Part shown: piece by piece, positions 1 through 64,000 of the stretch
Layout of the letters: the number at the start of each line of letters is the position of its first letter
Numbering within the stretch: the first letter of the stretch is position 1
Assembly: GCA_002245135.1 (NCBI GenBank)
Contig: NGBS01000001.1
Span: 248,001-312,000 of the forward strand
DNA from: Proteromonas lacertae
Lineage: Eukaryota
Length of the DNA stretch: 64,000 nucleotides
Reading direction: 5' to 3'
Notes under the pieces: generated by a model
The model's database searches: none
What the model saw: the letters and a program-made list of their open reading frames with translations, nothing else
Told to the model about the DNA's origin: nothing
Made by a program: the position numbers and the translations under genes

Positions 1-3000
1 CAGTGAAAGATTTAGGTAAGAACTTGGCTAAATTCGTTGTTGTATTCAATTGTTCTGATGGTTTGGATTACAAATCAGTTGGTCGTATGTTTAGTGGTTT
101 GGTACAATCTGGTGGTTGGGGATGTTTTGATGAATTCAACCGTATTGAAGTGGAAGTGTTGTCTGTCGTTGCACAACAAATTCTATCAATTATGAATGCT
201 ATTAGTGCACATTTAGATACATTCGTATTTGAAGGTCATAATGTTAAATGTAATCCAAATTGTGGTATATTTGTAACTATGAATCCTGGTTATGCTGGAA
301 GATCTGAATTACCTGATAATTTAAAGAGTTTAATGAGACCAGTAGCTATGATGGTTCCTGATTTAGCTATGATTTCTGAAGTTATGTTAATGGCTGAAGG
401 TTTTAGAGATGCTAGAAATTTAGCTAAGAAGACTGTTACATTATACAGTTTGATGGTTCAACAATTATCCAAACAAGATCACTACGATTATGGTTTAAGA
501 TCTTTAAAAGCTGTGTTGAATTGTGCAGGTGCATTGAAGAGAAATCAACCAGATATGGCTGAAGATGTGATTGTATTAAGAGCTTTAAGAGATATGAATG
601 TACCTAAGTTCATTAAAGAAGATTTCAGATTGTTTATATTGTTATTAGCTGATTTATTCCCCGGTTTAGAATTACCACAAAGTGAAGTTGGTTCATTACA
701 AATCGCCATAGAAGAAGAATTAGAAAAAGCAAAATTGCAAAAGAATGAAAATATTATACATAAAACTATTCAATTATATGAATCTAAAGCTACACGTCAT
801 TGCAATATGTTGGTTGGTAAATCATTATCAGGTAAATCAACAGCATGGAAAATGTTAGCTGCTGCTAAAACCAACTTAAGAGAGAAGAAAGATCCAAATC
901 ATTTCGCTGTAGCTTATGATATATTAAACCCCAAATCAGTTCCATTGAATGATCTTTATGGTTATTATGAATTAGCAACTATGGAATGGCATGATGGTAT
1001 ATTAAGTACTCTATTCAGAAGTGAAGCAAATGAAACAGATGTTAAAGATGCTAGTGATTTAGAAACAGTCAAAGAACATTGGTTAATATTAGATGGTCCA
1101 GTTGATACATTGTGGATTGAATCAATGAATACTGTTATGGATGATAATAAGACATTGACATTGATTAATGGTGATCGTATTGCTATGACTGAATATATGT
1201 CATTATTATTTGAAGTATTGGATTTAGCTGTAGCTTCTCCTGCTACTGTATCTAGAGCTGGTATGGTTTACTTGGATTTGGAAGATTTAGGATGGAGACC
1301 ATATGTGAAAACATGGATAGCTGAACATTATGGTCAAGATCAAGAGATTGCTGAGAATTTACAAGGAATGTTTGATAAATATGTAGATCCAATATTAGCA
1401 TATAAACGTAAGAAAGTAGAAGAATTAGTGCCAATCTCTGATTTCAATGCTGTAAAATCATTATGTAACTTATATGAAACATTAGCAACACCTGAGAATG
1501 GATTAGATAAATCAGTAGATCCAGAAGGTTATTATGTATTAGCTGATAAATGGTTCTGTTTCTGTGTAGTATGGTCATTATGTGCTGCTGCTAATGAGAA
1601 GGGAAGAGTGTATTTAGATGAATATATTAAAGATATGGAAACTCAATTCCCACCACATTCAAGTATCTATGATTATTGGGTTGATGTAAAGAGTAAAGAA
1701 TTCAAAGTGTGGGATGATAAAGTTAATAAAACATGGAGACCAGCTCCTAATGCACCATTCTTCAAGATTATTGTTCCAACAGTTGATACATTACGTAATA
1801 CATTTATATTTAAGAATTTAATATTGAATGATCATGCTGTATTGATTGTAGGTAATACTGGTACTGGTAAGACTGTATTGATTCAATCATTATTAGAACA
1901 ATTACCACAAACACATACAAAGTTAACAGTCAACTTCTCTGCAGCATCTACAGCAACAGGTACTCAAGCAATTATTGAAGGTTCAATGGAGAAGAGAGCT
2001 AAAGGTAAATTAGGACCTCCAGGTGGTAAACAAATGATCTGTTTCATTGATGATTTGAATATGCCAAAGAAAGATCTATTCGGAAGTCAACCAGCTTTAG
2101 AAATATTGAGACAGTATATAGATTATGGTGGTTGGTATGATTTACATAAATTAACATGGACAAAGATATTGGACTTACAAATATTAGCAGCTATGGGTCC
2201 TCCAGGTGGTGGTAGATCAGAAATATCTCCACGTATTCAAACAAGATTCAATTTGATTAACTTTACATTCCCAGCTGATGTACAAATACATAAGATTTAT
2301 GGAGCTATTTTAACACCAAAATTAGAAGAATTTGACCAAGATATCAGAAGTATTGCTCCACTAATTGTAGAAGCTACAGTTGCATTATATCAACAAGTTA
2401 GTAAGTATTTCTTACCTACACCAACCAAAGCTCATTATTCCTTCAATATGAGAGATATAGCTAAAGTTATTCAAGGTTTATTAGAAGCTCAAAAGAAGTT
2501 TATTGATTCATCAGATGCATTATTAAGATTATGGATTCACGAATGTCAAAGAGTCTTCAGTGATCGTTTAATTAATCAAGAAGATAGAGATAAATGTAAA
2601 GATTTCATTGATAAAGAATTGAAGGATGTATTAAGAAGTGGTTGGGAAGCTGCAATGACTGGCTCTCCATTCCCACCAATGGGTCCATTGTATGTGTATG
2701 GTGATTTCTTAGATATTGCTGCTGACAATAATCCATATGTAGAAGTATTAGATGTTGCTAAATTAAGAAGCTTCTTAGAAAGTAGTTTAGAAACTTACAA
2801 TCTTGAACCAGGTGTTATTCCAATGGATTTAGTACTTTTCTTAGATGCTATCTGTCATATTACTCGTATATGTCGTGTATTACATCAACCAAGAGGTAAT
2901 CTGATGTTAGTTGGTGTTGGTGGTAGTGGAAGACAATCATTGAGTAGATTATCCGCTTATGCATGTGAAATGAAGACATTCTCTATTGAAATCTCAAAGA

Positions 3001-6000
3001 ATTATAGATTACAAGAATTCCATGATGATTTGAAGGAATTATATAAACAAGTTGGTTTAGAAGATAAACCAACAACATTCTTATTCTGTGATACTCAAAT
3101 TAAAGAAGAAGCATTCTTAGAAGATATTAACAACATATTATCTAGTGGAGAAGTACCAAACTTGTATCAAGTGGATGAATTAGGTAGATTATATGATGAT
3201 TTAAGACCAATTGCAAAGAAATTAGGTATTGAACAGACTGGAGATTCATTATGGCAATACTTCATTAATAAAGTTAGAGAGAATATGCATGTTATATTGT
3301 GTATGTCACCAATTGGTTCAAACTTCCGTAATAGATGTCGTATGTATCCTTCCTTAGTCAACTGTACTACAATTGATTGGTTCTTTGAATGGCCAGTAGA
3401 TGCTTTAGAAGAAGTTGCTAGAAAGTTCTTAGAACCAGTTCATTTCACTAGTACAGTACCAGAAATTAGTTTGAAAGTTGCTCGAACATTTGCTCATGTC
3501 CATAAAGCTGTGGTTGAATCATCTGCACAAATGGCAATTGAAATGAAGAGATTCAATTATGTTACACCAACTAATTACTTGGAGTTGGTCAAAGGTTATA
3601 GAGAATTATTAAATGAAAAGCAGAATGAAATTATTGAAGGAAGAGCTAAACTACAAGGTGGCTTACAGAAATTAGAAGATTCTAGATTACAAGTGGAAGT
3701 AATGTCTAAAGAATTAGAAGAAAAGAAGATAATTGTAGCAGAATCACAAAAGAAGTGTGAAGATTTATTGGTTATTATTGTAGGTGAAAAGAGAGCAGCT
3801 GATGAACAAAAGAAACAAGTAGAAGCTGATAGTGAACGTATAGCTGTAGAAGAAAAGGAATGTAAAAGAATTGCTGCTGATGCTGAAGCTGATTTAGCTG
3901 CTGCTATGCCTGCATTGAATGCAGCTATGGAAGAAGTCAAGAAATTAGATAAAAACTCTATTACTGAGGTTAAATCATATACAAAACCACCAGACTTGGT
4001 AGAAAGTGTATTAAGTGCTGTTATGATTTTGTTTAATCAAAAACCTGATTGGTCAACAGCTAAGCGTGAAATGAGTGCACCAGATTTCTTAAAGAAAGTA
4101 TTGGAATATCCAAAAGAAAATGTTACACCATCTATGATTAACAGAGTTAAGAAATATACACAGAGAGAAAATTTCACTAAAGAATGTGTATTGAAGGTAT
4201 CAGTAGCTGCTGCTGCATTATGTGTATGGGTACATGCTATTGTATTGTTCTCTACAATCTATCGTGAAGTGTTACCAAAGAAAGAAGCATTAGAAGCAGC
4301 ACAAGCATCATTGAAAGCTAAACAAGATGCATTGAAAGAAGCACAAGAACAATTAAAGGCAGTTATTGAGAAAGTGGCAATGTTGAATGCACAATATAAT
4401 GCAAGTGTTGATGAAAAGAATAAGTTGAAAGCTGAAGCTGAAGCATTAGAAGCTAGATTAGCAAGAGCTCAAACATTGGTAGAGAACTTATCAGGTGAAA
4501 GAGAACGTTGGGAAGCTTCTATTGCTGCTTATAATGAATCAGAAGTTACTACAGTTGGTGATTGTCTATTAGCTGCTGGTTGTTTATCATATTCTGGTCC
4601 ATTTGATAGTTTATATAGAACTAATTTGATTCGTCGTTGGCTGATTCATATCCGTAGAAATGAAATCCCATCAACTCCAAGTTTTGCATTTGCTAGTTAT
4701 TTAGCAGATCCTACTGATGTAAGAGAGTGGAATATTCAAGGTTTACCAAATGATAACTTCAGTACTGAGAATGGTGTTATAGTTACAAGAGGTAGAAGAT
4801 GGCCACTTATGATTGATCCTCAAGTACAAGCTAATAAGTGGATTAAGAACTTAGAAGGTAGTAAATTAAAGATTGTTGATCCAAAGAAGAAAGATTTCTT
4901 AAGAACTTTAGAAAGTGCAGTTGCTTATGGTATGCCATACTTAATGCAAGATGTTGGTGAAGAATTAGATCCATCTTTAGAATCTGTATTGAATAAAGCT
5001 GTAAAGAAAGTAGGAAATAGAGAAATTATTAAAGTAGGTGATAAAGATGTAGATTTTAATAAAGATTTCAGATTCTATTTAACAACTAAATTATCCAATC
5101 CACATTATACACCAGAAGTATCAACAAAGACAATTATTGTCAACTTTGCTGTGAAAGAAGTTGGTTTGGAACAACAATTATTAGGTTTAGTCGTACAAGC
5201 TGAAGAACCAGCATTAGAAAACCAAAAGAGTGAATTAGTGGTAGCTGTAGCAAGTGGTAAGAAGAAATTAAAAGAATTAGAAGAAACAATTTTAAGATTA
5301 TTATCCAATGTAAAAGGTTCATTATTAGATGATGAAGATGTAGTTCAAACCTTACAATTATCAAAGAATACATCAGAACAAGTACAAGAACAATTAGCCA
5401 TCTCACAAGAAACAGAAAAGAAGATTGATCAAGCAAGAAGTGGTTATACACCAGTATCAACAAGAGCATCTATTTTATTCTTTGTATTGAATGATATGAG
5501 TAGAGTTGATCCTATGTATCAATTCTCATTAGATAGTTACTTCCAGTTGTTCCAACAATCTATTAATAACAGTAGATCTAAATACAATGCAAGAATGAAG
5601 TTAGATGAACGTATTAAAGGTATTAATGAATATCACACATATGCTGTGTATAAGTTTGCTTGTAGAGGTTTGTTTGAGAAACATAAGTTGTTATTCTCAA
5701 TGCAAATGTGTGTGAAGATTATGGAACATGATAAGAAAATACCAATGGATGAGTTTGATTTCTTCTTAAGAGGAGGTTTTGTAATGGATAAAACAGAACA
5801 ACCATCATGTCCTTGTAAAGAATGGATGGATGAACAAACATGGGATAATTTAACAGAATTGAATAAATTACAAGAATTCCAAGGCATTTTAGGTAGTTTT
5901 GAACAGAATAATAAAGAATGGAAGCAATGGTATATGTCTCATACTCCTGAAACTAATCCATTACCTGGTGAACTATCTAATAGTTTAACTCAATTACAAC

Positions 6001-7919
6001 AATTGGTATTATTAAGATGTATTCGTATTGATCGTGTATCATTCTCTGCTACTAAATTTGTCGCTGATAATTTAGATCCAAAGTATGTTGAACCACCTCC
6101 ATTTAATTTGAAAGAAATATTTGAAACATCCAGTCCAACATTACCATTAATCTTTGTATTATCACCTGGTGTAGATCCAACTAAACAAGTACAAGCATTA
6201 GCTGATGAATTAGGATTTAAATTAGATACATGCGCTTTAGGTCAAGGTCAAGCTCCAATAGCTACAAATCTTATTAATAATGCATTAAAAGAAGGTTCTT
6301 GGGTATTCTTAGCAAATTGTCACTTAATGACAAGTTGGATGGGTGATTTAGAGAAATTAATTGAAGCTTATTCTGCTAATCCAGATATTCATCCTAATTT
6401 CAGATTATGGTTATCCAGTAATCCATCTAAAGATTTCCCAATCACTATATTACAAAATGGTGTGAAGATGACAACTGAACCACCCAAAGGTTTACGTGCT
6501 AACTTACTTCGTTTATACTCTCAAATTACTGAAGAACAAATCAATAAGTGTGTGGATGTAGTGAAATTCAAGAAATTAATATTCGCATTGAGTTGGTTCC
6601 ACTCTGTGTTATTAGAAAGAAGAAAATTCAAGACATTAGGTTTCAATATTCCTTATGATTTCAATGATTCAGATTTCTCAATTTGTCAAGATATTATTTG
6701 CGATTATTTGAATAAATTCACAGAAAAAACACCTTGGGATGCTTTAAGATATTTAATAGCTGAAGCTAACTATGGTGGAAGAGTTACTGATGATTGGGAT
6801 AGAAAACTAGTAAATGTTTATATTCAACAATATTTATGTGATGATGTATTAGAAATAGCGAAATATCCATTATCTAATTTACCAATCTATTATATCCCAT
6901 TAGATGGTGATCGTCAGAGTTATATCGAATATATAATCTCTTTACCTCAAAATGATGATCCAGCTGCATTTGGTCAACATCCTAATGCTGATATTGCTTC
7001 TATGATTGAAGATACTAAAGATTTATTAGATACTTTGATTAGTTTACAACCAGCTCGTGTTAGTACTGAAGGTGAAAAGAGTGAAGATAAAGTATTAGCA
7101 ATTGCTAAAGATTTAGAAACGAAGATTCCTAGTATGTTCCAATTTGAAGAAGTAAAAGAGACAGTAATGAATAGTGAAAATCCTGATCCAATCAAGACAG
7201 TGTTGTTACAAGAAATTGAAAGATATAACAAATTATTATATGTATTGAAAACTATGGTGGAAGATTTACAAAAAGGTATTAAAGGTTTTGTAGTAATTAC
7301 ACCTGAATTAGAAAATGTCTTTAATGCTTTATTAAATGGTAAAGTTCCTGATGAATGGAGTTTCTGCTATCCATCGTTGAAACCATTAGGTAGTTGGATT
7401 CGTGATTTGAATATGAGAATCGATCAATTTGTTTCATGGGTAGAAAACTTCATGCCAAAAGTAATTTGGTTATCTGGATTTACTTATCCAACTGGTTTCT
7501 TAACTGCAATGTTGCAAATAACAGCTCGAAAGAATAATGTATCAATCGACACATTGGGTTGGACATTCCCAATCATAACAGCTGATGAAAAAACAATTGC
7601 TGGTCCAGCAAAAGATGGTGCTTATGTGAAAGGTATATACTTGGAAGGTGCAAAATGGGATTATGAAAATGCTTGTTTAACAGATGCTAATCCAATGGAG
7701 TTATATTCAGCCATGCCAATAATTCATTTCAAACCAGCTGAAATGAAAAAGAAGACAGCTAAAGATGTTTATATTTGTCCATTATATTTATATCCAGTTA
7801 GAACAGGAACAAGAGAACGTCCTTCATTCACAGCTGTAGTAGAAGTGAAATGTGGAAAAGAAGGTCCAAAATTCTGGACAAAGAGAGGAACTGCAATGTT
7901 ATTATCTTTACCTAGTTAA
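1..7919 (+). CDS. DNAH2: Axonemal dynein heavy chain, inner-arm I1/f beta type (DNAH2/DHC10-like), 5'-partial, intronless in this window
   Basis: 2638-aa ORF: AAA1 CFDEFNR and TMNPGYAGRSELPDNL; P-loops GKSLSGKS, GNTGTGKT, GVGGSGRQS; stalk/MTBD coiled coil; C-terminus YLYPVRTGTRERPSF...WTKRGTAMLLSL, which resembles the DHC10/DNAH2 class. Confidence 0.9.
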   Translation, partial: VKDLGKNLAKFVVVFNCSDGLDYKSVGRMFSGLVQSGGWGCFDEFNRIEVEVLSVVAQQILSIMNAISAHLDTFVFEGHNVKCNPNCGIFVTMNPGYAGRSELPDNLKSLMRPVAMMVPDLAMISEVMLMAEGFRDARNLAKKTVTLYSLMVQQLSKQDHYDYGLRSLKAVLNCAGALKRNQPDMAEDVIVLRALRDMNVPKFIKEDFRLFILLLADLFPGLELPQSEVGSLQIAIEEELEKAKLQKNENIIHKTIQLYESKATRHCNMLVGKSLSGKSTAWKMLAAAKTNLREKKDPNHFAVAYDILNPKSVPLNDLYGYYELATMEWHDGILSTLFRSEANETDVKDASDLETVKEHWLILDGPVDTLWIESMNTVMDDNKTLTLINGDRIAMTEYMSLLFEVLDLAVASPATVSRAGMVYLDLEDLGWRPYVKTWIAEHYGQDQEIAENLQGMFDKYVDPILAYKRKKVEELVPISDFNAVKSLCNLYETLATPENGLDKSVDPEGYYVLADKWFCFCVVWSLCAAANEKGRVYLDEYIKDMETQFPPHSSIYDYWVDVKSKEFKVWDDKVNKTWRPAPNAPFFKIIVPTVDTLRNTFIFKNLILNDHAVLIVGNTGTGKTVLIQSLLEQLPQTHTKLTVNFSAASTATGTQAIIEGSMEKRAKGKLGPPGGKQMICFIDDLNMPKKDLFGSQPALEILRQYIDYGGWYDLHKLTWTKILDLQILAAMGPPGGGRSEISPRIQTRFNLINFTFPADVQIHKIYGAILTPKLEEFDQDIRSIAPLIVEATVALYQQVSKYFLPTPTKAHYSFNMRDIAKVIQGLLEAQKKFIDSSDALLRLWIHECQRVFSDRLINQEDRDKCKDFIDKELKDVLRSGWEAAMTGSPFPPMGPLYVYGDFLDIAADNNPYVEVLDVAKLRSFLESSLETYNLEPGVIPMDLVLFLDAICHITRICRVLHQPRGNLMLVGVGGSGRQSLSRLSAYACEMKTFSIEISKNYRLQEFHDDLKELYKQVGLEDKPTTFLFCDTQIKEEAFLEDINNILSSGEVPNLYQVDELGRLYDDLRPIAKKLGIEQTGDSLWQYFINKVRENMHVILCMSPIGSNFRNRCRMYPSLVNCTTIDWFFEWPVDALEEVARKFLEPVHFTSTVPEISLKVARTFAHVHKAVVESSAQMAIEMKRFNYVTPTNYLELVKGYRELLNEKQNEIIEGRAKLQGGLQKLEDSRLQVEVMSKELEEKKIIVAESQKKCEDLLVIIVGEKRAADEQKKQVEADSERIAVEEKECKRIAADAEADLAAAMPALNAAMEEVKKLDKNSITEVKSYTKPPDLVESVLSAVMILFNQKPDWSTAKREMSAPDFLKKVLEYPKENVTPSMINRVKKYTQRENFTKECVLKVSVAAAALCVWVHAIVLFSTIYREVLPKKEALEAAQASLKAKQDALKEAQEQLKAVIEKVAMLNAQYNASVDEKNKLKAEAEALEARLARAQTLVENLSGERERWEASIAAYNESEVTTVGDCLLAAGCLSYSGPFDSLYRTNLIRRWLIHIRRNEIPSTPSFAFASYLADPTDVREWNIQGLPNDNFSTENGVIVTRGRRWPLMIDPQVQANKWIKNLEGSKLKIVDPKKKDFLRTLESAVAYGMPYLMQDVGEELDPSLESVLNKAVKKVGNREIIKVGDKDVDFNKDFRFYLTTKLSNPHYTPEVSTKTIIVNFAVKEVGLEQQLLGLVVQAEEPALENQKSELVVAVASGKKKLKELEETILRLLSNVKGSLLDDEDVVQTLQLSKNTSEQVQEQLAISQETEKKIDQARSGYTPVSTRASILFFVLNDMSRVDPMYQFSLDSYFQLFQQSINNSRSKYNARMKLDERIKGINEYHTYAVYKFACRGLFEKHKLLFSMQMCVKIMEHDKKIPMDEFDFFLRGGFVMDKTEQPSCPCKEWMDEQTWDNLTELNKLQEFQGILGSFEQNNKEWKQWYMSHTPETNPLPGELSNSLTQLQQLVLLRCIRIDRVSFSATKFVADNLDPKYVEPPPFNLKEIFETSSPTLPLIFVLSPGVDPTKQVQALADELGFKLDTCALGQGQAPIATNLINNALKEGSWVFLANCHLMTSWMGDLEKLIEAYSANPDIHPNFRLWLSSNPSKDFPITILQNGVKMTTEPPKGLRANLLRLYSQITEEQINKCVDVVKFKKLIFALSWFHSVLLERRKFKTLGFNIPYDFNDSDFSICQDIICDYLNKFTEKTPWDALRYLIAEANYGGRVTDDWDRKLVNVYIQQYLCDDVLEIAKYPLSNLPIYYIPLDGDRQSYIEYIISLPQNDDPAAFGQHPNADIASMIEDTKDLLDTLISLQPARVSTEGEKSEDKVLAIAKDLETKIPSMFQFEEVKETVMNSENPDPIKTVLLQEIERYNKLLYVLKTMVEDLQKGIKGFVVITPELENVFNALLNGKVPDEWSFCYPSLKPLGSWIRDLNMRIDQFVSWVENFMPKVIWLSGFTYPTGFLTAMLQITARKNNVSIDTLGWTFPIITADEKTIAGPAKDGAYVKGIYLEGAKWDYENACLTDANPMELYSAMPIIHFKPAEMKKKTAKDVYICPLYLYPVRTGTRERPSFTAVVEVKCGKEGPKFWTKRGTAMLLSLPS

Positions 7920-8082
7920 GAATTGAAAAGTTAATAATCTAATTCATTATTTTTATTGATATTATTTGTGTGTATAGTTTTTATATTAGAATAAACATGT
8001 TGTAAACAATTTGATAATATAATTTAGCTATAAAGGCAAAAATATGATATATTGAAAATATATTCGTTACATGATTCTAAAA

Positions 8083-10950
8083 ATGTTTTATTTAGATGTA
8101 TTATCCTCAATATTACCATCTTCTACTGAAGTATTTTCCTTGATTATATTTTGTAGACAAAAGAGATAGTTGATAAAAGTTTCAGAGAAGTAGATGTTGT
8201 AGTACAAAATGAAAATGACACTAAGAAGGTAAAAATGTTAAAAATAAATGAGATAAAAGAAAAAAGAGTGTTAGAATTCCTAGAGAAAAACACATTATCT
8301 TCAGATTGGTGTTTATCCTTTATTGTTCCTTCTAAAGTATGTCAGTTGAGCAATGCAAATGAATATATGTTATTGGAAAGAGAATATTATTCCAGAGATG
8401 TGGAACAGCTGATAGAAATGAATTCGTTATCAAAAAGTGATATGTGTGATGTGATGTGTTTATTGTGTAATATGCTAATGATATTAAATGAATATGGTAT
8501 AGTGGTTCATAATTTGAAGAGTTCAAATGTGATATACGAAACAGATGATGATAATATAAAGTTATGTGATTTATGGTTAAATACTTTAAGAAAAGAAGAC
8601 GATTTGAGAATATATGATATATGCTTTACAAGCCCAGAAGAGTTAGAAGGTTTAGAATATAATGATGGAAGTGTAATTTGGTCAATTGGATGTATTTTAT
8701 ATGATATGACAAACAAGAAATTACCATTTTCAGAAGATGATAATATTTTAAAAACTCTAAGAAATATCTTCAAATGTAAATACAGTTTTGATGTAGAAGG
8801 TGATGATTCAATAAAAGAACTGATAGAAAGAGTATTAAAAGTGAGAAACGAAGATAGAATGAGTTTAAAAGAATTGAGAGAAGAAATGATGAAAATGAAT
8901 GAGTTATTGAAAGATTGTGATAATAATCTAATGATATGTAAAGAAAGAAATGAAATAATATTGGCTAATGATTATGTAGTAATTGTTCTTCCAATATTAT
9001 ATCCATATGATTATTATCTTGAAAGTAATAAATGGAAAAGTATAAATAATATTATGATAATATTTAAATAGTAATTCGAGATGTTTTGATTAAATCGTAC
9101 AATAAAAAGCCAAATGAGAAAATACTGTCAATGTTATTGATGATGAAATTGTATAAAGAAAGAAATAATGAAGGTGATGATTGTATATATTACAGGTTTA
9201 GTGAAAAATATTCCATCAAAGATTATATGGAATTTCAAATATTACACAAATGTACAGAAGATAAACAATGTATCTTAGCTAAAATGATATATTATAATAA
9301 TTGTAAGAAGAATAAAATATGTTATTTAGATGAAATGGTGTTTAATATTGATGAATATGGTGATAATAATGGAATAATTAGAATAGATCCAGATTGTTTT
9401 TGCTTATGTGAAGAAGGGCTGAATTATTTATTCAAGATATTAAAATTAATCAATCCAAGTAGACTCAAATTTGGTATAATTGTAATATTTTATTATTATA
9501 TAGTCTATATTCCTATTCCGAATAAGCTTCAGTTATTATTTGCATCATACTTTACACAATTAACAAGTTTACGAGAATTAAGTTTATCATGTTGCTGTCT
9601 GACTTCTGATTTTTTTAAGTCGTTTATAAAATCAATTCCATTTATGAAATTAAAGTATTTAAATGTTCAATGTATTTATTATTATCTTAATGTTATTATT
9701 TCATAGCTAATCCTGTTGGACCAGAATGCTTTAAGTTATTACTTCCATATGTGCATTTATTGATCAATAATGATAATGAATTGGACTTATGTGGAATGAG
9801 TTTAAATGATGAATCAATGATGTTTTTATCAGAAGAATTATACAAATATCCTAATCTAAATAGAATAGATATTACACAAAACTATGATATTCGTTCTGTT
9901 GGATTAAAAGCCTTATTCTCAAAATTTCCTATTTCATCAATAGAATTTGATTATAATAAAAGAATAAAGGAATTACTGGTTGATAAAGATATTCCAGAAT
10001 TAATAAAATATATAAAATTTAGACATAATAATAAATTAAAATTATGTGGTTTAGAAATCGATGATTATACAGTAAAAAAAGTCCTTTCTATTAGGTCAAA
10101 TGAATTGAAAAATATAAATGAGTTAGATTTGAGTAGTATGATTAGATATTTAATATATAATTTAGATAACAAGCTATCATTTGAAAGTGTAGAAACACTG
10201 ATTAACAATTTATCTTCATTTACAAATCTTAAAGAACTTCACTTAAATGGAAATCTGCTAGGAGATTTGGGAATGAAATTATTCTCTCCACATTTAAATT
10301 TACTGGAATATGCAGATGATTGGTATTTTTTTAATACAATAGATTGTAGAAGTATAGTAAATATTATGTAGCTTAATAGAAATGGGATTATCGTCAGTTG
10401 GATTGAGATATTTGGTAGATGGTTTAAAGAATGTTCATGAAAACATCAAACTAGATATAAGTGATAATAGTATTGATGGAAATGGAATAGAATATTTGAT
10501 GAATTATATGAAAGTTAATAATAATATTAAAAAGTTGTTGATTAATGGTATTCTCATTTATTATAATTCTATTGTTTAATAGAAAATCCAATTGGTAATT
10601 CTGGATTTATTCTGCTGTTAAAAAATATTGATGTGCTAATGGATGAAAATAAACAAGAAATGAATTTGAGTAATATTTCAATAGATGATGAAAGTGTTAA
10701 ATTATTAGCAAGCAAAATTGCTTCGATTAAATATTGTGAAAAAATAAATCTAAATAGAAATAATATAGGAATGAAAGGATTAAAATCAATTTGTAAAAAG
10801 TCTTTAGAACAAGATAATTATCCATTTATAGAAATGAGTTGTTCATCATGGACAAAAGAAGAATCGAAATATTATTCAGAATATTGTGATAAAAAGAATG
10901 ACAGAGAATATATTTATAGTGATGATTTTCTATTTCCATACTATACGTAA
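8083..10950 (+). CDS. Pseudokinase + leucine-rich-repeat protein (multi-exon)
   Basis: ATG at 8083; GT-AG introns join ORFs 8235-10950. Degenerate kinase motifs (HNLKSSNV, KLCDLW, SPEE, IWSIGCILY) are followed by RI-like LRRs (LKELHLNGNLLGDLG). Paralog at 60931. Confidence 0.8.
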
Positions 10951-11169
10951 AGTAAATACTTTATAGGATATATATGCTAGAATCTGAAAAGGAATCTAAT
11001 AGTTGACTTTAGCTTAATTAATGATGTTATTATTATATAAAATGTTATGTTTGCTTTAATGAATGATTGTGTTATTATTTTTAAATTATGAAACGGTCAT
11101 AAATAAAACGAATATATTTCTATTAATTAAATATTTAAAGGACAAATAGAAGAATTATAAGTTTATAAA

Positions 11170-13559
11170 ATGGAAACAGGTTCAAAAATAATCAATTCCT
11201 TTATTGCAAAATTCAAAGATTCTGATACTCTCAATCTGGACAGTATAGTTTAAATATGTTACTATAATTATAGAATTTGATGCCAATCGAGAAAATTATC
11301 AGATATTTCTGCAATGGTTATTCCAAAAATGCACTCAACAATTTAATTCTCTAAAATTGGCTCTTTATAGTATGTATATATGTAATAATACTATAGTGAT
11401 GTATGATGAAGCAAATGACATACTGAAAGAGTGTTTAAATCTTCCAAAATGTTCAAATTTTAGAAATCTGATTAGTTTTGAATATACATACATATACACC
11501 AAAACCTCATTGGAATTATTCAATGGAATAATAGAGTATTGTATAAATCTGAGAGATTTAAAACTACATGGAAAAGATGATAATAAAAAGATAGATTATT
11601 CAATTCCTACCCTATTTAATCCAAAATTTAGTCATTTGGATAGTTTATCCTATTCAATTGACTATGCTTCATCATTTGTAAATGTAATAAAGAGTTATTT
11701 ATTAAGTGATGCTAGTAAAACATTAACATTTCTTAATATCTTAAGTGGTTCAAATGCAACAAAAGTAGAAGAAATAGCAAAAGGTTTATTAGAAGGAAAA
11801 TGTGAGAATTTATCAATCCTTCGTATAGGTGGAATGAAAAATCCAGAAGAGGTATATAATATAATAGCAAAAGCATTGATGACAAAGAAATATAACAAAT
11901 TAATTGAAATAACACTAAGTGGATCTTGTATTTCTGCATTAAGTTTACATAACGTATTAGAACCATTAATATTAGGATATTGCCCTTTATTAGAGACAAT
12001 GGATTATGGTGGCTTTTCTGAGAATAATTGCTATAATGAATTTATTCCATATTTAGAATCTGATAGATGTAAAAATTTACATACAATTTATGTTAATGGT
12101 GAATGTGCTTATAGTAATTGTATTTGTTTATCATTGTTACATTCATTATTAAGTGGTAAATTAACCAATTTAAAGAGTTTAATATTTTATGGTTGTTCAT
12201 TTGGTGAGAGAGGTTTGAGTGACTTATGGGATGCATGTATGAATTCTTTATGTCCAAATTTAGAAACATTAAAGTTTCAAAGTATAATTCATTTATTTGT
12301 AACAATAAATAGTGATGCATTTATGTTCACCTGATACTTGGAATCCATTTATTACAGTTTTAAAGAATAATAAACTTCCCAATTTTAAACATTTTATTAT
12401 TTTTGGTATTTATATATATTATTTAATTATGTTTATCATGTAGTATGTCATATTTCAATGTTATTATCAAATGTTTTTAGTGAAATATTAAATAATATGA
12501 ATAATATCAAGTTAGAATTATTAGAATTTAAATGTATAATTATATATATATATATATGTATGTATATATATATGATTAGCTTGTACTTTCGAAGATCGTG
12601 AAGCTCAATATATTGGAAATTCATTCGAAACTTCATCATTAACAAGCATTAATACATTGAACTTGTATGGGTGTCATTTGTCACCAAATGGATCTTATAG
12701 AATATTAAAATCATTCTTATCGTTTCATTATAATAAGTTGAAAGTATTAAATTTCAGTGGTAATAATATTGGTGCAAAAGGATGGACTACCTTCTTTTAT
12801 TGTCTTCAGAATAACAGAATTCCTCAATTAGAAGAATTGAATATTGCATGTTGTGATTTATATGAAAATTACTTTTCATCTATTTTATCATATGATATAA
12901 AATTGCAATGCAATAATCTAAAGGCAATTGTGTTTATGGGAAATCCATTAAAATCACTTGGTATTCAATGGTTAAGTGCAGCTATAAGATCTCATTCATT
13001 CCCTAATCTTGAGATTATCAATTTACAGGATTGTTCAATTGCCACGTTAGAAGCATTGATATTGTTTAATTCACTTTCTAGTGAATATGTGAGTAAATTG
13101 AAGTTTCTTAATATTTCTAGTATATAACTGTATATACATGTAATTAATAGATAATCCAATATCTTCAATTGGAATAGTTGAATTGGGATATGCACTAATC
13201 AGAGGTAATTTAAGTTTTCTAGAATCAATTGAAATTGCTTATGTAACAGCTGATTGGGCAGGATTATATCAATTTCTAGAGATATTAGCAACTCACAATT
13301 GCTATAATTTGAATAACTTGAATATTATAGAGAGTATATATACATTATATAATGATTATATATATTGATAGATATATCATCAAAGAATTTTAATATGACA
13401 AAAATTGAAAAGATGAAATTGTATTATGAACAAATAACTAATTCAAGGGTTTTTCCATTCTTAGAATGTGATGAAGATGAAGAAGAAGAAGAAGATGATG
13501 ATGATGATGAAGAAAATGAAGAAATAGAAAAAGAAGATAGTAATGATGATGAATTATAA
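11170..13559 (+). CDS. RI-like leucine-rich-repeat protein with acidic C-terminal tail (multi-exon)
   Basis: ATG at 11170; short GT-AG introns join ORFs in frame; repeats such as LKVLNFSGNNIGAKG and LEIINLQDCSI; ends in a D/E run. Confidence 0.75.
12541..12572. repeat. (TA)n microsatellite inside an intron
   Basis: tatatatata...tgtatatatata within a GT-AG intron of the LRR gene. Confidence 0.7.
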
Positions 13560-13663
13560 TAGTTAAATAAAAAGACTATTTTTCAATTTTGTTTTTTTAT
13601 TATTCATTAAAAAAAAGAATATAATTTACATAAAAATTTATATTTATAAAATAAATAATTTCA

Positions 13664-15452
13664 CTATTTTGATCTACTATTATAAGTATTAGCTTTAGAA
13701 TCTCTCTTTTCTTTCTTTCCTTTAGGCGACATTGCTTGAGCCCATTCATTTCTTACACTCTTTGGCAATCTCAACTCCAACAACTCCTGATATTCTTTAG
13801 TATATTCAATATTCTCATCTAAACAATTCTATACAACAATAATAATTAATATATACACAAAAATCATCAAAATATATAACAACACCTTCTTCATTATTGC
13901 ACAGTTTATGTTGGAATGTATTTTGTGTCAGTTTCTCCATTACTTCTCTCTCTATGTCAGTTATACATAATAACGATGAAATATCATATAAGTCATCTTC
14001 AATAATATAACCAGCTCTATTAATATCAAAGAAATCAAAAATAGCTTTCAATTTATCAACTATAGTTTCAGTTGGATTTCTAAGACATCTTAAACATGAT
14101 ATTAATATTCTTATATCCACAACATCAGTTAGATAAATATCAAAACTACTGTATATTTGATTTACTTTCTTGGGTGAGATATCATTACCAAAATCTAACA
14201 CTAAACACTCCATAAATTGTTCTCTTGATATGAGATTCAATGTTCCTGTTTCCATTGCATAATTACATAAATCGTTATACAAAGTGACTAAATCTTCATC
14301 ATCAGATTCACGATCTATTTATAATAATTTAAATATAATATAATATACGTTTTGGTAGTCTTAATGTATGATGAAGTGATTCAAGTCTTTCCCATCTCAA
14401 TAATTCTCTTCTTTCTCTATTCGAGTGTTGTTCTTTTATTTCTTTTTCCATTTCTGCTGGTGTTAGACTTTGAGTATTTACAATCTAAATAAATAAATAA
14501 TAAATACATAATTTATACTGTAGTTGCATTTGAGCACTTTGTTCTTTGGAAATTACAATATTTCTGTGGATCAGATGCTTCTAATCTTGGAGATTTCAAT
14601 TGATGACCTGTCAATACTTGCATTGTAGTTCTTCTAAATACATCTTCTTTTAATCTCTTCTTTAATTCATCAAGATCTCTATTTTGTACTTTTAAAGCAC
14701 GAACTAAACGATCACACTATTATATAATAATAATTATTATTATTATACGACAAATGGATGTGGTTCTTTTGGTCTTAGTGGATAAGATCCACTAACATAT
14801 TCACTCTTCTTTGCTGGCCATAATTTGGGACTTCCAGATAAAGGATCTTCATAATCCCAAGCTATATCTTTCTGGTGTAAATAATTGGGTAAACCAATTT
14901 CTGTATCTGTTCTGTTTAGTAAACTCATTGATAATGAACCTCTTAAACCATATCGTACACTTTCTGCAACTTTATTTACTACTGTTTTTGCTGCACTGTT
15001 ATTTCGACCAGCATACCATGGTCCAAATTTGGGTGGTACTTCCATAAATGCTGGATTACTACGCACTGGAGCTATTTATATATTAATAATAACATTCATT
15101 ATACATAAACTCTCATTTGACTTTTCTTTCATTCCTCTTAGCCTTTTTTGTGTTGGTGATAGAGGTCTCTTTGGTGGTGATTTAATTGCACGATTATGAA
15201 CAAGTGGATTTGATGGTGCTGAGTTGTAAAGGGAAGCTAAAGTTCTGCCTCTTGTGACAGTTCTTTCATTGTATAATTCTTCTCTCTTTTTGTCTATATT
15301 TGTAATAATTATATAGATACATTTATCAGACCATAAATACGATCTATTGATAGCATCAAGCAATTTCTGATTAGTTGTTTGTCGTTGACGTTGTTTCTAT
15401 TGCATATATACAAAAAACGTACTAATTGTTGATGTATAGCTGCTTCATCCAT
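13664..15452 (-). CDS. EF-hand (calcineurin B/recoverin-like) domain protein with long N-terminal extension (multi-exon)
   Basis: ATG at 15452; GT-AG introns; KLKAIFDFFDINRAGYIIEDDL EF-hand; TAG at 13664-13666. Confidence 0.65.
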
Positions 15453-15531
15453 GTGAAAAAAGAAAAACTAATTAAAAACGAACAAATCAAATCAAGCTTT
15501 TATTTCAAATAAGAATTGAAAATAAATCAAA

Positions 15532-15925
15532 ATGACCAAGAAGAAGGGTATGAAAAAAGTAATTAAGAAGGTGAAGGAGCATGTTGCAGTTGTATTTGAT
15601 TGTCCATTTTGTAGTCATTCCGAAACAGTACAATGTAAGATGTATGTTTATTGAAATGCTATATTTTTAGGAACAGGAAAGAGAAAAATGGTGAACTAGT
15701 GTGTAGGGTATGTAATCAACGGTATCAAGCAACGATTACAAGTATTAAATAAGTGTTGTTATAATCGAAATAGATCTGACAGAACCTATTGATTTGTACT
15801 ACAAGTGGACTGAAGCACTTATAAATTTGAATGAAGGTGAAGGAAATTCTGATGATGATGGAAGAGAAGATGATTATGGTGGAGATAAAGCAGATTCAGA
15901 CGAAGAGAATGAAGAAGAAGATTAA
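15532..15925 (+). CDS. ELF1: Transcription elongation factor Elf1/ELOF1 (3 exons; absent from the ORF track)
   Basis: Spliced translation MTKKKGMKK...FDCPFCSHSETVQCKM...CRVCNQRYQATITNLTEPIDLYYKW plus an acidic tail. Confidence 0.92.
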
Positions 15926-16131
15926 TAATTCGTTAACATATCTTACATCGATATTTATTTTCTATTTTCTATTTTGTTAAGAAGAATAAAGTTTTGAAAT
16001 AACATAATTAATGATAATTTCTTGAAAATTGAGGTTATAAAAACAAAAAAGGAGATTTTGAAGAAGAAAAAATAAAAAAATCTTAAGACACAAGCTTTGC
16101 TTGAAACGATATTTATATCTCACTTTTTATC

Positions 16132-17401
16132 ATGTTATCTGTTGTATCAATTATTATTTTATTATAATAGGGAAGAAGATTATTCTCAAGTAATGTAGCA
16201 AATGCTATAAAAACACCACTTTATGCACTTCATCAAGAAATGAAGGGTAAGATGGTTGAATTCGCTGGATATGCATTACCTGAACAATATGAAGGATTAG
16301 GAATTACAAAAGAACATATGGCTGTTCGTGCACCAAATGGAGCTGGTATTTTCGATGTGTCACATATGGGTCAAATTAGATGGCATGGTAAAGACAGATA
16401 TGAATTTATTGAATCACTTGTAGTTGGTGATATTAGAAGTTTAGGTGAAGGAGAAGCAAAATTGAGTGTAATTACCAACGAACAAGGTGGTATCATTGAT
16501 GATACTGTTATTACTAATGCTGGTGATTATATCTACGAAGTTATCAATGGTGCTACTAAATTCGGTGATATGAAACACTTTGACAAACACATTGAAGAAT
16601 TCAGAAAGAAAGGTAAAGATGTCTCCTATGAATATGTCCAAGATGAAGCTTTAATAGCATTACAAGGAAAAGGAGCTTATAAACTTTTACAACCATTGTT
16701 AGATTCAGTCGATTTATCTAAATTATCATTCATGCATGGTTTAGATACTAAAGTATGTAATGTCCCATGCAGAGTCACAAGATGTGGTTATACTGGTGAA
16801 GATGGTTTCGAAATCTCAATCCCAGAGAAAGAGTCTATTGGCATTACCAAGAAATTATTTGATGCTGGAGCTGTACCATGTGGTTTAGGTTGTAGAGATA
16901 GTTTGAGATTGGAAGCTGGATTGTGTTTATATGGAAGTGATATGGACGACACTATAGATCCAATGAGTGCTGGTTTGTGGTGGTGTTTCAGTAAGAACAG
17001 AAGAGATAAAGGTGGATTTGTTGGATATGAAAATGTAATGAGAAGAGTATATTATAATTATTTATTTTATCTAATAGTCTAAGGCTTGGACTGAAAAGAG
17101 AGTAGGTATGGGATTTGCTAAAGCTTGTCCAATTCCAAGACATGGATCAATTGTATATAACACTGATGGTAGTAAGATTGGTCATATTACAAGTGGTACA
17201 TTCAGTCCAGTGTATTTATTAATTGTTATTTTTTTTATTATTTTATGAAATAGGTTACGTAAGCCAGTGACAATGGGATATGTTGCTAAAGGTTATCATA
17301 AGAATGGAACCAATGTTTTAATTGAAGTCAGAGGAAAGAAATACCCAGCCACAGTTCAAAAAGTTCCATTTGTACCAACTACATATTATAGAGCCAATTA
17401 A
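16132..17401 (+). CDS. GCVT: Glycine cleavage system T protein (aminomethyltransferase) with mitochondrial-type presequence
   Basis: MLSVGRRLFSS N-terminus after splicing; FDVSHMGQ, RCGYTGEDGFE, GLGCRDSLRLEAGLCLYG; C-terminus PFVPTTYYRAN. Confidence 0.96.
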
Positions 17402-17549
17402 AGCTTTTGAATATGGTAACATGACAATGTAATTATGATATTTGTTGTTTATTGGTTGAAAAAAAGAATTGTAAACATTTAACAAATGTAAAACAAAATA
17501 ATAAAAGCTTGACTTTTATTTGACTTACTTTATTCTTTTTTTCGTTTTT

Positions 17550-18999
17550 ATGGAAGCAATATATCTTTTTTTAAATGAAGCAATATGTTTGCTTAATTAT
17601 TTTAATCACTGCTGTTTGTGTGGAGTAGCAACAAAGCCTTATAAAGGTGGAATGTGCTTAGATTGTCTTAGAAAAGAAATTGATATCAAAGAGGGAATAC
17701 CTACACAGTATGATGTGATATTTTGCCCAGACTGCAATAAATATCTAACAATAACTAAGACTTATGTGTATGTTGAAAGAGAGTCAGTAGAGATGATGGG
17801 ATTGTTGCTCAAATATCTTAGAAAAACTAGTGACATTGAGTTGAAAGATGCATCATTTATATACACTGAACCTCATTCCCGAAGAATAAAAATCAAGATA
17901 GTTATTCAAAAAACTACGGAAGAAGGACTAATTATCCAAGATAACATGGTAATTGAATTTAAAGAAATACCTAGGATGTGTGTACCATGTCAAAAGATTC
18001 AAACTGGAACAGATCATGAAGCAATTGTTCAAATTAGACAAAGAGTAAAACATAAGAAGACTCTGTTATATTTAGAACAATTAATATTACACAATTATTG
18101 TAAACATAACACTGTCACTTGTGAAACAGTAGCAGGAGGAATGGATTTTTACTTTGCAACTTTAGTTCAAGCAAATATATTTGCTTCTTTTGTTACACAT
18201 TCAGTACCATGCAAATCAAATACTGCTAGACAATATAAATCTATAGATGTTCGTAGTAATATTGAATCATGGGAAACTACAATATGTTTAACAGTTCCAG
18301 ATGTTTGCAAAGTATTTTTATATATATCTTTCTATTTTCTTATTATTGTTATTAGAATGATTTATGTGTTTTGGATAAAAGTCAATATAATATGTTAAAA
18401 CAGTTAGGAAACGTAGTAATTTGTCATCATATATCTTCTTCACTCCATTTTATAAGTCCATTAAGCGGCGAAAAAGCTGTAGTGACAATGGAAATTTTCA
18501 ATAAAAATCCAATTCAACCTACTTACACATCTGATTTAATGTCTGAATTTATAGTAATAGAAATAGATAAACCATATGTAACTGTATGTAGAGATAGTGA
18601 TTTTGGTGTGAATGATGATAAGTATACAACTAAAACATTTTTATGTGATTATTTAACTGAAGGTGATATTGTAATAGGATATTTCGTTAAATCAATGATG
18701 ATGGGTGATAATTATCAATCCTGTACTGTATATATTGCTCTATTATTATTTTTATATTAGAAAGAAGAATTTCAAGATGTATATTTAGTGAAGAAGAAGG
18801 TTGAAAAAAGAAAACATACTGAGAATAAGAAATTTGATCATTTAAAGACAAAATCTCAACCATATATCTTTTTTATTATTGTTATTTACATATAATTATG
18901 TCTACTTAATACAATATAATGGGTGAAAAAGGAGATATGGAAGTATTATTGGATGATTTAGAAGATGATGAAATGATGAGAACTGCAATTCAATCTTAG
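17550..18999 (+). CDS. NMD3: 60S ribosomal export adaptor NMD3 (two U12-type and two GT-AG introns)
   Basis: CCLCG...MCLDCLR, FCPDC, DASFIYTEPHSRRIKIK, EAIVQIRQRVKHKKTLLYLEQLIL, GGMDFYF, DVYLVKK, LLDDLEDDEMMR. Confidence 0.93.
17561..17605 (+). other. Putative U12-type intron, AT-AA, 45 nt (NMD3)
   Basis: 5' ATATCTTT, branch-like GCTTAAT, ends TAA. Removal gives MEAIHCCLCG. It is in frame with no stop, so the frame does not require it. Confidence 0.6.
18864..18919 (+). other. U12-type intron, AT-AA, 56 nt (NMD3)
   Basis: 5' ATATCTTT, branch-like ACTTAAT, ends TAA. Removal joins KSQPL-GEKGDMEVLLDDLEDDE. No GT-AG alternative found. Confidence 0.8.
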
Positions 19000-19104
19000 C
19001 ATATTAATTATTATTATTATTATCTGTTTATTGGATTAAAACAAAACTAACACATACAACATCAACAATTTGGTAATAAAGATAAGAAATTACAATTAAA
19101 AAAA

Positions 19105-20398
19105 TTAATACATATTAGCTACAGTAATATCACCACATATATTTTCAAAGCATAGAATTGGATGTCCGTCTGGTGTTGAAATTGTATAACATTTAGAAAT
19201 AAACTCAGTTAACATTCCTTGTAGATTTGGTGTATCAGTGTTTACTGGTTCAGATAATTCAATAATAATCTTTGAAATAGTGGAAGAAATAGGTGAATAT
19301 ATTTGGAATAATAACATAGGAGATGGTGCTTGTGGTGGTGGTCCAATAAGGTAAATACTCATTTGGAATACTTCATTTGTTGGTGGCAATATAACATCTT
19401 TAGAAACTAATTCAATTTTCCAGAATCTTGCACCAATAAACTTTGATTTATCTCTCTTTCCAGTCTTTGCTATTGATTCAGTGAATTTGGCTAAGGTTTG
19501 TCTTTGGTTATTGAGTTCTTCTTCTTCTTCTGGTGATATTTTAATACCAAATGGACTAGCTACTGTTTTATCCATATATTCTGTCCTTCCTCTTGGTTTC
19601 CACTTTAATACAGGAATAAATTTATTACTTCTTATCATATCATCTGTTAATTGTTGTTGAACTTCTTTCTCAGTATCTAATACTTTAACAGCACTTACTA
19701 AACGTTCTAACATTGCTTCATTCACTAATAAATTGAAACAACCATCCTTTGGTATTAATAATCGATTATCACTGAAGTTCAACAGTGTTCTTTTCATAAA
19801 CATTTTGGCATTTTTGGATGAGAATACTTTCGCATCTTGGTTTATCTTGAATAAGTAGTTTTTATGTTCCCATATAAATGGTTGTGGTTTCCACATTAAT
19901 TGACGCCAATGAACTATTTCTTCGATTATTCTTAAGGTAATTAATCTATATTTTTCTAATAGTTGCATTGTTTTCTATAATATAAGAATAATTTCTATTA
20001 TACACTATCCTGATCTAAACAGCTATTAATCTGTAATTTCAAGTTGTACAAATAATCTTCTCGATGTCTTATTAACTAGACAATAACAAATACAAAAATA
20101 CAAATAAAATATCAACAGTAGCTTGTTTATGATCTTGCAACATTTGGAGCTGATGTTGAACTGCATAAATATTCTCTGGTGTTGCTTCTGTTCCATAAGA
20201 CCTATAAATAGTGAAACTATATCAATACTCCATAAAAGCTTTTATATCACTTTGTGGAATACCAAGCTCTCCCCATAATTGATTAACTTCAATGAGACTT
20301 TGAACATAAAAATCTGGCTGTAGAGTTCGCAGACTATTAGGACCTAAACTGAGATTGAGACTTTGACTTAAAGTCTTTTCGTTGTGAGTAGGCTCCAT
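19105..20398 (-). CDS. Uncharacterized protein (multi-exon)
   Basis: ATG at 20398; three GT-AG introns join into the 287-aa ORF; motif IVHWRQLMWKPQPFIWEHKNYLFKI; no family recognised. Confidence 0.65.
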
Positions 20399-20420
20399 GT
20401 AACGCTATTTTTTGTTTTAA

Positions 20421-22123
<1,703 letters not shown>

Positions 22124-22199
22124 TTTATAATTATTACTTCTAACGCTTTCACCCACAAATACAACATATACATATTACTAATAGTATTTATAATTAAAT

Positions 22200-23400
22200 T
22201 CATCCAAATACAGCAACTCTCCACAATGCCACATCACATACCCTCTGCAATTTACTATTATCAGTTCTTTGGCCAATTACTACATGGAATGGAGCTAATC
22301 TCTCTAAAGCTACTGGAACATGGAAAGTCTTTCTTCTAGATCCACTAATTCTTACTTCTGTTTTATCTTGCAATGATTGAATTAAAATTGTTACATCTTG
22401 CTCATAATCCCACACTCCATCAACTGGTTTTTCTTTATTGTGTCCATTTTCATGACAAACGATGTGCATTGATTTATTTCTACCAGCATCATCTTCTGCA
22501 TATAAATATACACCTATGTATTCCTCTGTTGTTGGATTCCATAAATATACTTCAAAGATAACTCCAAAATTAGGTAAAAAATACCATAAAGTTAAAGAAA
22601 TATAAATATAAATGTGCAATATACAAAAAAATGATATAATATTTAGACGATTCAGAAGATCTATCACTATCAGGCATTGTTCTAATCTTTACTTCAGTTC
22701 TAAGTGCATCATTACCAAAACATTCAGTTGTACACATGGCTCTTCTCTCCATCGGACCTAATATGCTTTTCATTCTTAATGCTGTTCTTGAATCTATTAT
22801 TGTTGGAGATAATGTCATAGGAAAACCTAAATATTTAACAGGAGGCTTTCCTTCATCTAAATGTGTATATGTTTTAATGGGTGCTTCTTTCCAATGACCA
22901 TTAGTAATATTGAAATTTTGGAAATTTTCTTCAAATCGTAAACCACCTAGTGCCCTTTGTATTGCTTCTTTTAAATCATCTACTGAAAAATATTCTGCTT
23001 CAAGGAGTAATTCTTGAAGTTCTCTTTTTGACTCAGGGAGGATAATTTTTAAAGTTCTTAAATAATTAAGTATATATCTGAAATGAGTGGGATCTCTATC
23101 AAAAAAATATTCTCCTTTATCGTTAGGCTTTGTTAATTCCGATCTTCGCGAAAACATTGCTGCAAACATAGAAGGAGCAGAAGTTAATTTACAGTTAGTT
23201 AAGAAAAAAGCAATAGATAGAATAGTAAAGGATATGTACATCGTCTGGTTTCGAATAAAGTACCACCAATATTTAAAACAATCGAATCTTCTATTAAATA
23301 TAGGTTTCTAATGTATACCATCTGATATAACACTTTCTTCAAAGATTGAAGGATCTTGCATCTTATTTATATGGCAGGCTGTGTCTAATGAAAAAGCCAT
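22200..23400 (-). CDS. KCTD-type BTB/POZ (T1) domain protein (one GT-AG and two U12-type introns)
   Basis: Spliced VLNIGGTLFETRRCTLTSAPSMFAAMFS...YFFDRDPTHFRYILNYLR...LLLEAEYF. Confidence 0.88.
22574..22637 (-). other. U12-type intron, AT-AC, 64 nt (KCTD gene)
   Basis: 5' ATATCATT, branch TCTTTAAC, ends TTTTTTAC. Removal joins SSKY-SNFGVIFEV in frame. Confidence 0.75.
23189..23235 (-). other. U12-type intron, AT-AA, 47 nt (KCTD gene)
   Basis: Consensus U12 donor ATATCCTT, branch TTCTTAAC, ends TGTAA. Removal restores the BTB motif ETRRCTLT. The upstream AC acceptor would give a stop. Confidence 0.9.
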
Positions 23401-23804
23401 TTAAACGACTTTGGCTTGATACTTTCAAACTTTTTTTTTGAAATTTTTGATATTCTACATCAGGTTATTGTATAGCGAAGATAATCATAAAATGTATGGT
23501 ATTATCGTTATAAACTGAATATACTAAATTTTAAGTGTATTATAATGTGTAGTGTTCATTTTTGTAATTTTAACCATTTAAAATTAAATAAATGAAAATG
23601 AAATTACAAAATAAAATACATCAAATAATATGTAGATGATCAATAAACTATGTGTATTTTATATAATTATTGTAGAGAAGAGTTTTTGCATGATATACAT
23701 TGTTTCAATACGTAACAAGTATTTTTATCATTATACTATCGTTATTTAAAAAGATATAAAATTAAAAAAGCTTGATCACACTCAAACGGTTTTATCTTCT
23801 CGGA

Positions 23805-24243
23805 ATGAATTTCTTAAAAGTTAGCCTCAGAACTGCAGCAAGAACACCATTAATAAAACAAAATATCATTAGAAATGCTACTACTCATACAGGTATTATA
23901 TTTTGATTTAATTTCGTGTTAGTAAAGATGATACCTTTGAACATCATCCAATCAGATGAAACAACACAAGTTTATCATGCTAAAGAAGGTCAAACTTTTC
24001 TTGAATTTGCAAGAGATAATGAGATTGATTTAGAAGGTGCTTGTGGAGGTGAATGTTCATGTTCTACTTGTCATATTGTACTTCCCAAGGAATTGTACAA
24101 AAGATTAGGTAAAATATCTGATGATGAGATGGAAATGTTAGAATTTGTATTACATCGAGAAAAGTATTCGAGATTAGGATGTCCAAGTTCGTATAACAGG
24201 TGAAATGGAAAATGAAACTATTAAAATACCACCATGTGTGTAA
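23805..24243 (+). CDS. FDX: [2Fe-2S] ferredoxin (adrenodoxin type) with presequence; apparent +1 frameshift at 24183-24184
   Basis: GACGGECSCSTCH; SRLGC continues as QVRITGEMENETIKIPP only in the +1 frame; one GT-AG intron. Confidence 0.9.
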
Positions 24244-24383
24244 AAGGAGTATAATTTATTAATTACTTATTGTTATTCATTTATCTTTTATCATTCTAAA
24301 AAATCAACAAAGAAATAATTAAAAACAAAAAAGTACATTAAGAATTATTATAAATGAAACATAAATTTATGAAAATCATCATC

Positions 24384-27300
24384 TTACACTGAGATATCTG
24401 TGTATTCTCCAAAAGAAGCATCATTGTGCTGAGGAGAAGGAACTTTTCTGGAATCCACAGTTTGAGGAGAAAGAGTATTTCTAAAGTTTGATGTAAGAGG
24501 AGATTGGAAAGATCCTATTGTTTGTTCAGTTGAATTACCTTTTATCTCTTGGCTTCCTTTCATTTCCATTTTCTTTTTATTATCTACAAAACTACTAATC
24601 AAACCACTATTTTTACTTTCTTCACCTTTAAATGCTGGTTGTTGAGGTTTTATATCAGCTTCTGGTGCAAATGGAACTTCTTCTTGATTATTTATTTCAT
24701 CTTTTATTGGAGGTATTGAAGTCGATAATGCTTTTCTAGATCTTGGAGTTGATAATGTAGCAACTGAAGGTTTATTATTTGTTTTTACACTTGTTGAATG
24801 ACGATTAAAATGAGAATCTTGTGTAAGAACAAAATCTGATCTTCTTTTTGGTCTTCCTGAGTTTGATCTATTTAATAATAATAATAATAATATATAAATA
24901 CTCTGATACTATATGTGTTTCTTTTACCATATTTGTATTCCAAGTGGTAGTATTCTCATGTCTACCACCAACTACTAATTTTGCATCATTATTATTGAAA
25001 AAGTAATAGATCATTGGTAAATATTGAATTAATATCAATACAATGATACTAAAACATACTCCACTAACTCTAGCTAGCTGTGTAACCTCAATGTTATCTC
25101 CAAAACCAAAATATAAAGCATATAGTATACATGTCATTACACTTAAAAACATAACCGATGCTAATGTTACTATATTCTCTTTAAATTGTGTTTTTAAATT
25201 CCTTGTGGTAAATGAAAAAATAATACACCAAATCATTATATTTGCATAAACAAATAATTGGATTATTAGAAAAACCATATTAATTTCACAATCATATTTC
25301 ACTGTTATTGAATAAATATCATCAGATTCTATTATACTCTCTTTACTCTTCGGCATTACTGATGCTGTCCATATTGTTAAAAATACCACTTGAATAGCTA
25401 AACTGTATAACAATGGTTTTGAAAATGAGAACTTATAATGATGAAATATCTTTGATTTCAAACTATTTAGTCTTTTGGTACTTCCATTATGATCACTTCT
25501 TTTCGATGAAGAACTACTACTATACGCTGGTGATGATGGGATTGTAGCATTTACTAACGATTGAAACTTTAATGATTTTACTAAAAACGTAATTAAAACA
25601 CCACAATTACCTAATGAAACAAACCACACTCTTGTTACACAAAGTGCATCATTTTCAGGAGTAATTAATTCAATAATTCCAGTCAATACGAAGAAATAGT
25701 ATATTAACATCGTTATATTGATAGATATTAAACTGTACTGTTTAACAATTTGAAGATTTCTGTAACGAAGTGAGAATATCCAAGCTAATGTAATAACAAT
25801 AAAAGCAGTCACAATAAATATAATATTCACTATAAAAACACTTTTCTTTTCAGTAGCTTTCACTTTCTCTGGACCATAATAATTATCATTGATTAATGAA
25901 ATACTAACATTATTTTCATCAGCTATTCTTGGATAGACATGAACATTGATTGTACTATCTTGAATCTCAAACAAATACGATTTTCTATTTAAATTGTGAT
26001 TATAATCAATTGATAATTCACCTGTTAAACCTGAATATGTATGATAGAATATTGTCGCTAAAAACATTTCAGTTGTAACGACTTCATCCACATTACCACC
26101 AATCATATTCAAATCATATAAATAATTTTCAGATATAAAATGCAAAGCAATATTATTATTATCCATAAAATGAGTAATTGGTGTTGTTATAACATTTCTA
26201 ACTAACGACATAAATCCTAAGTTATTAACATTGTTTGAATTAGATATAAAAGATGAGAAAAAATAATCACCAGTTAGTTTCTTAATGTCATTTATCTCAA
26301 ACATATATTCATTGTAATAGAACATAATATGTAAAGGTATTCTCTTAGTTAAACCAACTACTAATTTTACATAATTCACTAAATCCTTTGAATATAATAG
26401 ATTCATCACCATTACATTCTTATTTTTCTCAATTAACTCAATAATTTCACTTGCATATGTTTCATTCATTTCATTAATCTGAATGATTTTTAAGACTGTA
26501 TAATACTTCATGTTTAACTTAAATGCTTTGAATTCTTTTAATAAATTATTACCAAAATCAGTATTATCTACAACTACTAATATTGACTTAGTTTCTCCAT
26601 TACCAAAATAATCTATACATACTTCTAATGATTGATGAAATGTTATGCCAAAACTAATAGTGTTTTTACTACCAAATATTCCATCATTTATTCCTGTATA
26701 CATAAATACTTTATTATATTCAACTGATAACTTATTGATTTTTTCACGACATTGAGGATATAAGCATCCAATTATTATACCAAAATTGTCATATTCAAAA
26801 AAGTTGGTTATGATGTTATTACTATTATTATTATCATTGCTAAACAATTCATCATCATTTGTATAAATATAAAAATAAGGAATAAATAATGTTTCATTAT
26901 TCTGTGAATAAATGTTTATACTATCAAGGAATCTCAATGTTACATAAACATGCGTTCTAGTCGTTTCAATCAAATAATCATATCCTTCATATATTATATT
27001 AACAATAACAAATGAATTCTCTTTCTTTGTTTTTTTCTGTGTCATTTTATTCCATACACAATCCTTTCCATAATATTTTGGATCAAATGATGGATATGCT
27101 GTTGGTACAATTGGTGTAATTGAGGAATCTACATATGTATAAGTACCATTTTCATTCAATTCCAAAATATACACATTTTTACTAACATAATTATTGGGAT
27201 ATAAAATACTATTACCACTTGGTGAATTATACGCTTTCTCATGTAACATTGTTAATATATTATCATAATCATACACTGATACTCGAGATAATGTAGATAT

Positions 27301-30300
27301 TATAAGATTAATTGTACTAATAGCAGCTTCAACGATTGCATTACATGGAATTACATTTGAAAAGTAGTTATATATTTTATTGCTTATGAAATCTTGATAT
27401 GTCTTCTTCTCTGTTAAATAATTCTTACAATAGAATGTAGAAACCATATAAACATTGTGTAATCCTGGAAATACATCTCTTTTATAATTCTTTTCCGTAT
27501 AAAGAACATTATATATTTTCCATGTGGAATATTCTTGTAACATTCCACATTCATATGCTACTTTTATTAAATTAAATGCGAATGTTGAAAGATTTATAAT
27601 GATACACTCTCTATTTACACAAACATTATCTTTCATATCATTAATCATATCTACTGTTTCAGTATACATCATGTTATGATCGACAGCAGTATATTCATAT
27701 GTTTTAATAATATTAAATCCTGTTAATGCAGATATTTTTACAAACTGATTATATAAATACTGAGAGACAACTACTGTAGATTTAACCAATATAATACTCC
27801 CTTTATATCCATGTAAATGATATATCAATTTTTCTTTTAATACTCCATTCACAGGTCCTGTTGAAATTACATTTGGATAACAATATTCAGCTTCAGTATA
27901 ACCTGGATAGAAATATATAATCTTTTTATTTCCAATTCCATTTATTATTGCATCTCTTTCAAATGAAAATATACCTCCAATTATGCCAATTACTTTTGAC
28001 AAATCATTATTATTCAAATAATCTCTTACTGTATGTTCTATTCCTTCTTCAGTATCTGGAATTTCTACTGGTTTTATTTTTAAGAATATTGGCAATTGTT
28101 TATTAAATGCTAATGTTTCTTCTTCTGTATTTCTAAACTGAACTAATGCTTCAAACAAATATCTGTAAATTTCGGAATAAAATCTATTACTATAATTTAT
28201 AAATAGGATTATTGCATAAATGGGTGATATCTCTAATTCATCTCCTTTCTCATCATCAATTAACCAATCACAGTAATGATTACCTTTTGGATATTTACCA
28301 AATATAGTAAAAGGATTTGGGACAAGATTCAAATAAGATAATCCTTCTTTCAGCTCAGATTCTAGACGACGAGCATAGAAATTCAATCTTAAATAGTTGT
28401 TAGTCTCTACTTTTATTAATCCCATTGGACTTTCATACTCTGCATAATATAATTGATGTAATATATTATATGTTGAAAAATTATAATTGTAGTCTTTATA
28501 ATCATCTTTATAAAATCTATTAGCATTTGTATATGTAATATTATGTAATGCTAGTGATAATAACTTCATCATTGTGTAACCTGCAACCATTCTGTTAGTT
28601 ATTAGTTTTGAATATGATGCAGCTAATAGTTTGTTTTTATACTTTATGAATTCTTCATTTTTCTCAGAATATAACATAATAAAATCAACGTTGGTTATAT
28701 TATAGTATAGTATTTGTTGATATCTGAAATTTGGTATAAATATTTCATAGTTTATACTATAATACTCATCCATTTCATATTGAGCCAATTTGTTGGATAG
28801 TAGACTCAAATCTTCTTCATTTAAATCAGTCCATATAATAAAATCAGCTTTATATTTTTCAATTATATTATCAGCTATTATATCACCACTTTCATCTGGA
28901 TTTTCATATTTAACAACCTTCAAATGTCTATTCATCAACAAATCATGCATTATAGAAAACATATAGTTATAATTTCTAGCAATTAGTATAAAAGTACTCT
29001 CTGGATAATTGACACTATAGAATGATACTGATGACTGAATAAAATGTGATGTAGTATAACTACAATAAAGAATATTCTTTTCACATTCTTCTCCATCATC
29101 AATATTTAAATAAAACAATAACATGTCATATTTCTTGATGATTGGTTTTAATAAAGTTTTACCAATTTCACTTCCTGAATAAAATATAGCTAAAATTGTT
29201 GAATTTGTTGTATATTTATCAACCAAATCTACAACACTACTGTCGTTACAATTAAGGTTTTCTGTTAATAATACCAACTTAAATGGTAATATATTGTCAT
29301 TATTAATTTCACTAAGTGACAATTGCATTGATTCTAACAAACCAAAGTCATAGAAAGATTTATCACCAGTAAATGACATTAATAACAAAACGAAATATTG
29401 TCTTTGAACAACTATGTTTATCTCTGAATAAACATCACATATCTTTGTAGAATTTACATTTTGAGATGAAGAAACATAAAAATTCAATGGTTCTACAATT
29501 GCACTTATTGATTGATATATTTCAACTCTATCTTCATCAGCAATATATCTTTGAATATTGAAATAATGCTCAAGATAATTACTATTTTTGAACTTATATT
29601 CATATACAGATTGTTTGGATAATTCCACATTAAATTCATCTACTGTATAATCAGTTCTGTTGAATTGTGTAGTTGTTTTAATAATAAACTGAATAGCTAA
29701 ATAGGATGATAAGATAGGTGATGTTCCTGTTTTAGTCATTAAATACTGATTTAATACATGTGAAAAATGTTTATAATCATCAGTCTTATTAAACTGTGTA
29801 ATGAAAAATAATCCATCTAAATTACCATGATCAGATGGTAAATTGTCATAATAAAAGGCGATTACAGGAATATCATAGAAATTGTAATGATTTAATTTCA
29901 ACAGATTATAGGCTACATACGTTTCTGTTCTGGGTAACAAAAATAGAAAAGGTATTTTATTGTTTATTAACTCTATAAAATCATATTCTTTAGTAAAATT
30001 AACATTAAATTCATGAACTATTACACTAATTTTACCTTTCGACAATCCCATAAATGCGTTTTTATAATATACATATGGATAAATATTCATATAATATACT
30101 ACACAGGTATTGTATCCACGATATAATAAATGAGGTATTACATGATACATAACTTGATTTGGTACTGTACCTGTATTAACTACATTCTTATAACAATATT
30201 CACCAGTAGTATGTTTAGTATACCATAATATTTGATCTGTTCTTATTAATGGATATATTTCTTTGACAATTGATACATCTAAATTGCAAATGATATGTCT

Positions 30301-33300
30301 TAAATCCTTCTGTAAAGTAATTTTTTCTATTAATTCTTTAGTTCTTTCAATTTCATTATATGAATCATATATTTGATATAAATAATCTATACTTTCTCTA
30401 TCTAATATTTCATCCAATATACTTCCTATTACTATCATCACTTCACCATACATATATGATCTATTATAAGCAATTGATGTTAATATTGCTATTTTATGAA
30501 CGACACTTGGTAAATCATCTAATCTACACATATTTTCTATTAATGGTAAGTAATTCTTTGAATAAAATGGATCTATGGAATGAATAGGTATAATTATTTC
30601 ATTATCTTCACCTATTTTTGATGATTTTATATATATAACATCTAAATTATGATTCATATAATTATCACTATTGAATTTTGTATTACCAAAATAATTCATG
30701 ATGTTCATTTTATGAAAACTATCTTTGATTCTTTCTATACTTAAAGATCTTTCTTTTACTAAAGTATTTACTAAATAATGCATTGCTAATAGAAATGTAC
30801 ATGTATAGCTATTCAAATAATCATATTCATATGATTTTAACTTTCTTAAATATTCAGAACTAGTCAATTGCTTATCAATAGCACTGGATATTACTCCTAA
30901 ACTATCTACATAAAACAATTCATTACCATTCAAATTCAGTTTTTTCAATTGAATTAAAGCTATTGGCGAATTATAAACTATTTTTAAACCAGTTATATTA
31001 TGTTTAGCAAATGTGTTTATAAGGGATATAAACTGAGGAAATTCTAATTTTGAAAAAATAGCAATCGATGCGTAATGAGATAAATAATCATATATATCTA
31101 ATGTTAGCAATGATAAATCAGTTACATTCCACTGAATACCAATTTCATTTATAATATTCACACCAAATTTATGAAATTCTGATCTGTATATGTCAAAATA
31201 AAACTCATTTCTAATATTAACAGAATATAGTGAAATAACTGAAGTAATCATTTGCATTTTGAATAGAGAGAGAATTGGATAAACTGTTGAAGTAGGAGAT
31301 GCACCAAAATGAAATAGATTTGGATGAATATAATTATTAACTGATGGATTTGTAGACAATATCAAATATTCATCTTTATTAATCCATTTTTCAAATAATA
31401 AACCACATGCACTACTATTTCATAATATATAAAATAAATAAATAAATATACCATTCATAACCTATTACAACAGATATGTTATTATCTTTAATGAATTGAT
31501 AGACAGCTTGTGAACCATTTAATGAACATAACTGAATATGCTTCAATGATAATAGCAATTCATCATCTAATAACATATCATTAGCAAATTGTATTGTTGA
31601 AGACGCGAAATGAAATATATCAGATAGTGGATATGATGAAATATCTTCAGGACATACAATTAAGCCAATATTAAATATCTTGTTAGAAGACATTTGACAT
31701 GGTTCATTTATATTAAAATATACAGTAGAATTTTCATTATTTTTGCTTGTAAACATCATTTCATAATCTAATTCTTCTGGAATATAATGCAATAAAGAAG
31801 ATGGATATGTGAAATGATAATCTGTTGATAATCTACCCATACCATGAGGTGTTTTTACATCTATTTTGTTCACACTACTCCTAAATACAGAAGGATCAGG
31901 TGATTTTAATTCTACAAAATATGTTCTTGCTGCTGCTGCTGTTGTGAATAGCATTTCTATCATCTGGTAGGGTATTTTTATGTTTGTTTTTATGTCATAT
32001 ATTACACTCTCTAATTCAACAGATTCTTCATTTGTTTCATCATAATAATACTGAGATATAAAATAGAAGTTATTATTCTTATAATGAAGTGGAATAGAAG
32101 CCATTATGTCTGCATATAAAAACACAAAACTATATTTATTGAAATAATCAGTTTCTATAACATCAAATATCTGTAAAAAAGGTTCAATATCTTTAGGTGA
32201 GATTGTGACAATTACAATTCCTAAATCACTTAAATAATCATCTAAAAACCTTAAAAATGTGTAAATATAATAATTAGATGAAAAATCTAATGTTAAATTA
32301 CCTTTGAAGTTAATAGTCAAGATATTCGAAAGTTCTTTTATTACATTTGTCTCTGCTATATCAATCTTATTGTTACTACAGCTAATAACTACACAATCAA
32401 AAACACCTCTACCAGTGAAATAATATATTGGTGATAATGAATATGTTGCAAGTGATGGAGCAAATGTAAATCTATTTTTGAATACATATAAAAAATATAT
32501 ATAATATACACCTGATCATTACATAAATATTCTCCTTCAAATCCTATATACCAATATATCATATTCTTTCCTTTAATTGCATCAATTAATCTATATTTAA
32601 TTTCTTCAGTAGTTGCTCCAAATATATGCTGAATTCCTAACTTCTCTATATTATCAATTTGTTCTGTAAAATCATCAGCTTCAAATATTGGGATAACATT
32701 CTATATACATAATATTACAATATGGTTGTTATACGATATTTGTGTTATTGAATGTTGATAATGCATTATCTTTTGCAGCAAATATGTTCATATATAAAAC
32801 ACTATAAAGAGGAGATAGTTCTCCATATGGTAAAGAATATAATACACTTACATTCAAATAATTAATTGGTATAATTGATGGATTATCTGTTACATCACAT
32901 TTATAACCGTAAAAAAGAAGAATGAATTAAAACAACAACAAAAATAATATATATGATCATAAAAAAAGATATTTTTCTATCATATGGATTCTGTGAATAT
33001 CTATGTGAATAAAGTTCATGAAACACTACAGTATCATTCTCAGCAACCTATCTTACCAACATGCCACCATACTTGAAAGAAATTGCTCTTATCTAAAACT
33101 GTTGGACCAGATGGAAAATCAAAAGTAAGTTGAATAAAGACTTGAATATTGATCATAATTAGAAGAATATCTCTTATCAATAAATATAATTCTAAGAGTA
33201 ACAAAGACAGGAATAGATATTAGATAAAATATTTAATTTATATAAATCAATATCATCTAGATTCATATTAATCGTATCAGCAATCTCCATCAGTTTCTTA

Positions 33301-36300
33301 TTACCAGGTGTGTCTAACACTTTTAATACTGCTGAATTAATAATGCTATTTCTATATAATGATGGGTATTTTTTTGCTTCATTGATTATATTACCAATTA
33401 TTGTGGTGGTTGTATATTTATCTATCAATAACCTTCTATCTAATTCTACTAACATTTTATGATATTTATCACTTTCTAATGCTGAATAAACAAAACCTCC
33501 TAATACAACAATAACTATAATAACATATACCATTTGGCATTAATTGTATTATTCTATCAACCAATTCGGTAATTACTATATCTTCATCTTCATTCTCACT
33601 TAATGTAACATCATGTGCTTCTTTTAGTGGATGTAATTTACTGTATATTTCATTTGCTATATCAATCCCTTTCTCCCATATCCTAAAAAAGTGTAAACAT
33701 AAATATAATATACTCATATTCATCATTATGTACTATTACTATATCTTTATATTGGATGAATAAACTAACATATATAATATCACCAAATGAAGAGGGAGTA
33801 AATCCATACTAGTTATAATATAAGTTATATATATATACATTAAAAATTCTTGAATTACAACTCAGTCTATTATCATCAAAAGGAACAAACATAACAGCTT
33901 TATATTCTTCTAAGAAATCACTTAATTGAGTATAATCATATCGATTTGTTGTTATTATACCCATTGAATGATAATCATATTCATTTTAAGAATTTCTATT
34001 ATCCTATCTATATCATTGGTTGAAAGATACAACTCTTGGAACAATATAATAATTATCAAATAATTTGTGGACATTATAATAATAGGTGATTCCTTCAATT
34101 ATATTTAGAAAATAATTTTCATTTATTATATCCATTACTACAAATAACTTAATAGAGTTATTAAACGAATAACAATCACATGTATCTTCTTTGTCATCCA
34201 TTATATTAATATTATATTGAATCTTTTGTTGTTGAGTTAACAATATCATTTTCCCAGAATTTTCATCATATTTTACTATATAATAGGAAGTACCAAATAA
34301 TGAATTTCTTTGAAATAACACTCCACCAAATATCGCCTTTTGAAAAGAACCTGGAACTGTACTTAACAATAATTGCGGATCAACCAAACCAGTTAATTTG
34401 AAAGAATTAAATAGGAAAGTCATAGCATAATAAGTAAGAAAAAATTGTTGTGATAGTTTATAATTAGATGAATACATATGATGAATTGATTTCACTAACT
34501 TATTATCAGTAAATTTATCAATAACGAAAAAATTTGCCAGCTATATAACTACCTTTATAATAATCCTTACTATATCTATCTACATCAATCTCCATTAATG
34601 GTTTATGTGGATAAATTACTTTATACTTAAAATTATTAGCAACATTTATATCTTTGATACTTTCAAATAATTCTAATGATTGGAACACATCGACTGTACT
34701 GAATATTGTTATTCCATTTGGATATTTTGTTGGTAAATCTTTGACAAAATCATTTATTGTATAGTCTTCTGTAATTTCAGCTGTGTGAAAATTGTTATTT
34801 TCTTCACTATAACCATATCTATTGAATATTCTAATAGATAAATCAAAAGTAGTTATCAATTCATCCATCCTTGAACCTAATACTAGAAAATTATCAAATT
34901 CACCTGAATTAACAATCATTGTGATAGGCGTATAAATGGAGAGATGAATCATTGACAAGTGCTTATAGCAAGAATCATCATATCTATAATGTAATGATAT
35001 TCCATATATATTATGATTATCAAAATATTCATGAGCCATGTAATAAAGTCTATAATCACTGCAGAGTATATAATATTGACAATTGTATTTATCATAATTG
35101 CTACTTAGTATATCTTCAATCTCACTCTTTGTTGTAACGTTCGATATATCAATAGTATGCATAAGAAAAAAAGGATCAATATCATTTTCAACATGATAAT
35201 TATATACTGCATAAAATACGGAATGTAACACATGTTGATCTACTTTAGCATATCTAGTAGTAGCATGATACAATACACCTATATGTATTATTGTATTTTT
35301 TATTCTATAACCATCTGATGAACAGATATAAGTTGGATAATCAGTGAATAGTTTTACATTAATATCAGGTAATTTATTGATTATTGGAATCTCTGATTCT
35401 GATGTAAACTTATTGTTATCTTTTGATAATTTCGTAATAATAGCTAACTTCAACAATCGTGAGGTTTTAGATATTTTTATTGGAGATGATGTATACAGTA
35501 TTTCATACAACTGTTCATGTACAACAAATGGATAAATATCAGGATTTTGAATATAAATATCTGATAATATATAAATAAATACAAACACATCAATAAAATT
35601 GGAGTTATAAACGTATAAAGGATCAGTAGAATAATGTGTTTGAATTATTTCTGTTATATTTATATTCTTATATACAACTGGAAGAGATGACAAAGACGCA
35701 ATACAATAAATATCATTTTTAGAATTTTGTATCTTTGCAATTTGATAGAATTGACAATTAGCAAAATTAATGAAATCTGTTGGATTCTGTGTGGATATGA
35801 CTTCATTAACTTCAATATCTAATATATCAGTGTATAAAGGATTTGTTTGAGAGAGTAGATTCAGTACCTTTGAATACTTTTTGTTTTTAATCATCTGCAG
35901 CAGAGTATCTCGAGTATCTGTCTCTTTAGTTACATAATATTCAGTAATCCAACTCTCCAAAACCCATCTTAGCTTCAATGGAACTTTTAGCAGATTGATG
36001 TATATCATCAGATATAATTAGATAACCTGCATTATTCATTTGTATTAAATACACAGTAACTATATAGCATTATAACAAATAAATATATCATACCTGCTGA
36101 AAAAAATGACTGATACTGTCCAGAAAATATAATATGCTGAGTAACAGTCAGTATCCATTGAATCATCTAAAACCAAAGCTATAACATGAGCTGTTGATAA
36201 GTAATTATCAAGCTGCTTGAAATTAAAAAATGTTTTACAGAAAACAACCATCCTTAACCTCCTTTTCTTCTATCTTCTTCTTGATCTCATCCAGATGGTC

Positions 36301-36495
36301 TGATATATTAAATGAAGCCAATACAAGCTTCGTAGGCTGTACAGTAATGGTTGAATTATTAAAAGTAAGTTCCATAGACTGTAATTGATCTAGCTCTAAG
36401 TACATACCATTAGATATTAAAAGTATAGGCATTGTTACATCTGCATACGACAGTTGAAAAAATAGAGCAGCATAAAAGAGCAAATATAGCGACAT
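24384..36495 (-). CDS. Giant receptor A: signal peptide, 9 tandem type-I periplasmic-binding (UrtA/AmiC-like) domains, class C-like 7TM, cytosolic tail; about 10 apparent frameshifts in the 5' third
   Basis: Recurring motifs (YFYPGYTEAEYCYPNVISTG, ESPMG..V.TNNY, linker YCDW); 7TM with CVTRVWFVSLG, QVVFLTIW, TRNLKTQFKE; joined across GT-AG introns and one AT-AC intron. Confidence 0.78.
32909..32972 (-). other. U12-type intron, AT-AC, 64 nt (giant receptor A)
   Basis: 5' ATATCTTT, branch-like GTTTTAAT, ends TTTTTTAC. Removal gives NPYDRK-GYKCDV, matching the inter-domain linker of other repeats (e.g. NPGYTCDV). Confidence 0.8.
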
Positions 36496-36699
36496 TTTGA
36501 AAATTATTAAAAAATATAGTCGTTTCGTTCAATTTAAGTTATTTTTATAAAAAATGTTAAATTAAGTCAATACTTCTTTATGTTATGTTTTGAGATAGTG
36601 TAAAAATACAGAAGCTAGTAAACAGAAGGTTATACAAAAAATAAAAACGTTTCGATGTAATTATGCTAAAAACAATAAATAATAGAACAGTGAAAACTA

Positions 36700-37951
36700 T
36701 CAACACTTATATTGTATCGATTTGGACTCTTTCAGCAAAATTAAGTCTTCTTTCACAACAGCGTTGTGTTCTTCTAGAAATTTTTCATAATCTGCATATT
36801 CTATGAATATAAGCACTTTCTAAATGGAATTATATATAACACAAATATATACTTTGCAATAATCAGTTGGCAAGCTTAAAAATGATTGTAACAGAATATT
36901 CCATATTTCTTCTCTGTAACTTGGTAATAATAAATCAATAAACCATCTATTTGAATAATAATCATGCAAATACAATGAAAATTCTGGTGCTTTCGAATAA
37001 AGATTCATAAATGAAATGTAATTCTTATCATAATAAGCTTTGATTATAGATAAGGTAAAAATCATCAATTTATTATCTGGATACTTATTAGCATCTTTTA
37101 AATAAAGCTTTAAATTACTTAAATCATTCTATAATAAAATACAATACACAAAATGAATATACAGTAACTAAATTATAAAGTAATCTATACGCAACAAATT
37201 CAGTTTTATTTGGAGAATCAATACAATTATAAAGTTCAAACAGTTCAGTCTGACACTGATTATATTCATTTAAATCACCTTCAGTAATACTAATTTTACA
37301 TTGAGTTTCATAAACCAAAACTGTGAATTTATTTTTTATTCCTTGTATTAATAAGTCCTGTCTTATTGATTTAAGTTGTTCAGTTACATATGAATAATTT
37401 CTTGCAGACATCCATTTCTTTCTCATATATTGAAATGATTCAAATAAAACACTCTCAGGACGAACTGTTAATGGATCTGGTGGACCTGTTAATCTGTAAT
37501 ATTTTTTCTCTAAAGAAGTTGATAAACCAACTATTTTTGTGTTTGAATCATATTTATAATCTAATGAACTAAAACTAGATGTGTTTGCCTCTTCTGAAAA
37601 ACGATTGGATCTTTGTTTCAATTGTGATTTTGTTACTTTAGGAACAACTAATGATTTAATAACTTTCTTTGTATCTGTTGATGCTTGAATTGAAGGTATA
37701 TTACATTCAAATACTTCTTGACCAGGTTTTTTATCTTCTATTACATTATTTGTTGTTTCACATTCACTCAAATCACTTTCATCGCTTTTGTTATCTTTAA
37801 TTTTCTTCATTTCTATCATTCTTTTCAACTTTTCTATTTTTATATCAAATTTCTGTATCATTACCTTCTTCACATATTCTGGTAACTCTTTCATATTCAA
37901 AAGTGTTTTTCTTTCTTTCTTTAACTTCTTCAATTTCTTTTTCTTACTCAT
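36700..37951 (-). CDS. SAC3/GANP-family (LENG8/THP3-like) protein
   Basis: IVGLSTSLEKKYYRLTGPPDPLTVRP, EQLKSIRQDLLIQGIKNKFTVLVYE, GDLNEYNQCQ, EFVAYRLLY; two GT-AG introns. Confidence 0.88.
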
Positions 37952-37974
37952 TCTGTCAAATAGACTTAATTGAC

Positions 37975-39132
37975 ATGTCAAAGCGTAACTGTTTTCGTTC
38001 AAATTCTAATCCTACTATTCGTTCTAATCGTGATGATCTTATAAATGCTGCTGCTTTGCAAGACCAGTTTTCAAGGAATTTAGCTTTACCACAAAGATTT
38101 AATTTATCACATCACACAAAGAAACTACCACCGAAACAACCAAACAGATTACATAATGCTGGTAAACATATTATGGATGAAGTTAGGTGGCAATGTGATA
38201 CTTGTACCTTTCTTAACCCACAGTCAACCAAGAAATGTCAAATGTGTGGTTCTATTAGACCAAACTATGAAGATACAGAATTGGATAATCCATCTGATGA
38301 TCCAATACTTACATTAGCACAAAAGAGAGGATTAGTCAAAGGTCCAGATAAACTAACAAAAGAACAGTGGGATAGTGTTTTTAAAATGGCTATATCAAGG
38401 AAAGATGCTGAACAACCTTGTCCAATATGTCAAGAATATTATAAATTAACTCCACAAGTGATATTGAGTTGTTCACATGTATTTCATTTAAACTGTTTAA
38501 CAAGTTTTGAGAAGTTTGTGTCCAAAGAAAAAAGAGTTTGCCCAATTTGCAGAAGAAAGAACTATCAAAAGAGAGAGTTTAACGAAGGAACAAAGGTGTT
38601 TAGAAGAAGATGTATTGTGAAAATTCAATCATTTTACAGAGGTTATAAAGCAAGAAAAGTATATGATAAGAAATTATCAAAGTTATACAAGTCAGGAAAA
38701 GGAAATGAAATGAATAAAAGGAAATATATAACAAAGAAAATGAATATAATCACTTCAAAAATTGATACAGCTGTTGATAATACAGATGTGTTGATAGATT
38801 CATTATTTGCAGATTTAGAACGAAATATAAAAGCTAGTAGAATGGTATTTAATAATGAAGAACCAAAATTGGAATCTGCTGCATTTGAAAAGCCAAAGAA
38901 TAAGTGGATTAATATAAAGAAAATGGCAATGAAACATTATGAAAGTGAATGTCCTATATGTTTAAATTCATATAAGAATGGTGATATATTGCTACTGAGT
39001 TGCAGTCACATATTTCATAGTAAATGCATTCAATCTTTTGAAAAGTTCAATGAAAATTCAATTCATTTATGTCCAATATGTAGATCTGCATATGATTGTA
39101 TATCATTTTTTGATGTACCAGATGAAAAATAG
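37975..39132 (+). CDS. RNF32: RNF32-like E3 ligase: RanBP2-type zinc finger, RING-H2, IQ motif, RING-H2
   Basis: WQCDTCTFLN...CQMC; LTLAQKRGLV; CPICQE...LSCSHVFHLNCL..FE...CPICR; IQSFYRGYKARK; second RING. Confidence 0.85.
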   Translation: MSKRNCFRSNSNPTIRSNRDDLINAAALQDQFSRNLALPQRFNLSHHTKKLPPKQPNRLHNAGKHIMDEVRWQCDTCTFLNPQSTKKCQMCGSIRPNYEDTELDNPSDDPILTLAQKRGLVKGPDKLTKEQWDSVFKMAISRKDAEQPCPICQEYYKLTPQVILSCSHVFHLNCLTSFEKFVSKEKRVCPICRRKNYQKREFNEGTKVFRRRCIVKIQSFYRGYKARKVYDKKLSKLYKSGKGNEMNKRKYITKKMNIITSKIDTAVDNTDVLIDSLFADLERNIKASRMVFNNEEPKLESAAFEKPKNKWINIKKMAMKHYESECPICLNSYKNGDILLLSCSHIFHSKCIQSFEKFNENSIHLCPICRSAYDCISFFDVPDEK

Positions 39133-39240
39133 TAATTATAATGTATTTATATTAGTATTTATGATTTAAATGAATTTCTGTTTTTTTTTGAATCCAAGCC
39201 ATACTCAAACATATTTTTAATATAAAATATTAAATTCTGA

Positions 39241-40827
39241 ATGGCACAAATAGGTAATGTTCCAAATTATGAAGTGATCAAGGAGTTAGGCAAAGGATCT
39301 TTTGCGACAGTAGTTCTTTGCAAGAAAAGTGGAACAGATGAGTTATATGCAATGAAAAGCTTTTCAAAGTCAATGCTTAGAAATAAAAAGCAATATGTAG
39401 AAGTAGATGGTAAAATGACAACTGAGACAGAATTGAATAAAATATATAAAGAGATTGCTTTAATGAAGAAAGTTCATCATGTTAATTGTGTAAATTTGTA
39501 TGAAGTAATAGATGAGCAAGATGGTGATAAACTATATATGGCTTTAGAATATGTAGAAAAAGGACAAATTATGGATTTCAATGGTGAAAAGAGGAGATAT
39601 TTTAACGATACAGAAAAAGGAGTGTATGATGAGAATACAGCTAAACAATTATTTGCAGATATGGTAGCTGGAATACGTTACTGTATTATATATAATGAAT
39701 AATATTTCTTAATTCTTTAAATAGTACATACAAATGGAATTGTTCATTGTGATATAAAACCAGAAAACATTTTAGTAACTAAAGATAATCACTGTAAAAT
39801 AGCAGATTTTGGTGTTTCACAAATAGTGAGCGAATATGATAAACAAGGTTCAAGAAGAGGAATGTTGACTGCATTTACTGGAACAACTCAATTCTGTGCA
39901 CCTGAATGTTATGATCAAGATTCATTTAGTGGATACTTAGTAGATGTTTATGCATTAGGTGTCACTTTATATATTATGATTTATGGTGATTTACCCTTTT
40001 ATAGTGATAATATTAATGAATTAATAGATATGATTTGTGATGCTGAAGTTAAATATCCAGAGAATGTTAGTATATCCAATGAATTAAGTGACTTATTAAA
40101 ACAAATGTTGGAGAAAGATCCAAATAAAAGAATTACTGTTGGTGGAATAATTAATCATCCTTGGTTAAGTGAATATAAAGAACAAATTGAACAAAAATGT
40201 TCTGATTGTATAAAGATTGAAGTAACAGATGAGGAAATAGCTAATGCTATTACTAAAGCACCTTCTGTTATTGGACTTGTATATTTATATATTATTTTAT
40301 ATATATAGACTCATATAAAGCTTAGATTAGATAAGAAATTGAATGAAATAAGAGAAAACATGAAAGAGAAAGATAAAGAGAATGATGATGAAAAGAAAGA
40401 TGAAGTTGAACCACAATCTACAACAGAAAATGTACAATCTGATCAGAATGAGAATAATACAGATGTACCGACAATGAAAAGACAACAATCTGTATTATCA
40501 CCAAAACAAAGATCTGTTAGAAAATTACCTGAACCAGCTGAATATCATGGAACAATGAAGAAATTGTGTAATAAAAAGTGTTGTATTCAGTCATGGGAAG
40601 ACAGATTTGTTAATTTAAACTGCAGAGAGTTTGCTTATAAGAAATTAAGTAAACCAAGTCAGACTGTGTTTCTTTTAAGTTCAATTCAGAAAATATATAA
40701 TATGCCAGCAGGAACCACTACTATAATGATACAAACAAGCTCTAAGACAATTAAATTAAAAGCACAAAATGTAGCAGAAGCACAAAGGTTCATGGATGCT
40801 TATAAGAAAATTAAGGCTCAGAGTTGA
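39241..40827 (+). CDS. CAMKK/GRIK-like Ser/Thr kinase with C-terminal PH domain
   Basis: [46 protein letters not shown]-like YHGTMKKL...WEDRFV...AEAQRFMDA. Confidence 0.88.
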
Positions 40828-41040
40828 TAATTGTTTATTGATCAATCAAAGTGATTTTGTTAATTGGATTGGTTTTTTGTTTTATTGTATTATGTGTTTA
40901 TTATAAAACAGTATGCAATTCATAAGTCATTCAAGATAGTTGTGCTCAATTGTATTTATGTGTTTAACTATTAATCGCTTTGTTATATCAGTTTTTCTTC
41001 GAATTTTAATAATACAGATGTTTGAGGTTTGTCTTTAAAA

Positions 41041-44000
41041 ATGTCGTTATACAAATGTTTATCTTTATTACTAATCCTTTCTTTAATTAAAGGAGAGGAT
41101 TTGAAAATCGGTTTTATGTTATTCCCAGCACAGAGTAAATCTGAATTAAGTAGATTAGTTCTTAACAAATATCTTAATGAGTGGAAGACTGATAATCCTG
41201 ATATGACATTTACAAATGTTGATGATAGTACAAATGTATTTAGTATGGCTGATAACCCAGCTACTTTAAAAAGGTACATAGAGACAAACGGAGCTAAAAT
41301 TGTATTTGGATTTTGTTATGGAATTAATAAAATTGACGGACTTCCATTAGATGAATATATGAGAAAGCATAATGCTTATATTTTTTGTGCAACTACTCAG
41401 GATAATGCTTGCACTACAAATATAATAAATATTCAAGATGGCGGAATATATTACAGTAGAGCTTTGTTATATATTGCAAGAAAATGGAAGAAATTTGTAA
41501 TTGTTGCTCAAGCAGGTGTAAAGGATATAATAAAATATCAATTAAATGGTATATGTTCAACAGAGAAATGTACAATAATCAAAGAAGTGGATACGACTGC
41601 TGGTGGTAATTTACAAACTGAAATAAGTGGAATTAGTGATGATAATTTTGCAATTTTAATAAATACAAGTCCTGATAAGAATACTGATATTTATGCTGCT
41701 GTTAAGGCTTTAAAGACTGCTTTTAAAAATGTAGAAGCATATGGATTTGGTAATATTGAATTAACTGATGTTTCTACATTTGCAGATGCTGCTGATACTC
41801 AAATGATTTCACTTATTAGTAATTCTTATAAAAGTGATAAGAAAACAAAAATGGATGAAATTATGACAGAAGTTGCTACTGGTTCACAAAAACCATTTCA
41901 ATATCTTTATTTGATGTATATATTATAATCATTGTTTATTTATTTTTATATAGATACACATTGGTTGATAGTTTCTTCAGTATAGCTTCTAAATTTCAAA
42001 CATTTGATGTTGATGTGATATTGTATAATTTAAAATTATATTCTTTTGAATCTCCAATATCACACTCATTTCTAGAAAGTGGTAATGCAATAAGAAATTC
42101 GCAATATTTATTCCAATTAGACACAGATCCAAGTGATAATGTTTGCTTAAAGAATTTCACTGATTTTGATGATTTTTCTTATATTTCTCCTTGGGACAGA
42201 ATTGGATATTTACCAAAAGGAACATGTGATTGGAAATTGTCTCCAACAAATGGTACTGCAACAGGACAATATGCTGTTATTATCTTCATAGTTCCATTTA
42301 GTGATAAGTATGGTGGTAATTATGAACAAGTCGGTATTGACTATTCACGAATAGCTAATAGTTATTTACATGAACTAAATAGAAATGGAGGTGTTATTGG
42401 TTATACAATTTTCAGTCATTATATTGATAGTTTTGATACTTATGAAAATATTAAGAAAAGTATTAAAGATGTTAAAGATAAGTATAAAGTTGTTGCTTTT
42501 TTTATTGATATACCAGAAGAAATACATGAACAATTACATGAAGAATTCGAAGATGAAGAGTTATTATGGTTTAATTTACACAATGTTGCAGGTTTTGAAT
42601 GTCATAAATATCATTACAATTTAGGTTTTTCATCTGAACAAGTAAGACAAATCCATTATTTAGCATTTGATTTAGTATCAGCAGCTGGTAGAACAGCTAC
42701 ATTTCTCATTTATTCAAAGAATCCAAGAGATCAATTGCAGATGGAAATGTATAGATATTCATTGGAAACACAAGGATCTTATTACAATTTCTCATATTAT
42801 TTAGATCCCAAAATTGAAGCAAACATGACTAAAGCACCTGATGGTTCTGTATCTGTTCTTTCTCTCAGTTATGAAGATACAATAAAGTTTTTAGAATATT
42901 TGAAAACTGCTACTGCATTTCAAACAAACAATTTACAATTTTTCTTTGTTAATACATACGAGCCAGTTTTCTTGAAATATAAAGATGAAGCTTTCTTTAA
43001 GAATGTTCATTTACTTACACAATTTGCACCAACCAAAGAATCACCAGTATTGAATAAAATGAAAGAAGAAATAATGAATTATTATAAATTGGATAGTAGT
43101 GATGAGAATAATGTATATGGTTATATGGGTTTACTTCATGTAGGTTTAGAAATATGGAATACAGTATATTAATATATTATTATTACTATTATTATAGACT
43201 GCTGTTTTGACAGGATCAATAGAATCATCAGTATTAAATAGTAATATATATAAAAGATATAATGATTTTGTTAATGGTCCATATTCTATAGATGTAAGTG
43301 GATATGGAATGGTAAATGTAGTTATAGAGAATTATGATTCTACTACAGCTAATAATTTTGTTGAAGAATTTTCATCTGATTATGCCATTTTACCTGAAAC
43401 ATTTGCTAATACTACCAAAATATGTGATTTAACTATAACCGATGGAGATCCAATACAAACAATCAAATTCTTTGACGTATTTGCAGTATATTCATTTCAT
43501 GATCCAAGATCAAGATATTATATCAATCAATTGAGATTAATTATATCATATATTAACCAAAAAGGTGGTTTTGATAGTTACAGATTAAAATTGGACTATG
43601 TAGGTTCTCCTGCTTTTGTAATACCAAGATTACTTCAAGGAAAGATTAATAGTGGAATTTCGTTATTTGTTGGTACAGATGATATGGATATATTAGATCA
43701 AATAACACCAATAATTGAAAGAAATAAAGTATTTTTAATTTTACCTCATTATGCTAGAGGTAATAAGTGTTATCAACATATAATACATACTGGTATGTTA
43801 TCTGTTCAAATATTCCCAAGAATTCTTCAAGTTAGTGGAGTTCAAGGAGATGAATTAATTATATTGAGTAATAGTACTACTTTAGAGAAAGATATGACAA
43901 AGAATCTACAAAAAGAGGCAAATACATATTATGGAAAAGAGCTGCAATTATTTGAGACAAAATCAAATGAAACATTGAATCAAGCAGTACATAGAGCAAT

Positions 44001-47000
44001 AATTGAATTAAATACAACTTCATGTACTAAGTCTTGTACTATAATTGCTCTTCGTTCAGATGTAGCTGTTCAAGCTGTAAATGAACTTGATCAGGAAATG
44101 GCTAGTCGTTTTCACATTATGATGATATCTCCAAATCTAAAGAAAATAAATGACATATATGATAGAATGTATGGTGCAAATATGGTTGTAGATTCTTATG
44201 TGTATAATGTAGTAAATGCAGAATCGAATCATTTCATGAAATCAATTGAACAGAATTTTGGACCTAAATATATTATTAATGGTGAAACAATGGCAATGTA
44301 TGAAGGATTTATGTTATTAGAAAAAGCTATATCAATAGCAGGATCCAAATGATAATGAAGAAATACAAAGAGCTTTATTAGGATTAGAAATAGATACTCC
44401 ATCTGGTAGTATTACATTAAAACCAAATATGCATGTTGAAAGACAGTCATTTATTAGTGGAATTGGTAATGGAAAACCTCCTGGAATGCCTGATATACCA
44501 ATTCCTCCAGATGGTGCTGGAATGCCTCCTGGAATGATTCCTCCTGGAGGTGGTGGTGGTGGTGGTGGAGCTATGCCACCTGGATTCGGTGAAAGTACTA
44601 ATGAATTAAATCCACAGGTTTTAACAGCAGTTTCTAATAGTATTTATCCGATGTTAAGTAGTGGTGATTTCTATTGTGATTGGTCAGATGAAACTATACT
44701 AGGAAATGGTACTTATCCGGCTATAAAAATATTATTATTGTTTGAAGGTGGTGATTCAGCTAAATCACTTGGTACCATTGGATATTTGAGAGAAATGATT
44801 GAACAAATAAACATATTGGAAAGTCTTCATTATTCTCCAGTATTATCAGCTGAAAAATGTCCAACAACTACAGCAGAAGCTGCTTCTACTTTAATTGATT
44901 ATAATTATGATAATTATCATCTTGTTATATGTGATTGTCCAATGGATAATCTAGAATTAATGGATTCTACATTAGAGACAATATCAGTAGTTATATTTTA
45001 TATTAGACCATCATTAAGAAGTAAATGCTCAGAATCTATGTATATTTTTTAATTTATTATTTATTAATATAGATGGTATATGGATGTTACACCAATTCAG
45101 CATCTAAAACCAACTCTGTTTTGGGCATTTGAAGAATTTGGGTCAAGAATATCTATAGTTTATTCTGATGCATTCAATGTAAAAAATTACTTATCATTGT
45201 TAACCACTTTTTGTAAAGAACTTAATGCTGAATGTGATGCTGTGGCTATGCCTGCTGATCCAGAAGCATATAGAGCTTTAATAGTAAAGCAATTGCAGTT
45301 TGTTTCATTGTCTGGTTTTATTATTGATCTATTACCAGAAGGATTGTCAAAGAAGTATCATATTGAGTATAATAAACTTCTTCCTAATGCAGAAGTGAAG
45401 ATATTAACATTCTTTTCATATACAGTAGAATCAACAGATAATAATCTAATGAATAATCATTACTTTATTACTTCAAGTTTTCCAGCAGCAGTAACAGATA
45501 TGCAGTATATGAAGAATTCTGTTCCATATATGTCAATGGCATTCTTTACACCATCAAATGTATTATTAGCTGCTGATGCATTAAGAGGAATATTTTACAT
45601 TTACCAAACATATACAAATCCAACAATAGATGATTTTAAAAAGTCATTGATTGGTGTAGAATTTACTAATTTTCAAGGTTCAATTACATTTGATAGTAGT
45701 CATTATTTAACAAGACCATTATATGCTGTGTTGTATAAAGCATCATTCTTTCTCCCATCATTTGAACTTACCCAATTAGGTCAAAACTGGCCTCCCAATG
45801 CTTTCTATACTACTTTCAATAGTGTAATCTATGAAGTATGTAATATAAAAGAATCTACCACAACTAAAAAGCTGGATTATTATCCTATTGGTGTTATTCA
45901 ATCGTTTACTGGTGATTTGATGGAATATAGTAGAGGATTAGCTGCTGTTATAGCTGGAGAATGCGAAGAGATTAATAGCAGAGGTGGAATAAATGGTAAA
46001 TTCTTAACTCCTATTATATATAATGATGATAGTAATGCTAAAACAGTACAAGCAGTTCTAAAGAAAATGAAGCAGTTGGGAGTTACTTATGTGTTTGGTA
46101 TGACTGATACAACCATAAGAAAATATGCAATTCCTGTAGCTAAGCAGTTAGGAATGGTGCTATATTATCCAGCAAATGTTGAAGGACATGAATGTGAACA
46201 AAATGTATTTGCTACTGGTATTGTAACAAATGATCTACTTAATTTACCATATTATATTAAAACAAAATTTACTCCAAAAGTATATTTAGTCTTAATGAAT
46301 AGTGATAAAGCTAAAGCAGAATTAGGAATAATTCAAGAAAGATTAGAAGGTTTTGGTATTGCAATGGTTGGTAAATATTTTGTTTATACTGATAATACAG
46401 ATTTTGTAAGAGTATCTCGAATTATAGTAAATACTTTAAACACTGGAGGTGTTATATTATCAATGCTAAGAGGTAAATTATCTATGCAATTATTCCAAGC
46501 ATGTTATGGTATATTAAAATCAACAATGACTATCATATCTGAAGGTATTAGTGAAGATGATTTGAATCAAGGATATGGTTATACAGCTGAAAATCATTAT
46601 ATTTGGATTGCCTATTCAGAACCTTCACCGTCATCAAAATATTATCAATATTTCCAACAATTAAGATCAAAATTGTCATATAAAAAATCATTTGGAGAAT
46701 TACATGCCAATACATTCAATGCATTCCAATTATGGTACAATGCAGCAAAGAAAGCAGGTACATTTGATTCTTTCCCAGTTATTAAAGCTGGTGAAAATAT
46801 GGAATTTGATAGTATATCAGGATCATTGATAATGGATTCAAACCATTATTTAAGAGGAAGAGGTTCGTTGTATCAAGTAAAATATGATGCAGCAAGTGGT
46901 AGATATAAGACAGTCAACCAATTCCCTGACATTATCATGAATTATAAAACATATGTATATAATATGTTTGATGAAACTGGAGTTAAATATTGTGATTGGA

Positions 47001-50000
47001 GTTTAGGTGGTTATTTTGAACCTGCTTATGTAAAAGTTGGAATATTTGGTGATATAACTGGAACAAATGCTGATTATGAATTAATTATTGTAATGGCCGC
47101 TCTTTCCTCATTACAAACAATCAATGAAGAAGGCGGTTTATTAAATGGCATCTATGTTATACCTGTAATTAGAAATACAGCAACTGATAGATTATTACCT
47201 CAAGTAATAGATGAATTCTTAAGAGATGAGAAGCTTGTGGCAATTGTGGGAGGAAAATCTGAACAATCAAGAACAATAGTAAGAGATAAAATAGCTGCTG
47301 CTAATAGTGATGTGTTATTATATTATCCAGCCAAATCATTAGGCAATGAATGCAATTCAAATGTAGTTCAAGTTGGATCTACACTTAATCAATTTATTGA
47401 TCCAGTTTTTAATTTCTTACTGTCAGTTAATGCTCAGTATAAACTTGTATTATTAGAGAGTGAAGATGTACAGTTCAGAATAATAGCTGATATGATAGAA
47501 ACTCAATACTCAAAGTTTATAACAAATATTTTAAGAATCAGAGTTACTGCAGTTGGATTACATTCGGTAGATGTAGCAAAACAAATATTCGATTATTTAC
47601 CTGAAAAATCTGCTATTATTTCTTGTTTATCATCAACTGATCATTTAGAATTATTAGACCAAATTAACAATATTCTCAGAATTGATTTGAAGAAGTACTA
47701 TATGTATTGTGTAATTCCAGATACAAAAGATGTAGTTACTAATCCAGCATTTGCTTATAATTATTTCTATTCAACATATGATATGTCTTCTACAAGTGAA
47801 AAACATCAACAAATGATGGATCAATGGATTAGACATTCATTTACCACATTTTTATCTGAAGATGGATATAATGCTTATTTAGCTGTAAATCTATGGAAAG
47901 CAGCTGTTATTAAGAGTGGTACTACAGATCCAAAAGCTGTAAAATTGGCAATGCAAAAAGTATCATTTGAATCACCAGGTGGTACTATATCTGTTGATAC
48001 AACATTCTATACAAGTCATCATATCAAAATTGGGTATATGGATGAAAATGGCAATTTTGTTTTAGGATATAAACCAGAATCAGTTTATTCACCAGAACCA
48101 TTTAATTGGTATATTAATCCAGGTTATACATGTGATGTAAGACAGCCTAATCCAGTAGTTTCACAACCATATGGTTATATTTTATTCAGTAGTAGTGGTT
48201 TTGGTGATAATTCATATGATAATATGAGATTACCAATTATTATCTCAGCTGCAGTACAAAGAATAAATTCTGAAGGAGGTGTATTAGGAAAACATGTTGT
48301 AGTAAACTTCTTTGATGATCAAGGTGATTTTGATCATTGTTCTGCAAGATTAAAATCTGCTTATGATGAAATAAAGAAAGATTTGTTATTAGTGTTATAT
48401 GGAAATGATATTAGATGTTTAAATGATATTAAATCTGATACTATTATTCAAGGAATTCCAATTGTTTTTTATTCTGCAGTTGCTGGTGAAACATGTGATG
48501 CTAATATCATATATTTTGATGTAGAACCAAGTTTTTATGAAAGAGCATATAATCTCTTCTTAACTAGAAATTATAAGAAGTATGCCATTGTAGCTGGTTT
48601 AGATGATAGATATAGTCATGCTGTCTATGCAGAAATATATTTATCTCATTTATTCCAACAAGTTAAATATATAGGAAATTTAACAAGTAGTAATGAAGAA
48701 GTGATTGTAAATAGTACAATGGAATATCTTGGAAGTGATGATGGTAATGTTATTTTGTATTTTGGAGTTAGTAGTTTGTTGCATCCATTTATTGATGCTT
48801 TGAGAAAGAATAGTAATTACAGTAGTAATAGTGTTTCAATTATACAATTTGATGGTTTAGAAATAGAAGGAGATTATGATTATGAGATGGTTGGTACTTA
48901 TTTCAGTGAAACTGATAATCCTATGAATAAAGAATTAGTAGCAAGTACATTGAATTCTATTCAAGCAAAACCAACTTACAGAATTTCAAAGATATTTTCA
49001 TTTTTCGCATTTTATATGCAAACCGTTAACGTGAATGGTGCAACTGATTATACTAATTTATTCAATAATATGAGAGGTCAAGAGTTTTTCTCAACTGAAG
49101 GATTCCTCAAAATATCAAATTCAAATTATGGTATGTTTTATTTACGATTTGCTACTCATTCAAAGAGTGGTACTAAAATAACATACACATCAACAGATTT
49201 ATTGAATCCAAATCCATATAAATATTTATCAAATGAAGGAACATATTATGAATGTATCATATCAAAGAATACTATATCCAATAAATTACCTAAGAGTAAA
49301 TATACTATATTAATTGTATCTCATCTTCAGACATATCGAACTGATGCATTAAGTGTGATGGAAGGCGCTTTATTAGCTCAACAAGAAATCAATTTAAATG
49401 GAGGAACATTAAATTATTATATTGCCTTGGATTTCTATAATTTAGATGATGAAAATTCATATAATCAGTTTGTTAGTGCCATTAATATGGATTCAAATGT
49501 TTATATTGTTGGTTTTACATTAGTCCCTGCAATGAAAGGAATTCTTTCATTTTTCAATTCTACTGATTTGATGTTTTTATCAACATGGACACTTACTGAA
49601 GCTTATTGTGTTACAAATATAATAGCAACAGAAACAACAGGACCACAATTAGCTTACTTTTTATCAGGTGTGTTATTACAGAAAACTCCAGTTGCTCATT
49701 TAGTTTATAGTAAAGTAGTTACTTCCATATCATATTTGATCACAACGAAGTATATTATTCCAACTTTAGAGTATTATGGTATAACAATAGAATCGGCAAC
49801 TGCTGTTGATCCTTCAATAACTGATTTAACTCAGTTTTGGTCTGATAGTAAAATGGTTGTTAGTAGAAATGGATGTATTATTTCCACAGTAGGACATAAT
49901 TTTGATGTTTTATTATTAAAGACATTCAAATTACAAGGATTTAATGTTGATGATATTTATATATTATTTACTTCTCCGCCCAATGAATTCTTTGTTGATG

Positions 50001-52630
50001 AGACTTTAACTAGTTATTTAATTGGTCATTATGCATCAGGATCATTCCTTGATGGTATTGATAAAACAGATAATTTAGATATATCAATAGCAGCTGATGC
50101 TAAAGAGTTTATTGATAGTATAAGGAACAACTTTGGTAGTCAAATACCAGCAAATCCAACAAGTGAAGCGACATATACATCTGTGTATTATATTCATAAT
50201 GCAATTACTTATACAAGATCAACAGATGTTAAACAGAATGTAAATGCATTATCTGAAGTAGTTGTTCAAAGTCCAGCTGGTAAAATTGAATTAGATAAAA
50301 GTAACTCATTAGCAAGAAGATTATTTGTTATTAAATTCACCGCTAGTGGTAGAAGTTTGTATTATAGTCCAAATGGTGTCAGTCATTCGATGTTTTATAC
50401 TGATTATTACAATTTAACAGGTGTAGAAATATGTTCATTCAATCCAGTAACTACAAATGGTAAAGTAATCAAGAATATTGTAGTGATTCATGAATATGAT
50501 AGTAGCACAATGAAAGAAGAAACAAATATAGCTAGAACAATCGATTTATTTGTAACAAAAACAGAAACTGATTTTAAATTGAATGGATATACATTGAATT
50601 TTTACAATGTTTATGGTGATAAAGATACAATTGAAGAAAAAATATCAAAAGCAATAGAAGAGTATAATCCAATAGCATTATTAGGTGGAAGAAAATCATT
50701 TTTATTACCAATAATGTCAAAATTAACACAGAATACTGCAACTCCATACTTTTATTATGGTATTAATGATTTATCTGTATGTAAAAGAAATTTCTTTTAT
50801 TTCCAAAGTGATTATTATCAAAGGTTTGATATAGCTAATCAATATATTATGAATTTGACATTTACTGATTCTGTGGTATTATATGATGAAGATTCACAGT
50901 ATATTTATATTTATGTATTTATTATATTATTATAATAGTGATTCATTTAACCACTTTAAGAAATTATTTGACAAGAACAAAAGTCCATTATTAGCAACAA
51001 TCAATGTAACTACAGAGGAAGGTATGAATTCGGTTGTAACAATCTTACCAACATTATTAACTACAAAATTAAGTCATATTGCTGTTTATGTTTTACTACA
51101 AGGTGAACATGATAAACATTTAAGAGATTTCCTTATAAAGAATAAACAATTATTTGATAATAGCAATTATATATTTGTATTTAAAGAGTGTAATCCATTC
51201 TATTGGACAGGAGAACAATATATCTTTTTCAATGGACATATGTGTATTGACACATTATCAGCTAATGAAGACAGTACAGAAAGTACTGTATTTAGAACAG
51301 AATCATATAATCTATTTGGTAATAACAGAGGTGATTCAGAAATCAATTCATTAGTTTATTCATCTCTATTCTTGTTAGGAAATGCTATAAATAGTGTTAT
51401 GGATGAATATACTCACAACGAATTCCCTAATGCATATTATATAAATCAAGCATTGAAAGAATATAGTATGGCAATTCCAAATGGTTTAGGTAAGATAGCA
51501 AATAGTGGTATGTTAATAACAACTTATTTCGTAAAGAGTATAAGTCAATATGGTTTTGACAGTGTAGAATATCCAACAAATGGGGTTATCTATATTAATC
51601 CACAAGTTGATTGTAATTTAGGAAGATTGGTAGAGATTTATACTTATCCAACTTCACTAGTTGCTAGTTATTTAGTATATGTGGTTGTAGTTCTTTATTT
51701 AATGTCAGTTTTCTTCTTCTATACTAAGAATAGACATAATCCAATTGTTAGAAATACAAGTTATTTATTCAGTGTAATTGCTATGTTTGCATTATTCTTA
51801 TTATCAACTTGTAGTATGATTGTTTTAATATATCCAAAGAATGATTTCACTTGCGCTATAAGAAAGTGGCTTATTTTAATTAGTTTGGATTTATTACTTT
51901 CAACATTCGTTATGAAAGTGTGGAGAATTCATAAATTGATGAATAACAAACAATTGAACAAAATGAGAATTAGTGATGGTAGATTATTAATGGTAATTGG
52001 TGCTGTCATAGCTGTTCAAATAGTTTATTTATTGATTTGGACTTTAGCAGATCCTGTCCATCACCAAACAGAACTTAATACCAAATTGAGTGACTTTATA
52101 ACTGATGTTTATGTTAGAAATTGTGAAAATGAGCAATACTTCTTGTATATATATTATTTTATTTATTTTCATATAGAATTCCGCAAGCAATTGCAATACT
52201 TGCTTTAGCTGCATGGGGTGTACAAGTAGCATTCAAGATCAGAACTGTTGTTGCTGAATTTAATGAATCTTTAAGTTTAATATCAACAATTGTTATTATT
52301 TGTATATGGAGTGTTGTAGTTGTTTTACTTGATTATGTTTTGAAAGATGAGCCAACTGCTTTAGCATTTATTAGAACGATGGGAATTAATGTTGGTGTAT
52401 TTGTAGTTGCATTCCTTCAATTTGGTAATAAAGTATCTTTATTGTATTGTGCAAACTTTGGTCCTGATGATGATTCTTCTTCTAGTTCAGAAGGAGAAGG
52501 AAATGATAATAATACACCAGAAACTACTGAAACTACAGAACTACCAGCAGGTGTTGTTAGTCCCACAACCTTCCCTGATACTGTAAATCATGTTGAAGAA
52601 ACACCAATCGAAGTTATAAAACAAAATTAA
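41041..52630 (+). CDS. Giant receptor B: signal peptide, 9 tandem UrtA/AmiC-like binding domains, class C-like (GABA-B type) 7TM; one +1 frameshift at ~44345-44349
   Basis: Signal peptide MSLYKCLSLLLILSLIKG; repeats such as IGVIQSFTG...EINSRGGING...LYYPANVEGHECEQNVFATG...LWYNAAKKAGTFD; 7TM with RHNPIVRNTS, CAIRKW, KVWRIHKL, FKIRTVVAEFNES; five GT-AG introns. Confidence 0.85.
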
Positions 52631-52788
52631 GCTTTTTAAAAATAGTTATTTTATTATTATTATTATTATTATTAATCATTTTCATTTAAGACGATTGTTT
52701 TTTATGAGTTTCGACTGTAATACATTAACAATCGAAAAGAGTATCGATTGAACTATTTCATAGTTTTTAATATCGTTTTTTGTGTGAT

Positions 52789-55418
52789 ATGGCAGACAAT
52801 GATGTTATTGAATTATTTAAAATAACAGTATTTTCTGTTATAAATATGTTAATGATAGACATATGTTCAAATTGAGAAACCATTCGAAGATAACAGTTTA
52901 TCAGTGTTGAATGTTTATAATAATAAAACATTAACTGTTACTAAGTATGATACATTAACAAATTTACCATTAAATATTCCCATATTTACAAGTGATTATG
53001 ACGGAGTATTTGATTTTGATCCAGAACGTCCTTCCTTACCTCTTAAACCAATGGAACAAGAGGAAAATGAAGATATAGTACCAGTTCATGGAGTATAGTT
53101 TATAATTTCATTTTTTTGTAGCAACTCTTGTTAGATGCTATTGATACTTTCTTGCAAGGATATAATGGTATAGATTTAAACAGTTATTAACTTGATAGTA
53201 ACATATTTCTGTTTTGGGTTGGATGAAGAAAAATCAACAGATATGGTGATAAGTGATAAATATTTATGTCTTACTGACTCTGTATATTTCTATATATTTC
53301 CATTATATTTGATGTATATTAGCTTGGATGGTTTATTTATCCAATTTTTGATGAATTACCAAATAATATATTAGAACTTAATTTAATGATAAAAAAATAT
53401 GAATTAAGAATGTCAGGATACATAATAACTAATAATAATATAATTAAAGACTTATATGATGTTACAAATACAAAATGTCATTTAATAGAAAGTGAACAAT
53501 TTGAATATGATGTTGGTGATGTAACTTCAATTGTGTATAAATTGAATAATTATTTCTCTCTCTAATAGTGTTAATAAATATGATGATTATAAAAAGGTTT
53601 TAATGAAATTTATGAAAAATTGTCCAAAACTAAATGAATCAGATACATTAATAATAGAAATTAAATTCTTTCAATCAGTTGGTGAATATGAAGGATGTGA
53701 TTATAAAGATAGTAATAAAGCAATTACTATTTCAAAAATGTTGTTTGTATTTTTCTCTGATGTTTCTCAATTGAAATATGAAGATAATCATTTCGCTTAT
53801 CCTGATAATTTGAACAACAACTTTTCTATGTTCTTAAACTCTATAATAACAGCTACAAATGAAGTTGAAAAATTAACAACTCCAACAACATCAACCAATT
53901 TAACTCAAAATAAAACTGATTTATTTCCAATAAAGTTATCAACTGTAAACTATAGAAAGACAGCTTTATCGTACTTATTATACTCTTCATTATATGGGAA
54001 TACTGTATGTTATGCATTAGGAATGATTGATAAGAAGAAAGTAATGAAATCAATTTCTTTATTGAAACTACTTTCAGTTATGAATAATTATAAAGTATAT
54101 TTATTTATATATTTGATAGACTTATCCAATTGTGAATGATAGTATATTCATTGGACTTCATAGATCATTTTGGAGAAGATTAATCAGTTTGCATAACAGA
54201 ATAAATGAACTGACAATCAATCCACCAAAAAGTAATTATGTATATTAGATATTGCAATTCTATTTATATATGTAATATATAGACTGAAACAATGCGAGAA
54301 CTTATATCAAATCATGAGTATATTCATTAATATTAGTAAATATAAATAAAATAGTGTTTTAGCAGCTATTAATAGAATGGTAAAAGAGATTAATAAACTA
54401 AATCAAGAGTATTATATATATATAACATGATATTACTGTTTTTATAATAGTATTGAATTGGCATCTAAGAGTAGCAATAAAATATCAAAAGTTTTTAAAA
54501 TATCAGATGATGATAAAACACTATTGAAAGATAATATAAGTAAAATATTTGATGAGATAAAAAGAGTATTAGAAACTCATATATTCTTATTTTAATATAT
54601 AGTTGAAAACTCAAGGTGAGATGCTTCTTAGAAATCTAGAAATTAGAAAAGAGAAATGTATATATATGTTGATTGTTTTTATCAATTTAGTGGAAATGAA
54701 ATTACAAGAACAAATAGATAGAATAGGAAGAATTAGAAAAAATGTTGAGTAAATATATAAAAAATGTTTATATTTTGTTATAGAGGATAAAAATGAAGTA
54801 GTTATTGATAAATATCATAGCAATATTGAACATAAAGATCAAAATAAACAGATACTAGAAAAAGGGAAAGAAAATGTAGTTAATTTAATGGTATTATTTT
54901 TTAACTGATATTGTATATAGACTCTTTTGGAAGATAATATACAGCTGAGTAAAGAATTAACAATTTTAGATGAAAATAACAGACGATGTATAGATTAGTT
55001 TAATATTATTATTATAGTGAAGGTAGAAGCTCATAATTCCAATACAAAAATAAAGGCATTAAAACAATACATTGAATTTAGAACAAAAGACGCAGAAGTA
55101 TAACCTAATTATTCTAATTTGTAGTTATTAGAGAAGATGAAAGATGAATTCAAAAAGAATCAAGAATTAATTGCAAAAGTAATATATCTTGTATTATTTT
55201 CCTATAGAATAAGGCAGTCGAAAGAACAGATAGAGATGAAATGATTTCTAGGTATATAAACTCATTTATATACCATAGACAACTTTTAGTCAAAGCAGAG
55301 CAAAGGTGTATACAGTTGCAAAAGGATTATATAAAATTACGAGAAGAATACGAAGTATAGTTGTAGATTTTATTTCTCTTAGGATTTACTGTCTAGTGTT
55401 CAAGATACTTTTACATAG
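52789..55418 (+). CDS. Divergent kinesin-motor-like protein lacking the P-loop, with coiled-coil tail (many micro-exons)
   Basis: Spliced LLDAIDTFLQGYNVTYFCFG, YELRMSGYII.NNIIKDL and YRKTALSYLLYSSLYGNTVCY resemble kinesin LDGYNGTIFAYG, EIYNE.I.DL and YRDSKLTRLLQDSLGGNS. Confidence 0.55.
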
Positions 55419-55671
55419 AATGATTTATATCAAGTAATGATAATTTAAATTGAATAATGTTTTGTTCATAAATGTTTTCCCTTTGATTAAATACTGTTAA
55501 ATGTATATACACATATTTCATAATTGTTTTCTAACAAGATTTAACAAAATTTAAATTATCTGGGTTTTAGCATAAGCTAAAGATTTTTAAATTGGGGATT
55601 TTTTATTGGTTTATTAACATCAACCAATAGCTTTCATTCTATTGATATCTTATCGTTAATTCTCTCTCATA

Positions 55672-55832
55672 ATGCCACCAAACAAATGCAGTAACTGTGG
55701 ACGTGAAGGTCATAATGCAGCAAGCTGTCCCATGAGTATTTGTTAATTTTTGCTATATTTAACATAGAAAGATGTTGTACCGTATGTGGAAAACCTGGAC
55801 ATGATGCTAGAAACTGTCCAAAGAGAAGATAA
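55672..55832 (+). CDS. 42-aa microprotein with two CCHC zinc knuckles (intron 55736-55767; absent from the ORF track)
   Basis: MPPNKCSNCGREGHNAASCPMKRCCTVCGKPGHDARNCPKRR, containing two CX2CX4HX4C motifs. Confidence 0.88.
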
Positions 55833-56018
55833 ATAGCAGACTATAAAAGTGCTTGATTTTAATAGTGAATTTGTGGGGGTTTTCTTTCCATTTTATGCAT
55901 TTTATGTAAATATGTTCATTACACATAACTATATATTCTTATTTTCCAATTTCCATAAACATAAAAATAATTAATTCATAAAAATACTAACTTCAATACA
56001 AAACAAATCATTATTCAA

Positions 56019-56776
56019 CTATTTCTTCCTAAGGTAAATAACAACAAAAGGTATTACAAGCCCAATAGTGATAAACACTCCCTAAATAGTAAATAATGTA
56101 TAAATGTAATATACAACTATATATGGTATTGTACAACAACGAGTAATCCATGTCCCTTCATATTTTAGTCTTTCTTCTGGAGTATAAATAACTTCAAGGA
56201 ATTGTTGCGCTTGTTCTTCAACTTCTACACTATCAGTTGTATCAATCACTTTTTTCATGATAGGAATTATATTTCTATCTTTTAACCATTTCAAATATAC
56301 AGCTATGACAGAAAATTAAATAAAACTCAATTATACGGTCATATTGGAAATGAAATAGGAATATAATTATATAAATTAAAATATCATTACTAACATCCTT
56401 AGATAGGAACGGCAACAACATATCAAGAGCATGAGCTTTATAAAGAACAGGGACAGATTTGCCTATTTTATAATATTATTACTCGCCACATATACTATCA
56501 AATGAAATGTATGATAAGAAGATTATAACAAGCGTTTGGATTAAAGCATCATCTTCTTTGACTAATGGAGCAACTATTTCTATCAATCCAGAGTCTCTGA
56601 TTTTTGGAATATTATCAGCTATTAAACTAACACAAAAAAACGATACGATCTTCACATAAGCTATCTAAAGCTTTTAAGCATAAAACTTTCTTCTCCATAT
56701 CATCTCCTGTAAGAGCATCAATTATTTTTTCCATAGAATCAAACTCATATTCCCTCTCTACTGCTACTTTATCCAT
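56019..56776 (-). CDS. ARM/HEAT-like helical protein with C-terminal transmembrane anchor
   Basis: ATG at 56776; four GT-AG introns give a continuous frame; ends PYIVGVFITIGLVIPFVVIYLRKK. Confidence 0.65.
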
Positions 56777-56864
56777 TTAAAAAATCAAACCGATTTGAGT
56801 TATTTATGCCCTTCCATAGTAAACACAAACAAAAGTATTAAAAACGAAAGAATAAATAGAAAAA

Positions 56865-57520
56865 TTAGTTGCTTTTTGCTGATTGCATCTTCTTCAATAA
56901 CTTACCACAGCAACTCTTGAATTTCAGACCTGAATGACATTCACAAGGTTCATTTGGTTTTTGTGGATGTACTATAACATTAAATACAATAATGTCATTT
57001 TAATTTATATATACTATCAGGAACTCTATAAAAAATATAATATTAACAAACAAATAATTATACTCTTCAATAATATCAGTCTTCGCTTTTATTGTTCTTT
57101 TAATTTGTTTCGTTTCTTCATTTATTTGTTCTAGTATACTCCTATGTCTTAATGGTTTTGAAGATTCTGCATTTTCTTCATATTTTGGTTTGACTCTATG
57201 CAGCATTTCGCTCTATTCATTGATAAAAACCATTATTTAAATTAATAATACTTCCAATTGATCAGCAGTCACAGTTCCTGGAATTGATTGCATATTTTTA
57301 TTAAATACAGACCATGCACTCCATTCTCCTGGTTTTCTTTCACCCAAATTTGTAAAAATCTATTTATAATCATAATCACATCATTACTAGATAAAAACAA
57401 CTAAATATTATATAAACTTCACAAAATTGCCAATAGTAAAATAAAAATAGCCCTGCTACCCATATAATAAACTATACACATTATAAACATCATATTTACC
57501 TTGATATAAGAAGTAAACAT
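56865..57520 (-). CDS. SAYSD1: SAYSvFN-domain protein with C-terminal SEC-C zinc motif
   Basis: Spliced hydrophobic N-terminus, then IFTNLGERKPGEWSAWSVFNKNMQSIPGTVTADQLE; C-terminal PNEPCECHSGLKFKSCCG. Confidence 0.85.
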
Positions 57521-57531
57521 ATGACAAACCT

Positions 57532-57539
57532 TCAAGCTT
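57532..57539. promoter_or_regulatory. TCAAGCTT candidate core-promoter motif between divergent SAYSD1 and HDAC genes
   Basis: The same motif occurs 10-50 nt upstream of many other ATGs in the window. Confidence 0.5.
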
Positions 57540-57560
57540 ATTGTTAGTTCTTTTTTCAAA

Positions 57561-58971
57561 ATGCCAAGAAATGTTGCATATTTTTATCGAGGTATTCATT
57601 TTTATAGGTTCTATTCATTAGAAGGTATTGGCGATTACATTTATAAACCTGGACATCCCATGAAACCTCAAAGAATAAAATTAACCCATCATTTGCTATT
57701 ATCATATGAGTTATATTATAAAATGGAAGTTTATGTATTGTAATAGAAATAATATTTTCATAATAGGAACCTCATAATGCTACTTACAATGAATTAACCA
57801 AATTTCATGCTCCTGAATATGTCGATTTTCTATCAAAAGTTACTACAAGTAATTATCATTCATTTCAGGATCAAGTACATAAATGTATGTTTAATTCGAT
57901 TTATAAAAATAGTTATGGCTTATACTGATGATAATCCAATATTTAATGGGATGTATGAATTTTGTCAACAATATAGTGGTGCTTCAATTGATGCAGCCGT
58001 AAGAATCAATCACAAATTGAACGACATCTGTATTAATTGGTCAGGTGGTTTACATCATGCCAAGAAATTAGAAGCATGGGGATTTTGTTATGTAAACGAT
58101 ATAGTATTATGTATTATTGAATTATTAAAACACAATCCACGAGTTATGTATATAGATATTGATATACATCATGGAGATGGTGTAGAAGAAGCATTTTTCT
58201 GTACTAACCGAGTAATGACAGTATCATTTCATAAATATGGTGATTATTTCCCAGGAACTGGCAATATTGATAGTGTTGGTTATGGAAAAGGCAAAAATTA
58301 TGCAATAAATATTCCATTAGATGATGGAATAGATGATGAAACATATCAATTAATATTTCAACCAGTAGTAGAAGCTGCAATTAATAAATTTCGTCCAAAT
58401 GTAATTGTGCTACAGTGTGGTGCTGACAGTATTACTGGAGATTTATTAGGTGTATTTAATATGTCATTACAAGGACATGGTAAGTGCATTGAGTATGTTA
58501 GAAAATTTGGAATTCCTATGATTATATTAGGTGGTGGAGGATATACAATGAGAAACGTGGCTAGGTATAATATATATGTTAATATATTAATTGTATAGAT
58601 GTTGGGCATATGAGACAGGATTAATTCTAAATCAAATATTAGATAATAGTATTCCTACAAATGACTATATGGATTGGTTTAAACCAGATTATCAGTTGTA
58701 CTTAACTCCTAACCCTGAAATTGAGAATTTTAATACCAGAAAGGATATAGAAAAGTTAAGAGTTACAAGTTTGTCGCATATAAAAGAGTTAGAACAAGCA
58801 CCTAGTGTTCCTTTACATAATGTACCTCAAGATTTTTTTTCAATTGATTCATTCGGTAATAGTAAGAGAAGTGAATTATTCCCCAATTTAAGGAATATTG
58901 CAAGAAATGGGATGAATGATAGAGTCTTTCACAGATCAGAGTTTTATGATGCTAGTGAAGGAGCCGAATGA
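57561..58971 (+). CDS. Class I histone deacetylase (RPD3/HDAC1-3 family)
   Basis: [61 protein letters not shown]. Confidence 0.95.
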
Positions 58972-59130
58972 TTTTAAAATAGATTTTTTTTTATTAATAG
59001 TTTAAATAGAATTATGTCGTTTTTACATATTCTCTTTTCTAAATGTATTTGCGGAAATTATTTTTTTTAACAAAAACTTACCTCAAGCTTATTTCAAGCA
59101 TTTTTGGTTTTTAATTTTTACTGATATTTA

Positions 59131-60769
59131 ATGGTATAGCTGTTTAATTGTTATGTGATAGACATCTATAGTGCCTTCATTAGATGAAATTATGAGTGAA
59201 CAACTTCAACATGAAATTGCTACTCAGAATTCCTGTATATTGCTTAATGTTCATTAATTTTTATAGATGATGATGACTTTAAGTTAGCTCTTCGTTTACA
59301 ACAGCAATTCGATGAAGAAGAAATAATGAATCAACAAAATGGTCATAATCAGGTTTGCGCTTCTTCAATACCAATTCCAGAACCTCCATTATCAATACCA
59401 AATGTTGCAGATGATATTGATCCAGATTTTGCTATGGCGCTAATGCTACAAGAGGAAGAAGAAAAAGAATATGCTGAATATGTATTGAATCACAGACAAC
59501 CTCAATCTGAGAAAAGTATTATCACTACAAACTTAAAAGATCCAATAATTCATCGTCCACCAGCAATAATGGAAGATAAAGATTTTGATGAAGATGATGA
59601 ATATTTCGAATATGAGTCAATGAATGTTAATAATAATGAAATATTTGCAAATGTGTCATTACCCAAAAAGAAGAGTCGAACTGGAATTATTACAAAACAC
59701 AATGAAATTATTAATAAAACAATGAATATATCATTTTTAGTTTATGTTTATATATAATTATATTCTTTAATTTATTTTTGTAAAGTCTTGATATTGATGA
59801 ATTTCATGATAACAGTGGCAATATGGATGGTTTGATGATATCAACAAAAGCAAGGAATAAACTCATGAAGAATCAACAAAAACAACAAGTAAAAGGTATT
59901 GACAGTCATAAAAGAGTTGAAAAGAGTGAATATTCTACATTTAATAGTGTATTAGATAATGAATCAAGTGAAATACTATTTAAAGTATATATATATATAT
60001 ATAATTTATATTTTAGTGGGAGAATCAAGGTTTATTGAATAACATATATGGTGTGATAGGAAATGGTAAAGAAAGTGTTGTAATACCAGCTGATGGATTT
60101 ATAGAAGATACTGAAGTAGAAACATATTATGCAATAAAGATATTTAAGACTACTTTAACTGAATTCCGAAATAGAAAAGACTATGTTAAAAGTGATATAA
60201 GATATTGTGATATTAATTTGAACAAATTAAACAGTAAAAAAATGATTGATTTATGGTGTGAAAAGGAGTTTAGAAATTTAAATAGATTGTATGCTAATGG
60301 AATAAATTGTCCAAAACCAATAAAATTCAAAAGAAATTGTTTATTGATGGAATTCATTGGTGATAAAGAAACAGGAGTTCCAGCTAATCAATTGAAAGTA
60401 TTAAAATATAATAATGTAATTGTAATTGAATAGAATATGAAATTATCATTAAAAAGATGGAATAAATGTTATGAGGAATGTAAAGATATATTGCATAGAA
60501 TGTATAAGAAATGTCATTTAATTCATGGTGATTTTAGTGAATATAATATCTTATACTATGATAGTAAATGTTATGTAATTGATGTTGGTCAAGGTATTGA
60601 TTTAAGCCATGAAGATAGAGATTTATATTTACAAAGAGATGTTAATTCAATAATTACTTTCTTTAATAGTAAAGGTGTAGAAACTGAGAATAGCGATGAA
60701 TTAATCTCTTTTATTAAGAGTGATATTGAAGAAGAAAAACAAGATGAACAAGATATTAAGAATGAATAG
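59131..60769 (+). CDS. RIOK3: RIO kinase with RIOK3-type N-terminal region
   Basis: First exon is ATG only; SLDEIMSEQL, DFKLALRLQQQFDEE, DFAMALMLQEEE, IITKH; RIO domain GNGKESVV, AIKIFKTTLTEFRNR, WCEKEFRNL, LIHGDFSEYNIL, IDVGQ. Confidence 0.8.
59728..59783 (+). other. U12-type intron, AT-AA, 56 nt (RIOK3-like gene)
   Basis: 5' ATATCATT, branch TCTTTAAT, ends TGTAA; a phase-0 join gives KTMN-SLDIDEFHDNSGNMDG. Confidence 0.8.
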
Positions 60770-60930
60770 ATTGTTTCTTTTTTCTGTTTCTTGTGTTTGT
60801 TGCATTATAATATTGATTATTCTATGAATATTACTTATTCAATAGGATTTTTTATGTTTAATTAATAAAATATTTTAAAAACAAAATTTGTAACGACTTT
60901 AAATTTTATATAATCAAGCAAGTTTGAAAA

Positions 60931-63900
60931 ATGTTTTGCTTAAAATCTTTCGTAGATGATGTGATATCTTCAACATTACCATCTGATTATCTAGTATTTT
61001 AACAATAAATGATTTTTTAGGTAAAAGAAAGGGTAAAAAAGAGTGAATTTGAGATAGATATTGTAATTCAACATGCTCCTGACATTAAAATGTTGAAAAT
61101 TATTAATGTTATTGGAGTAAAAGAAAAGAATGTATTGAAGCTCAGTGAGAATAACTCCATATTGTTAGAATGTTGTTTACCCTTTGTTTATCCATTTAAA
61201 GCATTTCAAATTGATAGTGAGAGTGGATTTATGATTATATCAAGAGATTATTATGCACGAGACTTAGAAGAGGTAATTCAAAGTAAATCCTTGTCAAGTA
61301 GTAATATTAGATGTGTGATAAGCGGAATATGTGATATTTTAATAATATTAAATGAATATGGTGTAGTAGTCGGTAGCTTAAAGTGTTCAAATGTCATATA
61401 TGAAGAAGATGAAAATGATATAAAGTTATGTGATTTAAACCTTAATACGCTAAGAAGAGAAGATGATATAAGAATTTATGATGTGAATTTTAAAAGCCCA
61501 GAAGAGTTGAATGGATTGGAATGTAATGAGAGAAATGTGATTTGGTCAATTGGGTGTATATTATATGAAATGATTTGTAAGAAATTACCATTTAATGAAG
61601 ATAATAATGTATTTAAAACCATCAATAATATTCTGAGATGTAAATACTGTTTAGATATGAAATTTTATGATGAATCGATGAAAGGAATGATAGAAAAAAT
61701 GTTGAAAGTGAAGAGTGAAGATAGAATGAGTTTAAAAGAGTTGAAGAAAGAAATGATAAAAGTGAGTGAAATATTGAGAGACAGTGATAATAATTTAATG
61801 ATATATAATGAAAGGAAAAAAATGTTATATATTAGTGATGATAACGTTGTTTTGCTTCCAATAATATATCCACCACAATACTATTCTGGAAGTAGTATAT
61901 GGAAAAGTATAATATTGATAAATATAATCAAATAGAAATTCGAGATATATTGATAAAATACTACAATAAAAAACTTAATGAAAGAATACTATCAATACTA
62001 TTGATGATGAAGTTATTCAGAAAAGAAAGGTCAACAAGAAAGAAGCTGAAATATCAATTTCATCACAAGTGTGAAGAAAGAAAAGAAGAATGTTATTTAG
62101 ATGAAATGCTTTTTAATATAACTGCTTATCCTGCAGATAAAGAAATGATGATAAAAATTGAATCAAACTGCATTTGTGTATGTGAAGAAGGAATGAAGTA
62201 TCTTTTTAAAGTATTGAAACTTATCAATCCATCGAAACTGATATTCTGTATATTTACTAATCATTTTTGGTTGTTTAGATTGTTATAATATTCCATTCAA
62301 TAACCAATCGTTATTTGGATCATTATTTTCTCAGCTATCTAATCTACAACAACTAGAATTATCATTTTGTAATCTTACTTCTTCTTTCATTGAATCGTTT
62401 ATTCAATCAATTCCTCACATGAAATTAAAATGTCTAACTCTTCCATGTATCTGATATTCATTTTTAATTATTTTTAAATAGTAAAATTGATTGGTCAAAG
62501 AGGATTGAAAATGTTATTTCCATATTTACATCTATTAATCAACAAAAATAATGAATTGGATTTTAGAGAAATGAATTTAAATGATGAATTGATAATATTA
62601 TTATCAAAAGAATTATACAAATATTCAAGTCTTAAGAAAATTGATATTAGAAATAATATTTATGTTAATTCAAAGGGATTAAAAGCTTTATTCTCCAAAT
62701 TTCCAATTTCTAAAATAGCATTTGATTTTAAAGGAAAAGAAGATATTTTGATTGACAAAGACATTCCAGAAATAATAGAATTTGTTAAAAATCATCATAA
62801 TGGTGTATATATTGGAGGTTTGGAAATTAATGACGAATTCTTCAAATCATTAGTATATTTGAGATTAAATGAATTATGGATGATAGCACAGCTAGATTTA
62901 AGCAGTATCTTTTGATAGCTTTCCATTATTTAGATAATAAACTGACATATACAAGTGTTGAAACTTTGATTAGAAATTTATCTTCATTTTCAAGTCTTGA
63001 AAAACTTCATTTAAATGGAAATGAAATAGGAGATGAAGGACTGAGAGTATTATCTCCACATTTACATTTATTGATAGATGATTTTAAAAGTATAAATTGT
63101 TCAAGTATAATGAATATGGTTGTTATTGAATAGGTATGGGATTATCTTCAACTGGATTAAAATATTTGATTAATGGTTTAAAAAATATAGATAAAAAGAT
63201 TAAACTCAATATAAGTAATAATAGTATAGACACAGATGGAATAGAGTGTTTGATGAATTTTGTGAAAAAAAATGATGTGATTGAAAACTTATTTATAATA
63301 GATAATCCTATAGGAAATGGTGGGTTTAAATTAATTCTGAATAGTCTGGAAATGTTAATGTATGCATATCCGCCTGAGATAAACTTGAGAAACATATCCA
63401 TAGATGATGAGAGTGCATCATTATTAGCTGATAGAATACCTTCAATTGAAAATTGTGTAAAGATAAATCTGAATGGTAATAATATCAGAATGAAAGGATT
63501 AAAATCAGTTTGTACAAAATCATCAGATTATAAAGACAGTCCATTTATACAAGCAAAATGTTCAACATGGACAAATGAAGAATTGGTGTATTATTTGAAT
63601 TATTGCATTAAAAAGAAAAGGCATAAATATGATTATAGAATATATGACTTATCGAGTATAGAATACTAATTTCTAATTAAATAGATATGAATTTGAATGA
63701 TTCTCATATTTCCTTAATAAAACAGATAAAATATCAACACCTTGATTTATGCAATAATAAAATCACTTCAAAAGGATTAAAACAATTAACAGAATTTTTA
63801 CCAAAGTATACAAGCCATATTTCAATAGTTGACAATCCAATTGGAGATGAAAAGGAATAGAAATAATTTCGAAACATTTTGATATATTTGTTATTTATTA

Positions 63901-64000
63901 TTCATTAAATCTATCATGTATTTTAATTGTATAATATTTGAATAGATATTGGAATGAGTGAGAAAGGGTTGCAGATGTTAATAGAAAGATTAAAGGGTTA
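60931..64000 (+). CDS. Pseudokinase + LRR protein, paralog of 8083-10950; 3'-partial, with an apparent frameshift at ~63850
   Basis: GSLKCSNV, KLCDLN, SPEE, IWSIGCILY; exon structure matches the paralog. An intron at 63656-63684 extends the LRRs past the ORF-track stop to the window end. Confidence 0.8.

Follow-up and report, generated by a model that had tools for sequence, protein, structure and literature searches.

Class C receptors are understood as carrying a single flytrap per chain and as being activated through dimer rearrangement. A chain of nine or ten flytraps poses the problem of how a remote site communicates with the membrane; such a chain is predicted from a gene in the 64,000-nucleotide stretch of the Proteromonas lacertae assembly analysed here (the window; GCA_002245135.1, contig NGBS01000001.1, positions 248,001 to 312,000). 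An initial annotation, made from the sequence alone, read the gene as a giant receptor with nine tandem bacterial-type binding domains on a seven-transmembrane (7TM) domain, a product of horizontal acquisition and tandem amplification that serves as a multi-ligand nutrient sensor or as an adhesion-type receptor. Here, we ask what the gene encodes, whether its modules could still bind urea and where the array comes from.

Gene layout, modules and transmembrane domain

The receptor gene (Table 1) encodes 3,803 residues if the break in its frame is read as X. All five introns are of the same type (GTATAT...TAG, 32–40 nt), and the protein runs from a signal peptide-like leader through nine tandem type I solute-binding modules of ~380 residues to a 7tm_3 domain. 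The nine-repeat receptor proposed earlier was recovered with its start, stop and all nine terminal cysteines as placed, but a frameshift that breaks module 3 had been overlooked. Judged from its sequence, the gene likely encodes one class C-type orphan surface receptor.

Table 1 Features of the receptor locus, in window coordinates
Feature	Position	Strand	Remarks
Receptor gene	41041..52630	+	six exons; ATG 41041, stop 52628-52630
Exons 1 to 6	41041-41915, 41954-43163, 43198-45039, 45073-50898, 50939-52144, 52177-52630	+
Intron 1	41916..41953	+	38 nt; splits module 1
Intron 2	43164..43197	+	34 nt; splits module 2
Intron 3	45040..45072	+	33 nt; splits module 4
Intron 4	50899..50938	+	40 nt; splits module 9
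Intron 5	52145..52176	+	32 nt
Signal peptide-like N-terminus	41041..41109	+	~18-23 aa, hydrophobic core; by eye
Module 1	41110..42236	+	most diverged; 27 bits (window-free profile); terminal Cys 42225
Module 2	42237..43434	+	116 bits (window-free profile); Peripla_BP_6 E 6e-6, below cut-off; terminal Cys 43423
Module 3	43435..44686	+	144 bits (window-free profile); TIGR03407 E 1e-5; terminal Cys 44675
+1 frameshift in run of three A, then TGA	44347..44352	+	inside module 3
Pro/Gly-rich low-complexity insert	44475..44600 (approximate ends)	+	~40 aa, in module 3
Module 4	44687..45850	+	107 bits (window-free profile); terminal Cys 45839
Module 5	45851..47002	+	one of two best kept; Peripla_BP_5 129 bits; TIGR03407 124.7 bits; PDB 7s6e E 3e-27; terminal Cys 46991
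Module 6	47003..48142	+	other well-kept module; Peripla_BP_5 114 bits; PDB 7s6e E 3e-22; terminal Cys 48131
Module 7	48143..49264	+	Peripla_BP_5 44 bits, above cut-off; 159 bits (window-free profile); terminal Cys 49253
Module 8	49265..50443	+	Peripla_BP_5 49 bits, above cut-off; 158 bits (window-free profile); terminal Cys 50432
Module 9	50444..51623	+	membrane-proximal; 92 bits (window-free profile); terminal Cys 51612
7tm_3 domain, GABA-B2-like	51645..~52420	+	seven hydrophobic segments
Cytoplasmic tail (predicted)	52450..52630	+	acidic, Ser/Thr-rich, ~58 aa, then stop
Paralogue	24400..36495 (3′ end approximate)	-	signal peptide, ~nine modules, 7tm_3; 5′ half frame-broken

The modules are 363–417 residues long and only ~8–24% identical to each other, and neither self-BLAST nor self-phmmer of the receptor detected a repeat; leave-one-out profiles were weak for module 1 (E 0.014) and module 9 (E 0.1). 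A profile of 117 homologous modules that includes no window sequence (the window-free profile) matched all nine at 27–242 bits; as controls, the reversed protein reached ≤4.2 bits and five shuffles ≤0.7 bits. The first-exon part of module 1 and the larger exon part of module 4 had no match in Pfam or NCBIfam. The repeats had been assigned to the UrtA/AmiC type rather than to animal flytraps, and this is borne out by matches to Peripla_BP_5 and TIGR03407 and by the lack of a Pfam match to ANF_receptor on any piece of the window. With a UrtA-type profile, modules 5 and 6 score 168–170 bits, five others 14–81 bits and two go undetected; that modules 5 and 6 are far nearer UrtA than the rest suggests extra constraint on them. 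The Pro/Gly-rich insert is unique to module 3, the other eight lacking it, and the ectodomain as a whole carries 19 N-glycosylation sequons.

The predicted structure of modules 5–6 has a pLDDT of 90.7 and a pTM of 0.90, and the top six hits of a fold search with it are urea-binding proteins (TM 0.82–0.84 to the target; 0.84 to 7s6e and to 8hic); the structure prediction suggested as a check in the initial annotation thus returns UrtA as best fold match, the other modules being assigned this fold by profile only. Neighbouring modules are predicted to pack in a fixed orientation, as judged from interface confidence only, at one junction out of eight. The model of the second half of module 9 is of low confidence (pLDDT <50 for 151 of 399 residues). 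Two cysteines, one internal and one C-terminal, are present in 9/9 window modules and 105/110 modules of the AT-rich family, and the same pair occurs in 7/114 prokaryote-labelled library domains and 2/70 GTDB domains; it would form one disulfide per module. The C-terminal cysteines had been correctly located but ascribed to linkers, and the segment is the UrtA domain's own C-terminus.

Module 9 leads directly into TM1, and a cysteine-rich domain between the two is absent. The class C-type 7TM domain called earlier is confirmed by Pfam 7tm_3 in the fifth exon (90.1 bits, cut-off 33.5, E 2e-25; 25.8 bits, below cut-off, in the last exon), by the hydrophobic segments, and by GABA-B2 as best PDB sequence match (E 9e-13) and GABA-B as best fold match. 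The TM3/ECL2 cysteines, at 51852 and 52122, align in 13/13 receptor sequences. Excerpts of PMC3727952 give as class C marks a basic pair at cytoplasmic TM3, an acidic TM6 residue and a TM7 PK motif; the window receptor keeps Lys-x-x-Arg after TM3, Phe-Asn-Glu before TM6 and the Lys of the PK motif, with the Pro replaced. This Pro is also replaced in the close relatives P0019 and P0176, and PK is kept in P0002, P0094 and P0173. A tree of 7TM domains, with 13 rows, left most branches without resolution.

The coding frame is broken once, by a single in-frame stop at 44350–44352. An intron spanning this stop was rejected, given that 0 of the 18 frame-restoring GT-AG pairs resemble the five true introns. 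Both flanks of the break are well conserved, and the window-free profile resumes past it at the identical model position, 322. In the paralogue, at least five frame breaks cluster in the 5′ half and none falls in the 6.5-kb 3′ exon; a 7.9-kb dynein frame has none either. The homopolymer site, the conserved flanks and the clustering of the paralogue breaks as against the clean exon and dynein frame indicate that the frameshift is likely an assembly (sequencing) error. Were it genuine, the gene would be a recent pseudogene or would yield only a secreted 1,079-residue fragment (~2.8 modules) and no receptor. The assembled DNA does have the stop with no plausible intron to bypass it, the adjoining paralogue is broken several times, and pseudogenes are common within expanded receptor families. 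However, the 11.4 kb of coding sequence contain no other lesion, and the five introns and the 7TM are intact; the break sits in a homopolymer, the clustering in the paralogue is the pattern expected of local consensus errors and nothing like another signal peptide is seen further downstream, all of which makes a genuine frameshift improbable.

The urea pocket and the putative ligand

The essential urea residues of UrtA listed in excerpts of PMC10392092 are Trp120, Ser122, Gln144, Tyr190 and Asn246; W120A abolishes binding, and changes at the other four strongly reduce or abolish it. None of the nine window modules keeps more than one of the five in multiple and pairwise alignments, and adding Tyr141, Glu146 and Ser274 gives at most two of eight per module, with the reservation that alignment of the pocket columns is difficult at ~20% identity and that the two kinds of alignment differ on individual residues. 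Trp120 and Asn246 are kept in no module, and Ser122, Gln144 and Tyr190 at most singly; module 5 keeps equivalents of Tyr141 and Glu146 and has conservative changes at Ser122 and Gln144. Five modules match TIGR03407 (UrtA) weakly, the best, module 5, reaching 124.7 bits under a curated cut-off of 492.75. The full site (5/5) is present in 0/110 AT-family modules versus 24/35 conserved-set modules. Pocket-column conservation is 0.27 versus 0.34 overall among AT-family pairs (113 non-independent pairs at 30–40% identity) and 0.81 versus 0.44 overall among conserved-set pairs (348 non-independent pairs). The lost pocket conservation is equally compatible with a purely structural stalk and with new ligands.

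Given that every module keeps at most one of the five essential residues, the window receptor is probably not a urea sensor; its ligand is likely a different one. The multi-site sensor for urea or amides put forward in the initial annotation could draw on the nearest solved structures, which bind urea and amides, on the conserved relatives that retain the site and on the residues kept or conservatively changed in module 5. It is nevertheless very improbable: none of the nine modules has preserved the pocket, UrtA mutants at the lost positions lose or strongly reduce binding (PMC10392092), and the UrtA family score is 125 against 493.

Alternatively, all nine modules could be non-binding spacers that build a rod stapled by disulfides; this rod would make contact with bacteria, host mucus or other cells and transmit force or clustering to the 7TM domain. 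Such a contact or adhesion receptor would fit AT-family pocket columns that are not specially conserved alongside conserved cysteines and module order, the confident packing predicted between modules, the large and divergent paralogue set and the 19 sequons. The much higher UrtA-type scores of modules 5 and 6 speak against it, as does the lack of known adhesion domains: neither the class B2 marks (7tm_2 with GAIN/GPS, E up to 1) nor other known adhesion domains had a Pfam match in the window receptor. We consider a pure contact receptor unlikely.

The best explanation as a whole, to which we would give an even chance, is one orphan class C-type receptor with a non-urea ligand and an assembly-error frameshift. 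Its nine modules would form a long stalk, in which the best-kept middle modules 5 and 6 may close on a new small ligand and the remaining modules may serve mainly as spacers. The non-binding module 9 would then relay the movement to the 7TM domain, by analogy with the flytrap of GABA-B2, which binds no ligand yet serves its dimer.

Relatives and origin of the array

The paralogue lies 4.5 kb from the receptor gene and matches its layout. Further afield are 33 AT-rich multi-module relatives, 13 of them with 7TM pieces; one, P0176, has an unbroken frame of 3,886 residues that encodes a leader, nine modules and a 7TM domain, and its modules are collinear with the window gene (p=0.0002). For P0174, a nine-module receptor of the conserved set, the test of collinearity gave no significant result (p=0.21). 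The conserved set consists of receptors of 2 to ~10 UrtA-type modules plus 7TM, among them one from a chytrid (P0094, Phlyctochytrium bullatum KAJ3101170.1; two modules), P0024, and P0002, P0173 and P0174 (~9–10 modules each). In 5/5 of these the membrane-proximal module is degenerate (0–2 of 5 urea residues) and an upstream module keeps 4–5 of 5. This series of 2, 3 and ~9–10 modules, always with a degenerate last module, makes the communication between a remote site and the membrane testable. The same module type is also found in dinoflagellate proteins.

A GTDB scan with P0032 returned 77 loci, and the 70 frames examined were all single-module, at 327–593 residues from stop to stop. A metagenome scan with P0024 found 0 matches among 55 stretches, and word-based searches, a method too insensitive here, gave 1 match among 2,225 candidates with module 5 and 0 among 5,965 longer proteins with module 6. 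The sole match to a module-junction DNA pattern (L078) was rejected as chance because it lies inside an unrelated prokaryotic transporter gene.

A first tree held 76 of 338 extracted domains; later trees held 47 rows, with distant outgroups and compositionally odd and redundant rows dropped and with modules 5 and 6 only representing the window gene. The per-repeat phylogeny, also suggested as a check, places these two with cyanobacterial UrtA in a 25-row branch (support 97/94, careful tree), on very long branches of 2.7 and 3.5, but the alternative that the window family lies outside the group of conserved eukaryotes and cyanobacteria was not rejected (p-AU 0.19). With distant outgroups in the tree, the family falls there. 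Eukaryote monophyly had a support of 86 in a quick tree and no resolution in the careful one. A bacterial ancestry of the modules is supported by these comparisons, so this part of the proposed horizontal acquisition stands. Module capture, however, is not private to the window lineage on present sequence comparison, because the same module occurs on chytrid and other 7TM receptors and in dinoflagellate proteins. Tandem amplification of a recent date was rejected: with modules this dissimilar and collinear with those of a relative, the nine-module array is old and position-specific.

The intact conserved relatives are candidate urea receptors of microbial eukaryotes and likely sense urea. More broadly, eukaryotes would have captured a cyanobacterial-type UrtA and built on it an undescribed class C GPCR family of urea receptors, some of ~4,000 residues, with one to eight intact tandem urea sites over a non-binding adaptor module. 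The window gene would descend from this family through an AT-rich flagellate offshoot that kept a fixed nine-module stalk, had its urea site erased and, expanding and diversifying in AT-rich protists, gave rise to a large and varied set of new sensors; the receptor would thus have been re-tooled into a large surface family. This scenario could as easily prove wrong as right.

Comparison with known systems

Combinations of 7tm_3 with prokaryote-like solute-binding domains, and lineage expansions of them, are known in non-animal class C GPCRs of anaerobic gut fungi, chytrids, Dictyostelium and diatoms, with ectodomains of type II SBP, BMP, LysR_substrate, OpuAC, SBP_bac_1, PBP_like_2, ANF and pectin-lyase types and of up to 1,600 residues (excerpts of PMC5168858, PMC3251606 and PMC3727952). 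The excerpted descriptions name neither UrtA/Peripla_BP_5 nor long tandem arrays. Our literature search found no description of a multi-module UrtA-type 7TM receptor, in line with the initial annotation, and no class C urea receptor surfaced; to our knowledge, none is known. In the sea, urea is important as a source of nitrogen (PMC10392092). Entamoeba EhVFT is a protist surface flytrap with bacterial affinities, but is described in excerpts of PMC12965686 as single-domain and GPI-anchored, with an amino-acid-binding motif and no 7TM.

The conserved relatives share with the window gene the same tail-to-strand junction followed by 7tm_3, but retain the urea site in most modules, whereas the window gene retains it in none. 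Bordetella BvgS and the trypanosomatid receptor adenylyl cyclases carry two tandem flytraps on one membrane sensor, with kinase or cyclase output and no 7TM. Compared with cyanobacterial UrtA (PDB 7s6e, 7s6f, 8hic), modules 5 and 6 align over their full length, the cysteine after the YEGQE-type motif is shared and module 5 ends in the same Cys-Asp-Trp; however, the window modules are ~25% identical, have lost the urea pocket and stand ninefold on a eukaryotic 7TM domain, whereas UrtA serves an ABC transporter. With GABA-B, the window receptor shares 7tm_3, a type I flytrap running straight into TM1 with no nine-cysteine domain, the TM3/ECL2 cysteines, the TM3 Lys-x-x-Arg and the TM6 Glu. It differs in lacking the TM7 proline, in its short acidic tail, in modules of UrtA type (Peripla_BP_5) rather than ANF_receptor, and in carrying nine flytraps per chain where GABA-B has one.

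The gene and its nine modules

The class C-type receptor gene starting at position 41041 has nine UrtA-fold modules, one frameshift and a lost urea site; the outline proposed in the initial annotation, nine flytrap modules followed by a 7TM domain, is real. It lies in AT-rich eukaryotic DNA (GC 24-33% per 2 kb), and its introns, each of 32-40 nt, have the form GTATAT...TAG and an AT content of 89-94%. Read through the frameshift with an X, the protein has 3,803 aa and starts with a hydrophobic leader; nine modules follow, each 363-417 aa long (numbered from the N terminus), then seven hydrophobic helices and an acidic Ser/Thr-rich tail. Module 3 alone carries a GC-rich Pro/Gly insert of ~40 aa in an extracellular part, possibly a flexible hinge.

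Features of the window discussed in the text
Feature	Position	Strand	Description or basis
Axonemal dynein heavy chain, DNAH2 / I1-beta type	1-7919	+	7.9-kb frame, no intron, no break
Two look-alike genes	8157-13127, 61021-63669	+	kinase-like frame, then leucine-rich-repeat-like frames (by eye)
Glycine cleavage T protein	16171-17082	+	GCV_T match
Paralogue	ATG 36495 to about 24400	-	module matches along length; 7tm_3, 60.2 bits
Paralogue frame breaks	~36255-33050	-	5' half
Main gene	ATG 41041, stop 52628-52630	+	six exons, five introns
In-frame stop of main gene	44350-44352	+	frameshift
Pro/Gly insert, module 3	44475-44600	+	

The nine modules are only ~8-24% identical to each other, and self-BLAST of the protein did not detect the repeats. 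In a Pfam scan, Peripla_BP_5 was above the cut-off in modules 5-8 (129, 114, 44 and 49 bits) and modules 2, 3 and 9 had sub-threshold matches; the HMMER check suggested in the initial annotation came out positive for Peripla_BP_5 and for 7tm_3, and negative for ANF_receptor, which matched no module. With a profile derived from 117 modules in other proteins, all nine were found at 27-242 bits, and reversed and shuffled controls reached no more than 4.2 bits. Modules 5 (E 3e-27) and 6 (E 3e-22) align over their full length with UrtA structures from cyanobacteria; the closest of these, PDB 7s6e, 7s6f and 8hic, have titles naming complexes with urea and calcium. This alignment shows that the cysteine earlier placed in a linker between repeats belongs to the terminal Cys-Asp-Trp of UrtA itself; a repeat is therefore a complete UrtA domain, directly adjoining the next. 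An AlphaFold2 model of modules 5-6 (35 sequences, 764 residues) reached a pLDDT of 90.7 and a pTM of 0.90, which argues for a confidently placed interface in the predicted pair. A fold search with this model returned urea-binding proteins as its top six matches and AmiC next, with the GABA-B and mGluR flytraps far down the ranking, which agrees with the earlier claim that the modules resemble UrtA and AmiC more than animal flytraps.

The spliced frame has a single stop, directly after a three-A run. Eighteen GT-AG pairs could mend it, but an intron was rejected as the cause because all are 58-145 nt long with an AT content of 70-73% and do not resemble the true introns. In one frame the module profile ends at model position 322, and in the next frame it restarts at that same position, so the break is a single-base insertion within a conserved stretch. 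The paralogue, a second gene of like layout oriented away from the main gene, also starts Met-Ser-Leu-Tyr, and the two 7TM domains are only 18.5% identical. Its 5' half has more introns and at least five frame breaks, several in homopolymers and none explained by an intron when inspected by eye, and its 6.5-kb 3' exon has no break. Since these breaks cluster, a pattern better matched by local errors of the consensus than by evenly spread decay, we regard the main-gene frameshift as quite probably an artefact. Weighing the stop against this clustering, we consider a true pseudogene or a secreted fragment unlikely.

The dynein makes it likely that the organism is flagellated. In Blastocystis nearly all flagellar genes have been lost, according to the accessible text of PMC12129017. 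Intron size and GC content make an Opalinata-like flagellate a tentative guess. The glycine cleavage T protein carries a short leader resembling an organelle-targeting sequence.

Relatives and the urea site

Changes of UrtA Trp120, Ser122, Gln144, Tyr190 or Asn246 strongly reduce or abolish urea binding, and three lesser residues contribute besides, as described in the available part of PMC10392092. Each main-gene module keeps at most one of the five essential residues, both in a 338-row alignment and pairwise against Synechococcus UrtA (P0034), although the two alignments disagree on individual residues. Judged from sequence, the urea site is lost. These counts do not support urea or amide binding by the multi-ligand nutrient sensor proposed initially, and a urea or amide sensor is now a very improbable reading. 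Both UrtA-type cysteines are present in 9/9 modules, presumably joined as a disulfide in each.

Searching 1.84 billion representatives with a profile of modules 5-8 gave 2,787 matches, and long multi-module proteins are frequent among the best 150; a word search using the top match added four more, and 155 proteins were examined in total. Two groups were of interest. The AT-biased group comprises 33 proteins with 2-9 modules each, many seemingly cut at introns; the 11 members looked up were all from Logan only. 7TM sequence is present in 13/33, and independent Pfam 7tm_3 matches were obtained in 6/18 scanned members, one of them below the cut-off. One member, P0176, has its leader, nine modules and 7TM in one 3,886-aa reading frame without interruption. 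Each main-gene module pairs with the module of the same number in P0176 (register test, p=0.0002), and the test is also significant against P0019 (p=0.0002) and P0010 (p=0.0014), which indicates that the array of nine is old and its modules are specific to their positions. The sole metagenome match to the module-junction pattern (3667-3737 of stretch L078) lies within an unrelated peptide-transporter operon and was taken as chance.

The conserved group includes P0094 from the chytrid Phlyctochytrium bullatum (two modules and 7TM), the N-terminally partial P0024 (three modules and 7TM), P0002, P0173 and P0174 (Logan, ENA, JGI; about 9-10 modules and 7TM), two fragments, and the dinoflagellate proteins P0175 and P0052, which have no 7tm_3. 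Members other than P0094, P0175 and P0052 are taken as eukaryotic from their 7tm_3 or tandem layout. In this group 24/35 modules hold every urea residue, whether the five or the full eight are counted, versus 0/110 AT-group modules with all five; both cysteines are kept in 105/110 of the latter. Pocket columns are kept far above average in the conserved group (0.81 vs 0.44, 348 pairs). AT-group pairs show no such excess: the 113 pairs of the largest bin give 0.27 vs 0.34, and three smaller bins give 0.41 vs 0.44, 0.59 vs 0.53 and 0.49 vs 0.62. In 5/5 conserved-group 7TM receptors the last module before the membrane is degenerate (0-2/5 urea residues) and an upstream module has 4-5/5. Collinearity of the main gene with P0174 is not significant (p=0.21); the two groups may therefore have built their long arrays independently. 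These relatives with intact urea sites are the strongest lead.

In P0175 (Pfiesteria, EukProt), pairs of one intact and one degenerate UrtA-type module alternate with ephrin-receptor-like cysteine repeats (PF07699), and the protein has a multi-pass membrane end not listed as 7tm_3, which suggests that the module pair was reused on another receptor type. P0052 (Yihiella, EukProt) has one UrtA-type module with a changed pocket and a hydrophobic C-terminal tail, and is possibly GPI-anchored. Seven apparently prokaryotic proteins of 1,450-1,600 aa (P0020, P0021, P0023, P0036, P0046, P0051 and P0129) have a UrtA domain at each end, with HEAT repeats or NTPase-related matches between in the three scanned.

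Origin and possible working

The two-cysteine tail is rare in prokaryote-labelled domains (7/114 and 2/70) and is found in Synechococcus UrtA and a cluster containing an Alkalinema protein. In a 47-row mixture-model tree, one branch (97/94) unites every one of the 19 eukaryote-side rows with six prokaryote-labelled rows, these two among them; three of the six (P0090, P0093 and P0112) could be eukaryotic. The rare tail and this branch support a bacterial, cyanobacterial-type ancestry of the module sequences, in line with the bacterial source first proposed. Main-gene modules 5 and 6, the two placed in the tree, join the AT family at 96/90, on very long branches. Eukaryote monophyly inside the 97/94 branch received 86 in a quick tree and was not resolved in the mixture-model tree; a topology with the window family outside the conserved-eukaryote and cyanobacterial group was not rejected (p-AU 0.19), and distant outgroups with a simpler model drew that family to the tree base.

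We give about even chances to a stalk receptor whose middle modules bind ligand. Its stapled modules would form the stalk, tens of nanometres long if straight; the best-kept middle modules would capture ligand; and the signal would pass via packed neighbouring modules, with fixed packing predicted at the 5-6 junction, and a non-binding module 9 to the 7TM. A non-binding contact stalk, which the lack of special pocket conservation in the AT group would favour, is a distinctly less probable reading.

Comparison with known receptors

Bacterial-type binding domains have been swapped onto 7tm_3 in fungi, slime moulds and diatoms (accessible text of PMC3251606, PMC5168858 and PMC3727952), and Entamoeba has a single, GPI-anchored flytrap (available part of PMC12965686). 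No comparable tandem-flytrap receptor appears in the accessible portions of PMC13466386, PMC4758236, PMC9960496 and bioRxiv 10.1101/2024.02.22.581678. The literature searched, with most subscription papers outside its coverage, yielded no description of a Peripla_BP_5 + 7tm_3 receptor, nor of tandem-flytrap receptors in chytrids, in Opalinata or for urea; titles and abstract openings on Peripla_BP_5 contain nothing on eukaryotic receptors. The main gene and its relatives are thus a wider receptor family without a description in the literature searched, and the earlier remark that no characterized receptor is known to have this layout stands within the same coverage.

The 7tm_3 match on exon 5 scores 90.1 bits, and GABA-B subunits are the best PDB matches of this domain by sequence and by fold. 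Of the class C TM3, TM6 and TM7 motifs given in the accessible text of PMC3727952, it keeps the TM3/ECL2 cysteines, the TM3 Lys-x-x-Arg and the TM6 glutamate, and the TM7 proline is replaced. Most tested features are present, and the product would act like a class C GPCR. As in GABA-B, module 9 passes into TM1 with no cysteine-rich domain between; the model of its second half is unreliable (151/399 residues with pLDDT <50). The gene differs from class C GPCRs in having neither a single ANF-type flytrap nor the TM7 proline, and its modules differ from UrtA both by score and by pocket.
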